Shown here: positions 1-46,713 of the stretch, piece after piece
Position numbering within the stretch: the first letter of the stretch is position 1
Layout of the letters: every line of letters begins with the position of its first letter
Origin: Desulfobacteraceae bacterium
GTDB taxonomy: Bacteria > Desulfobacterota > DSM-4660 > Desulfatiglandales > Desulfatiglandaceae
NCBI GenBank assembly: GCA_041685955.1
Contig: JAWLET010000002.1
Coordinates: 1-46,713 of the forward strand
Length of the DNA: 46,713 nucleotides
Direction: 5' to 3'
Program-made: the position numbers and the translations under genes
Notes under the pieces: model-generated
What the model saw: the letters and a program-made list of their open reading frames with translations, nothing else
Told to the model about the DNA's origin: nothing
The model's database searches: none

Positions 1-2541
1 CTGATGAAGCAATCCACGCTGGTCAAAATCCTGATCCTCCTCACCCTGCTCCCCAATGTGGCCATCCCCATCATCAATTACCAGTTCTCCTACGCGGTGA
101 ACGATTCGTTTGCCACCCAGGGGGGCATGCTCAATTTCTTCGGGTATTTCCGGGGGGCCATGAATATCGTCAGTCTCTTTATTCTGCTCTTTGTGGGCAG
201 GGTCTACGGCAAGTGGGGCCTGCCCGTGGTCCTCATGTTTCATCCTGTCAATTACATGATCGCCTTTGCCGCCTTTCTTTTGCGGTTTGACATCTTTTCG
301 GCCATGTATGCAAGGATTTCCACCAATGTGATCCGGACCACCATGAACAACCCGGCCCGGGCCGTACTCATGGGGCTGTTCCCGATGGAGTACCGGGCCG
401 TGATCCGGCCCTTTTTACGGGGCACGGTAGTGCGTATCGGCATCCTGGCCGGTTCCGGAATCATTATCGCGTCGGAAGGGTGGTTTCACCCCAGATATCT
501 CTCCATTGCCGCCATGATGTTTGTGGGGGCGTGGATTTTGACCAACCTTTGGCTCAAGAAGAGCTACTCCAACATCCTCCTGGATCTGATTACCCGGAAT
601 ATCCTTGATCTCAAGACCCTGGAAGAAAAGGACCTGGGGAGCGTGTTTGCAGACAAGACCATCCAGTCCAGACTGGTCCAGGAGTTTCTCCATGCCAGGG
701 GGAGGGATGCGGTCTGGTATGCGGAATTACTCCAGCCCCAGAGGATCCCTGATTTTGACCGATATATGCTCCAGGTGATTGAACAAAATGATGATCCCAC
801 CCGCATTGAACTCCTTTCCATGCTCTCACCAGAGGCGTCCCAGGACGCGGTCCCGGTGTTAAAGCGGCTGGTGGACCCTAAGAAGCGGGGGATGACCATC
901 GCCGCTGTAAAAGCGGCCAACCGGTTGTCTCCGGAACTGTCCAAGACGTTTGCCAAAGAGATCTTTGAAACCCAGAAAGACCCTGAGGTACAGGCCTATG
1001 CGGTCACCGGACTGTACCGGCTGGACCCTGAAAAATACCGGAAAGTCATCGATGCCTGGCTGGATTCCGAGGATCCGGCCCAACGACGGGCCGGTGTCAT
1101 TGCCGCGGGCGAGAGTGAAGATCCCATATATACCGCCCGGCTGAAGACGCTCCTGGCCCGGGAGAAAGACAACACCGTTGTGCCCCATATTCTGACCGCC
1201 CTTCGTGCGGTTGACGCTGAGGACACCAACGACCTGGCGGCGCCCTATCTTACGCATTCTACAGAGGCCATTCGCTTTGCAGCGCTGGATGCCTTTGAAA
1301 TAGTGGACGATGGCACCCTGAGGACGGTCATTCATATGATGGATGACGTCTCAGTGCAGATCCGTGGGCTGGCCAAAGAGAAGATCCAGACCGCAGATTA
1401 TGAAAACGCCGGCGTCCTGGTGGAATCGTTGAATATCCCGCGGCGTCAGGTGCGGGAGGGAATCTTTGACCTGCTGGACACTCTGGGGGTCAAGGATCTG
1501 GACATGGTCAAATTTGCCCGGTCCCAGGTGGAGCGTTGTTACAGTTATGTAGCCCAGATCGAGGCGTTGAAGGGATTCCCGGAGACCCCGGAGCGAGACC
1601 TCCTCATAGACCACCTGGAAAACAAAGAACAGACAGTACTGGAAACCGTGCTTCGGGTACTGGCCACAGGGGACCGTTCAGGCCGGATGCGGGCCATCTG
1701 GCGAGGGGTGTTTTCTGCAGATCAGAGGCGCCGCTCAAACGGTCTGGAAGCCCTGGATGATCTGCTGGATGCCTCTTTGTCCAAGGTCATGCTCCCTTTG
1801 CTGGAAAACCTTTCGCCCCCTGAGACCCTGAAGCTGGGACAAAAGAATTTCAAACTGCCCGATTTTAAAAAAGTGGACATCCGTGGATTTCTTTTAAAAC
1901 AGGATGATTGGGTTACAACCGTTCTGGCGCTCTATTTTTTGTCCAAACACGGTATTGACGGCGTAGACGAAGCAGACATACGAAAACTAACTGAGGCGGA
2001 TACGCCTTATGTTCAACAAATGGCCCGGATTGTCATGGATAAACAACACATCGAATCCGTTAGTGCGGAGGAAAAAATGGAATCAGACATCGCCATCCCT
2101 GACAAAATCCTGCGATTGAAAGGGATCAATATATTTGAAGGGCTTGCGGTGAGCGAATTGGGTGCCGTGGCCACTGTCACCGAGGTCGTGGATTACCCGG
2201 CCGGAGAAACCGTGATTAAACAGGGGGAGGCCGGGGAAACCATGTATCTGGTGATTGAGGGAGAGGTCTCCGTCATCAAGGAAAAGGGAGAGGCAGGGGA
2301 AAATGACATCGAACTGGCCAGGATCGGGGCCGGAGATTATTTCGGGGAGATGGCCCTGTTTGAGGACGCCGTTCGCTCCGCCACCATCCGCACGGCTGAA
2401 AAGTCCCGTTTTCTGGTCCTGCACAAACAGGAGTTTACGGAAATCGTACGGGAATATCCGCAAATCGCCCTTCGCATCTGCAAGGCCCTAAGCGGACGGA
2501 TAAGACAACTGCATGAAAAGGTCGAACAGGCTGATACATGA
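1..2541 (+). CDS. Multidomain membrane protein, 5'-truncated at window edge: polytopic MFS/ADP-ATP-translocase-like membrane region + HEAT/ARM-like helical repeats + C-terminal cyclic-nucleotide-binding (CAP/Crp-type) domain
   Basis: Frame 1 is open from base 1 to the TGA at 2539-2541, and the track ORF is 845 aa from the ATG at 4. The first ~190 aa are hydrophobic helices. The middle carries repeated helical units (DPEVQAYAVTGL, SEDPAQRRAGVIAAG, STEAIRFAALDAF, DVSVQIRGLA). The C-terminus has the cNMP-binding signature GDYFGEMALF...RSATIRT. Confidence 0.8.
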   Translation: MMKQSTLVKILILLTLLPNVAIPIINYQFSYAVNDSFATQGGMLNFFGYFRGAMNIVSLFILLFVGRVYGKWGLPVVLMFHPVNYMIAFAAFLLRFDIFSAMYARISTNVIRTTMNNPARAVLMGLFPMEYRAVIRPFLRGTVVRIGILAGSGIIIASEGWFHPRYLSIAAMMFVGAWILTNLWLKKSYSNILLDLITRNILDLKTLEEKDLGSVFADKTIQSRLVQEFLHARGRDAVWYAELLQPQRIPDFDRYMLQVIEQNDDPTRIELLSMLSPEASQDAVPVLKRLVDPKKRGMTIAAVKAANRLSPELSKTFAKEIFETQKDPEVQAYAVTGLYRLDPEKYRKVIDAWLDSEDPAQRRAGVIAAGESEDPIYTARLKTLLAREKDNTVVPHILTALRAVDAEDTNDLAAPYLTHSTEAIRFAALDAFEIVDDGTLRTVIHMMDDVSVQIRGLAKEKIQTADYENAGVLVESLNIPRRQVREGIFDLLDTLGVKDLDMVKFARSQVERCYSYVAQIEALKGFPETPERDLLIDHLENKEQTVLETVLRVLATGDRSGRMRAIWRGVFSADQRRRSNGLEALDDLLDASLSKVMLPLLENLSPPETLKLGQKNFKLPDFKKVDIRGFLLKQDDWVTTVLALYFLSKHGIDGVDEADIRKLTEADTPYVQQMARIVMDKQHIESVSAEEKMESDIAIPDKILRLKGINIFEGLAVSELGAVATVTEVVDYPAGETVIKQGEAGETMYLVIEGEVSVIKEKGEAGENDIELARIGAGDYFGEMALFEDAVRSATIRTAEKSRFLVLHKQEFTEIVREYPQIALRICKALSGRIRQLHEKVEQADT

Positions 2542-2722
2542 GGGTTGCCGCCCCCCTTCCCGGAAATCCAAAACGGCCGCTTTTTATAAGGCCTGTTCCG
2601 GACGTCTGCCGCCCGGCGGCATCTAAATCCGTTCATGTCTTTTCCCCTGGGCCCGAAGTGAATCACTCCCCGGGCCGAATTGCCGTTTAGGCGGATCCTC
2701 AAGGAGGTGTGAATCGCTATCT

Positions 2723-3880
2723 ATGCGAAACCTTGATCTGTATGTGGACGGTGTTGATCGCTGTAATGACACCCGACAATTCACAATTAACATCCGGTTG
2801 TCCAGGACCTACGATGAAGCCTTGAGGTTGTGGTATGCCGTACCGTTTGATCAATGGAAATACTGCACCTTGGAGCCCATGGACGCCTTCGTACTGGCGG
2901 CCCTTTTAAAGGCCATGGAGGATCGGGCCGCATTGCGGGTCCACGGCCCGGTGTCCGCCTCCCTTCTCAACAATCTGGAGGAATTCCAGCTTATTTTCAG
3001 CCTGTGGTTTCCAGATAAATATGGGTGCATTGACATTCAAGCCGACAGTGAGGTGGAAACCCAACCGGTCAACGACCAGGTCATCCTCAGTTTTTCCGGC
3101 GGCGTGGACGGGGCTTTTTGTGCGCTGAACCACATCCTGAGGCGGGGACCCATAAAACGAAAATTGTTTGACGTCAATGCCGCCCTTTATATTGAAGGCT
3201 TTGACATCAACATAGACTATGATGCCCAATGCAAAGCAGTGGTCCAGCGGAACCGGGCGCTTCTTAAAGACCATGGGGACTTGATATTTTTGAATGTCAG
3301 GACCAACCTCAAATATCTGCTTTCCATTAAACGATTCTGGGCGTCCCATGCCTGTGTGATTGCCTCCACTGCGGCGTTGTTCCGCCGCATATCGGGGGGG
3401 TGTCTGGTGGGAAGCAGTCACTCCTATCTGCACCTGAACCCCTGGGGGAGCCATCCCCTTACGGATAGGCTGCTGTCCAGCAAAGGGTTTCGCATTCACC
3501 ACGATATGGTGTTCACCCGAATGGAGAAGCTGAAGGCCCTCTCTGAGTGGCCCGAGGCGCTGGACAACCTCAAGGTCTGCTGGGAAGGACAGTATAAGTT
3601 CGACGCCTCCCCGGACAAGAATTGTTGTGTGTGCGACAAATGTATCCGGACCATGCTGGCCTTCAAGGCCCTGGGTCAGAAGATGCCGTCCAGCTTTCCC
3701 CAACCCTTGACCCCTGAGAAGGTCCAAAGACTGGGGAACAAACGCTTTGACTGGTCCAGATTGGTATTCCTCATCGAAGTGCTGGAGACTGCCGAGCGGA
3801 CCGGAAAGGCCCGGGATCCGCTTTTCATGGCCCTCAGATCGGTTATCGGAGATCGGCGGCCCGAAGATTTTCCAAAATAA
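2723..3880 (+). CDS. Hypothetical QueC/ExsB-like PP-loop (adenine-nucleotide alpha-hydrolase) protein with an unrecognised ~115-aa N-terminal domain
   Basis: 385-aa ORF. It has a strand-loop-helix QVILSFSGGVDGAFCALNH, with the SGGxD(S/G) PP-loop at aa 125-130 (nt 3095-3112). The C-terminal Cys cluster C286 ... C301-C302-x-C304-x2-C307 (VCWEG...NCCVCDKCIRT) recalls the QueC zinc site. An AAGGAGG lies ~14 nt upstream of the ATG. Confidence 0.65.
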   Translation: MRNLDLYVDGVDRCNDTRQFTINIRLSRTYDEALRLWYAVPFDQWKYCTLEPMDAFVLAALLKAMEDRAALRVHGPVSASLLNNLEEFQLIFSLWFPDKYGCIDIQADSEVETQPVNDQVILSFSGGVDGAFCALNHILRRGPIKRKLFDVNAALYIEGFDINIDYDAQCKAVVQRNRALLKDHGDLIFLNVRTNLKYLLSIKRFWASHACVIASTAALFRRISGGCLVGSSHSYLHLNPWGSHPLTDRLLSSKGFRIHHDMVFTRMEKLKALSEWPEALDNLKVCWEGQYKFDASPDKNCCVCDKCIRTMLAFKALGQKMPSSFPQPLTPEKVQRLGNKRFDWSRLVFLIEVLETAERTGKARDPLFMALRSVIGDRRPEDFPK

Positions 3881-3908
3881 TGATGCCCGATATGATGGAG
3901 TACAGATA

Positions 3909-5444
3909 ATGAAAGTTACCTATATATACCCACCGCTTTTTAAACCTTTTTATCCCATGGCCACCCGGATATTGACGGAGAATCTGCTCAGAAACCCGCA
4001 TCTGGAAGTGGAATTCAGTGCCATCCCGGTAAGCACCTATCAATCAGAAGTAGACCAAAAACTCTATGACACGATCATGTCCAAGGCCCGATCACAGTTC
4101 TCTCCCAATGTCGTCGCTTTCATGGAACAGAAATACATGGTGTATAACGTGTTTTATGTATTCATGGCCCACGGATATTTTGACGAATACATCCTGGAGC
4201 AGTATGACACGGATATCCAAATTGTCTCGGTCTTGAATTTCTGTGATTTACTGATTGTCAAGCATCTGCTCCAGATGGGGAAAAAGGTGGTCCTGGGAGG
4301 AGCGCTCATCAACATCAAACTGTCCCATTCCTTTGTGCGCCGGTTTCTGCAGGCCATGGGGGTTCCCGCTGCCAAATTGCAGGAGAATCTGATCATCGTG
4401 TCCGGGAATATCGATCTCACCACAGATCTTTATGCCATTATCAGCGCATGGAAGGATACCGAGATTCGATCCAACGATTACGGGACCGTGTATGACTGTG
4501 AGCGGGATTTTTTGAGGCAATACTATCGCGCCACTCCTTCCACACCCGTGCACTTTGGATTCAACAACCGGTGCTGGTACGGGAAATGTAAGTTCTGTAC
4601 CTACCGGGAACTGCCGGCCATGGATTTTCTGACCCACATTGAAAAAGACCGGATCGTCCGCTATGTCCACGATATGATGCAAACCTGTGGATCACGCCAG
4701 CTTCGGTTCATCGATTCTTATTACCGGTGCAACTCAGCGCACGTAGAAGATATTCTGAACCAAATAGCCGATTACAACATCACCATATATACCGGCATTA
4801 TGCTCCTCAAAAACAAGGCATATATTGAGTTCATCAACCGGCATGTCAACTGCCTGCTTATTGGTCTGGAATCCACATCCGACTTTTCACTGAAATATGT
4901 GGATAAGGGCTACACCTATGCGGATATCGAGATGGCCGTTGACCAGATCATCCGTTACCTGAACCGGGATGTTTTTTTGGAGATTTCCATTATTGTGGAT
5001 TTACCGGGCCAAGATGCGGCGGACATCAGAAAGAACTATGAACAGATCGCAGCCCTCAGGGAGCGCCTGGCAAATGAGGGGTTCAAAGTGGCCGTGCACA
5101 TGAATATCCTGAGTGTGTTTCCGAACCTGGAACTTTTGTATCAGAAAGAGGGTCTGCTGACGTATTCCTTGGATCCCAAAGACCTGGATACCGCCACCGG
5201 CAAAAACCACCTGATCCACATTTTGAGAAAATCAGGGATGGACAACCCCCTCCAGCTTCCTTCTCGCTGTGTGATTAAAGATGAGGATAACCGCTATGGG
5301 CTCACCTACGGGTATATCAGCTCGGATACCCCTGTGATCCGCTATGATGTGAATGGGAACCGACTCCCTTCTGATCTGGAGTTGATGGATGAAGGGATCA
5401 TGAAATCCATCTTGAAGCGGGAGCGTCGGAGGCTGGAACGGTGA
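3909..5444 (+). CDS. B12-binding-domain-type radical-SAM-like protein with a non-canonical Cys triad (CX4CX2C)
   Basis: The ATG at 3909 is preceded by GGAG at 8-nt spacing, giving 511 aa. The longer track ORF from 3747 overlaps the upstream gene and is unlikely. The N-terminal ~200 aa look Rossmann/B12-domain-like (KKVVLGGALI). The Cys triad NRCWYGKCKFCTY sits at nt 4572-4598, followed by a TIM-like core (LLIGLESTS). The gene is visibly more AT-rich than its flanks. Confidence 0.7.
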   Translation: MKVTYIYPPLFKPFYPMATRILTENLLRNPHLEVEFSAIPVSTYQSEVDQKLYDTIMSKARSQFSPNVVAFMEQKYMVYNVFYVFMAHGYFDEYILEQYDTDIQIVSVLNFCDLLIVKHLLQMGKKVVLGGALINIKLSHSFVRRFLQAMGVPAAKLQENLIIVSGNIDLTTDLYAIISAWKDTEIRSNDYGTVYDCERDFLRQYYRATPSTPVHFGFNNRCWYGKCKFCTYRELPAMDFLTHIEKDRIVRYVHDMMQTCGSRQLRFIDSYYRCNSAHVEDILNQIADYNITIYTGIMLLKNKAYIEFINRHVNCLLIGLESTSDFSLKYVDKGYTYADIEMAVDQIIRYLNRDVFLEISIIVDLPGQDAADIRKNYEQIAALRERLANEGFKVAVHMNILSVFPNLELLYQKEGLLTYSLDPKDLDTATGKNHLIHILRKSGMDNPLQLPSRCVIKDEDNRYGLTYGYISSDTPVIRYDVNGNRLPSDLELMDEGIMKSILKRERRRLER

Positions 5445-5448
5445 TCTC

Positions 5449-6741
5449 TCACTCCCTTTCTTCAATGGGAATATAATCTCTTTCATTCAGGCCGGTATAG
5501 ATCTGGCGGGGGCGATGGAGTTTCCATTTGGGGTCGTCCACGCTTTCCTTCCACTGGCTGATCCACCCGGGAAGACGGCCTATGGCAAACATGACCGTAA
5601 ACATATTCAAAGGGATACCGATGGCCCTGAGGACAATGCCGGCATAGAAATCCACATTGGGATAGAGATTGTGGTCAATGAAATAGGGGTCTTTGGTGGC
5701 CACTTCTTCCAGTTTTTTGGCAATGGGCAGAAGCGGATCTTCCCGGTTCAACTTTTTCAGTACCTTGTTGCAGACCTTTTCCATAATACGGGCCCGGGGA
5801 TCGTAGGTCTTGTATACCCGGTGGCCGAACCCCATGAGCCGAAAGGGGTCGTTTTTGTCCTTTGCACGGGCAATAAACGGGGCCGGATCCCCTCCGCTGT
5901 GGTCGATTTCCTGCAGCATCTCTATCACCGCCTGGTTGGCCCCCCCGTGGAGCGGCCCCCACAGGGCGCATATTCCTGCTGAAATGGCCGCATACAGATT
6001 GACCCGAGCGCTCCCCACCAGGCGGACCGCTGCGGTGGAACAGTTCTGCTCGTGATCCGCGTGCAAAATCCAGAATACGTTCAGGGCGTCTACAATATCC
6101 GGGTCCACGGTATAGGGCCGGACCGGGGAATCAAACATCATGTGTAGAAAATTCGCACAATAGGAGAGGTCCCAGCGGGGATATTCCAGCTTGTGACCCA
6201 AAGAGATCCGGTGAGACATGGCAGCGAGAGTCCGGACCTTGGACAGGAGCCGGGCAAACGTGATGTTGATTTCCTCTTCTTCGCTTCTTTCGGGAATGGT
6301 GGGATAAAATGCCTTGAGGGCATTCATCATGGATGAAAGGATCCCCATGGGATGGGCCCTTCTGGGGTAGTTCTCAAAATAGGCCCGCATATCCTCATGG
6401 ACCATGGAGTGGTCATTGAGCATGGTGGAAAAATGATCCAGCTCCGCCCGGCTGGGCAATTTGCCATTGATCAAGAGGTAGGCGGTTTCAATAAAACTGG
6501 CTTTTTCTGCCAGTTGCTCCACTGGAATGCCCCTGTACCTCAAAATCCCCTTTTCACCGTTCATGAAGGTAATATCGCTCTCACAACTCCCTGTATTGGC
6601 ATAGCCGGGATCCAGGGTGATAAGTCCTGTTTTCTTTCGAAGCTCCGTGATATCGATGGCCTCCTCTCCTTCAGAGCCTATCACCACAGGCAATTCGTAC
6701 GTTTCTCCATTGACCATTAACTTGGCTGTGCTTGTCATCAA
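5449..6741 (-). CDS. gltA: Citrate synthase
   Basis: 430-aa ORF with typical citrate synthase blocks (LHADHEQNCSTAAVRLVGS, GFGHRVYKTYDPRA, DFYAGIV). Confidence 0.95.
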   Translation of the reverse strand: MMTSTAKLMVNGETYELPVVIGSEGEEAIDITELRKKTGLITLDPGYANTGSCESDITFMNGEKGILRYRGIPVEQLAEKASFIETAYLLINGKLPSRAELDHFSTMLNDHSMVHEDMRAYFENYPRRAHPMGILSSMMNALKAFYPTIPERSEEEEINITFARLLSKVRTLAAMSHRISLGHKLEYPRWDLSYCANFLHMMFDSPVRPYTVDPDIVDALNVFWILHADHEQNCSTAAVRLVGSARVNLYAAISAGICALWGPLHGGANQAVIEMLQEIDHSGGDPAPFIARAKDKNDPFRLMGFGHRVYKTYDPRARIMEKVCNKVLKKLNREDPLLPIAKKLEEVATKDPYFIDHNLYPNVDFYAGIVLRAIGIPLNMFTVMFAIGRLPGWISQWKESVDDPKWKLHRPRQIYTGLNERDYIPIEERE

Positions 6742-6794
6742 TTTTTACCCCGCTGTGATTTAATCGTTTCAGTGCAAAATCTCATAAAAGTAAT

Positions 6795-6824
6795 AAACCC
6801 CGACGCAAAAAACCATCGGGGTTT
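6795..6824 (-). terminator. Hairpin, likely intrinsic terminator after the methylmalonyl-CoA mutase genes
   Basis: Perfect 9-bp stem AAACCCCGA (6795-6803) / TCGGGGTTT (6816-6824) with a 12-nt loop. It lies 20 nt downstream of the minus-strand stop at 6844. On the minus strand it is followed by ATTACTTTTAT. Confidence 0.5.
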
Positions 6825-6843
6825 TGTAGGCACAGACTCCCTC

Positions 6844-7245
6844 TTATACGGATTTTTGGTCCCGGATATATTGGATTATGTCGCCGGTGGTGGTTCCGGG
6901 ACCGAAAATTTCCGCGATTCCGGATGCCTTGAGGGCCGGGATATCCTCATCCGGTATGATGCCGCCTCCTATGACCAGGATATCCCTTATATCCTTTTCC
7001 GCCAGCAAATCCATAACCTTTGGAAACAGGTAGTCATGTGCCCCGGAAAGGATACTCATGGCGATCACATCCACGTCCTCTTGAATGGCGGCCTCCACGA
7101 TCTGGGACGGACTCTGTCTAAGTCCTGTGTAAATAACCTCCATCCCCGCATCCATCAGGGCGGAAGCCACCACTTTGACCCCCCTGTCATGGCCGTCCAG
7201 TCCAGGCTTTGCCGCCAGCACCCGTATCTTTTTCTTCTCCGCCAT
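6844..7245 (-). CDS. Methylmalonyl-CoA mutase, small B12-binding subunit (split-type)
   Basis: The track ORF begins at a TTG (7302). The ATG at 7245 has a GGAG 8 nt upstream, giving 133 aa. B12-binding motif [10 protein letters not shown] (DxHxxG) followed by SILSGAH. Confidence 0.9.
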
Positions 7246-7298
7246 ATGCCGTTCTCCGCTTATTGCGTCATGACGTATGTGTCGACATGTCTCGTTGA

Positions 7299-8981
7299 TC
7301 AATTCCCCAGCGTACTGACTTGCTGGTACTCCCCGAATATGCCCCGAAGCAGGTCACAGATCTCCCCCAGTGTCGCATAAGATCTGACTGCTTCCAGAAT
7401 AAAAGGCATCAGATTATCCCCGCCCTGGGCGGCTTTCTGCAATGTTGACAGGGACTGCTTGACCTTTTCGTTGTCCCTCTCGGCCTTCAGTTTTTTCAGG
7501 CTTTCGGCCTGTTCTTTCTGTACAGACGGATCCACTCTCAATAGATGCCCGGGTCGTTCTTCCTGGGTCTGAAAACGGTTCAGCCCCACCACGATTCGCT
7601 CTTCCTTCTCGATCTCGCGCTGATATGTGTAAGCGCTGTCTTGGATTTCCCGCTGGATATATCCCTTTTCAATGGCCTCCACTGCTCCGCCCATCTCATC
7701 GATCTTGTCGATGTAGGCCTTGGCCCGCTCATAGATCTCCTGGGTCAGGGTCTCCATAAAGTAGGATCCCCCCAGGGGGTCCACTGTATCCGCTACACCC
7801 GATTCATAGGCGATAAGCTGCTGGGTACGCAAGGCGATCTGTACGGCCTCCTCCGAGGGCAGACAGAGCGCCTCGTCCATGGAGTTGGTGTGCAGCGACT
7901 GGGTGCCGCCCAGGACCGCTGCCAGGGCCTGAAAGGCGACCCGGACGATGTTGTTCTTGGGCTGCTGGGCCGTGAGGGTGCAGCCCGCTGTCTGGGTATG
8001 GAACCGAACCATCATGGACTTGGGATTCTGGGCCTTAAATCGTTTGGCCATGATATCGGCCCACAGGCGTCGTATGGCCCTGAACTTGGCCACCTCTTCC
8101 AGAAAATCCAGGTGGGCATTAAAAAAGAAGGACAGCCTGGGACCGAAACTGTCCACGTCGAGTCCGGCATCCAGGGCCGCCTGCACGTAGGCAATCCCAT
8201 TGGCCAATGTAAATGCCACTTCCTGAACCGCAGTGGATCCGGCCTCCCGGATATGGTAGCCGCTGATGCTGATGGTATTCCACAGCGGAATCTCCCGAGC
8301 GCAGAAGGAAAAAATATCAGTGATAATCCGCATGGAAGGCTTGGGAGGGAAAATGTAGGTGCCCCGGGAAGAGTATTCCTTCAATATATCATTTTGGATG
8401 GTGCCTCTGAGCTTTTCAATGGGAACACCCTGCTGTTCGGCCACCACCACATACATGGCCAGAAGAATGGCTGCAGGGGCGTTGATGGTCATGGAGGTGC
8501 TCACCTGATCAAGGGGGATCTTGTGGAAAAGGATTTCCATGTCCTTGACCGAATCAATGGCCACGCCCACTTTTCCCACCTCGCCCAGGGCCATTTCATG
8601 GTCTGAATCATACCCGATCTGGGTGGGGAGATCAAAGGCCACGGACAATCCGGTCTGGCCCTGATCCAACAAAAACCGGTATCGCTTGTTGGATTCGGCG
8701 GCGCTGGCAAACCCCGCATACTGTCTCATGGTCCAGTAACGGCCCCTGTACATGGTGGGCTGCACCCCTCGGGTGAAGGGATAATCCCCAGGAAGCCCGA
8801 TGTCAGAAAGATAATCGGAATATGAGAGGTCAAGCGGTGTATAGACCCGTTTAACGGGGATCCCCGATGTGTTTACAAATTCCGCCTTCCGCTCGGGCCG
8901 CTTTTTAATCTTTTGTTCCACCTGCTCTGACCATTTCTTCAGAGCTTGCTCCAGGCTTTTACCACCATTCTGATCGGACAT
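7299..8981 (-). CDS. Methylmalonyl-CoA mutase, large catalytic subunit (split-type)
   Basis: Start taken at the ATG at 8981 (MSDQNGG...), preceded by AAGGTGAAGGG. The upstream extension to 9080 is basic and low-complexity. Acyl-CoA mutase blocks are present: [23 protein letters not shown] and [16 protein letters not shown]. The Tyr in RQYAGF and the Arg in SSRG favour methylmalonyl-CoA over isobutyryl-CoA specificity. Confidence 0.9.
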
Positions 8982-9378
8982 ACCCTTCACCTTAGAGTCA
9001 TCATTATTTCTCCGCAAAAAGCGGGGAGGTTTTGTGCTTTTACGCCTTTGATTCCGTAAACCCCTGGCGCGGCATATCATGAATATACAGCACGCTTGCC
9101 ACCTGCGCCGAATAAGGCGACCACCAGAACTTCCGGGCCCCCCTGACCGGAGCCTGTGAGAGTAGTCAGCAGAAACATCTCACAAGAAATAAAGATTAGG
9201 ATAACTCTCTATTATATGTCAAATCTTTTTTAAATGAGAGCCTCAGGCCGCTCCCTTTTAATCTTGACAACAGGTTGTAGCTATATTACAGCGTTTTTTC
9301 ATATAAGTGAGGGCCTATTTTTTTCCCGACGGGCCAGTGTATAACTCCTGCATATGGAAATTCGGTGAGGGTGTAGAG

Positions 9379-10521
9379 ATGACTGCGGACGAAATATTGG
9401 ATATGTTGTACAGCACACTTCACACCACGGGTGTGTTCAATTTTCAATGGAACCTCATTATCATGTGGGCCATCGGCTGTTTGTTCATATTTCTGGCCAT
9501 CGCCAAGAAGTATGAACCGCTCCTGTTGCTTCCCATCGGCTTTGGCATTTTTATTGTCAACTTTCCCCTAGTCCCTTTGATGGGCTATTCCCACGGCCAT
9601 CCCCAGTTGCTTCAGGTTTTTTACCATTACGGGCTGGAATGGGAAGTGATCCCCTGTATTATATTCCTGGGTCTGGGCGCCATGACCGATTTTGGTCCCC
9701 TTATCGCCAATCCCAAGACCCTGCTCATCGGGGCAGGGGCCCAATTAGGGGTTTTCATTACCTTTACTGGAACCGTGCTGGTGGGGTTTACCCTGAAGGA
9801 AGCCGCTTCGGTGAGTATTATCGGGGGTGCCGATGGTCCTACCACCATTTATCTGACCCAGCACTTGGCCCCCCAGCTCCTGGGTGCCAATGCACTGGCT
9901 GCCTATTCCTATATGGCCATGGTTCCCCTGATACAACCGCCGATCATGAGGATGATGACCAATCCGGAAGAAAGAAAGATCCGGATGCGCCAGCTGAGGC
10001 CGGTTTCCAGGCAGGAAAAAATCCTTTTTCCACTGGTAACCTCGGGGATCATAGCGCTCTTGGTCCCGGCCGTAATTCCCCTGATGGGCATGTTTATGTT
10101 GGGAAATCTGATGAAGGAGAGCGGGGTGGTAGCCCGATTAACCGATACGGCACAGGGGTCTTTAATGAATATTGTCACCATATTCTTAGGGATTTCGGTA
10201 GGTGCCACCATGCATGCGGATAAGTTTTTAAGCTGGAAGCCCCTGTTTATATTCAGTCTCGGCCTGGTGGATTTTGCGGTGTGTACCATAGGCGGCATTG
10301 TCACCGTCAAAGTGATGAATCTGTTTTTAAAGGAAAAAATCAATCCGCTGGTCGGATCTGCAGGCGTCTCCGCGGTGCCCATGGCCGCACGCGTGTCCCA
10401 GGTGCAGGGGTTGAGGTATGACAAAACCAACCATCTGTTGATGCATGCAGTGGGTCCCAATCTGGCCGGGGTCATCGGCTCGGCCGCGGCTGCGGGCATG
10501 TTTATCGCCATGTTTGATTAG
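9379..10521 (+). CDS. Na+-translocating decarboxylase beta subunit (OadB/MmdB/GcdB family)
   Basis: The ATG at 9379 follows GGTGAGGGTGTAGAG, giving 380 aa. It is polytopic with family blocks MTDFGPLIANPKTLLIGAGAQLG and IIGGADGPTTIYLT. Confidence 0.9.
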   Translation: MTADEILDMLYSTLHTTGVFNFQWNLIIMWAIGCLFIFLAIAKKYEPLLLLPIGFGIFIVNFPLVPLMGYSHGHPQLLQVFYHYGLEWEVIPCIIFLGLGAMTDFGPLIANPKTLLIGAGAQLGVFITFTGTVLVGFTLKEAASVSIIGGADGPTTIYLTQHLAPQLLGANALAAYSYMAMVPLIQPPIMRMMTNPEERKIRMRQLRPVSRQEKILFPLVTSGIIALLVPAVIPLMGMFMLGNLMKESGVVARLTDTAQGSLMNIVTIFLGISVGATMHADKFLSWKPLFIFSLGLVDFAVCTIGGIVTVKVMNLFLKEKINPLVGSAGVSAVPMAARVSQVQGLRYDKTNHLLMHAVGPNLAGVIGSAAAAGMFIAMFD

Positions 10522-10578
10522 AACCGCTTTCCTATAAAACGATCGTGAAGTTAGATGTTTGTTCAAGGGGTTAAGACC

Positions 10579-11040
10579 ATGAAAAAATTCGTTCTGCTCG
10601 TTTTATTTCTGACGCTCGTTCCGGGTTACGCCAATGCGGAGAAGTTCTTGGGCGCTCCTGTCATACCTGAAGGGAAAGTTGCCAAAAAACTGGACGACCG
10701 CCTGGAGTTGAAAACCGACCTGTCGCATGACGAGGTGCTGTCCTATTACAAAGAAGCCTTAGAAGGGTATCAAAATATCAAATTCAGGGACTGGAAAGAT
10801 GCCACTTATATCGAAGATGACGGCAATATGCAGTGGCACTCCATAACCATATCCAAAAAGGACAAAGACGGCGCCAATGTCGTCATCGTTAAGGATAGCT
10901 GGACATGGATCATCGGGACCCTGATTTTACGATATATCGGGGTCTTCATGGTCTTGTTGATTCTGTTTTTGGCCATGAATTTCTCCGGGAAGATTATTTC
11001 AAGCCTGGTGAAGAAATTCGAGACGAAGACTTCGGCATAG
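10579..11040 (+). CDS. Exported protein with a C-terminal OadG-like transmembrane segment (putative decarboxylase gamma/delta-type subunit)
   Basis: The ATG at 10579 follows AAGGGG. There is a Sec-type signal peptide MKKFVLLVLFLTLVPGYANA. A ~100-aa soluble segment is followed by the TM stretch IGTLILRYIGVFMVLLILFLAMNF, which resembles the OadG helix. It lies directly downstream of the beta subunit. Confidence 0.6.
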   Translation: MKKFVLLVLFLTLVPGYANAEKFLGAPVIPEGKVAKKLDDRLELKTDLSHDEVLSYYKEALEGYQNIKFRDWKDATYIEDDGNMQWHSITISKKDKDGANVVIVKDSWTWIIGTLILRYIGVFMVLLILFLAMNFSGKIISSLVKKFETKTSA

Positions 11041-11189
11041 CAGCCCATCCTCCCGACCGGGACACGGTGGTTTTATGCAAAGACCCGGAACCGGTCTTGC
11101 GGCAGAATTTACATGGACACCCATTAAAAGGCCTTTTTTTGGGCCATAATGCGCCTCAGCGGGATTGCGTGGGTTTTCCACTTTGGGCG

Positions 11190-11219
11190 CCAAAAATACC
11201 CCGCTCAAAAAGAGCGGGG
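11190..11219 (-). terminator. Rho-independent terminator after the biotin carrier gene
   Basis: Perfect 8-bp stem CCCCGCTC (11199-11206) / GAGCGGGG (11212-11219) with a 5-nt loop. On the minus strand it is followed by TATTTTTGG (11190-11198). It lies 54 nt downstream of the stop at 11273. Confidence 0.65.
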
Positions 11220-11272
11220 CAGTGGCGTCGCATCAGGGTATAACCTTGGTGAATGGGGCGTCACCAAACCGT

Positions 11273-11485
11273 TCACTCCAGCACAATCAGTACACCGTCA
11301 GCCTCTACGGCGTCCCCTTTACTGCATTTGATTTCTTTTACTGTGCCTGAATCGGTAGCAACGACAGGAAGTTCCATTTTCATGGCCTCGAGGATTACCA
11401 CCTCGTCCCCCTCGTTTACACTTGCACCCGGCTGTACCTTAACCTCAATGACCTTCCCGCCCATGGGGGCTGTTATTTCACTCAC
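11273..11485 (-). CDS. Biotin carboxyl carrier protein (minimal biotinyl domain)
   Basis: 70 aa. The GTG start has GAAGGAGG 8 nt upstream. Biotinylation motif [11 protein letters not shown]. Confidence 0.85.
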
Positions 11486-11777
11486 AGTTCATTCCTCCTT
11501 CATCTAAGTGATATGGGATGTGGGCGTAACGCGGCTCAATTCCCCGGCCCAAATGGTCAACAGATGTGTTGCGCTGACAGGAAATTTGGTTCTCACGTCA
11601 CCCAACGACCCGGGTTTCAACCAGAATTTTAAACCGAGATCATATAACATTTATTCCCCACATCTTGTCAAGTAAATATCCGGTTTTGTCATTGCACCCT
11701 GCCACCAGGGGGATCAGAGGCCTGAGAAAAGTTGACGGCAATCCGGCAGGAAAAGATCCCGCACGGGGATAGACGCC

Positions 11778-11806
11778 TTGACAGAACCCGTAGGTTCTTC
11801 TATTGT
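11778..11806 (+). promoter_or_regulatory. Candidate sigma70-type promoter upstream of pilC
   Basis: TTGACA (11778-11783), a 17-nt spacer, then TATTGT (11801-11806), ~95 nt upstream of the pilC ATG. Confidence 0.35.
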
Positions 11807-11900
11807 TTTTTAACTTATTCATTAAACTATAAAATACCAAACCGGTGCGTCCCAGGGTTTCCACCCTGGTGAAGGGTCCAAAAAAAATCCAGGAAATAAT

Positions 11901-13109
11901 ATGCCGATTTATAAATGGGTTGCGGAGACAAGGAAGGGAAGAACCATTAAGGGGGAGCTGGAAGCCGTGGACGAGAAGACTGCCCGGATTCAATTGAAAC
12001 GGCGCAGTCTTGAGGTCAAACGGTTAAAGGAAAAACCAAAAGACCTCTTTGAAAATATCGCATTCCTCCAGCCCACGGTAAAGAAAAAAGATATCGTCAT
12101 ATTTACCCGGCAGTTCTCCACCATGATCGATGCCGGCCTGCCCCTGGTCCAGGGGCTCAGCATCCTTGCCGCCCAGACAGAGAACACCACCTTTCGACGG
12201 ATCCTACAAGAGGTGGTCAAGGATGTGGAAGGCGGAGCCAGCCTGGCCGAAGCCATGGGAAAGCATCCCAAGGTATTTAACGATCTCTATGTCAATCTGG
12301 TGGCTGCAGGGGAAGTGGGCGGTATTTTAGACACCATTTTGCAGCGTCTCGCCAATTACATCGAAAAGGCTGAAAAATTGAAGGCCCGAATCAAGAGCGC
12401 CATGACCTACCCCATTATCGTGGTGGCCATTGCCATCGTGGTCATTGCGGTCATCCTGGTCTTTGTTATCCCCGTTTTTGAAGAGATGTTTGCGGATTTC
12501 GGTTCAGCCCTCCCCCTCCCTACCCAGTTGGTGGTAAATATGAGTCGGTTTGTTAAGGGAAATATCCATTATATCATCGGTGTGATGATCCTGTTGGGGT
12601 TGCTGTTTAAATTTTACAGGAATTCGAAGTCAGGGAGAAAGCGCACAGATGCGCTCTCCTTGAAACTTCCCGTATTCGGCCCTTTACTCAAAAAGGTGGC
12701 TGTGGCCAACTTCACCCGGACCCTGGGCACCATGATCAGCAGCGGGGTCCCCATCATCAATGCCCTGGAAATAGTGGCCAAAACATCCGGCAATGTCATT
12801 TTGGAAGAGGTGATTATGGATGTTCGTTCCGGCATTTCTGAAGGACAGCCCATTGCTGAACCGTTGTCGGAGAATGATATATTCCCCAGTATGGTCATCC
12901 AGATGATTTCCGTGGGTGAGGCGACCGGGGCCCTGGACAGCATGCTGGAAAAAATCGCCGACTTCTACGATGACGAGGTGGACACCGCTGTTGAAACGTT
13001 GACCAGCATGCTGGAACCCCTGCTCATGATATTTTTGGGCGGTGCCATTGGGGGCCTGGTCATTTCCATGTACCTGCCCATCTTCAAGATGGCCGCAGCG
13101 CTGGGGTAA
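11901..13109 (+). CDS. pilC: Type IV pilus assembly platform protein PilC (GspF family)
   Basis: 402 aa with two GspF-type repeats (FTRQFSTMIDAGLPLVQGL / FTRTLGTMISSGVPIINAL) and three TM segments. Confidence 0.92.
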   Translation: MPIYKWVAETRKGRTIKGELEAVDEKTARIQLKRRSLEVKRLKEKPKDLFENIAFLQPTVKKKDIVIFTRQFSTMIDAGLPLVQGLSILAAQTENTTFRRILQEVVKDVEGGASLAEAMGKHPKVFNDLYVNLVAAGEVGGILDTILQRLANYIEKAEKLKARIKSAMTYPIIVVAIAIVVIAVILVFVIPVFEEMFADFGSALPLPTQLVVNMSRFVKGNIHYIIGVMILLGLLFKFYRNSKSGRKRTDALSLKLPVFGPLLKKVAVANFTRTLGTMISSGVPIINALEIVAKTSGNVILEEVIMDVRSGISEGQPIAEPLSENDIFPSMVIQMISVGEATGALDSMLEKIADFYDDEVDTAVETLTSMLEPLLMIFLGGAIGGLVISMYLPIFKMAAALG

Positions 13110-13119
13110 GCACGACAAC

Positions 13120-14826
13120 ATGGTGAGCCCGGTATCCAAAACCCCGCCGCCGGAACTTTCCAGGCGCCTTCAGATCCTGATGTTGATCCGGGTCCTGTTT
13201 GTCTCCCTCCTCCTGGGTGCCCTCATATTCATTCAGGCCCGTGAAACCCGGAGTTATTTCGGCGACATTCGCTCGGCCCACTTTTTTCTGCTGGCCACTG
13301 TCTACTTCATCAGCATTATTTATGTGCTGCTGCTGAGACTTTTCAAGAACATTGTTCTTCAGGCCTATGTCCAACTCCTGTTTGATTCCCTTTTCATCAC
13401 TTTGTTCATATACGTCACCGGGGGCATCGACAGCATATTTTCTTTTCTTTATATCCTGAATATCTTTTCCGGAAGCATCCTTCTTTACCGCAAAGGGGGT
13501 ATGATCATTGCGTCCAGCAGCAGCATCCTGTATGGGCTTCTGCTGGACCTTCATTACTACGGGGTAATCCATCCCTTAGGGGCCCATCTGTCTGCATCTT
13601 CAATTCAACCCGCTTACCTGTTTTATACCATTTTCGCCAATATGGCCGGATTTTACTTAGTGGCGTATCTGAGCAGCTATCTCTCCGAGCAGGCCAGGAA
13701 AACCCGTTTTGAACTGCGGGCCAAGCAGGTGGATCTGGACAAACTGGAGGTCCTGAAAGAGAGCATCATCAACAGCATGAACTCAGGACTCATCGTCCTC
13801 AATTGGGAGTATGAAATCATTCTGTTTAATCCTGCGGCGGAGAAGCTGTTCGGGACCCGGGCCACACAGGCGCACGGACAGCCCCTTTACAGCGCCTTCC
13901 CCTTTCTCAAGGAGAGTCTTGTTTTGGAACACCTGGAAACCCTGCACTCTGACGGTCAATCCCCTTACGTAGACATCCCGTACACGGAGCCGAACAAACC
14001 GGTACAGTATCTCCGCCTTTCGGTCTACCCGTTGAAATATGCTTCGGGGGAAGATCAGGGGTATATCCTTGTGTTTCAGGATGTTACCCGGATCCGAGAA
14101 GTGGAAGACCGGATGAAAACAGCAGAAGGTCTGGCCATGGTGGGGGAGCTTGCTGCAGGGATTGCGCATGAAGTCAGGAATCCCATGGCTTCCATCAGTG
14201 GATCCATCGAAATGTTGAAGGAAGGGATCAAACTCGATGATGTAAACAGACGCCTTATGGATATCGTATCCAGAGAGATTGACCGTCTGGATCATCTTAT
14301 CAACGATTTTTTAGGATTCGCCAGACCCAGGACGACAACCCTGAAGACATTTGATCTGAATCAGCTTATTTTGGAATCTCTGGAACTTATTCAGAAAGAT
14401 CAACAATGGGGGAAGGAAATAAACATTATTACGGAGCTTCAAGACCCATTGGAAATTGAATCCGACCCATATCAGGTCAGACAGATACTGTGGAATCTCT
14501 TCTTAAACGCAAAAGAGGCCATGGGCGATGCCGGATCTCTGCAGGTCACCACCATAACCGGAGGGAAGCCTACTGAAAAAGAGGGGGAATGGGCCAGGAT
14601 AGTGATCCGGGATTCTGGAAAAGGATTCGCCGAAAATCAAATTTCATACTTTTTCAAACCCTTTTCCACCACCAAGAAAGAGGGGAGCGGCCTGGGCCTG
14701 GCGACGGTCAAAAGGACCACCGAGCTTCTCCAGGGCGAAGTTTCAGCCAAGAACCTTCCCCGGGGAGGGGCCGAGATTACGGTACGCCTGCCCATGGTCC
14801 CGGCCCCCATTCACTTACGATCATAA
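13120..14826 (+). CDS. pilS: PilS-type sensor histidine kinase (multi-TM N-terminus, PAS, HisKA, HATPase)
   Basis: The ATG at 13120 lies 10 nt after the pilC stop. About 6 N-terminal TM helices are followed by a PAS-like region. H-box AAGIAHEVRNPMASISG and ATPase G-boxes DSGKGF and GSGLGLATV are present. Confidence 0.85.
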   Translation: MVSPVSKTPPPELSRRLQILMLIRVLFVSLLLGALIFIQARETRSYFGDIRSAHFFLLATVYFISIIYVLLLRLFKNIVLQAYVQLLFDSLFITLFIYVTGGIDSIFSFLYILNIFSGSILLYRKGGMIIASSSSILYGLLLDLHYYGVIHPLGAHLSASSIQPAYLFYTIFANMAGFYLVAYLSSYLSEQARKTRFELRAKQVDLDKLEVLKESIINSMNSGLIVLNWEYEIILFNPAAEKLFGTRATQAHGQPLYSAFPFLKESLVLEHLETLHSDGQSPYVDIPYTEPNKPVQYLRLSVYPLKYASGEDQGYILVFQDVTRIREVEDRMKTAEGLAMVGELAAGIAHEVRNPMASISGSIEMLKEGIKLDDVNRRLMDIVSREIDRLDHLINDFLGFARPRTTTLKTFDLNQLILESLELIQKDQQWGKEINIITELQDPLEIESDPYQVRQILWNLFLNAKEAMGDAGSLQVTTITGGKPTEKEGEWARIVIRDSGKGFAENQISYFFKPFSTTKKEGSGLGLATVKRTTELLQGEVSAKNLPRGGAEITVRLPMVPAPIHLRS

Positions 14827-14841
14827 GGTCGACGGTAAGAC

Positions 14842-17358
14842 ATGACTCTCTTAAATGAAGCCTGGTTTTCCAACATAAGACGTCCCAGTCGATACTTGGG
14901 GGGCGAAATCAATGCCATTAGAAAGGATCCGGCCCGAACAGAGGTCCTGGTGGCCCTCCTGTTCCCGGATATCTATGAGGTGGGAATGTCTCATCTGGGG
15001 CTGAAAATTCTTTATCACCTCCTCAACAGCCAGGGCTGGCTGGCCGCTGAACGGGCCTTTTCCCCTGGGGTCGATTTGGAGGCTGAGATGCAGGACCGGC
15101 GGATTCCCCTGAGCACGCTGGAGTCGGGTCGACCCCTGTCCGCATTTGATGTGCTGGGGTTCAGCCTTCAACATGAACTGTGTTATACCAACGTTCTCAA
15201 TATGTTAGACCTTGCAGGCGTTCCCTTTTACAGCAGGGAAAGGCAGAATGATTTTCCCCTGGTCATTGCTGGAGGGCCTGCATGTTTTAATCCGGAACCG
15301 GTCGCGGATTTTTTTGATCTCATGGTCATAGGGGACGGGGAGGCCCCTTTTCTGGAAATTTGCAAACGGATCCGCAAAGCCAAGAGAGCGCATCGGGCCG
15401 ATAAAAGGCGACTGCTCCTGGAACTGCGCCACATCAGCGGGGTGTATGTGCCGTCTTTTTTTGGTGTACACTATCATGGGGACGGCCGCATTCAACACAT
15501 TGAACCCGTCCTTTCCGATTACCGCAAGGTGAGGCGATCCATTCTTCCGGATATCGACCTTTACCCCTATCCCGAGCGTCAGATTGTCCCCTTTACTGAA
15601 CTGGTGCACGACCGTATCTCTGTGGAGATATCCAGGGGGTGTACCCGGGGATGCCGGTTCTGCCAGGCCGGGATGATCTATCGGCCGGTACGGGAGCGAA
15701 GCCTCCAATCCATCATGGAGAAGGCCGAGCAGGCATTAAAGCTTACCGGATATGATGAGCTGTCCCTCCTCTCTCTGAGTTCCGGAGATTACAGTGCCAT
15801 TGTCCCCCTTTTACAGGGTCTTATGGATCGACAGGCCCCCATGAATATCGGCGTGAGCCTCCCTTCTCTGCGGGTGGATACCTTGGCCCCTTCGGTCATA
15901 CAGCAAATTAATCGGGTAAGAAAAACCGGGTTTACCTTGGCTCCGGAGGCGGGAAACGATCGCCTCAGACGTGTCATTAACAAGGGATTCACCCAAGAAG
16001 ACATCCTTCATACCGCACAGGTGGTGTACGCAGCCGGGTGGAAACTGATCAAACTTTACTTTATGATCGGACTTCCCTGGGAAGCAGAAAAAGACCTGCG
16101 GGATATTGTCCACCTGGTAAAACGGATTTCCGCGCTTTCAGGGAAAAAGGGCAAAAGACCCAATCTCAACGTGGGCATCTCCACCTTTGTGCCCAAATCC
16201 CATACCCCGTTTATGTGGCAGGCCCAGGTTTCGCTGGAGGAGAGCCGTAGGCGGATACGGCTCGTTCAGGACGGTCTGAAGGGATCACGGGTGAAGATCA
16301 AATGGAACCAGCCTGAGTTGAGCTGGCTGGAGGGGGTATTCGCCAGGGGAGACAGAAGGCTGAGCCGAACCCTTAAAAGAGCATGGAGCCGAGGGGCGAG
16401 ATTCGATTCATGGGGGGAGCATTTCAATATGAGGATCTGGGAGGAGGCCTTTTTAAGCACAGGCCTAAACCCTGATTTCTATTTGACCAGGGAAAGGGCT
16501 TTTACGGAAATCCTGCCCTGGGACCATATCGATTCAGGGGTGAAAAAGACATTTTTCATTGAGGAATGGGAGCGGGCTAAAACCGAACAAGTCTCCCCGG
16601 ACTGTAGACACAAGTGCCTTGATTGCGGGGTATGTGATCATAAGCGTGTAGCTCCGGTCCTTCTTTCGGACAGCAATCCCTTGCCTGCTCCATCTCCAAA
16701 AAATACGAATCAGGACCCGGATGTTTCACGGTACCGTTTGACCTTCACAAAACTGAACCGCATGAGGCACCTTTCACACCTGGAACTTTTACGCGTATTT
16801 ACCCGGGCCTTCAGGCGGGCCGGGTTGAACCTGGCCCATTCCAAAGGATATCATCCCATGCCCAAAATTTCGTTTTTTTCGTCCCTCTCGGTGGGGACCC
16901 AAAGTCTTCATGAGGCCATGGAGATTGAACTGTTATCAAAACCAGCACCCTCAAGATTGAAAGAACGGATCGGTCGTGAACTCCCCAAAGGAATCGACTT
17001 GGTCCATGTGGAACCGGTTCTCCCGGGCCGGAAAAAGGTCCGGTTGAAAGAAAGTGAATACACCATCACCCTCGGACAGCCCGGATTTAATGAGAAACCA
17101 TTGCGGGAATTTTTACAGTCAGAGCGGTTTCCTATTGTCAAAATGAGTAAAAAAGGGGAACATGAGATCGACGCGCGGTCCCTGGTGAAATCCATGGCCA
17201 TTGATTCACCCACCACCCTGCATCTGCGCATTCTTGAAATCCGGCCCGGGGGAGGCCCGGGACTGAAACCAACGGAAATTGTACGCCATATCTTTGGTCT
17301 TCAGGAGGATGAAATGCTCAATATGACCATATTAAAAACCGAGCAAGTCCTGGAGTAA
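14842..17358 (+). CDS. B12-domain radical SAM protein (TIGR03960-like) fused to a DUF2344/TIGR03936-like C-terminal domain
   Basis: 838 aa. Canonical CX3CX2C motif CTRGCRFCQAG at nt 15640-15663. The C-terminal ~210 aa (from ~16725) read RYRLTFTKLNRMRHLSHLELLRVFTRAFRRAGLNLAHSKGYHPMPKISF, which is typical of the radical-SAM-linked DUF2344 family. Confidence 0.85.
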   Translation: MTLLNEAWFSNIRRPSRYLGGEINAIRKDPARTEVLVALLFPDIYEVGMSHLGLKILYHLLNSQGWLAAERAFSPGVDLEAEMQDRRIPLSTLESGRPLSAFDVLGFSLQHELCYTNVLNMLDLAGVPFYSRERQNDFPLVIAGGPACFNPEPVADFFDLMVIGDGEAPFLEICKRIRKAKRAHRADKRRLLLELRHISGVYVPSFFGVHYHGDGRIQHIEPVLSDYRKVRRSILPDIDLYPYPERQIVPFTELVHDRISVEISRGCTRGCRFCQAGMIYRPVRERSLQSIMEKAEQALKLTGYDELSLLSLSSGDYSAIVPLLQGLMDRQAPMNIGVSLPSLRVDTLAPSVIQQINRVRKTGFTLAPEAGNDRLRRVINKGFTQEDILHTAQVVYAAGWKLIKLYFMIGLPWEAEKDLRDIVHLVKRISALSGKKGKRPNLNVGISTFVPKSHTPFMWQAQVSLEESRRRIRLVQDGLKGSRVKIKWNQPELSWLEGVFARGDRRLSRTLKRAWSRGARFDSWGEHFNMRIWEEAFLSTGLNPDFYLTRERAFTEILPWDHIDSGVKKTFFIEEWERAKTEQVSPDCRHKCLDCGVCDHKRVAPVLLSDSNPLPAPSPKNTNQDPDVSRYRLTFTKLNRMRHLSHLELLRVFTRAFRRAGLNLAHSKGYHPMPKISFFSSLSVGTQSLHEAMEIELLSKPAPSRLKERIGRELPKGIDLVHVEPVLPGRKKVRLKESEYTITLGQPGFNEKPLREFLQSERFPIVKMSKKGEHEIDARSLVKSMAIDSPTTLHLRILEIRPGGGPGLKPTEIVRHIFGLQEDEMLNMTILKTEQVLE

Positions 17359-17380
17359 AGAGGACCGAGGAGATTGTCCC

Positions 17381-18934
17381 ATGTCCAGCGAACTGATCAT
17401 TAATTCCAGGCCATATGAAACTCGGGTGGCCCTTGTGGAGAACGGCGTGGTGGTGGAACTTCATGTGGAGCGGGACACGGGGCAGGAATTGACAGGGAAT
17501 ATATACCGGGGACGGGTGGTGAGGGTGCTGCCGGGGATGCAGGCCGCGTTTGTGGACATCGGGCTTGAGCGGACCGCCTTCCTTTATGTATCAGATGTGT
17601 ACAAGGATTTCTCTGACATGGAACAGATGATGCTCGAAACGAGCGGGGTCAGCCAGGAATACAGAATTGTCGACGCCGAAAGTCCAAAGGGGGATCGATT
17701 CGAAAGTGATCCTTTTTTGATCGAAGACCTTCTCCATGAGGGACAGAGCATTTTGGTCCAGGTGGCCAAGGAACCCATCGGCAATAAGGGGGCCCGGTTA
17801 ACGTCTCACATATCGCTCCCCGGAAGACATCTGGTGTTGATGCCTACCGTCAATCACATCGGTGTGTCTCGACGCATAGAGGATCGCGATGAGCGGGAGC
17901 GGCTCAAATCCATCATTCGGGAGATTCGGCCCCTGCCCATCGGCTTTATTGTAAGGACAGTAGGGGAAGACGGTTCCAAGGAGAAGTTTCAGGCTGAAAT
18001 GGACTTTCTTATCAAGCTCTGGGAAAATATTGAGACCAAGATGGGAAAAGGCACAAATCCCGCTTTGTTATACAAGGATCTGTCCATCTCCCTGCGGGCG
18101 GTCAGAGATCTTTTCACCCGGGAGGTGGATCGCCTGATTATCGATTCCGAAGACGAATACGAAAGCATCATGGACTTTATCAAGACCTTCGCCCCCAGGT
18201 TGAAGTACTCAGTGGAGTTGTATGAGGGTCGCGATCCCATCTTCGATGCATTCGGGATCGAAATAGAAATCTCCCGTGCCCTGGGAAAAAAGATATGGCT
18301 GAAATCCGGGGGGTATATCGTCATTGAAGATACTGAAGCGCTCACTTCCATCGATGTGAACACGGGAAGCTACGTGGGAAAACGAAATCTGGAAGAAACC
18401 ATCGTAAAGACCAACCTGGAAGCGGTCAGGGAAATAGCCTATCAACTCCGATTCAGGAATATCGGAGGCCTTATTGTTATCGATTTCATCGACATGGAAA
18501 AAATGTCCAACCGGGAACGGGTGGCCAACGCACTCAGGGCGGCCATGAGCAAGGATAAAGCGAAGTCCAATATCCTCGAAATGTCGGATATGGGGCTCAT
18601 CGAGATGACCCGAAAGCGGACCCGGGCCAGTTTGAATCGGTTGCTGACGGAGCCCTGTTTTTACTGTGAAGGGCGGAGCAATCTGAAGTCCCCCAAAACC
18701 ATCTGCTATGAAATATTCAGGGATCTTGAAAGGGAATTTACACCTCCCGCCCTCGGTTCCGCTGAAGGCGGGAAAGGGGGGCACGTCCGTATCCTGGTCC
18801 ACCCTGAAATCGACAATGTCCTTCGGGAAGAGGAACAAAGATGGGTGATTGATCTGGAAAAACGGTTGGGGAAACGGATTATGATCATTGGAAAAAAAGA
18901 CTTTCACCTGGAGCAATATGAACTCAGCCCTTAA
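17381..18934 (+). CDS. rng: Ribonuclease G (Rne/Rng family)
   Basis: 517 aa. It has an N-terminal S1-like domain (GNIYRGRVVRVLPGMQAAFVDIG) and a catalytic core (TEALTSIDVNTG, GGLIVIDFIDM). GAGGAG lies 8 nt upstream of the start. Confidence 0.9.
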   Translation: MSSELIINSRPYETRVALVENGVVVELHVERDTGQELTGNIYRGRVVRVLPGMQAAFVDIGLERTAFLYVSDVYKDFSDMEQMMLETSGVSQEYRIVDAESPKGDRFESDPFLIEDLLHEGQSILVQVAKEPIGNKGARLTSHISLPGRHLVLMPTVNHIGVSRRIEDRDERERLKSIIREIRPLPIGFIVRTVGEDGSKEKFQAEMDFLIKLWENIETKMGKGTNPALLYKDLSISLRAVRDLFTREVDRLIIDSEDEYESIMDFIKTFAPRLKYSVELYEGRDPIFDAFGIEIEISRALGKKIWLKSGGYIVIEDTEALTSIDVNTGSYVGKRNLEETIVKTNLEAVREIAYQLRFRNIGGLIVIDFIDMEKMSNRERVANALRAAMSKDKAKSNILEMSDMGLIEMTRKRTRASLNRLLTEPCFYCEGRSNLKSPKTICYEIFRDLEREFTPPALGSAEGGKGGHVRILVHPEIDNVLREEEQRWVIDLEKRLGKRIMIIGKKDFHLEQYELSP

Positions 18935-19158
18935 GCCTTTTTCCGTTTTGAACGAAGTTCGGAAAGCCCCGTTTCTATCTCACGCTTGGAGAAGGTCTTT
19001 TTACACTGGGTGCACTCATACTTCTCCTCTATTATCTTGTCGTAGATCAGATGATCGGAGAAATTGACTCCGTGAAAACGCAGACAGAAATTATAGACCA
19101 GCTTGAAATCCCTGTTGGAACAGTTGTCACACACAAAGTAATCCAAGATATCGCCCAT
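18931..19158 (-). CDS. Small zinc-ribbon-like protein (hypothetical)
   Basis: 75 aa with paired CxxC motifs (CDNC ... CTQC) and a basic tail. GGGAG lies 6 nt upstream of the ATG. Its stop codon overlaps the rng stop. Confidence 0.55.
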   Translation of the reverse strand: MGDILDYFVCDNCSNRDFKLVYNFCLRFHGVNFSDHLIYDKIIEEKYECTQCKKTFSKREIETGLSELRSKRKKA

Positions 19159-19207
19159 TGAGTACTCCCTGTATAGAATTCACGATTGCGGATTGTCGAA
19201 GGCTGAT

Positions 19208-19236
19208 TTGTACCCTTTTTTGCTGTTTTTTACAAT
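19208..19236 (+). promoter_or_regulatory. Candidate sigma70-type promoter in the AT-rich spacer
   Basis: TTGTAC (19208-19213), a 17-nt T-rich spacer, then TACAAT (19231-19236). It would place a transcription start ~60 nt upstream of the small ORF at 19306. Confidence 0.35.
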
Positions 19237-19305
19237 TCCTTTTTTGCCCATAAAAATGCCGGAAATCGTTATTACCCATTAAACCCTGACCCTCAAGGAG
19301 GCAAC

Positions 19306-19401
19306 ATGGACCTTCGAATCTTTGACCCTATGGATGCCCGCGAACTTCGAAAATATATTCAATTGTTTTGTAAATGGCGTTTTTATCTAAATCATAAGTA
19401 A
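19306..19401 (+). CDS. Candidate 31-codon small ORF (MDLRIFDPMDARELRKYIQLFCKWRFYLNHK)
   Basis: A consensus Shine-Dalgarno AAGGAGG lies 5 nt upstream of the ATG at 19306, and the stop TAA is at 19399-19401. The candidate promoter lies upstream. No homology was recognised. Confidence 0.3.
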   Translation: MDLRIFDPMDARELRKYIQLFCKWRFYLNHK

Positions 19402-19594
19402 AAATTTGGCCTGAGAGAACCGACTTCCAATACTTCCCAGGTAAAATTTGCCCCGCTTGAGTCTGGTATTTGTACCTTGTAAGACATTTGTCCATTGATT
19501 CATCCCCTGAAAGATGCTAAGGGGGAGATCCCCAAAGGGACAACCAGATTGTATTTCTCAGGTCAATTTAAACCACTGAAAGGAGTTTGTTCAT

Positions 19595-21604
19595 ATGACC
19601 TCGAAATTGGATATGCTGTGTGTGAATACCCTGAGGATGCTGTCGGCCGACGGTGTACAACAGGCCAATTCAGGGCATCCCGGCATGCCCATGGGGGCGG
19701 CCCCTGCAGCCTACGTGCTCTGGACCCGTTTTCTGCGCCATAATCCCCTAAATCCCCGATGGCCGGACAGGGACCGCTTCATTCTTTCGGCAGGTCATGG
19801 ATCCATGTTGCTCTACAGCCTGCTGCATCTCAGTGGGTACGATCTAACCCTGGAAGACCTCCAACACTTCAGGCAGTGGAACAGTCGTACCCCCGGCCAT
19901 CCGGAATATTCCATTACGCCCGGTGTGGAGATTACCACCGGACCCCTGGGCCAGGGGGCTGCCGGTGCCTTGGGTATGGCCATGGCGGAGCGTTTTCTGG
20001 CCGCCCATTTCAATCGGGACGATCATGAAATCGTGGGCCATTTTACTTTTGCCATAGTCAGTGACGGGGACCTGATGGAAGGGGTTTCACACGAGGCCGC
20101 TTCCCTGGCGGGTCATCTGAGGCTGGGGAGATTGATCTATCTGTATGATGACAATCATATCTCCATTGAGGGAAACACGGACATCGCTTATACGGAGGAC
20201 CGGCTGGCCCGATTCAGGGCCTATGGCTGGCACGTACAGGCAGTGGAAAACGGCAATGACCTTGAGGCCATTGATGCCGCCATACGTGCAGCCCAACAGG
20301 AGCAGGAGAGGCCTTCACTGATTGCGGTGAGAACCCATATCGGATACGGCAGCCCCAACAAGGTGGACACCGCTGCTGCACATGGCGAGCCTTTGGGGAC
20401 TGAGGAACTGGAATTGACCAAACAACGCCTGGAGTGGCCCGGGACTCCCGCTTTTTTCATCCCGGATGAAGCAAGGGACCATTTCCGCCGGGCCGTTGAA
20501 CAGGGAAAAAGGGAGGAGCAGCAGTGGCAGGAGCGGTTGAGCGCCTACCAGGAGGCCTATCCCGAAATGGCCCAATCATGGGAGCGATGCATGGACCGCA
20601 AACTCCCTGAGGGATGGGACAGGGATATTCCCATATTCCAGCCGGACGGTAAAGGAGAGGCCACCCGGGTTAGTTCCGGCAAAATATTGAACGCCGTGGC
20701 CGGTCATATCCCCAATCTGGTGGGCGGATCGGCCGATCTGAGCCCTTCCAACAAAACCGAGATCAAGGGGGAAAAAGATTTTCAGGCACATTCCTACCAC
20801 GGGCGGAATCTCAGATTCGGGGTAAGGGAGCACGGTATGGGGGCCATCCTCAACGGTATGGCCCTGCACGGGGGGGTAATCCCCTATGGCGGGACCTTTC
20901 TGATATTTTCAGACTACATGCGGCCTGCCATTCGTCTGGCAGCCCTGATGCGCTTGAAGGTCGTCTATATCTTTACCCATGACAGCATCGGCCTGGGTGA
21001 AGACGGCCCCACCCACCAGCCCGTAGAGCACTTGGCCGGGTTGAGGGCCATTCCAAACCTGACAGTGATTCGACCCTGTGATGCCAATGAGACGGCCCAG
21101 GCGTGGCGAGTGGCTCTGAAGAGTGAAGGGCCGGTGGCACTCGCCCTGACCCGGCAGGGACTCCCGGTCATTGATCGGTCCCCATACGCCGACGCCAGCA
21201 ATCTGAGATCAGGGGCCTATGTGTTGAAGGAGCCGGTCCATGGGAAACCGGATGTAATTCTGATCGCCACAGGCTCGGAGGTCCATCTGACCCTTAGTGC
21301 GGCAGAAAAGCTGGATGGGGAAGGAATCAGGACCCGTGTGGTGAGCATGCCGTCCTGGGAGTTGTTCGAACAGCAGCCCGATACCTACAAGGACCAGGTC
21401 CTGCCCCCTGATATAAAGACCCGCATTGCCGTGGAAGCCGGGGTGACCCAAGGGTGGCATCGCTATGTAGGAGATGCGGGGCATATCATCGGGCTGGACC
21501 GGTTCGGTGCTTCAGCACCCAATGGGGTGTTGTTTGAAAAGTTCGGATTCACTGTCAGGCATGTGGTGGAAGCCGCACGGGCCCTGGTCCAAAGCAGGGC
21601 ATAA
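19595..21604 (+). CDS. tkt: Transketolase
   Basis: 669 aa with an N-terminal TPP motif ([23 protein letters not shown]) and a transketolase pyrimidine-binding/C-terminal region. AAAGGAG lies upstream of the start. Confidence 0.95.
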
Positions 21605-21670
21605 CTCCTGGTTCAGGGTGTCGGGGTTTGCCGCTTTAAACTGAAAGTACTCAAACCTCGATACCCCGTA

Positions 21671-23758
21671 TCAAACAATATAGACCGGTTCCCTCAAGAT
21701 AAGCCCCACACTTTCCCCTGCAACTGCGGCCAGTTGAGGGTGGGTTTCATGGAGGGCGGCCACCTGTCTCAAATGGTCGGCGGTCCTCATGATCAGAGAG
21801 GCCATATCGCCTTCGGTGATGGGTACAAACCGAAGGAGTGCTTCCCAAGACGCCCCTCCGGCCCACATAAAAAGAGCGGCAGCCGGCCAGAACATCAGCG
21901 GCGGGCTCTTGAAGCCTCTGCTGTTTTTCAAGGCCTGGATATCCGCTATGTGCGCTATCAGGTTGTGAAACATCCCTTCTACGAGAGAAAGATCCGGTGC
22001 GGCGGCATCCATTCTTATGTCCACTTCCTGGTCCCGATCCCACACAAAAGGGGCCAGGCCGGCTGCAATGGTCTCAGGAAGGATTTGATCAAAGGCCCCG
22101 GTGCGTATGGCTTCGGCAATCAACAGGGGCTGATCCAATCTAAGATTGCTGGCCCATTGGCCGTCAAAGGTCAGTCGCTGGGTCTGGTCCACAAATCCGG
22201 TTTGTTTTAAAAATTCGAGATGCCGCTTGAAACTGACCCATAACTCCCTGCCCGAGTCCTTCTTCTGAAATGCCGCAAATGAGCGTTCCAGGAGGTCTTT
22301 CACCTCAAGCGGGGCGTGGGAAAGGAGGAGGTTGAGGGTCATGGAAAAATTGATGCGAATTTGACTCATGAGGGGATCCGGCGGGGAGTGCTCCAGATGA
22401 TGAATGATGTAGGGGTCCTGATACGGGCCCGGGATCACCATTGCAAAACCGATGCGGTCCTTCCCTCTCCTTCCGGCACGTCCGATCATCTGGTGAAGAT
22501 CCGTGGCCCTCAAATTTACGAATTCATGGCCGTTAAACCGGTCGCTCTGAAACAGGACCACGGTGCGGGCAGGGAAGTTGACCCCGGCGGCGACAGTGGA
22601 GGTTGAAAATATTGCTTCCAAGAGACCCTGGTTCATCATCCTTTCCACCAGGACTTTCCAATAGGGAAGCTGGCCCCCGTGATGGGAGGTGACCCGCGCA
22701 TCCACCAGGGACCGCATCTGCCGATGGCCCCGGAGATGGGGGTAGTCCTTGAGAAACGATTGGATGCCCTTTTTTAACTGCTGTTGGGTTTCCTCGGATT
22801 TGCGCACCGGCGGACAACTCCGAAGGGCGCGATCGCAGTCCGCCCGTGATTTGAGGAAGAAGATGGCCGGCAGGAGATCCAGTTTTCTGAGACACCTTAA
22901 AATTCTTCCATAGTCAACCTTTTCAAACCGTCTTTTTTTCCCCCCGGTTGATTTTAAAAATCGTTTGACCTTGGGGTTCAATCCCTTTTTTGTCCCCAGG
23001 GAGGTAACCAGTCCGCTGGGGAAAAGAAAGAGCGATTTCAACGGCACAGGTCGTTCCTCGGAGCGGACCACCCGGGGCGATGTACCGCGGATTTGTTTCA
23101 ACCAGGCGCAAACCTCTTCTGCGTTGGATATGGTGGCGGAAAGGAGAAGGAGCCTGATGCGCGGGGGAAGGTATATGAGTACCTCTTCCCATACCACTCC
23201 CCTCTCAGGATCGCTCAGGTAGTGGGCCTCATCCAGCACCACCACATCGGTATGGAGGCTCAGGCCGCTGTGCATGGCGTCATAGAGCTGATTTCTGAGG
23301 ATCTCCGTGGTGCCCACGATGATGGGGGCATCGGGGTTTTCCTTTCTGTCCCCTGTGAGGATCCCACACTGCTGAGCCCCAAATTCATGGATAAGTTCCT
23401 GATAGATTGAATTGGAGAGCGCCTTGAGGGGGGACGCATACCAGGCCCTGAGGCCGTCGGCGCGATACGCATGGATGGCCTCGGAAGCGATCCAGGTCTT
23501 CCCCGATCCGGTGGGGGCAGTGACCAGGACATCGCATTCCTTCAGGTGATCCACGGCTTCCCGCTGAAATGGATCCGCCGTAAAAGGTTCCTGCTCCGGG
23601 GCCCCGATTTTCTGAAAGGCGGGGCTTAACCCGGGATCGATCTTGGGTCTGGCGTAAGGGACGCTGTGCTTACGACGTTCCTTTTTCCCCTGAGGGGGAC
23701 GTTTTGGCTTGCGATAGTTTTTTTTAGGTGACAAGGGTCTCTTAACTCTGCCGGCCAT
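21671..23758 (-). CDS. Ski2/HelY-like DEAH-box helicase (superfamily 2)
   Basis: 695 aa. Motif I is TAPTGSGKT, motif II VLDEAHY, motif III LLSATISN and motif VI QMIGRAGRRGKD. There is a lysine/arginine-rich ~45-aa N-terminal tail. Confidence 0.9.
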   Translation of the reverse strand: MAGRVKRPLSPKKNYRKPKRPPQGKKERRKHSVPYARPKIDPGLSPAFQKIGAPEQEPFTADPFQREAVDHLKECDVLVTAPTGSGKTWIASEAIHAYRADGLRAWYASPLKALSNSIYQELIHEFGAQQCGILTGDRKENPDAPIIVGTTEILRNQLYDAMHSGLSLHTDVVVLDEAHYLSDPERGVVWEEVLIYLPPRIRLLLLSATISNAEEVCAWLKQIRGTSPRVVRSEERPVPLKSLFLFPSGLVTSLGTKKGLNPKVKRFLKSTGGKKRRFEKVDYGRILRCLRKLDLLPAIFFLKSRADCDRALRSCPPVRKSEETQQQLKKGIQSFLKDYPHLRGHRQMRSLVDARVTSHHGGQLPYWKVLVERMMNQGLLEAIFSTSTVAAGVNFPARTVVLFQSDRFNGHEFVNLRATDLHQMIGRAGRRGKDRIGFAMVIPGPYQDPYIIHHLEHSPPDPLMSQIRINFSMTLNLLLSHAPLEVKDLLERSFAAFQKKDSGRELWVSFKRHLEFLKQTGFVDQTQRLTFDGQWASNLRLDQPLLIAEAIRTGAFDQILPETIAAGLAPFVWDRDQEVDIRMDAAAPDLSLVEGMFHNLIAHIADIQALKNSRGFKSPPLMFWPAAALFMWAGGASWEALLRFVPITEGDMASLIMRTADHLRQVAALHETHPQLAAVAGESVGLILREPVYIV

Positions 23759-23911
23759 GGTTTACCCGGTGAAATTCCCAACAGAAGCGGCCAAACCGTA
23801 TTTCACAGGGCCAATCGGAACCAAGGCGACGGGTGTCTTTGTTTTATTTGGAGCTTTCTGACAACAAGGCTCACACGGTGAAGGCTCCGGTTGACTGAGC
23901 TGGAAGCCTGT

Positions 23912-25531
23912 TCAGGCCACCAGTTCTGCGGCGACCCGGTCCATATCTTTGAGGTTTCCCTCCGTGCCCCGGCCCAGGTCGAGAGCTTGAAGGAGACCGG
24001 CGAGTTCATCGATGCGCTGTCCACAGCCCCAGGTGATCCGGGTGCCGTTTACAAGAATTTTCTCCATTGTCTCCCTTGCAAACAGTCTGGCCGCAGCCTT
24101 CATGAATCCGGAGCTGCGGGTTTGATTCCCCTGATAGACCGCGGCTTTCCGGCACAGGGCATCGGCCACTTCGACCCACGTGATCATATCCGCCAGGAGA
24201 AACATGACATACTGGGACTTGGTCAATTTGTGCCGTCGGGCATTCAGAATGACCTGGTTCATGGTTTCTATGGCCTGTGCCAGCAGGGGGCCGCCGGTTT
24301 CCGGAGTCATCCCGGCCAATTCCGATCCCATCTGTTCGTAAAACTGCCCCTTGGAGCGGACGGTCTCCCGGAGGCGGAACATGGCGATGATATTCCGCTG
24401 AATTTCACTGGTGCCCTCATAAATGGGCAGGATCTTGACGTCCCGCTTGATTTTTTCCACCTCGTATTCCCGCATGTATCCGTAGCCGCCAAAGGCCTGT
24501 ATGGCATCATTGGCCATGGCATCCCCGGCTTCGGTGGTAAAATACTTGGCAATGGAGCCCTCCACCTGGAGGTCTTCCTCATCGGTGTCGAGTCTTCTGG
24601 CCACCTCCTCTATATAGGCCCGCGCCGCTTCCAACTGCACCGCATGGGGAACCAGGAGCTGGTGCGTATACCCCTGCTTTTGCGCAAGGGGGGTCCCGAA
24701 TTGGATGCGCACTTTAGCGTACTTGACCGTCCTTTCCAGTGCAGCCATGCCCCCGCCGAGGCCAAAAGTAGCCACCATAAGCCGGGTATACCCGAATACC
24801 TGATTGGCCTGTTTCAGTCCCTGGCCTTCCATACCGCCCAAAAGATCCTCCTGGGGAACATAAAGGTCCTCCAGGGACAGGGCGCAGGTGTTAGATGCCC
24901 GGATTCCGTGCTTGTCTTCGTGGTTTCCGGGCACCAGACCTTCTGCGCCGCCCGGAACCACAAAAAAGGAGGGTCCTTCCGGTGTATCGGCCAGGATGGT
25001 ATATAGCTGGGCCACGCCGCCGTTGGTGATGAATTGTTTCTGTCCGTTGAGCCTGTATCCTTTGATTCGGCCCTGTTCATCCAGGACCCTTTCCGCCTTG
25101 GTTTTAAGGGACTGGACATTGGAGCCGGCTTCGGGTTCTGTGACCGCGTAAGCCACCACAAGTCCTTCCTCTGCGATCCGGGTGATATACTTTTCCTTCT
25201 GCTCTGGAGTGCCGCTTACCCTGATGGGGTCCATCCCCAGGCAGATGGCCAGAAAAGAGGTGGCCACGGCCAGATCCATCTTTGCCATCCGCTCTGATAT
25301 GAGGGCGATTTCAGCGGCCCCGGCCCCGAGTCCGCCGTAGACCTCGGGGATAAAGATGAGATGCAGGGCGATATCAGGTCCCAGCATGAACCGGATCAAA
25401 TCGGCGGGAAATTCTCCCTTACGGTCCATTTCCACCTTGGTTTCCAGGGGCAGCCGTTCACGTTCCAGTTTTTCAATGGTGTCCAGGACCATTGACAGGA
25501 TCTCAGGGTCCATTTTGCGTTCCAAGGTCAT
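23912..25531 (-). CDS. Acyl-CoA dehydrogenase with a ~140-aa C-terminal extension
   Basis: 539 aa. ACAD blocks are present (AYAVTEPEAGSN, QFITNGGVA, IYEGTSEIQ with the usual catalytic Glu position). GGAGGA lies 6 nt upstream of the ATG. Confidence 0.9.
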   Translation of the reverse strand: MTLERKMDPEILSMVLDTIEKLERERLPLETKVEMDRKGEFPADLIRFMLGPDIALHLIFIPEVYGGLGAGAAEIALISERMAKMDLAVATSFLAICLGMDPIRVSGTPEQKEKYITRIAEEGLVVAYAVTEPEAGSNVQSLKTKAERVLDEQGRIKGYRLNGQKQFITNGGVAQLYTILADTPEGPSFFVVPGGAEGLVPGNHEDKHGIRASNTCALSLEDLYVPQEDLLGGMEGQGLKQANQVFGYTRLMVATFGLGGGMAALERTVKYAKVRIQFGTPLAQKQGYTHQLLVPHAVQLEAARAYIEEVARRLDTDEEDLQVEGSIAKYFTTEAGDAMANDAIQAFGGYGYMREYEVEKIKRDVKILPIYEGTSEIQRNIIAMFRLRETVRSKGQFYEQMGSELAGMTPETGGPLLAQAIETMNQVILNARRHKLTKSQYVMFLLADMITWVEVADALCRKAAVYQGNQTRSSGFMKAAARLFARETMEKILVNGTRITWGCGQRIDELAGLLQALDLGRGTEGNLKDMDRVAAELVA

Positions 25532-25653
25532 TTGTTGTCCTCCACAATTGATGTTTGAACATACCGATTTTCTGCGCTCTTTTAAAGTCCGGTCAGTTCC
25601 AAGAGCGGAAATCCTGGATGAGCACGGCCTGCAGGGTAAATGAACGCCTGTGC

Positions 25654-25683
25654 ATTATTGAATTTACCTGTTGCCTACGTCAA
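25654..25683 (-). promoter_or_regulatory. Candidate sigma70-type promoter for the acyl-CoA dehydrogenase gene
   Basis: On the minus strand: TTGACG (25683-25678), an 18-nt spacer, then AATAAT (25659-25654), ~115 nt upstream of the ATG at 25531. Confidence 0.4.
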
Positions 25684-25887
25684 GCGGCAATTCCCAATTA
25701 TAAGTGAAAAACACCGTCAAGACCCATAATGGTTATGGATTCCGCCATAAGACGGCAAGAGCACTGGAGCAATTTGGATTGACAACCGCCAGCCGATCTG
25801 GAATGTTATCTTTTAGATGCGTCAGCCGAACACACAACCTTCTACCTGATCAATGCCTTTTGGCCGGGATGGATCCCATAAGTGGTC

Positions 25888-26577
25888 ATGAAGCTTTCCA
25901 TTATTATTCCATGTTATAATGAAAAACCGCACCTTGCCGAATTGCTTTCACGGGTAAAGCAGTCTCCGGTCCCAAAGAAGGAAATTATTCTCGTGGATGA
26001 CGGTTCTGATGACGGGACCGACGCATTGATCAGAGATCAACTCGCACACGAGGTGGATAAAGTGGTCCATCACCCCCAAAATATGGGGAAGGGAGCGGCC
26101 ATTCGATCAGGCCTGCCCCACGTCACCGGTGATGTGGTGATTATCCAGGACGCCGATCTGGAATATGATCCCATGGTCTATCCCAGGCTCATGGCCCCCA
26201 TTGTGGAGGGAAAGGCGGATGTGGTCTACGGTTCCCGGTTTCTGGGAGAAGGTCCTCACCGGGTACACCTGTTCTGGCATTATGTGGGGAATAAATGGCT
26301 GACCCTGTTTTCCAATATGTTCACCAACCTCAATTTGACCGATATGGAAACCTGCTACAAGGTGTTCAGAAGTGACATCATCAAAGGAATCCCCATTCGA
26401 CAGAATCGATTCGGGATTGAGCCTGAGCTTACGGCCAGGATCGCCAAAAAGAAATGCCGTGTTTATGAAGTGGGGATCCCCTATTATGGAAGGTCCTATG
26501 CGGAAGGGAAAAAAATCGGTTGGAAAGACGGATTGAAGGCCATATATGTTATTTTAAGATACGGACTATCCCCTTAA
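25888..26577 (+). CDS. Family 2 glycosyltransferase (polyprenyl-phosphate sugar transferase-like)
   Basis: Starts [12 protein letters not shown], then VDDGSDDGT and the DXD-type motif QDADLEYDP. The track ORF begins at a GTG two codons upstream of this ATG. Confidence 0.9.
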
Positions 26578-26750
26578 TTTTCTTATGCAAAATCCGCTTG
26601 ATTTCAAGGGATGGATGGTTAAAATATCGCTCTCAGCGGCCATGAGGCTTTTCAGCACCCGTGTCTTTAGGGGCACGTGGCGCTGTTCATGGGGGGAGAA
26701 CATTCCGAGGGTCTCTTAAAGTAGGCCAACTTCATGAAGAGATATGCCCA

Positions 26751-26951
26751 ATGGAAAACAATATCAGTAAAATCGAGGAGTTGAAGGATCAAGTCATTCT
26801 TCTGATCGAAAGCCTTGAAGCGGATTTCAAGCACTACTCAGAAATGCGGGACGAAGAGCAGACAGACTTTATTGCCGAGGCCGTTGATTCACTGAGGGAT
26901 GTTGAAGAAGGCCTTCAGAATGCCTGGTCCAGTCTGGTGGCGTTGGAATAA
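26751..26951 (+). CDS. Small acidic helical protein (hypothetical, 66 aa)
   Basis: The ATG at 26751 lies within the 96-aa track ORF, whose upstream part is Gly/Arg-rich and unlikely to be coding. The sequence is predicted helical (MENNISKIEELKDQVILLIESLEADF...). Confidence 0.45.
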   Translation: MENNISKIEELKDQVILLIESLEADFKHYSEMRDEEQTDFIAEAVDSLRDVEEGLQNAWSSLVALE

Positions 26952-26956
26952 TTCTT

Positions 26957-27106
26957 ATGGCCTATATTGTCTGCAATCAGAAGAAGACCCGTAAAAAGGT
27001 CCATATCCGTGTCTGTGCAAAGTGCAAAGGCATGAAATGCCCGGATTTTCGAAATTATGTGCAGCCTTCCCTGTTCTCATCTTGCGCTCAAAAAAAGCGG
27101 CAATAA
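26957..27106 (+). CDS. Candidate 49-aa basic Cys-rich small protein
   Basis: The ATG at 26957 lies 6 nt after the preceding stop, and the TAA is at 27104-27106. It translates to MAYIVCNQKKTRKKVHIRVCAKCKGMKCPDFRNYVQPSLFSSCAQKKRQ. It is below the ORF-track length cutoff and has no strong SD. Confidence 0.3.
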   Translation: MAYIVCNQKKTRKKVHIRVCAKCKGMKCPDFRNYVQPSLFSSCAQKKRQ

Positions 27107-27145
27107 CACCTCCTGATATGTTCCCTGGGCAGCACGGATTCTGAT

Positions 27146-27172
27146 TTGACACCAGGCGTCCATAGTTATAAT
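27146..27172 (+). promoter_or_regulatory. Candidate promoter of the xseB-ispA-dxs operon
   Basis: Both hexamers are perfect consensus: TTGACA (27146-27151) and TATAAT (27167-27172). The spacer is short at 15 nt. It lies ~50 nt upstream of the xseB ATG. Confidence 0.5.
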
Positions 27173-27222
27173 GTGCTTCATGAGATATACCTGCTGAATG
27201 CCCGACACGTGGGGAGGTGTAA

Positions 27223-27465
27223 ATGGCTGAAGAGAAATTTGAAGAAGCGATGCAGCGATTGGAAGAGATTGTCCAGCATCTCGAAGGGGGGGAATTGTCC
27301 TTGGGCGATTCCCTGAAAGTTTTTGAGGAAGGAATGAAACTGGCCCGGTTCTGCTCCAAGGAACTGGAGGCCGCTGAAAAAAAGGTTACGCTCCTGGTTC
27401 AGGAAAGCGGCGGCGGCATCCGGGAAACGCCTTTTGATATTACTGGAGAAGCGGATGAACAATAG
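27223..27465 (+). CDS. xseB: Exodeoxyribonuclease VII small subunit
   Basis: 80 aa. FEEAMQRLEEIVQHLEGGELSLGDSLKVFEEGMKL is the typical XseB N-terminus. GGAGG lies 5 nt upstream. Confidence 0.92.
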   Translation: MAEEKFEEAMQRLEEIVQHLEGGELSLGDSLKVFEEGMKLARFCSKELEAAEKKVTLLVQESGGGIRETPFDITGEADEQ

Positions 27466-28363
27466 GACAACCTTGGAACTGAAAACCTATTTGCAGGAAA
27501 AAAAGGCTTATGTGGACGCTGGCCTTCAAAAATACGCCCCATTGCCTGAAGGACCGGCATCTCCCCTTATTGAGGCCATGCGATACAGCCTGTTTGCAGA
27601 CGGTAAAAGGTTGCGGCCTATCCTGTGCATCGCCGGGTGCGAGGCCGTGGACGGTGCACCGGAAGCGGTTCTCCCTGTGGCATGTGCCCTGGAGTTTATC
27701 CATGCCTATTCCCTGATCCACGATGATTTGCCCTTGATGGATGATGATGATATCAGAAGGGGTCAGCCCACCAATCACAAGGTATTTGGAGAGGCCATGG
27801 CCCTCCTGGCAGGGGACGGGCTCCTTACGGCGGCCTTTCATTTGATGGCCGGCCTGGTCGATTCATCATCCATTCCGGTCCTTCGGGTCACCCAGACCAT
27901 CCGGCTTATAGCCCAGGCCGCGGGATTTGAGGGCATGGTGGGCGGACAGGCTGTGGATATTCTGTCGGAAGGAAAGCACCCGGATCTCAGCCTGGTGGAC
28001 TACATGCATACCCATAAGACCGGGGCCTTGATCTCTGCTTCCGTGGTTTCCGGAGCCCTTTTGGGCGGCGCCGATGATTCACAGCTTGATGCCATGGAAT
28101 CATACGGAAAGCAGATAGGGTTGGCATTTCAGATCTCTGACGATATTCTGGATATTGAAGGGGACTCCAATGCCATGGGCAAAAAGGCTGGAGCGGACCA
28201 GGCCAAAGGGAAAATGACCTATCCCGCTGTTTTGGGTGTGGCGGAATCCAAGAAAATTGAATCCGAACTGGTCCATAAAGCGGTCTTGGCATTGGATCCG
28301 TTCGATCATAAGGCCGATCCCCTTCGGCAAATTGCCCGATATATTATTGAGAGAACGCGATGA
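27455..28363 (+). CDS. ispA: Farnesyl/geranylgeranyl diphosphate synthase (polyprenyl synthetase)
   Basis: The ATG at 27455 overlaps the xseB end. First Asp-rich motif is [14 protein letters not shown] and the second is SDDILD. Confidence 0.92.
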
Positions 28364-30252
28364 ACGAAGTTGACACCATGTATAATCTGCTGGCACAAAT
28401 CGACAGCCCGGAGGACCTCAAGGGCTTTTCCATGGAGGATCTCCAGAATCTGGCCGTTGAAATCCGTGAAAAAATTATTGAAACAACTTCCCGGACCGGC
28501 GGCCATCTGGCCCCCAGTCTGGGAGCTGTGGAATTGGCCATTGCTCTGCATTTCGTATTCAAGGCCCCTGAGGACAAGATTATATGGGACGTGGGACACC
28601 AGGCCTATGCCCACAAATTAATCACCGGTCGCAGGGACCGCTTCCATACCCTACGAACCTACGGAGGGATCAGCGGGTTTCCCAAACGTTCAGAGAGTCC
28701 CTACGACACCTTTGATACCGGGCACAGCAGCACCTCTATTTCGGCCGGGCTCGGCATCTCCACTGCCAAGGCGTTGAAAGGAGAAAAGGGGAAGGTGATC
28801 TCTGTGATCGGGGATGGTTCCATGACCGCGGGCATGGCCTTTGAAGGGTTCAATCAGGCCGGGTATATGGAAAAGGATCTCATCGTGGTGTTAAACGACA
28901 ATGCCATGTCCATCGCCCCCAATGTGGGGGCACTCTCCTCTTTCATCAGTCGAAAGATGACCGGCAAACGGTTTGTGAATCTCAAAAGAGATCTGGAAAA
29001 CTTCATTAAAACCTTGCCCGGTGTGGGAGAGAACATCCTCAATTTGGTTCGTAAGAGCGAGGATTCCTTTGTCACCTTTTTCACCCCGGGAATGATGTTC
29101 GAGGCCTTTAAATTCAAGTATGTGGGCCCCATTGATGGGCATCGCCTGGATCAGCTCATAGAGACCTTTGAAAATATCAGTTACCTGGAAGGGCCGGTTC
29201 TGGTCCATGCCCTGACCGTAAAGGGAAAGGGGTATGAACCGGCTGAAGGAGACCCGGCCCACTTTCACGGGGTGGGAGCATTTGAGATCCCCACGGGTTC
29301 ACCCACAAAGGGCAAACCCAGACCCAAGCCTTCTTACACGGAAATATTCGGCAAGACCATGGTGGACCTCGCCGAGAGAGATGACCGGGTGTTCGCCATT
29401 ACCGCGGCCATGCCCGAGGGAACCGGATTGACCGAGTTTGCGCGGTTGTTCCCGGATCGGTTTTTGGATGTGGGGATTGCGGAACAGCATGCGGTTACCT
29501 TTGCCGCCGGTCTGGCCACAGAGGGATTTCGGCCTGTGGTGACCATTTATTCCACCTTTCTGCAACGGGCCTTTGACCAGCTTATTCATGATGTATGCCT
29601 GCCCAACCTGCCGGTGATTTTTGCCGTTGATCGGGGGGGGCTTGTGGGTGAGGATGGACCCACCCATCACGGCCACTTTGATATCACCTATCTTCGAAGC
29701 CTGCCCAACATGACCCTCATGGCGCCCAAAGACGAAAATGAGCTGAGGCAAATGCTCTACACCGCCCTTCAATATAAAGGCCCCGTCGCCTTTCGATACC
29801 CCAGGGGCAAGGGGCCGGGCGTATCCCTGGACCCGGAATACAGGGAAATTCCATTGGGCAAGGCCGAGATACTTCGGGAAGGAAAGGATCTGACCATCAT
29901 GGCCATCGGCAGTATGGTATACCCCTCCCTGAATGCAGCGGACCGTTTAGAGGCAGAGGGTCGCTCTGTGGGTGTGGTCAATTGCCGTTTTGCCAAACCC
30001 ATGGACCAGCGGCTGGGGGATCTGGCCCTCGTTTCAGGGCGGGTGCTGGTGGTGGAGGAAAACATCAGGCAGGGTGGATTCGGTTCAGCCATCCTGGAGC
30101 TTTTCAATGATTTGGGTCTGACAGACGTGCAGGTGAGACGAATCGGGTTACCCGACGAATTTATTGAACACGGCCCTCCGGATTTGCTGCGGGAAAAGTA
30201 TGGACTGGATAGTTCCGGTATTTTGAAAGCGGCCAGGGAATTCATGGCTTGA
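28360..30252 (+). CDS. dxs: 1-deoxy-D-xylulose-5-phosphate synthase
   Basis: 630 aa. The ATG overlaps the ispA stop (ATGA). Blocks [13 protein letters not shown] and [18 protein letters not shown] are present, in the classical xseB-ispA-dxs order. Confidence 0.96.
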
Positions 30253-30323
30253 CAATGATGAAGACGGATCAACTTGAGGCGCTTCCCCCTTCTATGTGGA
30301 CGTTTTCTTTCTGACAACGTAAA

Positions 30324-31070
30324 ATGAGCCCGAGAAAGAGACTGGATCGGATCCTGGTGGAACAGGGCCTTGTACAGAGTCGCGAAAAGGGTAAGGCCCT
30401 GATCATGGCCGGCCTGGTGGAAGTCAACGGCATACGGGTGGAAAAGGCGGGTCAGTCCATTCCCGTATGGGCAACAGTTACCGTAAAAAGTCCCCCCCCC
30501 TATGTGAGTCGGGGCGGTCGGAAACTTGAGGCGGCCCTCGGGCATTTCTCTTTGAATGTGACTTCCCGGGTGATGCTGGATGTGGGGGCCTCCACGGGCG
30601 GGTTTACGGATTGCCTCTTGCAGCACGGGGCCAAAAAAGTCATCGCAGTGGACGTGGGATACGGGCAGTTGGACTGGAGACTGCGACAGGACCCCCGGGT
30701 GCAGGTCCTGGAGAGAACCAATATCCGGCACCTTCAACCTCAGGATCTGGAAGAAATCCCCCACGGAGCGGTTGTCGATACCGCCTTCATCTCCCTCAAA
30801 CAGGTCATCCCCCGAGTCATGTCTCTTCTTCAAAGCCAGGCATTCATCGTTGCGCTCATAAAGCCGCAGTTCGAGGTGGGCAAAGGTCGGGTGGGAAAGG
30901 GCGGGGTGGTACGCGATCCGTTACTTCATCGAGAAGTCATTGACCGCTTGGCTTCCTTTTTCCAGACCCTGGGATGGGAGGTGGTGGGGTATATTCCTTC
31001 GCCGCTTCTGGGCCCCAAAGGAAATCGGGAATTTCTGATGTATGTAACAAGAGAAGACGACAAGATATAG
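30324..31070 (+). CDS. tlyA: TlyA-family rRNA (cytidine-2'-O)-methyltransferase
   Basis: 248 aa. An N-terminal S4-like region (RLDRILVEQGLVQSREKGKALI) is followed by an FtsJ-type SAM motif, DVGASTGGFTDCLL. Confidence 0.9.
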   Translation: MSPRKRLDRILVEQGLVQSREKGKALIMAGLVEVNGIRVEKAGQSIPVWATVTVKSPPPYVSRGGRKLEAALGHFSLNVTSRVMLDVGASTGGFTDCLLQHGAKKVIAVDVGYGQLDWRLRQDPRVQVLERTNIRHLQPQDLEEIPHGAVVDTAFISLKQVIPRVMSLLQSQAFIVALIKPQFEVGKGRVGKGGVVRDPLLHREVIDRLASFFQTLGWEVVGYIPSPLLGPKGNREFLMYVTREDDKI

Positions 31071-31138
31071 GAAACCGATACCCTCACGGAAGGTATCCCC
31101 CAACTAAAACGGGCACGAAACAGGAAAGGTGCGATCAC

Positions 31139-31912
31139 ATGGCCCTGAACCGTCTATTGAAAATAATGGAGGACATCGCCGCCGGGAACTATTCCAATGA
31201 TATTATGGACCTTACCCGGGAAGACCAGCCAGAGCCCATACGAAGCATTGCCGAGGCCATGGGGCTCATGATGGTGAAAGTGGAGGCCAGAGAATATCGT
31301 CTGGAACTTATGGTCAAGGAGCTGGAGGCACTGAACCGGGAGATCCAGAAAAATACCATCAACACGGTCTCCACCATGGCCCATGCCCTGGCGGCCCGCG
31401 ATGCCTACACCGAGGGGCATGCCGCCAGAGTCGGTGACCTGGCCGGCAGAATGGCTGAATACATGGGCCTTGAGGATAGAGAGGTAGACTATGTGCGTTT
31501 GGGAGGGATTCTACATGATATCGGTAAAATCGGATTCCCGGATGAACTCTTTGATGACCATGAAGTCAAGAATTCATCCGCCATGGTAAAACAGATTATG
31601 AAACACCCTGCCACGGGCGCTCATATCCTGAGCGACCTCGATTTCCTGGGGCCGGCCATTGATTATGTGCTCTGCCACCACGAACGGCCCGACGGCAAAG
31701 GCTATCCCCGTCACCTCCGGGACGGAGATATCCCGTTGGGCGCCAAAATCCTGGCCGTGGCCGATGGCTTTGACGCCATGACCACGGACAGACCCTACCA
31801 AAAAGGGAGAAGTCCCGAGACCGCCCTGGGAATACTCCGGACGCACGCCGGGTCCAAATGGGACAAAGCGTGCGTAGACGCCCTGGAGGCGATCCTGAAT
31901 GCCCCACCATAA
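31139..31912 (+). CDS. HD-GYP domain phosphodiesterase-like protein with a short coiled-coil/HAMP-like N-terminus
   Basis: The ATG at 31139 follows AGGAAAGG, giving 257 aa. Motifs ILHDIGKIGFPD and HHERPDGKGYP are present. No TM segment is seen. Confidence 0.85.
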   Translation: MALNRLLKIMEDIAAGNYSNDIMDLTREDQPEPIRSIAEAMGLMMVKVEAREYRLELMVKELEALNREIQKNTINTVSTMAHALAARDAYTEGHAARVGDLAGRMAEYMGLEDREVDYVRLGGILHDIGKIGFPDELFDDHEVKNSSAMVKQIMKHPATGAHILSDLDFLGPAIDYVLCHHERPDGKGYPRHLRDGDIPLGAKILAVADGFDAMTTDRPYQKGRSPETALGILRTHAGSKWDKACVDALEAILNAPP

Positions 31913-31950
31913 ACACTCAACCCGAACCGACTGGATGATGCGGGAACGAT

Positions 31951-32229
31951 CTACTGACCGCGGCGTTTCGATGCCTTTAGGGGATTTACCTTGCCGTTGT
32001 CCTTACCGGCGGTGGCTTGCAGATGGGTGGCCATATTGCAGTTCCCCACTTTCCACTTTGCAGCTGGATCGGGGAACGCCTGGCAGTATGTACCGGTGGG
32101 TAATGATAGGACCTTCTGGCACCCTTCACACTGTTCAACGATAATATGGCAGGTGCCGCCATTAAAATTACACCCCTTTTTGCTCATGAAAAAACATTCA
32201 TACCCTTTCTTAATGGTTTGACAAACCAT
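31951..32229 (-). CDS. Small cysteine-rich protein resembling the PxxKW family
   Basis: The ATG at 32229 lies three codons inside the GTG-initiated track ORF, giving 92 aa. There are eight Cys in the first 64 residues, including CEGC. A P-A-A-K-W motif is followed by VGNC, and the C-terminal tail is basic. Confidence 0.7.
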   Translation of the reverse strand: MVCQTIKKGYECFFMSKKGCNFNGGTCHIIVEQCEGCQKVLSLPTGTYCQAFPDPAAKWKVGNCNMATHLQATAGKDNGKVNPLKASKRRGQ

Positions 32230-32275
32230 TTTAATCACATCCTTTCTTTAAAAAGTTTAAAATTTTAAGCCAGGC

Positions 32276-32304
32276 TTTATGCCTGAGGCGTTTTGGGATG
32301 TCAA
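32276..32304 (-). promoter_or_regulatory. Candidate sigma70-type promoter for the Cys-rich protein gene
   Basis: On the minus strand: TTGACA (32304-32299), a 17-nt spacer, then CATAAA (32281-32276), ~45 nt upstream of the ATG at 32229. Confidence 0.4.
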
Positions 32305-32417
32305 GAAAAATAGACATGGTGTGTCCGGTTTCAAGGGAAAAACGACACAACGGGTCATTTTGGATTGTCATCCACCAAATCTGAGCGTCGATTCTGGAAA
32401 ATTATTTTGCGCCAGCC

Positions 32418-34217
32418 CTAAGTAAGGCGTAAGCCCAGTTCTTCAAGCTGCCGCTCGCTGACCGTTGAGGGCGCATCGGTCAGTGGACAGGTTCCGCGGG
32501 TGGTTTTGGGAAAGGCAATAATTTCCCGGATGGAGTCCACCCCGGTCATAATGGCCACCAGGCGGTCAAATCCCAGGGCCATGCCCCCATGGGGGGGCGC
32601 ACCGTAGCGCAGGGCCTCCAGCAGAAACCCGAACTTGGACTCAGCCTGCTCCAAAGGGATCCCCAGGGTCTTGAAAATCTTTTGCTGGGTGGCCAGGGTG
32701 TGAATTCGAATGCTTCCGCCCCCGATCTCAGAGCCGTTCAACACCAGGTCATAGGACCTGGCCCGGACCTGTTCGGGGTGTTGGTCCAGCAGGTGCAGGT
32801 CTTCCTGTAAAGGGGCGGTAAAGGGATGATGCACGGCCGCCAGCCGGCCCGCTTCATCATCGTATTCCAGCAACGGAAACCGGGTAATCCAGACAAAGGC
32901 GTATTGATCCTTTAAAACCAGGGCCTGCTCTTGGGCCACCTTCACCCGCAGGTTTCCCAGTGCCAGGTTGGCGATGTCCGGTCGGTCGGCCGCCATGAGC
33001 ACCAGGTCACCGGGTTGTGCATCCAGCCGTTGGTTGAGGGTCGACTGCGCTTCATCTGTGAAAAACTTGGCGAGGGAGGACTGCCAGCCTGTTTCCGTCC
33101 GTTTGATCCATGCCAGACCCTTTCCCCCTGCTGCCGTGACCATTTCAGAAAGTCCATCTAAGGCCTTTCGGGAATAGGCGGCCGCCCCGCCCTTAACCCG
33201 GATGGCCTTTACCACGCCGCCGGATTCGACGACCCCTTTGAACACCTTGAAATCCGAACCGCCGGCCAGGTCGGTGATGTCTTTCAGCTCCATTCCGAAC
33301 CTGAGATCAGGCCGGTCCGTGCCAAAGCGGGCCACGGCCTCATGGTACGTCAGGCGATGGATGGGAAGGGGAATCTCTATTCCCAGCAGGTCATGGAAGA
33401 GGGTCTGCATCATCCCTTCAAAAATCTCCATGATCCGGGTTTCATCCACAAAGGACATCTCCAGATCCACCTGGGTGAATTCCGGCTGCCGATCCGCCCT
33501 CAGGTCTTCGTCCCTGAAGCAGCGCACGATCTGGTAGTAGCGGTCGAAACCGGATATCATCAGCAACTGTTTGAACAGCTGCGGCGACTGGGGCAGGGCA
33601 TAAAACATCCCTCGGTTCAGCCGGCTGGGAACCAGATAATCCCGTGCCCCTTCGGGCGTGCTTTTGGTGAGAAAGGGGGTCTCCACATCCACAAATCCCT
33701 CCCGGTCCAGATATTGCCGGATGCAGGAGGCGATCCGATGACGTTTTTGGAGATTTTTGAAGGGTTCGGGTCTCCTTAATTCCAGGTACCGGTATTTCAT
33801 CCTCAGGGGTTCAGCGGCGTCCACTGCACCGTCCACCTGAAACGGCGGGGTCTCGGTCACATTCAGGATCTTGAGTTGGGTGGCCTTCAGCTCTATGTCG
33901 CCGGTGGGCAATCCTGGATTTTCCTGGCCTTCCAGGCGCGGCGCCACCGTTCCTTTTACCGCCAGGACCCATTCATTTCTCAGGACCCGGGCGCGTGCAT
34001 GGATCGCCTGTTGCTCCTGGGGGTCGAAAACCACCTGAGTGATTCCCTCCCGGTCCCGCAGGTCGATAAAGATCAGGTGCCCCAGGTCCCTGCGGTGGTT
34101 GACCCAGCCCATCAAAATGACCTCTTCCCCAATATGGCTGCGTCTCAACGCGCCGCAGTCATGGGTGCGGGCCCATCCTTCCAGTGCATCGATATTCACA
34201 TGAGCCTCGGTTGTCAT
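32418..34217 (-). CDS. aspS: Aspartate--tRNA ligase
   Basis: 599 aa with class II aaRS blocks (FRDEDLRADRQPEFTQVD, GGGSIRIH, GMALGFDR) and an N-terminal OB-fold region. Confidence 0.96.
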   Translation of the reverse strand: MTTEAHVNIDALEGWARTHDCGALRRSHIGEEVILMGWVNHRRDLGHLIFIDLRDREGITQVVFDPQEQQAIHARARVLRNEWVLAVKGTVAPRLEGQENPGLPTGDIELKATQLKILNVTETPPFQVDGAVDAAEPLRMKYRYLELRRPEPFKNLQKRHRIASCIRQYLDREGFVDVETPFLTKSTPEGARDYLVPSRLNRGMFYALPQSPQLFKQLLMISGFDRYYQIVRCFRDEDLRADRQPEFTQVDLEMSFVDETRIMEIFEGMMQTLFHDLLGIEIPLPIHRLTYHEAVARFGTDRPDLRFGMELKDITDLAGGSDFKVFKGVVESGGVVKAIRVKGGAAAYSRKALDGLSEMVTAAGGKGLAWIKRTETGWQSSLAKFFTDEAQSTLNQRLDAQPGDLVLMAADRPDIANLALGNLRVKVAQEQALVLKDQYAFVWITRFPLLEYDDEAGRLAAVHHPFTAPLQEDLHLLDQHPEQVRARSYDLVLNGSEIGGGSIRIHTLATQQKIFKTLGIPLEQAESKFGFLLEALRYGAPPHGGMALGFDRLVAIMTGVDSIREIIAFPKTTRGTCPLTDAPSTVSERQLEELGLRLT

Positions 34218-35473
34218 TTTAAGTGTTTCTGCGCCAAGGTGTGCACAAGCTGATCCAGATCCACTTTGATCTGTTCTTTGCTGACCATGTCTCTCAGGAC
34301 CCCCTCGCCGGCATTCAGTTCATCATCTCCTACGATCAGGACCTTTCCCGTATTCAGACGTCCGGCCTTTTTCATCTGGGATTTGAGTCCCTTTAGTCCA
34401 TAGTCTGTTTCCACCCAGAATCCCTGCTTTCTGAGGTCCTCCATCCATGTAAACGACGCCCGGTCCGCGCGTTGGCCCAGTGCAGCAATAAACAGATCCG
34501 GGCATTTAGGTTCCGGCCGTCCCGCCGCTTCCAGGAGGGCCACCACCCTTTCCATGCCCACGGCAAAACCGATGGCCGGATGATCGGGACCGCCCAGCAA
34601 TTTCACCAGACCGTCATATCGTCCCCCTCCGGCCACTGCGTTCTGAGCGCCCAGGTGCAGGGTCTGTATTTCAAATGTGGTCCGGTTATAGTAATCCAGG
34701 CCCCGGACGAGCTGGGGGTTCAGGACGAAAGGAACCCCGATTTGCGCCAGATAATCCTTTACCGCATCAAAGTGGGTCCGACACTCCTGGCAGAGGAATT
34801 CGAGGATGGACGGGGCATTACCGATGACCTCCTTACAGGAAGTCATCTTGCAGTCAAATACCCGTAACGGGTTGGTTCGGGTCCGCCTTCGGCAGTCCGG
34901 GCACAGGGAAGCGGTTTTGTCTGTCAGGTAGGCGTGAAGGGCTTCCCTGAACGGCGAACGGCATCGGGCACACCCCAGGGAATTGAGATGAAGCGAAACC
35001 TCATCCAACCCCATGGCCTCAAACAGACCCACGGCCATGAGGATGATTTCGGCATCACTCCTGGGTCCGGGGTCGGCAAAGAGCTCGGCATTGATCTGAT
35101 GGAACTGCCTGAACCGGCCCTTCTGGGGTCGTTCGTGCCGGAACATGGGACCTATGGAATAGAGCTTTTGTACAGGATAGTTTTCATAGAGCCTGTGCTG
35201 GATATAGGCCCTGACCACCGAGGCGGTGGCCTCGGGTCTCATGGTCATTCCCCGACCTTTTACATCCTGAAACGAATACATCTCCTTGGACACAATATCC
35301 GTGTCCTGACCGATGCCCCGGCTGAAGAGCTCAGTCCTTTCGAGGACAGGGGTCTTGATCTCCTGAAACCCGAAGACTTCAAATCGCCTTCTGGCCGCTG
35401 TTTCCAGGCGCTGCCATCCCCCCACCTCCTCGGGGAGGATATCCCTGAACCCCTTTAGGCTGCTGAACTCCAA
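34214..35473 (-). CDS. hisS: Histidine--tRNA ligase
   Basis: 419 aa from a TTG start at 35473 (MEFSSLKGFRDILPEE). Blocks MRPEATASVVRAY and FRHERPQKGRFRQFHQ are present. It overlaps the aspS start by 4 nt. Confidence 0.95.
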   Translation of the reverse strand: MEFSSLKGFRDILPEEVGGWQRLETAARRRFEVFGFQEIKTPVLERTELFSRGIGQDTDIVSKEMYSFQDVKGRGMTMRPEATASVVRAYIQHRLYENYPVQKLYSIGPMFRHERPQKGRFRQFHQINAELFADPGPRSDAEIILMAVGLFEAMGLDEVSLHLNSLGCARCRSPFREALHAYLTDKTASLCPDCRRRTRTNPLRVFDCKMTSCKEVIGNAPSILEFLCQECRTHFDAVKDYLAQIGVPFVLNPQLVRGLDYYNRTTFEIQTLHLGAQNAVAGGGRYDGLVKLLGGPDHPAIGFAVGMERVVALLEAAGRPEPKCPDLFIAALGQRADRASFTWMEDLRKQGFWVETDYGLKGLKSQMKKAGRLNTGKVLIVGDDELNAGEGVLRDMVSKEQIKVDLDQLVHTLAQKHLK

Positions 35474-35576
35474 TTGTGTTTCATCTCCCGGGTTTTGGTT
35501 TCAGGGCCTTCTATCAGAGGACTGCCCGGTTCGTCAACTGAATTTGGATGCAACATCAGCATCTGGTCCGCTTTGA

Positions 35577-35593
35577 AGTGGGAAAAGCCCACT
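35577..35593 (-). terminator. Short hairpin just after the small ORF stop (weak terminator candidate)
   Basis: AGTGGG (35577-35582) / CCCACT (35588-35593) with a 5-nt loop, 3 nt downstream of the TAG at 35596-35598. There is no clear U-tract. Confidence 0.25.
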
Positions 35594-35595
35594 CC

Positions 35596-35832
35596 CTATT
35601 CCACCTGGACCCGGGTTGCCTTTTTTTTGTGAGCGGCGGCGCTTTTTTTCTCTATGTCCTCGATCCTGTCATCCACCAGGGATCGGATCCCCTTGAGGAA
35701 TTCCACCCGTGATTTTCGCAACTGCTCAAAAAACGTAGAGTCTCTTTCCGGAATCTTTTCAAGCCTGGCAAAAAGTCTGCCTATGGGGCAGAGGGCCATT
35801 TGCTCTTTGGTTTCATTCTTTGTTTGGGTCAT
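35596..35832 (-). CDS. Small hypothetical protein (78 aa) apparently translationally coupled to the ArsA-like ATPase gene
   Basis: The ATG at 35832 is preceded by GGAGG at 5-nt spacing. The start lies 20 nt inside the 3' end of the upstream gene. The protein is helical and charged with a basic tail (MTQTKNETKEQMALCPIGRLF...AAAHKKKATRVQVE). Confidence 0.6.
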   Translation of the reverse strand: MTQTKNETKEQMALCPIGRLFARLEKIPERDSTFFEQLRKSRVEFLKGIRSLVDDRIEDIEKKSAAAHKKKATRVQVE

Positions 35833-37018
35833 GATTCCCTCCTTCAAATTGAATAAAGAGTTGATTTCCTTCCAGCCTGGCCCTGACCGAATCGAGGCCG
35901 GCCACGGGCCGGGGAAGCAGGATGTGCCTTTTGAAATTGGCTACCCGGACAACGAGTTCATCACCGATCTTGTTTAACTCCACATCTTCCTTCCGGGCAA
36001 AGGGGAGCATCAGCCTGAGTTCGTAATTTTCATCAGATTTGGATAGTTGATAGGCCTCACCCTCATAAAACCGCTTAAGAGGGTCTTTCCGTCCATAGAT
36101 CTGCTTGGCCAGGACCTGGAGGGATTCGATCCCCAGCACCTCGCCCTGGAACAGATCTGCCGGAAAGATCGGCACCGGGCTGAAATACTCGCGAGCCTTA
36201 TCCATATACTGACGCTGTGAATTTCGCCAGTTTTTGAAATAGGCATCATTTACGTGTTCCGGCAGGACGCGGTTCATGATGACGGCATCAATGCTCATTT
36301 TATAGAGGGAGAAATACATAAAGGCCCGTTGGGTCTCCTTTAAAACGATTTTTTCAGGATTGGTGATGAGCCGTACGGTGGTGATTTTCGGATCGATCAG
36401 GATTTCATCCACCCCTTTCAACCGCTCGAACAGATGCTCGATGGCGTCGAAATAGTCTTCCCCGGGAAGGGGCACGTCATACAATTTCCTGGCCACCGGC
36501 CGGGCATACCTGGCAATGGTCCGTTCCATCTTGAATATCTTCTTTATGTACCACTCCAGGGTGGTGGGAATGCTGATGAACCTGAGCGATTCCCCTGTAG
36601 GGGCACAATCCAGCAGCAGGACATCAAACTTCCGGGTTTGAACATAGCGGTTGATATATAAGAGCAGGCTGACCTCCTCCATGCCCGGGAGGATGGCCAG
36701 TTCCTCAGCCAGGATCTCGTCCAGACCCGTGGTACTGAGCAGGGTGGAAAAATATTTATGGACATCCCCCCAGTTCTTTTGGATCTCTTCCTGGATATCC
36801 AGTTCCTGAATCCACAGATTTTCCTTTACCTCAACCAGCTTTCCCTTTCGTTTGCCGATCAGGTCCCTGTCCATGTCAAAGATATCCGCCAGGCTGTGGG
36901 CCACATCCAGGGACATGATGGCGGTCCGGTTTCCGGCTTCTGCCGCCCTGACTCCGGTGGCGGCAGCCACACTGGTTTTTCCCACCCCTCCTTTGCCTGC
37001 GAAGAATATAATTCTCAT
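35813..37018 (-). CDS. ArsA/Get3-family ATPase with a C-terminal HSP20-like (ArsA_HSP20) domain
   Basis: 401 aa. Deviant Walker A GKGGVGKTS, then SLDVAHSL and DCAPTGESLRF. The C-terminal beta-rich segment is YELRLMLPFARKEDVELNKIGDELVVRV. Confidence 0.9.
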   Translation of the reverse strand: MRIIFFAGKGGVGKTSVAAATGVRAAEAGNRTAIMSLDVAHSLADIFDMDRDLIGKRKGKLVEVKENLWIQELDIQEEIQKNWGDVHKYFSTLLSTTGLDEILAEELAILPGMEEVSLLLYINRYVQTRKFDVLLLDCAPTGESLRFISIPTTLEWYIKKIFKMERTIARYARPVARKLYDVPLPGEDYFDAIEHLFERLKGVDEILIDPKITTVRLITNPEKIVLKETQRAFMYFSLYKMSIDAVIMNRVLPEHVNDAYFKNWRNSQRQYMDKAREYFSPVPIFPADLFQGEVLGIESLQVLAKQIYGRKDPLKRFYEGEAYQLSKSDENYELRLMLPFARKEDVELNKIGDELVVRVANFKRHILLPRPVAGLDSVRARLEGNQLFIQFEGGNHDPNKE

Positions 37019-37031
37019 GTCATATAAATCC

Positions 37032-37048
37032 TTATCTTCATAAGATAA
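37032..37048. repeat. Perfect 7-bp inverted repeat abutting the ArsA-like gene ribosome-binding site
   Basis: TTATCTT (37032-37038), cat, then AAGATAA (37042-37048), 14 nt upstream of the ATG at 37018. The AAGGA Shine-Dalgarno candidate partly overlaps the proximal (37032-37038) arm. Confidence 0.4.
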
Positions 37049-37204
37049 TGCAGAAATACCATTTATCCACCTGTAATCTGAATTTTATCATGCCGGAGGG
37101 CGGATTAAAAAGCAGCGTGGAACAGACTGAATGGGAAAAATCCTACCCAAAGCCGCCGAGTCCCCGAAGGAAAGTTCCAGTCCCATTAAGGTCTGCAGGC
37201 CCTG

Positions 37205-39022
37205 CTACTGTGGTTTCACTAACTGCTTCATCCGTTGGATCAGCTCACTCGGAGGGACATAGGACTCAATTCTCAGGGGTTTTACTTCCTTCCCTTTGCG
37301 GTCCATAAACACCACCGTGGGGACCCCCCGTATGCGGTACTGGGCCTGCAGTTTTTCCTGCTCAGGGTGGGAGGTGGTCAGATCCACGCGGAGGTTCACA
37401 AAGTGCCGGCTCAGCTTTACCACTTGGGGATCGGTGAACACGTTTCGGTCCATGGTTTTGCAGGGACCGCACCAGTCCGCATAAAAATCGATCATCACCG
37501 GTTTTTCCGACTCTACAGCCCGTGTCAAACGGGCGCTGCTGTAGTCGACCCAGTCCACCCCGTCGCTGGTCGGGGGCATCAGCATCAGGGGCAGGATAAA
37601 GGCCCCGGCCACCAGGATAACGCCCACCAGTTTTTTGATGCGTGAGAAAACAGGCAGATGCTTTCCCTCCTTATCCAGCCAGCCCAAATGGAGCCCGGCG
37701 GCCAGGAGGATGAGGCCCAAAAGGGCCTGTTTCAGGAAGGGGTCGTGGATCAGGGGTTGCAGGAGATAGCCGGCCATCCCCATGAGAACCCAGCCCAGGG
37801 CCTTGCGGATCCAGACCATCCATACCCCGGATACCGGGAGTTTGTTCACCGCCCCGGAAAAGACGGCCAGCACGGCCAGGGGAAGGCCCATGCCGATGCT
37901 CAGCACAAAGAAATAGAGGAATCCCAGGAAAGGGTCCCCCTTTTGTCCCACATAGGTCAAAAGGCCCAGGATAAACGGTCCGAGACACGGGGCCGCCACA
38001 ATTCCCAGGGTCAGGCCCATGAAAAAGGTGCCCAAGATACCCCCGAACCGCCTGGCGGCCAGTCCGCTGAGCCCGGCCGGGATCCGCAGTTCCCAAAACC
38101 CGAAAAAACTGAAGGCCAGGGTGACCAGGATGCCGGCTACCACTCCCAGCACAATGGGGTTCTGAAGGACCGCCCCCAGTATGTTGCCGGACAGGCTGGC
38201 TGCAAGGCCCAATATGGAGTTGGTAAAGGCCAGCCCCAGGATGTAGAAAACCCCGTGGATCACCGTGTGTCCCCCCATGCGGTCTCCGCTTCCCCCGAAA
38301 TAGGAGACCGTAATGGGGATGAGGGGATAAATGCACGGGGTCAGATTGAGGGCCAGACCGCCCAGAAACACGCCCAGCAGGGTCAGCCACAGACCGGCCC
38401 CGAATTGTCGGGCCAGTGCCCGATCTTCCGGTGGAAAATCCTCGCGCTTTGGATCGGGATCTTTGACAAATACCTCCCGGTTCAACTTCGTGACCGGGGT
38501 CTCGGGAGAGACCACGGGTATTTGAACGGGGATGAGTACCTTCTCGGGCGGGAGGCACGAATCCTCCGAACAGGCCTGATAGGATAAGGCCCCGTTGATT
38601 TCATACATGCCCACAGGGATATCCTTTTCAATAACAAGCGTTGCCCGTACCAGGATATTCCCGGAGTAGACCGCCACCGGTGCTTCCGTATAGGAGAAGG
38701 TCTTTTGTTGAGCTGCGGGAAACGTTATGTCCTTTACCTGGATGTGGGGGGATGCATTGATTGTCAACCTTGTGGGGTACAGTCCGCTTTCACCCGCTTC
38801 AGTGGCATGAATATACCAGGGACTGGCGATGTGGATGGAAAAGGCGACGGGGTACTCCCCTTCCGGGGGATAACCGTCCCGGGATTGAACCATGTCCACC
38901 CGGGCCACTGCCGCCTGAACGGACTGGGCCGGGAAAAAGATACCCGTAAGGAGGATCAGGGATAGGGCATAAAACGCCGGGAGGGACTTTCGGCTCCAGC
39001 ACATGGACGTATCAATCCGCAT
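37205..39022 (-). CDS. dsbD: Thiol:disulfide interchange protein DsbD-like (periplasmic N-domain, CcdA-type TM core, C-terminal thioredoxin)
   Basis: Start chosen at the ATG at 39022, with GGAGG ~9 nt upstream. Alternative ATGs are at 39040 and 39004. Signal peptide ...FFPAQSVQA. TM-core cysteines sit in LNLTPCIYPL and AAPCLGPF. The C-terminal thioredoxin motif is WCGPCK. Confidence 0.88.
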   Translation of the reverse strand: MRIDTSMCWSRKSLPAFYALSLILLTGIFFPAQSVQAAVARVDMVQSRDGYPPEGEYPVAFSIHIASPWYIHATEAGESGLYPTRLTINASPHIQVKDITFPAAQQKTFSYTEAPVAVYSGNILVRATLVIEKDIPVGMYEINGALSYQACSEDSCLPPEKVLIPVQIPVVSPETPVTKLNREVFVKDPDPKREDFPPEDRALARQFGAGLWLTLLGVFLGGLALNLTPCIYPLIPITVSYFGGSGDRMGGHTVIHGVFYILGLAFTNSILGLAASLSGNILGAVLQNPIVLGVVAGILVTLAFSFFGFWELRIPAGLSGLAARRFGGILGTFFMGLTLGIVAAPCLGPFILGLLTYVGQKGDPFLGFLYFFVLSIGMGLPLAVLAVFSGAVNKLPVSGVWMVWIRKALGWVLMGMAGYLLQPLIHDPFLKQALLGLILLAAGLHLGWLDKEGKHLPVFSRIKKLVGVILVAGAFILPLMLMPPTSDGVDWVDYSSARLTRAVESEKPVMIDFYADWCGPCKTMDRNVFTDPQVVKLSRHFVNLRVDLTTSHPEQEKLQAQYRIRGVPTVVFMDRKGKEVKPLRIESYVPPSELIQRMKQLVKPQ

Positions 39023-39118
39023 ACAGGATACCCCTCCCATTATATTGCCTGCAGGGCCCCGGATATTCGATCTTCATTTCCAGGGTGCAACCCTCTTGTG
39101 CCCTCTCTGATGTATGGC

Positions 39119-40405
39119 TCATGGCGACTCCTCCATTCTGGTGAACGCCCGCATCCCGGGGATGGAGCGATAGACCCGGATAAAGCTGTCGTAAAAGTCA
39201 AAGTCGTCATCTTCGGCCTCCACTTCATATTGAATGTCCACCTGGCGAAGTACACACAACTGTTCCTTTACATTGGAGGCTTGAAACAGGGGGATGCCCG
39301 AAGGGGCCCATAGCCCGGAACTTCCCCAGAAGTTGTAGCCGCCCTGGTGCTGTACACCCACCGAATTGCAGGCAATCATCCAAATCTGGTTGGTAGCGGC
39401 GCGGGCCGCAGCCATAAGATTCCATTGGTATCCGTAATACCGGTCCGTGCGTACATTCGCCAGGGGATAGCTCCGCACCGCAGAACCCCGCCAGCTGGCA
39501 AGCTGGATCACCCCGTCGACCCTGTTTTTCATGCCATAGATTTCGTACAGCTGCGAGAAGCACATGTCATAGCAGGTGGTGAATCCGAAACGGCCCCACG
39601 GGGTGGTGACCACCAGCACATCATCCTGTCCCGAGCGTTCATAGACCTTCTCAATGCCCGGGAGAAATGTCTTGTCGTATATGTGGGCGGCATCATTTTT
39701 GGAAAGATCGTTACAATCGAAGTCTTTGTCCACCACATAGGTGGAATTGAGCAGCTTGTTCTCAGGGCCGGCCTTTGGGGAGGGATTGGCCGGATCCCTG
39801 CGCAGGGCGTTAAAGATAATGTATTGCAATTTATCATCCAATTTGGCCTTCAGTTGTCTGAGCCAGTCCTTGTGGTTGTTGAGGGCTCCCTTGTTCATAT
39901 AGGCCCAGCAGTCTGCGTACCCTTTTGGGTTGTATGCGGCAAGCATATCCCGATGGGGATCCTTTTTTTCCCCTTCTTCCTTCAGATTCGTTTGTGCTTT
40001 GGGGTCCGGTCCCTTGCGCGTGTGCCACTGGGGATCGGGCCAGAAATACCCGGTCAGGGAAAACTCTGGAAACAGAACCATGTTGGCGCCTTTTTCCCTT
40101 GCCAGTTCCACCAGTTTCAATATCCTGGCCTTGTTCTGTTCAATGCCGACCCCGGCCTCGATATCCGCCTGGGTGTTGGAAACCATGTTGTGAATATTGG
40201 CCAGGGCCAGCGTCAGGGCGTCCTTCTCATGGGAGAAGGTCCTTTCAATGACCCGGATATCACCCGCCCCGGCCGAAGCAAACGATCCCACCACGAATAG
40301 AGCGACCAGCAGGATCGTCCCCAGGGTGCGGCCCGAATGTTTCTGGGCGCCGGATACGGTTATTGCAGTCCCTCTCCCTTGAGCAGGCCGGTTACTTTGC
40401 TTCAT
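39119..40405 (-). CDS. Exported carbon-nitrogen hydrolase (nitrilase superfamily) family protein
   Basis: 428 aa. The N-terminal hydrophobic signal/anchor is GTILLVALFVVGSFASAGA. Candidate catalytic triad: E114 (LFPEFSLTGY), K245 (IYDKTFLPG) and C278 (TTCYDMCF). GGAG lies upstream of the ATG. Confidence 0.85.
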   Translation of the reverse strand: MKQSNRPAQGRGTAITVSGAQKHSGRTLGTILLVALFVVGSFASAGAGDIRVIERTFSHEKDALTLALANIHNMVSNTQADIEAGVGIEQNKARILKLVELAREKGANMVLFPEFSLTGYFWPDPQWHTRKGPDPKAQTNLKEEGEKKDPHRDMLAAYNPKGYADCWAYMNKGALNNHKDWLRQLKAKLDDKLQYIIFNALRRDPANPSPKAGPENKLLNSTYVVDKDFDCNDLSKNDAAHIYDKTFLPGIEKVYERSGQDDVLVVTTPWGRFGFTTCYDMCFSQLYEIYGMKNRVDGVIQLASWRGSAVRSYPLANVRTDRYYGYQWNLMAAARAATNQIWMIACNSVGVQHQGGYNFWGSSGLWAPSGIPLFQASNVKEQLCVLRQVDIQYEVEAEDDDFDFYDSFIRVYRSIPGMRAFTRMEESP

Positions 40406-40553
40406 GGTGATGCGCTCCTTCCCCGTTTTGGTGTGGTGATAATCTTGATTTGGCGGGTCCTGTCTGGTTTTTTATGTTTTTGCGTGTCGGGCGCCCTCCC
40501 GGGGTGGGAGGCTTCGACAGATGTACGGAACATGTGAACGGTCTCTTGTTTTA

Positions 40554-41849
40554 TTACCCGGCAGTGCTGTCTGAGCCTGTGTTTTCATATAACGGTCGAC
40601 AATGGGTCTCTTTGGAGAACAGGGCCATAAACAGGGCCATGATCACCAGGCCCGCCAGGGTGCTGAGAGCGATCCGGTAGTCGCCTATGGTGGGCGATTT
40701 TCCGCCCAGAACATCCAGTATGGCGCCCACGCCGGGTTGAAAGACGGCGCTGCTCGCTACCGAGCAGGTATTGACAAATCCCACGGAAATGCCTGCCGAC
40801 CCAGGCGGACGCACATCGTTGGCCAAGGCGAATGACACCACATAGGCGCTGCACATGAAGCCCTGAACAATCAGCAGGGTATAGAGCAGGGACAATGGCA
40901 TGTTGGGTCCGTAGATGACAAATGCCAACACCGCGACTGCAATCACTGCCGCACCCAGCATGGGCAGTTTGCGGCGCTGGATTTTGTCGGAGAACCAGCC
41001 GAAGAAAAAACTCCCCGGTATGCCGCCCACAAAGAGCATGGACATGGCCCCTTCGGCCTGCACTTTGGTGACCCCGTAATAATCGACCAGGAAATCCGCG
41101 CCCCACAGGGCCCCGAAAACGAAGTAGATGGCATTCATGCCGGATACATAGGCCCCGCACATCCAGGTCTGTCCGCTGGAGAATACATGCTTCAAGTCGG
41201 AGAGCGTCTTGTGCCCTCCCCGACTTCGCTGGGGGTGATCCTCCCACCGGGTGGCGTGGGCCGGGTGATCACGGACCACAAAAATGATGAGTGCGGCCAG
41301 CCCTGTCCCCACAAAGGCCAGCATCCAGATGGTGGGACGCCATCCAAAGGCGCTCACAGCTGCGGACAAGGGCGCCTCACCGCTGATGCCGCCGATCATG
41401 CCGATGAGCGAGGTGAGGCCCACCAGGGTGGCGAAATACTGATGCGGGAACCAGTTGGAAATGAGTTTGAGGCAGGACACAAAGGAAAATGCGGTGCCGG
41501 CCCCGATCATTAACCGGGCCATTTCCGCGGCCAGGGCGCTGTCGGCCAGGGCGAGAAGGATGTTGCCGGCCACGGCCACTGCGGCCGCCGCAATCAGGGG
41601 GCGGTGCGGACCGAAATGGTCCCCGATTACCCCTACCGGTATCTGCATAATCCCATAAGAATAGAAATAAAACCCGGCGATGACCCCCAGGGTGGCATTA
41701 TCAATATGAAATGCCTTGATCCAGTACGGACCCATGGCCCCGGGCGCCACCTGCTGCAGATAATCCCAGAAAAAATAGCCGGTGGCAATGGCCCAGATAA
41801 ACCACGCCAGGATGGAACCGTGACCGTATTTTTTGGCCATGGTGGTCAT
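40554..41849 (-). CDS. MFS transporter (anion:cation symporter-like)
   Basis: 431 aa with ~12 TM helices and the MFS loop motif GVIGDHFGPHRP. Confidence 0.9.
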   Translation of the reverse strand: MTTMAKKYGHGSILAWFIWAIATGYFFWDYLQQVAPGAMGPYWIKAFHIDNATLGVIAGFYFYSYGIMQIPVGVIGDHFGPHRPLIAAAAVAVAGNILLALADSALAAEMARLMIGAGTAFSFVSCLKLISNWFPHQYFATLVGLTSLIGMIGGISGEAPLSAAVSAFGWRPTIWMLAFVGTGLAALIIFVVRDHPAHATRWEDHPQRSRGGHKTLSDLKHVFSSGQTWMCGAYVSGMNAIYFVFGALWGADFLVDYYGVTKVQAEGAMSMLFVGGIPGSFFFGWFSDKIQRRKLPMLGAAVIAVAVLAFVIYGPNMPLSLLYTLLIVQGFMCSAYVVSFALANDVRPPGSAGISVGFVNTCSVASSAVFQPGVGAILDVLGGKSPTIGDYRIALSTLAGLVIMALFMALFSKETHCRPLYENTGSDSTAG

Positions 41850-41902
41850 ATGTCGTCTCCACTCCGCTTCTTGAGTCTATGGGGGATTAAAACGATTGTA
41901 GA

Positions 41903-41931
41903 ACCATATATGAATATGGGGCCAAAGTCAA
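41903..41931 (-). promoter_or_regulatory. Candidate sigma70-type promoter for the MFS transporter gene
   Basis: On the minus strand: TTGACT (41931-41926), a 17-nt spacer, then TATGGT (41908-41903), ~55 nt upstream of the ATG at 41849. Confidence 0.35.
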
Positions 41932-42127
41932 ACCAGGGCCCAGGAGTATGTGCCCCACGGCTGAATATGTTCCCGGGTAAGGGTGAATCCCGCCAGATTT
42001 ATTCTTTGGTAGGGCCGATCACGGTATGGGCTGTTGAGATGAGCGGTCGAAGATCTCCGCTGCAAGCGAAAATTAACCCCCCGGCATCCAACGTCGAAGG
42101 AAAGACCCTGTCAGAGAATCTCGCATG

Positions 42128-45100
42128 TCAACCTTCCTCATGTTCATCAATTTTCAACTTCCCCAGGTATACGGAGCCCTCAAGGCCGTCCATGCTGATC
42201 CAGTCCCCGGAATGAAGTGTGGTCTGGTCAAAGGCGCAGCTCCTCTCCTTTTCCGAACAGACCAGATTCGGGCACCCCACCACACAGGTCTTCTCCAGCC
42301 GGTGGGCCACAATAGCGGCATGTGAGGTGGACCCGCCTCGTGCGGTTAACAGCCCGTCTGCTTCGTAGATCTCCGTGATGTCGTCCGGGACCGTATCGCT
42401 CCTGACCATGATGAGCGCGGTTTCGGGTTCTTTGGTTCGCCACTGTTTGATTTCGTCCAGGCTGAAGACCACCCGTCCGGTCATGGCCCCGCCACTGACC
42501 CCGATGCCGTGGCCGATGAGTTGAGCTGCCCCTTCGGGAGGAGTCCCAAAGGAGTAGACCTTTCTGCGCTCGCGGATGGCCATCTCCCGGGTCTGAAGGA
42601 AATACAGTTGGCTTGGGCTGGATCCCTCAAAGGTGAACTCTATCTCCTGGGGGCTCCAGTTTTCATCATAGATAAGCCCCTTGGCCCGTTCTCTTAGGGT
42701 ATCATAGATTTCCGGAAACAGGGTCTCCAAGGTCGTAGACGTCTCGCGGTTTTCAATCTCGGCCTGTGTTTCGGAAATGGGAAGCGTCTTGACCAGACCC
42801 GAGACCACATCTTCACCCTGATTCCCCTGTGTGAAATCTCCCCACAGCATGAGCGTGTCTCCTGACCATCTGGGATTGTGGGTAAAAAAGACTCCGGCCC
42901 CTGAACTGGCTGAAAAATTACCAAATACCATGGCCTGGACCGTCACCGCCGTCCCCCAGTCATCGGAGATCCCCATGATCCGGCGGTAGGTCCGGGCCTT
43001 GGGGACATTCCATGAATCAAAGACCTTGCCGATGGCCACGTAGAGCTGTTCCAGGGGGTCCTCGACGATCTCGATGCCGTGGTCCCGGATCAGGCGCTTG
43101 TAGGTCATGGCCACTTCCCGCATATTTTCCCCTGAAAAATTGCGTTTGTACAATAATCCCAGCCGCTGTTTGAATTCATCAATGATGGCATCGAAATCAT
43201 CCCGGATGAGTCCGAAGGCCATGCCGTAGGACTGGAGAAACCTGCGGTAGGTATCCCAGCCGAACCAGTGGTTTCCGGTCTGCTGAATTAACCCGTGAAC
43301 GACGGCCTCGTTGATGCCCACATCCAGAAAGGTGTTCATCATGCCGGGCTGGGATACGGAAGAGCCGCTCCTCACCGAGAAGAGCAGGGGATTTTGGGGG
43401 TTGCCAAACGCTTTTCCCGAAACCCTGTTGATGTGTCCTACCTCAGCCGCTATTTGATCCTGAAAGTTCTTCTTGGCCGGGGGATAGTTGTCAATCACCT
43501 CACGGCACCTGAATACCTCGGTAGTGACGATGAACCCGGGAGGGACGGGAAACCCCAGGGCCTGCAGTTTTACCAGATTGAATCCCTTGCTTCCCAGATG
43601 GATGATGTCCAAAAGCCCTTTTCGGACCCGGTCCATTCGGGTGATGGCCTTTTGGGGGTCGTAACTGAGCAGCAGCTTGACGCGCTCGTCGGGAAGTTTA
43701 TGAGACTGATCAAAAAGGGTATGCAAAATGCGGCCCAGGAACAGGTCCAGTTGCTGCAGGCCCAGGGAGGAGGCAATACGATCCCGCAAAAAAACCTCTG
43801 TTACGCGGTTTGCTAAGCTATTGGAATCTTTTTGGTCTTCCGGGAAGCGGTACTTGGGCAGGAGATTTTCCTCAGGCAGGTGTTTGATAATCCTGAGTAG
43901 GTTGTCCTGGTGAGTGTTGTTGTAATAGTCGCTTACGATATTGCCCACCGCCTTGGAGAGGCCTCTGAAAATATCCAAGTACTGGGTATGGGAAAATCCC
44001 CTGATCTCCAAGGAATTGGCCAAAAGATCCAACTGTCGTCCCAACTCAATGGAGGAAATACCGTCCAGATCCAGGGCCCTTTCAAAGAGACGGAGGTGAT
44101 CCAGGATCTGGGAAAAGGTGGCCTTGGTAATGACCCTCAAATCGATCCCCTGGACCATCTCTTCAAACAGGGTGTTCAGGAGCGATTCCAGCCGGAAGGT
44201 CAGGCCCAGGGCCTCAAATTTCAACTCGTGGTAACTTCCGTACATGGAAGGGATATCCACGGTGAAATGTCGCTTTTGGTAGATGTCTTCTCTGATGTCA
44301 TAGGTCTCCTGGGACAGGATAACTCCCTTCAGGTCTTCAAGATAGCCCAGGATGCCCTGAAGCCGGTTTCTGGTGCCTTGCCGGGCCAGTGCCTCTTTGA
44401 GCCGGTGGAAATCGGGAAGATCGCTTGAGCGCAACTGGGAGAGGTAATCGTCCATCTGAGTAATGCCCGTCTGATATTTCTGGTACAAAAGCTTATACAG
44501 ATTGATCATGAGGGTTACCCGCTCGGAGTCTACGCCCGATGCACCGGGGACCTGGTTGATCAGGGCCTTTACAGATTCCTCTTCCATCCACACCAAATCC
44601 GGTATGTCAGAGATGTTCCCTTCCGTGACCATATGGTTCATGATTTTATGGACCCCGTCGATAAACGGTCCTCGGGTCTCCACTTCTTTCAAGACCGGTG
44701 CGGGCAGATAGGGGGCCAGCCCGGATTTATCCCCTGTTTTCCAGAAAGTAAGGGTGGCTTCCATGAGGGAAACGATTTGGTTGCTGCTCTCCACATGACT
44801 CTGCTTGCGGATAAAGTGGGAGAGGGGATCCTTTCTGAGGCATACCTCGTCGATCTGGGTGGAGATTTCTCTTAATTCCCCTTCGGCCCCGATGTCGCTG
44901 TAAAACACAGGGAGAATCCGGGCCAGTTGTTTGATCAGGTTGTAAACCGGTGCGATATCGTTGTTTAACAGGCGGGTAATGTCCCGGGGGAACAGGTCCG
45001 TGTCCCGGATTAACACCCCGCTCAGGGAGAGATTGATGATCAAGGAAGAGATCAGCTTTTTGGACCACTTGGGTTTGAGGCCGATCAGTTCAAGCCAGGT

Positions 45101-46351
45101 CCGGATATTCTGGAGATGGGCCGCATTGGCCCGGATCTGCCAGTCCTCTCCCACCCCTTTTATCTCAGGGGCCTGAAATCCCAGGGACACCATGCCGTCA
45201 ATGAAAAAATCGACCAGTTCGCTTTTATCGGTTTTGTACAGCGCTTTTCCCATATTCAGGACCGCGTGCAGGGCGGTCTCCGGAAACTTTTCCATGTTGT
45301 TTCTGAGGGTGCCGAAGATCTTTTCCAGAAACCGCTGAACCTCCTGAACCGGTTCATGTTCAATCACTCCGGTAAGACTTCGGTTGATGTCCCTCAGGTT
45401 CTGTTCATGAATGGAGGAAAGACCGTCGATGTTCATGATGTTCAACAGGGCCACCAGCTTAAGCTGTGGCCCTATGCTTCGGTCCGTGACCGAGGCCAAG
45501 AGCGCTTGCGGAATTTTACCGTAATCATGGACAATCCGTCCGAATCCGGGAAGGACCGCCAATTGTTCGAGTCGTTTTCGGGCGTCCTTTTCAGTTTTTT
45601 TCAAGATGGTGTCCAGACGCTCCTGATACGCCTTCAACTGCCGGTGGGAGACGGGTTTGAGGACTTCATTGATCCGGGCCTCACCGGTTTCCTCTTTGGA
45701 AAGATCTTGGAACCATCTAAGGGGGTCCTCCTGCTTCAACCAGTAGGCATAGGTGTACAGCAGCGTGTCTTCAAGCAGGGCATTGAGGGCCGTAACATCC
45801 AGGTGGGTGGCGGAGGCTTTGAGGATTTCCAAACAGTCCCCGGCAATGGCGCTTATCTGATAGAAGCTGGTCACAAACAGGTGAAATATTTCTTCGGGGT
45901 ATTGGCGGATTCTGTCAAACCCGTAATCCAGCAAAGGGGAGAAGCTTGGAAGTGAATCTTCCGCGTTTCGAATGATGTGCTGTAGAAAAAACAGGAGGTT
46001 GTCGGCGGCATCCCTTTTGACCGCTTCGGTCCGGGCCGATTCCAGGGCCTGGAAGAAGATATCCACATACAACCGGGCCGCTTCCGGGCCTTTGGAATGG
46101 GTTTTTACCACATGAAAGTAGTTGAGGGCATAGGACCGGGCCTCCTTGACGATATATTCCCAGTTTTTGTAAGGGTGGCAGATCTCTTCCAGGAGACCCT
46201 GCAGGCCTTGTTTGACCCCCGGATACCGCTCCATGACCTCAAGGAGGATTTTGTACCGTTCATCTACGGTGACATCGACCCGAGTACATTCCAGATTAAC
46301 CTGAAGGGCCTTGGATTTCATGCCTCCATCGCTCCTGATCCATCCATTCAT
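42128..46351 (-). CDS. Giant dikinase-like protein: ~900-aa unrecognised helical N-terminal region + PPDK/PEP-synthase-type ATP-grasp nucleotide-binding domain + phosphohistidine swivel domain; no PEP/pyruvate-binding domain
   Basis: 1407 aa. From aa ~918 (nt <=43600) it shows HLGSKGFNLVKLQALGFPVPPGFIVTTEVF, FSVRSGSSVSQPGMMNTFLDVGIN, WGTAVTVQAMVFGN, QGEDVVSGL and EIEFTFE...LYFLQTR. The swivel motif is LLTARGGSTSHAAIVAHRLEKTCVVGC, with the His codon at 42320-42322. The ORF ends ~60 aa later. An alternative start is the ATG at 46321. Confidence 0.9.
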   Translation of the reverse strand: MNGWIRSDGGMKSKALQVNLECTRVDVTVDERYKILLEVMERYPGVKQGLQGLLEEICHPYKNWEYIVKEARSYALNYFHVVKTHSKGPEAARLYVDIFFQALESARTEAVKRDAADNLLFFLQHIIRNAEDSLPSFSPLLDYGFDRIRQYPEEIFHLFVTSFYQISAIAGDCLEILKASATHLDVTALNALLEDTLLYTYAYWLKQEDPLRWFQDLSKEETGEARINEVLKPVSHRQLKAYQERLDTILKKTEKDARKRLEQLAVLPGFGRIVHDYGKIPQALLASVTDRSIGPQLKLVALLNIMNIDGLSSIHEQNLRDINRSLTGVIEHEPVQEVQRFLEKIFGTLRNNMEKFPETALHAVLNMGKALYKTDKSELVDFFIDGMVSLGFQAPEIKGVGEDWQIRANAAHLQNIRTWLELIGLKPKWSKKLISSLIINLSLSGVLIRDTDLFPRDITRLLNNDIAPVYNLIKQLARILPVFYSDIGAEGELREISTQIDEVCLRKDPLSHFIRKQSHVESSNQIVSLMEATLTFWKTGDKSGLAPYLPAPVLKEVETRGPFIDGVHKIMNHMVTEGNISDIPDLVWMEEESVKALINQVPGASGVDSERVTLMINLYKLLYQKYQTGITQMDDYLSQLRSSDLPDFHRLKEALARQGTRNRLQGILGYLEDLKGVILSQETYDIREDIYQKRHFTVDIPSMYGSYHELKFEALGLTFRLESLLNTLFEEMVQGIDLRVITKATFSQILDHLRLFERALDLDGISSIELGRQLDLLANSLEIRGFSHTQYLDIFRGLSKAVGNIVSDYYNNTHQDNLLRIIKHLPEENLLPKYRFPEDQKDSNSLANRVTEVFLRDRIASSLGLQQLDLFLGRILHTLFDQSHKLPDERVKLLLSYDPQKAITRMDRVRKGLLDIIHLGSKGFNLVKLQALGFPVPPGFIVTTEVFRCREVIDNYPPAKKNFQDQIAAEVGHINRVSGKAFGNPQNPLLFSVRSGSSVSQPGMMNTFLDVGINEAVVHGLIQQTGNHWFGWDTYRRFLQSYGMAFGLIRDDFDAIIDEFKQRLGLLYKRNFSGENMREVAMTYKRLIRDHGIEIVEDPLEQLYVAIGKVFDSWNVPKARTYRRIMGISDDWGTAVTVQAMVFGNFSASSGAGVFFTHNPRWSGDTLMLWGDFTQGNQGEDVVSGLVKTLPISETQAEIENRETSTTLETLFPEIYDTLRERAKGLIYDENWSPQEIEFTFEGSSPSQLYFLQTREMAIRERRKVYSFGTPPEGAAQLIGHGIGVSGGAMTGRVVFSLDEIKQWRTKEPETALIMVRSDTVPDDITEIYEADGLLTARGGSTSHAAIVAHRLEKTCVVGCPNLVCSEKERSCAFDQTTLHSGDWISMDGLEGSVYLGKLKIDEHEEG

Positions 46352-46459
46352 CAGCCTTTGAGGCTGACAGACTATGGCATAATGTTACCTCATTCAGGGG
46401 AAAGAGGTCCAGTCCAAACCTGATTTTTAGGTGCAAACGCCCAAAGACAATGCGAGGGG

Positions 46460-46480
46460 CGCCCCCCCACCCGGGGGGCG
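46460..46480 (-). terminator. GC-rich hairpin downstream of the partial gene at the window end (terminator candidate)
   Basis: CGCCCCCC (46460-46467) / GGGGGGCG (46473-46480) form an 8-bp stem with a 5-nt loop, ~130 nt downstream of the minus-strand stop at 46610. The trailing sequence is only weakly T-rich. Confidence 0.35.
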
Positions 46481-46609
46481 TTGGGAGCCGAGGTCCCTGG
46501 ATGGAAGGGATTATCTGCGAGGTACTTCAGTGATTTTCAAGTTGGCGATCTTGTGCAGGATTCCATTTTGAACCGGGCTGAAGGGCATACGGGGGCTGGC
46601 CGTGAGCCC

Positions 46610-46713
46610 TTAGTCTACCGCCGCCCAGATGGCCTTGGCCCGGGGTTTGCTGGGGGCGCCGGTGTAGTGTTTGACCAGGACCCCTTTGGAGTTATAGGCT
46701 AAAACCACTGTTT
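46610..46713 (-). CDS. 3' end of an unidentified gene (33 codons visible), possibly thioredoxin-fold
   Basis: The minus-strand frame is open from the window edge to the TAA at 46612-46610. It reads ...TVVLAYNSKGVLVKHYTGAPSKPRAKAIWAAVD. This pattern resembles C-termini of TlpA/peroxiredoxin-like proteins, but the fragment is too short to call. Confidence 0.3.
   Translation of the reverse strand, partial: TVVLAYNSKGVLVKHYTGAPSKPRAKAIWAAVD

Follow-up and report, generated by a model that had tools for sequence, protein, structure and literature searches.

Genes and features of the locus

Two genes, termed gene 1 and gene 2 here, lie directly downstream of a membrane-protein gene at the start of the window (the whole 46,713 nt stretch of DNA that was analysed; Table 1). 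They encode two uncharacterised enzymes and, with the upstream membrane-protein gene, make up a three-gene chromosomal module that is conserved among sulfate-reducer relatives. An earlier note on this DNA had described the pair as an ‘orphan’; all its other sequence-level statements were confirmed, and its interpretation as a whole was partly supported.

Table 1. Features of the module and their coordinates in the window
Feature	Position	Strand	Basis
NTT(TLC)-HEAT-cNBD membrane protein gene, 3′ part (845 codons)	1..2541	+	Pfam and homologue alignment
Intergenic leader with gene 1 ribosome-binding site AAGGAGG (2701–2707)	2542..2722	+	Read from sequence
Gene 1, 385-aa PP-loop-type ATP pyrophosphatase-like protein	2723..3880	+	ORF, homologues, AF2 model, fold matches
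PP-loop codons SGGVDG (aa 125–130)	3095..3112	+	Conservation in family
Cys4 motif C286-x14-C301-x2-C304-x2-C307, presumed zinc site	3578..3643	+	Conservation, QueC likeness
GGAG ribosome-binding site of gene 2	3897..3900	+	Read from sequence; 8-nt spacer to ATG
Gene 2, 511-aa radical-SAM enzyme	3909..5444	+	PF04055, NCBIfam, AF2, Foldseek, profile
Cluster motif CWYGKCKFC (C222-x4-C227-x2-C230), aa 222–230	4572..4598	+	Homologue conservation

The upstream gene matched cNMP_binding (E=4e-21) and HEAT_2 (E=4e-10) in Pfam. Roughly 227 codons at its 5′ end fall outside the window, alignment placing the beginning of the window copy near residue 228, and the TLC domain is present in full-length homologues (~1070 aa). 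Its architecture, in which a TLC-type membrane domain and HEAT repeats are followed by the cNMP-binding domain at the C-terminus, is that of the NTT-HEAT-cNBD fusions, which have been described, deltaproteobacterial members included, in a study that contains neither a function nor a gene-neighbourhood analysis (Major et al., 2017; PMC5381601). In the leader, the ribosome-binding site lies 15 nt 5′ of the gene 1 ATG and was the sole conserved element among five orthologous leaders; the leader had no match in Rfam, and its promoter-like and terminator-like sites were not above shuffled expectation.

The stop codon of gene 1 occupies 3878–3880 and the ATG of gene 2 follows 28 nt past it, behind its own GGAG as read before; homologues opening MKxTYIYPP agree with this start. 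A convergent ORF ends at 5449, leaving 4 nt between it and the gene 2 stop (5444), and the head-on gltA named in the earlier note was indeed identified as citrate synthase (NF004126, 609.9 bits; cut-off 505).

The lower GC content of gene 2 relative to its neighbours was also verified (0.480, compared with 0.544 ± 0.026 among 20 further ORFs of the window), but not the horizontal acquisition that had been suggested. The GC3 of gene 2 (0.621) was near that of the other ORFs (0.655 ± 0.035), its orthologues had an equal GC offset in five related loci and a smaller one in L015 and L108, their GC tracked host GC, and the genes around the module are housekeeping genes. The low GC of gene 2 is a matter of amino-acid composition, not of horizontal transfer.

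Gene 1 encodes a PP-loop-type protein with a QueC-like cysteine motif

In gene 1, an N-domain particular to the family (aa 1–~115) precedes the PP-loop domain and the QueC-like Cys4 motif. Both the SGGVDG loop ending in Gly and the C-terminal cysteine cluster noted previously are present. Within the F-SGGVDG stretch (aa 124–130, nt 3092–3112), S125, G126, G127 and D129 were invariant or nearly so among 264 family members, and residue 130 was G in 85 of the 86 members of the window clade and S in 125 of the 178 others. The C-terminal cysteines (C286, C301, C302, C304 and C307) lie within VCWEG...NCCVCDKC, and the four belonging to the Cys4 motif were kept in 264/264 family members. Conservation of SGGxD and Cys4 across these 264 sequences, like that of the gene 2 cluster triad described below, exceeds chance.

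The whole protein, including the ~115-aa N-terminal region in which no known motif had been recognized, gave no Pfam or NCBIfam match at E ≤ 1; this applied to the QueC family (PF06508), for which a match had been anticipated, and to DUF6395 (PF19932). The N-domain is conserved across the gene 1 family. Neither gene is an orphan: in word-index searches gene 1 had 195 homologue clusters and gene 2 had 141, and by profile search the gene 1 family comprised 9117 representative clusters. This very large, uncharacterised family is related to DUF6395. Relatives of gene 1 at 33–42 % identity (P0115, P0117 and P0294) pass or near the DUF6395 threshold with a match that covers the Cys-motif and C-terminal region, whereas the Pfam model spans the C-terminal part only and leaves the window protein unmatched; no mention of DUF6395 was found in the literature searched. 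Relatives of gene 1 also matched the Cys-motif region of Pfam QueC (profile positions 162–207 of 210, E about 0.005–0.04), and the family profile aligned at its SGGVDG stretch with the GMP synthase PP-loop, a match that was not significant (E 0.25).

The AF2 model of gene 1 (pLDDT 92.5) was compared with two structure libraries using Foldseek. Its best matches were PP-loop enzymes, namely TrmU (prob 0.87), Cap9 (0.66) and NcsA (0.57), with YcfA also listed, in the PDB library, and phage QueC (prob 1.0, TMt 0.60) and a TilS N-terminal domain in the viral library, although the E-values were marginal (best 1.4e-2 and 1.4e-3, respectively). The assignment of gene 1 to the PP-loop type, with a Cys4 motif resembling that of QueC and an additional N-domain, was supported. 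It shares with QueC and its relatives QatC, Cap9 and DpdC the PP-loop Rossmann fold, an SGGxD phosphate loop that opens the catalytic domain and a C-terminal C...CxxCxxC with four Cys, and of the viral models phage QueC was its closest structural match at the domain level. By QueC's own criteria, however, gene 1 is not a QueC. Apart from the missing PF06508 match, the spacing is C(x)14 rather than C(x)8, the loop of its clade ends in Gly, the YxQxHxxE and VPxRN motifs are missing, a conserved N-domain of ~115 aa and, at the C-terminus, a helical extension of ~70 aa are added, and its setting is without que, tgt or dpd genes; hhalign with Escherichia coli QueC aligned the Cys motif only.

The chemistry predicted for gene 1, ammonia displacing an adenylated carbonyl, is also that of amide-forming PP-loop enzymes that modify glycans and proteins: the N-acetyl sugar amidotransferases WbpG, PseA and LpNASAT, the Asn-synthase-type WbpS and AsnO, and the diphthine-ammonia ligase Dph6. 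These resemble the gene 1 family further in their polysaccharide clusters or in ATP-grasp and GNAT partners, a setting reminiscent of the NAGGN pathway (AsnO with Ngg), but the Cys4 motif and N-domain of gene 1 are missing from them, and gene 1 had no NCBIfam or Pfam match to any of these families. QueC, NadE, Dph6 and AsnB activate a carboxylate (or carbonyl oxygen) as the adenylate and form an amide when ammonia or an amine takes the place of AMP, and Dph6 acts downstream of a radical-SAM-type enzyme, Dph2.

Gene 2 encodes a radical-SAM enzyme with a CX4CX2C motif

Gene 2 combines a Rossmann-like N-domain, which resembles a B12-binding domain, with a radical-SAM barrel, in agreement with the earlier reading, and ends in a C-terminal extension. 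In profile searches the expected radical-SAM match appeared (PF04055, E=2e-5, 25.2 bits, under the gathering score of 29.5) and the expected B12-binding match (PF02310) did not; matches to B12-radical-SAM families of NCBIfam were weak, and the gene 2 family had no recognisable conserved cobalamin-binding signature. Foldseek searches with the AF2 model (pLDDT 93.8) recovered radical-SAM enzymes with this same arrangement of Rossmann domain and barrel, with MgmA first (E=3e-11 over 458 columns), followed by MiaB, TsrM, OxsB, CysS and AprD4. MiaB/RimO and AprD4, which are not B12 users, matched about equally well.

The CWYGKCKFC triad proved to be real, CX4CX2C being found in 120/120 homologues, those at 31–34 % identity included; the GLE triplet (aa 319–321) was invariant and mean column identity was 59 %. 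The spacing, remarked on in the earlier note, is no novelty: it is already known from OxsB (PMC9204698) and has been documented in a RadicalSAM.org megacluster. Gene 2 was supported as a radical-SAM enzyme in which the N-terminus is of Rossmann (B12-domain-like) type and CX4CX2C is conserved. The order of Rossmann N-domain and barrel is common to the class B (cobalamin-domain) enzymes MgmA, TsrM, OxsB, CysS and TokK and to the B12-independent look-alikes AprD4, MiaB and RimO, and OxsB also has the CX4CX2C motif. Identity of gene 2 to both groups, however, was only 12–15 %, it is without a PF02310 match, and its ~110-aa C-terminal domain is unique.

Queuine lyase (6p78) was the sole significant PDB sequence match of the gene 2 profile (E=5.7e-6), its aligned sequence carrying CIWGKCSFC and thus the same C-x-W-G-K-C-x-F-C cluster loop. 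It is, however, a 251-aa single-domain enzyme that was not among the top 50 fold matches of gene 2, and the match was limited to gene 2 residues ~209–346; it takes in the cluster loop and, of the barrel, the first half only. This likeness bears on a nucleobase reading of the kind raised in the earlier note. A 7-deazapurine, or some other base or nucleotide, would be imported by the NTT protein, amidated or dehydrated by gene 1 as a carboxy-deazapurine-type substrate and remodelled by gene 2 as an enzyme like queuine lyase or OxsB. The nucleotide-transporter (TLC) domain of the upstream protein, the phage QueC and Cap9 folds among the best domain-level matches of gene 1 and its QueC-type CxxCxxC motif are consistent with this, as is the structural match of gene 2 to OxsB, the other CX4CX2C enzyme, whose substrates are deoxyadenosine phosphates. 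We nevertheless consider it improbable given the sequence differences between gene 1 and QueC, the absence of folE, queD, queE, queF, tgt and dpdA from the 46.7-kb window and from L001, and the occurrence of the wider gene 1 family in glycan clusters and in fusions to pyruvyl transferases. Moreover, a substrate is not known for any of the NTT-HEAT fusions (Major et al., 2017; PMC5381601).

A defence or DNA-modification role of the DpdC, QatC or Cap9 type is very improbable, even though QueC-like scaffolds are reused in Qat, CBASS type IV (Cap9) and Dpd systems: gene 1 and two relatives had no PADLOC match, gene 2 weakly matched a candidate model only (PDC-M51A, E=1.6e-6), TGT/DpdA, nuclease and CD-NTase partners were absent, and the module is vertically conserved in a stable housekeeping chromosomal context. 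The 7-deazapurine or DpdC-type role to which the earlier note alluded was therefore not upheld, and nothing connects the two genes with queuosine.

Conservation of the gene order

The order NTT-HEAT-cNBD, gene 1, gene 2 was found in 12 loci (L001, L011, L012, L015, L093–L097, L108, L115 and L123), all from Desulfobacterota-type assemblies (labelled Desulfatiglandales, Desulfobacteraceae and similar). The pair therefore co-occurs in other genomes and is linked to the upstream cNMP-binding transporter-like gene, as had been surmised. This order was kept while the flanks changed, at least four distinct flanking contexts being recognized (the window, L015, L108 and the L001 group), and gene 1–gene 2 gaps ranged from a 4-nt overlap to ~150 nt. 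For 16 gene 1/gene 2 cluster pairs the longest contigs were of identical size, and the pair carries adjacent NCBI locus tags (LJE96_02180/02185 and VKA69_07460/07465). An NTT-HEAT-cNBD gene also lay directly 5′ of gene 1 homologues in L098–L100, in addition to the 12 loci. As far as the literature searched shows, the link between NTT-HEAT-cNBD proteins and the gene 1 family is first seen here.

Linkage of gene 1 to gene 2 is confined to a single clade. Gene 2 orthologues at 52–54 % identity occurred without gene 1 or the membrane protein in L090, adjoining an ApbA-like reductase gene, and in L092, between Hdr-like and cytochrome b genes, and a subclade of close gene 1 homologues (L010 and L098/L099) had no gene 2 downstream; the two enzymes thus need not share one substrate. 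The adjacency could then be clade-specific operon packing of genes with unrelated functions, with gene 2 a stand-alone housekeeping enzyme (cofactor, lipid or macromolecule modification) and only gene 1 working with the NTT-HEAT-cNBD protein. The high conservation of gene 2 and the reach of the membrane protein–gene 1 family link into loci without gene 2 would fit such packing, which we regard as a serious but rather unlikely alternative, since the pair stays together across the 12 loci in spite of their differing flanks and gaps. In L124, moreover, a gene 1-like gene of the second clade described below is followed by a very divergent CX4CX2C radical-SAM enzyme (420 aa, CYWRKCVFC), the cluster of which was also found in L138, L139, L166 and L170, not beside a gene 1-like gene. 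In L009, a gene 2 relative (31 % identity) lies between an ATP-grasp enzyme and an Asn-synthase-type PP-loop enzyme. This repeated, independent pairing of PP-loop and CX4CX2C radical-SAM enzymes argues for cooperation.

Wider family contexts and proposed function

A second gene 1 clade (27–31 % identity), apparently not sister to the window clade in a rough neighbour-joining tree without support values, adjoined NTT-HEAT-cNBD genes in at least 16 loci. Its neighbours included a GNAT-containing protein, RimK and GshB-like ligases, an Opp-type ABC transporter, an adenylate cyclase and a protein with an FGE-sulfatase/EgtB-like domain. The last of these, together with the glutathione-synthetase-like ligase, would suit a thiolating PP-loop enzyme like MnmA, NcsA, LarE or YcfA, with the Cys residues of gene 1 carrying an Fe-S cluster or a persulfide and a thio-metabolite being completed by the radical-SAM partner. 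The top-probability PDB folds of gene 1 are likewise the thiolases TrmU/MnmA and NcsA, and the thiolase YcfA is listed too. The FGE-like and GshB-like genes are, however, missing from window-type loci, and the four invariant Cys follow the C...CxxCxxC pattern of the QueC zinc site, from which both the three-Cys [4Fe-4S] pattern of non-sacrificial LarE and the Cys pattern of NcsA and TtcA differ. There is accordingly little likelihood that gene 1 is a thiolase.

The explanation that we favour, albeit tentatively, is a three-gene module in which gene 1 adenylates and amidates, gene 2 performs radical chemistry and the membrane protein transports or senses. Gene 1 would adenylate a carboxylate (or carbonyl oxygen) of its substrate and, by extrapolation from its superfamilies, AMP would be displaced by ammonia or an amine to form an amide. 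Gene 2 would then methylate or rearrange that molecule by means of a 5′-deoxyadenosyl radical and perhaps cobalamin, and the membrane protein may transport or sense the substrate or the product, controlled by cyclic nucleotides. On this reading the module is cNMP-linked and adenylates, and probably amidates, a carboxylate before the same substrate is modified by radical chemistry.

An acidic sugar-type or peptide-type metabolite is more likely as substrate than a 7-deazapurine, because relatives of gene 1 lie beside polysaccharide pyruvyl transferases or RimK/GshB-type ATP-grasp ligases. PS_pyruv_trans, which installs a carboxylate, made up 18 of the 125 immediate neighbours of other gene 1-family members, and three of 10 long fusion proteins coupled it with a gene 1-family domain; the wider family was also found in polysaccharide clusters.

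Gene organization and conservation of the three-gene module

Gene 1, encoding a PP-loop-type protein, and gene 2, encoding a radical-SAM enzyme, together with the upstream NTT-HEAT-cNBD membrane protein gene, constitute a conserved three-gene module. Both ORFs, the 28-nt gap with its GGAG, the PP-loop, the cysteines, the CWYGKCKFC motif and the convergent ORF 4 nt from the end of gene 2 were as described in the earlier note; the convergent ORF was identified as citrate synthase, scoring 609.9 bits where the cut-off is 505. The gene 2 ORF has an alternative formal start, a TTG at 3747, but the downstream ATG was favoured because homologues open with MKxTYIYPP.

Coordinates of the features discussed (aa, position in the protein)
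Feature	Locus	Position	Strand	Details
Gene 1 RBS, AAGGAGG	window	2701-2725 region		15 nt before ATG
Gene 1 ORF	window	2723-3880	+	385 aa; stop at 3878-3880
Gene 1 PP-loop, F-SGGVDG	gene 1 protein	aa 124-130		read from translation
Gene 1 C-terminal cysteines	gene 1 protein	C286, C301, C302, C304, C307		read from translation
Gene 2 RBS, GGAG	window	3897-3900	+	in 28-nt gap between gene 1 stop and gene 2 ATG
Gene 2 ORF	window	3909-5444	+	511 aa; ATG at 3909
Gene 2 cluster motif, CWYGKCKFC	gene 2 protein	aa 222-230		read from translation
Region of the 838-aa radical-SAM protein	window	14842-18934	+	Radical_SAM_N2, Radical_SAM, DUF2344
1407-aa protein	window	42128-46351	-	PPDK_N, PEP-utilizers
Central metabolism	window			citrate synthase, methylmalonyl-CoA mutase, OAD-beta, transketolase, Dxs, IspA
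Translation/RNA	window			RNase G, AspRS, HisRS
Envelope/secretion	window			PilC/PilS, DsbD
Second neighbourhood (example)	L124	438-18097
Cluster with gene 2-like enzyme	L009	438-11628
GAF-PAS-cyclase gene	L010	1409-3709	-
Cyclase gene	L072	15542-16969	-

In the 8.16-Mb genome L001, orthologues of gene 1 and gene 2 lie, in that order, downstream of a gene for a 1073-aa TLC/HEAT/cNMP-binding protein, and the genes beyond this trio differ from those in the window. Searches by tblastn and HMMs revealed the same order in other loci (L011, L012, L015, L093–L097, L108, L115 and L123), with at least four flanking contexts around it. Sixteen pairs of gene 1 and gene 2 clusters were identical in the length of their longest contig, with adjacent NCBI locus tags in two pairs. 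Co-occurrence of the two genes beyond this genome was thereby established, as was the suspected link to the upstream cNMP-regulated transporter-like gene. The first ORF of the window comprises the 3' 845 codons of that gene, the first ~227 residues being absent from the window copy; this fragment contains HEAT_2 and cNMP_binding, and TLC is present in the full-length orthologues of L001 and L072, so that a TLC membrane domain, HEAT and a C-terminal cNMP-binding domain lie on one polypeptide. The NTT-HEAT-cNBD fusion has been described, Deltaproteobacteria included, with no function assigned (Major et al., 2017; PMC5381601).

Gene 2 orthologues at 52–54 % identity stand alone in unrelated contexts (L090 and L092), and a subclade of close gene 1 homologues has no gene 2 downstream, the position being taken by a convergent GAF-PAS-cyclase in L010 and by a GNAT-containing gene in L098/L099. 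Pairing of gene 1 with gene 2 is therefore specific to one clade. The main rival explanation, that the two genes are functionally independent, would accommodate these separate occurrences and has the recurrent gene order against it; it was considered rather unlikely.

Adenylate/guanylate cyclase genes adjoin gene 1 homologues or NTT-HEAT-cNBD genes at several loci, among them L010 and L072, an arrangement compatible with cNMP being made locally as the signal for the cNBD domain.

Gene 2 was indeed more AT-rich than the surrounding genes (GC 48.0 % against 54.4±2.6 % in 20 other window ORFs), and horizontal acquisition had been suggested. The deficit sits at codon positions 1 and 2, GC3 being normal (0.621, with 0.655±0.035 in the other ORFs). 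A like deficit of ~4–6 points was found in the orthologues of L001, L096, L097, L115 and L123, with smaller ones in L015 and L108, and the orthologues track host GC, GC3 reaching 0.75 in the GC-richer L108. The low GC of gene 2 therefore stems from amino acid composition, and horizontal transfer was rejected.

The spacer between the gene 1 RBS and start codon is much shorter in orthologous loci (~6–9 nt), the window copy having ~8–11 nt inserted in the alignment. Rfam gave no match at the gathering score in the whole window and, within 2450–3950, nothing at E≤5 except a chance ‘drum’ match; the leaders upstream of gene 1 orthologues had nothing in common but the RBS. A riboswitch or conserved leader before gene 1 was ruled out by these results, and promoter or terminator signals of its own were dismissed, their counts equalling the shuffled expectation.

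Gene 1 family and its relationship to QueC

The single gene 1 sequence had no match in Pfam, NCBIfam or PDB, and the gene had been termed an orphan. This description was refuted by a word-index search that returned 195 homologue clusters and by an exhaustive profile search that returned 9117 representative clusters (defined at 50 % identity) at E≤1e-3, including 3781 at E≤1e-30. About 89 of the 195 clusters were at 58–83 % identity and came from MAGs that carry the label Desulfobacteria, Desulfatiglandaceae or Deltaproteobacteria, the remainder (33–42 % identity) coming from cyanobacteria, Acidobacteria and other phyla. Nearly all profile matches were ~390 aa long and aligned over their full length; the family also occurs in cultured organisms, among them Psychrobacter, Streptomyces, Azospirillum, Pragia fontium, Arthrobacter and Aliterella.

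Across 264 aligned members, S125, G126, G127 and D129 were invariant or nearly so, and C286, N300, C301, C304 and C307 were strictly invariant. Position 130 was Gly in 85 of the 86 members of the window's clade, whereas 125 of the 178 others have Ser; the Gly at the end of the PP-loop is therefore real but not aberrant, since it characterizes one clade of an otherwise canonical SGGxDS family. Similarly, the N-terminal region of ~115 aa has no Pfam or NCBIfam match but is not peculiar to the window gene. It is conserved throughout the family (L36, W37, D54, F56, M65, H74, G75, S78, N84, E87, Q89, W95, P97 and Y100) and is one of its defining parts, not a local add-on.

An AF2 model from 51 sequences (pLDDT 92.5, pTM 0.91) was compared with the PDB by Foldseek, where the top probabilities were those of TrmU/MnmA (0.87), the QueC-like Cap9 (0.66) and NcsA (0.57), with further matches to NAD and NMN synthetases, TilS and YcfA. 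No whole-chain match in the PDB had E<0.01, for which the additional N-domain is probably responsible, and Foldseek E-values for the PP-loop matches were only 1e-3 to 1e-2. Among viral models, phage QueC matched with a probability of 1.0 (target-normalized TM 0.60, rmsd 4.9, 222 columns), and a TilS N-domain was also one of the best matches. Gene 1 thus combines SGGxD, from the phosphate-binding SGGxD[ST] loop that follows the first β-strand in the PP-loop superfamily, with a Rossmann-like α/β fold superposable on solved enzymes of that superfamily, and turnover of ATP to AMP and PPi via an adenylated substrate is predicted as a superfamily trait. The proposal that gene 1 is a sulfur-inserting enzyme was regarded as improbable.

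In profile searches of the PDB, the gene 1 family gave only a spurious PPR-repeat match and sub-threshold GMP-synthase PP-loop matches. Relatives of gene 1 matched the Cys-motif end of Pfam QueC (PF06508) at E of about 0.005–0.04, with 14–17 bits (cut-off 22) and the Cys motif alone covered; the window protein gave nothing against this model at E≤1, and hhalign of the family profile with E. coli QueC aligned the C...CxxCxxC stretch only (probability 14 %). The hallmarks of QueC in a 2026 survey of PF06508 are SGGxDS, C(x)8CxxCxxC, YxQxHxxE and VPxRN (PMC13329287). Gene 1 has the CxxCxxC core in common with QueC but differs in spacing (C286-x14-C301-x2-C304-x2-C307 instead of C(x)8), and inspection of its translation revealed neither YxQxHxxE nor VPxRN. 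Only a V-R-T-N at aa 192–195 bears a loose resemblance. The QueC-like label is thus apt for the PP-loop fold, SGGxD and the four cysteines, but gene 1 lies outside the QueC family.

None of folE, queD, queE, queF, tgt and dpdA was found in the window or in L001. This gene content, the lack of a PF06508 match and the missing QueC pocket motifs speak against the 7-deazapurine role raised in the earlier note; a nucleobase or 7-deazapurine role for the module, to which the QueC-like fold lends itself, is scarcely to be expected. Gene 1 had no match in PADLOC, on which ground a defence system was rejected and a defence role for the module deemed extremely improbable.

Three relatives (P0115, P0117 and P0294) scored 26–28 bits against DUF6395 (PF19932, gathering score 25 bits) and others 16–22 bits, the window protein having no match. 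On these scores, the gene 1 family appears either to overlap DUF6395 or to be its sister; no mention of DUF6395 was found in the literature searched.

Gene 2 is a radical-SAM enzyme with a CX4CX2C motif

Gene 2 scored 25.2 bits against PF04055 (E=2e-5), just under the gathering score of 29.5, most of its homologues have a precomputed PF04055 match, and NCBIfam gave weak matches to B12/radical-SAM families. The AF2 model (pLDDT 93.8) has the radical-SAM barrel fold: all 42 PDB matches by Foldseek at E≤1e-3 were radical-SAM enzymes, with a probability of 1.0 each. The radical-SAM-like core reported earlier was thus upheld, the Pfam score below gathering notwithstanding. Matched enzymes with a Rossmann N-domain and barrel were MgmA (E=3e-11, 458 columns), MiaB/RimO/MtaB, TsrM, OxsB, CysS and AprD4. 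The likeness to MgmA, TsrM, OxsB and CysS extends across both domains, so that a ‘B12-domain-like’ N-terminus holds at the fold level, but the B12-independent MiaB/RimO and AprD4 align about equally well; PF02310 gave no match. Cobalamin binding and methyl transfer by gene 2 are possible.

Homologues of gene 2 formed 141 clusters, and CX4CX2C was present in 120 of the 120 listed, down to 31–34 % identity (consensus C-[WF]-[YWH]-[GAN]-[KR]-C-[KRS]-F-C), which confirms that the triad is conserved. It aligns with the CX3CX2C of another radical-SAM enzyme and represents a variant of the three-Cys motif for the SAM-cleaving [4Fe-4S] cluster. As CX4CX2C is already documented in OxsB (PMC9204698) and in a RadicalSAM.org megacluster, the motif is unusual, not new.

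The sole significant sequence match of the gene 2 family profile in the PDB was queuine lyase (6p78, E=5.7e-6), whose cluster loop, CIWGKCSFC, is of the same type. Queuine lyase is a single domain of ~250 aa, whereas gene 2 has additional N- and C-terminal domains, and the match spans only residues ~209–346 of 511; the partial coverage and extra domains set gene 2 apart from queuine lyase.

Glycan contexts and recurrence of the enzyme pairing

Three sampled contexts of the wider gene 1 family were polysaccharide or O-antigen clusters. Outside the Desulfobacterota clades (loci L014–L089), polysaccharide pyruvyl transferase was by far the commonest immediate neighbour (18 of 125 neighbours, ~65 loci), followed by GT2 glycosyltransferases. 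Three of 10 long fusion proteins joined a gene 1-family enzyme to PS_pyruv_trans (P0246, P0258 and P0294), and two, counting P0101, joined one to a class I methyltransferase. Pyruvyl transferases put a carboxylate (pyruvate ketal) on sugars. The simplest role for an adenylating PP-loop enzyme encoded beside them would be to activate this carboxylate, for example for amidation. The repeated fusion and adjacency suggest a new glycan-tailoring step; the literature searched contained no paper on PP-loop or QueC-like enzymes paired with pyruvyl transferases.

Scanning metagenome contigs with the membrane-protein alignment returned 80 loci. Homologues of the membrane protein at 47–63 % identity were located in a different cluster from the window-type module. 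One operon codes for a 670-aa protein whose C-terminal part is a GNAT, together with a glutamate ligase of the RimK family and a gene 1-family member (27–31 % identity to the window protein, about 170 bits). In the other there is often an adenylate cyclase gene, and then come genes for an FGE-sulfatase-like protein, the NTT-HEAT-cNBD protein, a ligase resembling GshB and an ABC transporter of the Opp/Dpp type. A gene 1-family gene was present in 25 of the 42 loci analysed. This neighbourhood of ~17 kb, conserved in L104, L106, L109, L116, L124, L139, L156 and others, recalls NAGGN-type peptide synthesis, with a PP-loop enzyme in AsnO's place. In a rough neighbour-joining tree, its gene 1-family clade and the window's clade were not sisters, each nesting among different glycan-cluster relatives; if the tree holds, the association of the membrane protein with gene 1-type enzymes has arisen at least twice.

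The pairing of a PP-loop enzyme with a CX4CX2C radical-SAM enzyme also recurs. In L124, a 420-aa radical-SAM enzyme with GCYWRKCVFC (CX4CX2C) follows the gene 1-like gene; members of its cluster in L138, L139, L166 and L170 do not adjoin such a gene. In L009, the neighbours of a gene 2 relative (31 % identity) are an ATP-grasp on one side and an Asn-synthase-type enzyme on the other. The 339-aa protein beside it was rejected as a gene 1 homologue, being the ATP-grasp, and a second radical-SAM enzyme was rejected as a gene 2 paralogue, having no significant similarity.

The L009 cluster comprises a B12-radical-SAM enzyme, the ATP-grasp, the gene 2-like enzyme, the Asn-synthase-like enzyme and a small radical-SAM enzyme, after which come at least nine paralogous small ORFs (60–115 aa) on the same strand with a common N-terminal P-C-x2-C-L-V-x3-C motif. 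Phage-like small genes are one possible reading of these ORFs, multi-copy precursor peptides another.

Proposed function of the module

The module is real and uncharacterized, assembled from known superfamilies; genes 1 and 2 belong to families without any characterized member. In the proposed reading, gene 1 would adenylate a carboxylate and form an amide, gene 2 would modify the same acidic metabolite, of a sugar or peptide type, by radical chemistry (possibly methylation), and the membrane protein would link the module to cNMP-controlled transport or sensing. Taken as a whole, this reading is advanced tentatively, as plausible but somewhat short of probable. The wider claim, that the trio is a cyclic-nucleotide-gated pathway not recognized before that makes or imports a new amidated, radical-modified metabolite, is unlikely on present evidence. 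If true, it would provide the first functional handle on NTT-HEAT(-cNBD) proteins, found also in cyanobacteria, Chlamydia and oomycetes, on the DUF6395-related family with its roughly 9000 clusters, whose members in glycan clusters would amidate or otherwise derivatize the pyruvate-ketal carboxylate, and on the CX4CX2C radical-SAM subgroup, which may include queuine lyase as well.

Current knowledge is not overturned. The conserved linkage gives a first contextual clue for the widespread NTT-HEAT-cNBD architecture and for the DUF6395-related family, the very large gene 1 family is not covered by the Pfam QueC model, and with gene 2 the small CX4CX2C set gains a conserved radical-SAM family of two main domains. 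The module is a clean, well-defined target for enzymology.

Other genes in the window

Beyond the module, the window carries housekeeping genes, and no queuosine or 7-deazapurine gene was found in it. In the 1407-aa protein, the PPDK_N and PEP-utilizers Pfam matches are confined to the last ~450 residues, the first ~950 having no Pfam match at E≤1e-5. The 838-aa protein, directly upstream of an RNase E/G family gene, is a second uncharacterized radical-SAM enzyme in the window, unconnected with the finding on genes 1 and 2.

Follow-up and report, generated by a model that had tools for sequence, protein, structure and literature searches.

The window, a 46,713-nucleotide stretch of Desulfobacteraceae DNA, encodes on its minus strand a large protein in which the nucleotide-binding and phosphohistidine domains of pyruvate, phosphate dikinase (PPDK) are joined to an N-terminal domain of ~900 aa. 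We consider it somewhat better than an even bet that this protein is a phosphotransferase of the dikinase type that has a new acceptor domain and works jointly with a GAPDH paralogue. A preliminary description of this DNA treated it as a lone giant. It belongs instead to a large and conserved family: at least 380 species genomes in GTDB, from Desulfobacterota and Nitrospirota, share the architecture, and at 50% identity the family forms 596 clusters. Databases already list its members, misleadingly, as 'pyruvate, phosphate dikinase,' and a literature search found no paper on a PPDK-derived family with this N-domain. The family, from sulfate-reducing bacteria, is widespread yet unstudied.

Gene integrity and the PPDK-type module

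The gene was described as a 1407-aa ORF, and an intact ORF of that length, counted from the first ATG and with its stop codon included, is present. One correction concerns the start.

42128..46351, minus strand: whole dikinase-like ORF, 100% identical to P0001 (1397 aa)
46319..46321, minus strand: M11, probably the true start codon, for a product of 1397 aa

MKSKALQ, which begins at M11, is the start in homologues and according to gene callers, and the orthologue from the closest relative (L013) aligns gap-free from this residue. The conserved M11 is probably the true start. The gene is not an assembly fusion, as had been considered, because the identical protein is found on six independent contigs from different samples, more than 120 full-length homologues exist, and dN/dS relative to the L013 orthologue is about 0.12. 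By region, the value is about 0.11 for the N-domain, 0.167 for aa 11-390, and 0.112 for aa 391-915. We give almost no credence to an artefact or a decaying gene, whether a chimera of an unrelated helical ORF with a truncated PPDK or a pseudogene that has lost its partner. The missing GAPDH-like gene beside the present locus would fit decay, but the genome keeps that gene at another site, and no frameshift or indel separates the ORF from its L013 orthologue. The six contigs and the dN/dS also refute this candidate, as does the full-length architecture, which was to be checked in relatives and proved conserved and colinear in more than 160 of them.

The C-terminal third contains two recognizable domains.

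42566..43606, minus strand: PPDK-type ATP-grasp nucleotide-binding domain (aa 916-1262), from Pfam PPDK_N, TIGR01828 positions 18-335, and the PDB alignment
42143..42511, minus strand: phosphohistidine swivel domain (aa 1281-1403), with Pfam PEP-utilizers at 1314-1392
42320..42322, minus strand: codon of the predicted catalytic His1344 in GGSTSH (His1334 in the 1397-aa numbering)

The claimed likeness of residues ~918-1407 to the first ~500 residues of PPDK is borne out. Residues 919-1403 align with residues 19-514 of the Clostridium symbiosum enzyme (phmmer versus PDB, E 1.8e-86), and a Pfam search of the whole protein returns PPDK_N (9.7e-29), PEP-utilizers (7e-18), and nothing else. All of the dikinase motifs quoted earlier were found; in the 1407-aa numbering they include LGSKG 919-923, SVRSG 992-996, PGMM 1002-1005, WGTAV 1132-1136, QGEDVV 1178-1183, QEIEFTFE 1235-1242, LQTR 1252-1255, and GGSTSH 1339-1344. 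The ATP-grasp residues K922, R994, G1003-M1005, R1036/R1037, E1236/E1238, Q1253, and R1255 occupy columns that are nearly invariant family-wide, and GG.TSH is likewise nearly invariant. The swivel domain matches the central domain of PDB 2fm4 (E 3.3e-22), and His1344 aligns with His455 of C. symbiosum PPDK. Judged by sequence, the C-terminal 490 aa make up an entire PPDK-type ATP-grasp and swivel module with every nucleotide/pyrophosphate-site residue and the His. Among family models, TIGR01828 (PPDK) gives 389.5 bits, below its cutoff of 843, and NF004531, a short PPDK-named model, gives 312 bits, below its cutoff of 456. PEP synthase models give 70-83 bits, the rifampin phosphotransferase model NF041857 gives 28 bits versus a cutoff of 999, and RedH/PigC models show weak local similarity (E 1e-5 to 1e-4 over about 30 aa).

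The module is homologous to and colinear with that of PPDK (EC 2.7.9.1; TIGR01828; C. symbiosum, PDB 1KBL). Conservation of the ATP/PPi-site residues and the GG.TSH His means that the first partial reaction is probably as in PPDK. The two proteins differ in what surrounds this module. PPDK continues into a C-terminal TIM barrel (PF02896), whereas the present protein has an unrelated all-alpha domain of ~900 aa attached at its N-terminus, so the swivel forms its extreme C-terminus. The chain ends about 60 aa past the swivel His and 4 aa past the swivel domain, and all 166 full-length relatives (120 close and 46 distant representatives) end 45-83 aa after the His. The reported stop directly after the swivel thus holds across the family. 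A split PPDK had been raised as well, but Pfam finds no PEP/pyruvate TIM barrel in the protein, and tblastn with a canonical 923-aa PPDK finds none anywhere in the window, where only query residues 23-546 are matched. The loss of the motifs and fold of the PEP/pyruvate domain weighs against a non-orthologous PPDK or PEP synthase, in which the N-domain would bind pyruvate/PEP in place of the barrel, even though the module is closest to genuine PPDK. Such an enzyme would still convert pyruvate and PEP into each other, serving gluconeogenesis that follows the Wood-Ljungdahl pathway. We regard it as very unlikely, and gene neighborhoods bear on it further below.

A new N-terminal domain

AF2 models the first ~905 aa as all-alpha (pLDDT 89.2, pTM 0.83) and the core with pLDDT 91.0 and pTM 0.90.

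45182..46321, minus strand: variable helical-repeat region (aa 11-390, 1407-aa numbering); all helices in AF2, pLDDT mostly >85
43607..45181, minus strand: conserved N-domain core (aa 391-915), candidate acceptor/catalytic domain; all-alpha plus one beta hairpin
44780..45019, minus strand: most conserved N-domain block (aa 445-524); column identity 0.64-0.69
44228..44293, minus strand: conserved beta hairpin IY.KRH....IPSMYG.Y.E.KF (aa 687-708); invariant K693, H695, S702, G705

This region had been called helix-rich with no assignable motif, and both points stand. It has no match in Pfam, NCBIfam, or PDB sequences and profiles, nor a Pfam match among 31 diverse family members. The Foldseek search that had been proposed likewise yielded no PDB match (TM at most 0.2), and membership in a characterised family, which had been entertained, was found neither by sequence nor by fold. 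In alignments of 62 and 32 sequences, reaching down to 21-25% identity, 17 N-domain residues are invariant. They are mostly charged, and all lie inside the core. The block at aa 445-524 carries the motifs DTDLF, IGAEG.LR., and F.RKQ.HVES.N and the invariant residues D450, P481, G491, R494, D501, R515, K516, and H519; outside the hairpin, the AF2 models show no beta strands. Such residues would fit an acceptor or catalytic site. The best Foldseek match of the core in the PDB has E 0.13 and TM at most 0.2, and, going by the predicted structure, this conserved 525-aa segment without a detectable relative in sequence or fold libraries is a new domain.

The best precedent for such a swap of acceptor domains is rifampin phosphotransferase (RPH; PDB 5FBS/5HV1; PMC4844700), where the ATP-grasp domain and a C-terminal swivel His serve an acceptor domain that is not a TIM barrel. 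The RPH module, however, belongs to the PEP-synthase type and is only a distant relative, and its acceptor domain lies between ATP-grasp and swivel, is much smaller, and has no fold match to the N-domain. The same module is reused with family-specific acceptor domains in glucan water dikinase, which at about 1400 aa is comparable in total length, phenylphosphate synthase, and the prodiginine ligases PigC/RedH/HapC, but these have other acceptor domains (CBM45 and others) and another domain order. Glucan water dikinase, for one, has its nucleotide-binding domain at the C-terminus, after the His domain.

The N-domain might instead be a scaffold. Aa 11-390 have the lowest conservation (mean column identity 0.24-0.46) and only generic HEAT/karyopherin-like Foldseek matches (TM at most 0.18), and this poorly conserved, solenoid-like stretch of 380 aa looks more like a protein-interaction scaffold. 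At 900 aa, the whole domain is also much larger than a C3 acid would be expected to need for its binding. The protein would then be a regulatory kinase or sensor in which autophosphorylation of His1344 follows energy state (ATP/AMP/PPi) while the N-domain serves as a binding platform for the GAPDH paralogue or other enzymes of central metabolism; no metabolite would be made, and control would be exerted through binding or protein phosphorylation. We consider this reading rather unlikely. Its model is Mycobacterium tuberculosis VadK (Rv1127c), the closest truncated PPDK whose function has been studied, which, according to PMC13400623, keeps the ATP-grasp domain and swivel His, lacks the TIM barrel, autophosphorylates on His, and acts as a regulatory kinase that interacts with methylcitrate-cycle enzymes. 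VadK illustrates that a module of this kind can cooperate with other enzymes of central metabolism. The sections of PMC13400623 consulted do not show protein phosphorylation by VadK. NF004531 is probably a model of VadK-type proteins, and its 312 bits would then favor kinship, but the score is below the cutoff. VadK is actinobacterial, about 490 aa long, and free of any extra domain (PMC13400623), whereas the present protein has a conserved 900-aa N-domain with invariant charged residues, a fixed GAPDH partner, and another taxonomic range. The 17 invariant residues, concentrated in two short blocks, resemble an active site more than a docking surface. To our knowledge, the three-domain dikinases whose acceptor domain is known (PPDK, PEP synthase, rifampin phosphotransferase, glucan water dikinase, and PigC/RedH) all act on non-protein substrates.

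The GAPDH partner and a possible reaction

The partner common to the family, and a further difference from PPDK, is a divergent GAPDH. In 61 of 64 loci its gene (410-438 aa) comes immediately after the family gene on the same strand, frequently at a spacing of -3 to +30 nt, and in two of the three exceptions a canonical-length GAPDH gene is directly upstream instead. The linkage extends to family members at only 25-33% identity. The partner is a sub-threshold type I GAPDH (319 bits versus a cutoff of 367) that keeps the equivalents of Cys149, His176, Thr179, and Arg231 and carries seven conserved insertions. Translational coupling of the two genes would fit a stoichiometric complex, and the insertions could be docking surfaces, both as expected of a VadK-like regulator. 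This near-constant linkage suggests a step, or a point of control, of central carbon metabolism that has yet to be described.

At the present locus, the GAPDH-like gene is missing.

41937..42134, no strand assigned: junction lacking the GAPDH-like gene; 198 nt instead of 1419 nt in L013

The L013 flanks are 84-85% identical to the window, and its 1419 nt hold a 430-aa GAPDH-like gene (blastn). No GAPDH-like remnant was found in the window by tblastn; an orthologue (P0271) is encoded on contig JAWOCU010000149.1 of the same assembly. By this comparison, the gene was excised from the locus by a rearrangement, with both genes retained in the genome. Tight co-expression is therefore not obligatory. 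The MFS and CN-hydrolase genes described downstream are present, the latter with an N-terminal hydrophobic segment, but this context is lineage-specific and uninformative, and the family-wide partner is the divergent GAPDH.

Upstream genes bear on the favored reading and on both alternatives. In 17 of 46 loci, a CODH/ACS cluster immediately precedes the family gene and runs in the same direction; this cluster, a canonical PPDK gene upstream in L011, and GlgA upstream in L001 give the favored reading its metabolic setting. A position after CODH/ACS and before GAPDH would also fit a route from acetyl-CoA through pyruvate and PEP to triose phosphate, served by a non-orthologous PPDK; databases name family members PPDK, and PMC4046663 counts PPDK genes, possibly including such ones. 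The canonical PPDK of L011 is, however, full-length and its gene lies immediately upstream of the family member, so both coexist, and the linkage that is specific and almost universal involves GAPDH rather than pyruvate:ferredoxin oxidoreductase or enolase. Histidine-kinase and response-regulator genes are directly upstream in two loci (L001 and L003), and one subclade (P0150, P0151, and P0173) has an N-terminal hemerythrin sensor domain fused. Regulation fits these fusions and neighboring kinases better than catalysis does.

For the favored phosphotransferase, the following mechanism may be proposed. ATP, with Pi, would pyrophosphorylate and then phosphorylate His1344 with release of AMP and PPi, as in PPDK. 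The C-terminal swivel would carry the phosphoryl group to the candidate invariant site in the N-domain core, where a bound anionic acceptor would receive it. The GAPDH partner keeps the catalytic Cys/His and substrate-phosphate site typical of phosphorylating GAPDHs, and the pair often follows CODH/ACS; the reaction may therefore lie at the 3-phosphoglycerate/1,3-bisphosphoglycerate/glyceraldehyde-3-phosphate node, in gluconeogenesis from acetyl-CoA. Gene linkage alone makes 3-phosphoglycerate the leading guess for the acceptor, and a doubtful one: phosphorylation of its carboxylate would supply the partner GAPDH with 1,3-bisphosphoglycerate. Against this guess, phosphoglycerate kinase ordinarily leaves no need for a dikinase here. 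Transfer from a phosphohistidine to a carboxylate has chemical precedent in succinyl-CoA synthetase and ATP-citrate lyase. Alternatively, the reaction could run in reverse, regenerating ATP from AMP and PPi.

The dikinase-like gene and its PPDK-type module

The gene at 42128-46351 on the minus strand comprises 1407 codons that are open throughout in the ORF analysis of the window. Its probable start is M11 (codon 46319-46321), where homologues and gene callers begin, giving a protein of 1397 aa; adding 10 to a position counted from M11 gives its place in the 1407-aa numbering. Pfam finds PPDK_N (PF01326, aa 960-1259, 9.7e-29, 101 bits) and the PEP-utilizers mobile domain (PF00391, aa 1314-1392, 7e-18, 64 bits) in the whole protein and nothing beyond these two. 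A phmmer search of the PDB matches aa 919-1403 to residues 19-514 of Clostridium symbiosum pyruvate phosphate dikinase (PPDK; E 1.8e-86). The dikinase-like ORF and the motifs quoted for it in the preliminary description, including His1344, are confirmed by the ORF, Pfam and phmmer analyses:

Motifs of the PPDK-type module (1407-aa numbering)
aa 919, LGSKG
aa 992, SVRSG
aa 1002, PGMM
aa 1132, WGTAV
aa 1178, QGEDVV
aa 1235, QEIEFTFE
aa 1252, LQTR
aa 1339-1344, GGSTSH, with His1344 at codon 42320-42322

The ATP-grasp catalytic residues that a PPDK requires (K922, R994, E1236/E1238, Q1253 and R1255) are kept, as is the phosphohistidine swivel with GG.TSH common to PPDK and proteins like VadK (Rv1127c of Mycobacterium tuberculosis, a truncated PPDK). 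The chain ends at aa 1407, 63 residues past His1344, and the earlier observation that it stops right after the swivel holds: no PEP/pyruvate TIM barrel (PF02896) is found in the protein by Pfam or elsewhere in the 46.7-kb window by tblastn. When a canonical 923-aa PPDK is used as the tblastn query, the window is matched by its residues 23-546 only, so that no separate gene there supplies the barrel. A split PPDK is thus ruled out, and the genes downstream encode an MFS transporter and a CN-hydrolase. Judged by its sequence, the module is a complete PPDK-type ATP-grasp and swivel unit, with the ATP/PPi-site residues and the histidine conserved and no TIM barrel.

The affinity of the module to PPDK, VadK or PEP synthase was judged from NCBIfam and PDB scores as a proxy for a tree. 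The genuine PPDK model (TIGR01828) ranks first at 389.5 bits, below its curated equivalog cutoff of 843. The short "PPDK" model NF004531, which we take to be probably a model of VadK-type truncated PPDKs, ranks second at 312 bits, below its cutoff of 456. PEP synthase (70-83 bits; TIGR01418 at 70 against 740) and rifampin phosphotransferase (RPH; NF041857, 28 bits against 999) fall far below their cutoffs, and these whole-protein scores are negligible. By analogy, the family protein would work in the manner of dikinase-type phosphotransferases such as PPDK, PEP synthase, RPH, glucan water dikinase and PigC/RedH, and it is a member of none of these groups. It differs from PPDK in the missing barrel and the subthreshold TIGR01828 score. 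With VadK-type proteins it shares an ATP-grasp and a swivel histidine without a barrel; those, however, are two-domain proteins of about 490-534 aa, whereas the window protein has 1397 aa and an extra 905-aa domain.

The N-terminal domain and the family that carries it

An alignment of 62 sequences, down to 21% identity, contains 17 invariant N-domain residues: D440, P471, G481, R484, D491, R505, K506, H509, K615, Y616, K683, H685, S692, G695, G754, R846 and D859 (M11 numbering). Near-invariance extends to many other columns. The window protein holds D450, R494, D501, R515, K516, H519, K625, Y626, K693, H695, S702, R856 and D869 (1407-aa numbering). Conservation peaks at aa 401-500 (DTDLFQRDI..LLN.DI.PVY.LVKQL.R.FPVYFNEIGAEG.LRD.ST.IDE...R.D.L.HFLRKQ.HVESNN.) and at aa 651-700 (IY.KRHIA.GIPSMYG.Y.E.KF.), while the first ~380 aa are far more variable than these blocks. 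With the same alignment, AlphaFold2 returns a mean pLDDT of 89.2 and a pTM of 0.83 for the 905-aa region, and 91.0 and 0.90 for a 525-aa core alone. The predicted fold is made of helices and one beta hairpin, which would bear K683/H685/S692/G695 (M11 numbering).

Foldseek was run against 350,542 PDB chains. The whole N-region retrieves only karyopherin/HEAT-type solenoid noise (TM 0.06-0.18, rmsd around 30 Å), and the conserved core has no real match among these chains (best E 0.13, TM at most 0.2). In the PDB sequences, phmmer finds no match to aa 1-915, and the 62-sequence profile hits designed helical repeats only, which are compositional matches. Pfam at E ≤ 1 gives no N-terminal match, nor one in the N-domain of 31 diverse members, and NCBIfam likewise gives none. 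Because these fold, family, sequence and profile searches are empty, the N-domain, confidently folded in the prediction and strongly constrained in the alignment, is without a recognisable relative in the Pfam, NCBIfam and PDB libraries. The first ~900 aa had been described as carrying no assignable motif, and these searches find no known domain or characterised family there; the family's distinctive domain is without a Pfam or NCBIfam model.

The protein was initially presented as a dikinase-like giant. It is not singular but one member of a widespread family, and its full-length architecture is conserved across related genomes. A word-indexed search gives 120 full-length homologues (1285-1427 aa, 56-87% identity, 91-100% coverage), all with PF01326 and PF00391 and named, where a name is given, "pyruvate, phosphate dikinase" or "PEP/pyruvate-binding domain-containing protein". 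Searched exhaustively by phmmer with aa 1-915, 1.84 billion cluster representatives yield 596 clusters at E ≤ 1e-3 and 222 at E ≤ 1e-30. The N-domain is followed by the PPDK-like module in each of the 46 full-length representatives (1335-1540 aa; N-domain identity 28-44%), and 45 match that module over its full length. Where GG.[TS]SH can be recognised, in 41 of them, the C-terminus lies 45-83 residues from the motif start. A search for other architectures with the N-domain of P0264, from the most distant branch, returns only three matches, all of the standard architecture. With each GTDB species represented by a single genome, a scan finds a member in at least 380 genomes. Among the matches listed, the hosts are mainly Desulfobacterales, Desulfatiglans and Desulfobulbales, together with Nitrospirota (Thermodesulfovibrionales and the magnetotactic "Magnetomicrobium" and "Magnetominusculus").

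That the long ORF is an artefact of assembly or a pseudogene is scarcely credible. Six contigs, each from a different sample and JAWOCU010000142.1 (GCA_046483635.1) among them, encode an identical protein, and the homologues are colinear with it. Relative to the closest orthologue, at the relative's locus L013, amino acid identity is 87% with no indels, and dN/dS is 0.12 overall (0.167 in the first 380 aa, 0.112 in the N-domain core and 0.094 in the PPDK module). The six contigs, the shared architecture and the low dN/dS exclude both readings. From these sequence comparisons, the window protein belongs fully to an unnamed family of proteins of about 1350-1540 aa built of N-domain, PPDK_N and swivel. 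A literature search found no paper on this family. Genome papers seem to count family genes simply as PPDK; a possible example is the Desulfotignum phosphitoxidans genome paper, which lists two "PPDK" genes (PMC4046663).

A GAPDH-like partner and a proposed reaction

In relatives, a protein of 410-438 aa with Gp_dh_N and Gp_dh_C domains is encoded directly 3' of the family gene on the same strand. Among the 64 non-redundant loci whose downstream sequence spans 600 nt or more, this long GAPDH-like gene is directly downstream in 61, many spacings being -3 to +30 nt. The three exceptions are the window and two Desulfobulbaceae loci, the latter with a 334-335 aa GAPDH directly upstream. The linkage is kept in distant members (P0162 at 32% identity, P0208 at about 25-33%) and is absent at the P0264 and P0151 loci. 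Genetic coupling of the family gene to a phosphorylating-type GAPDH paralogue is thus near-universal. A canonical-length GAPDH of 334-335 aa lies directly 5' of the family gene at three Desulfobulbaceae/Thermodesulfobacteriales loci; L090 has the long downstream gene as well, and L087 and L092 have the upstream one only.

The partner, a type I GAPDH of divergent sequence, scores 319-322 bits with TIGR01534, below the cutoff of 367. The alignment shows that it keeps the equivalents of Cys149 and His176, presumably catalytic, and of Thr179 and Arg231, presumably the substrate-phosphate site. The position of Asp32, which we take to specify NAD, is not conserved and the preceding Arg is kept, so the partner may use NADP(H). 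Seven insertions are conserved, including a Lys-rich FKIKDK loop and one of ~40 aa near the C-terminus.

The pair lies directly 3' of a CODH/ACS Wood-Ljungdahl cluster, co-oriented with it, at 17 of the 46 loci whose upstream sequence reaches 6 kb or more and at several shorter ones. The order before the pair is RACo, AcsD, CooS, AcsB, AcsC, AcsE and DUF3786, with gaps of 16-450 nt. In Desulfobacterales, the upstream 10 kb have this arrangement at L022, L023, L029, L030, L039, L045, L048, L049, L054 and others. Placement beside acetyl-CoA-pathway and carbon-storage genes is frequent.

Features at relatives' loci
L001:6882-9996, GlgA-like glycogen synthase and hybrid sensor histidine kinase, packed upstream with 4-nt spacings
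L011:5000-7771, canonical 923-aa PPDK with PEP-utilizers_C, directly 5' of the family gene
L013:4518-5810, GAPDH-like gene of the closest relative
L097:1166-5788, hemerythrin-fused P0151, with no GAPDH gene 3'

The CODH/ACS context would suit a PPDK or PEP synthase that is non-orthologous yet retains pyruvate as its substrate, but a canonical PPDK is encoded next door at L011 and the linkage is specific to GAPDH, and we consider this reading improbable. A regulatory kinase resembling VadK is a better candidate, although an unlikely one. The report on Rv1127c describes a TIM-barrel-less PPDK that autophosphorylates on its swivel histidine, His422, in an ATP- and Mg-dependent manner and interacts with methylcitrate-cycle enzymes (PMC13400623). 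In the subclade of P0150, P0151 and P0173, an N-terminal hemerythrin domain (PF01814) precedes the helical N-domain in a fusion suggestive of O2, redox or iron sensing. These fusions are consistent with a regulatory role, as are the histidine kinases in the neighbourhood, the variable, solenoid-like N-terminus and the conserved insertions of the partner. The invariant N-domain cluster, in contrast, resembles an active site.

We favor, with moderate confidence, a dikinase-type phosphotransferase with a new acceptor domain that acts together with the GAPDH paralogue. The preliminary interpretation, a phosphotransferase with a novel N-terminal domain, survives in its architecture and in the novelty of that domain; its neighbourhood clue gives way to the GAPDH paralogue as the real partner. 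In the proposed mechanism, His1344 would take the beta-phosphate of ATP by autophosphorylation, yielding AMP and PPi as in PPDK, and the C-terminal swivel would carry the phosphoryl group to an anionic acceptor at the invariant candidate site in the N-domain core. Transfer from phosphohistidine to a carboxylate is known in succinyl-CoA synthetase and ATP-citrate lyase. Because the partner's substrate site resembles that of an enzyme of glyceraldehyde 3-phosphate and 1,3-bisphosphoglycerate, the acceptor could be 3-phosphoglycerate, a guess that we regard as doubtful. The 1,3-bisphosphoglycerate formed would pass to the partner GAPDH in a dikinase bypass of phosphoglycerate kinase. On general thermodynamic grounds, triose-phosphate synthesis from acetyl-CoA would gain driving force from this bypass. 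Sulfate activation yields AMP and PPi, and the reverse direction would regenerate ATP from them. The fullest version, slightly more doubtful still, is an unrecognised central-metabolic step in which a 3-phosphoglycerate (carboxyl) dikinase with a new-fold domain and a dedicated GAPDH bypass phosphoglycerate kinase only in Wood-Ljungdahl-type sulfate reducers and their Nitrospirota counterparts. If true, triose-phosphate synthesis from acetyl-CoA would be irreversible at low energy charge.

Should the family protein be a dikinase-type phosphohistidine enzyme whose acceptor domain is new and whose GAPDH partner is fixed, which is somewhat probable in our judgment, then a highly conserved 1400-aa enzyme with its own GAPDH would stand at the centre of carbon metabolism in hundreds of sulfate reducers and related anaerobes. 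Because annotation at present counts the protein as "pyruvate phosphate dikinase", metabolic reconstructions from genomes would be wrong at that point. The N-domain, with its 525-aa core, no PDB fold match and invariant charged cluster, would add a new domain, acceptor or catalytic in role, to those of phosphohistidine chemistry. A new dikinase reaction at the 3-phosphoglycerate/1,3-bisphosphoglycerate node and a new regulator, resembling VadK, of a GAPDH paralogue are the two outcomes considered, and either would widen the recent finding, made for VadK, that PPDK modules have uses other than pyruvate/PEP interconversion.

Separation of the pair in the window's genome

In the window, 278 nt separate the family gene from the MFS transporter gene, which is followed by the CN-hydrolase, the order originally described. 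As a clue to function this neighbourhood is misleading; the two genes are near the family gene only in the window's lineage and L013 and are ruled out as functional partners. At L013, the GAPDH gene stands between the family gene and the MFS/CN-hydrolase genes. Nucleotide identity between the two loci is 84-85% on both flanks of the junction, and the MFS gene is next in both. The family trait of a long GAPDH-like gene directly downstream is lacking in the window, where 198 nt occupy the place of the 1419 nt that bear this gene at L013, a clean excision relative to that locus.

Features of the window's locus
41937-42134, junction of the excision, listed with L013:4507-5925 and L093:2621-3928
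39119-40405 (-) and 35813-37018 (-), CN-hydrolase and ArsA region

No GAPDH-like gene or remnant is present in the window, the 198-nt junction included. An orthologue of the partner (P0271, 435 aa, 88% identical to that of L013) is retained on contig JAWOCU010000149.1 of the same assembly as JAWOCU010000142.1, where its gene adjoins a PCMT methyltransferase gene. The dikinase-like and GAPDH-like pair is thus separated rather than lost in this genome, and the dikinase-like gene is under purifying selection.

Housekeeping genes lie further 3' in the window (DsbD, an ArsA-like ATPase, HisRS and AspRS). In the CN-hydrolase, a hydrophobic segment at the N-terminus, TLGTILLVALFVVGSFASAGAG, fits an exported or membrane-anchored protein. 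Beyond this gene, the ATPase that follows DsbD is ArsA/GET3-like with an HSP20-like domain, and a small AF_1253-family ORF comes next in the source contig. A promoter and terminator scan of the gene's flanks finds sites no more often than in shuffled sequence. At 46452-46470 (-), ~100 nt 5' of the gene start, a GC-rich hairpin with 8 pairs and a weak T tract may terminate a preceding off-window gene.
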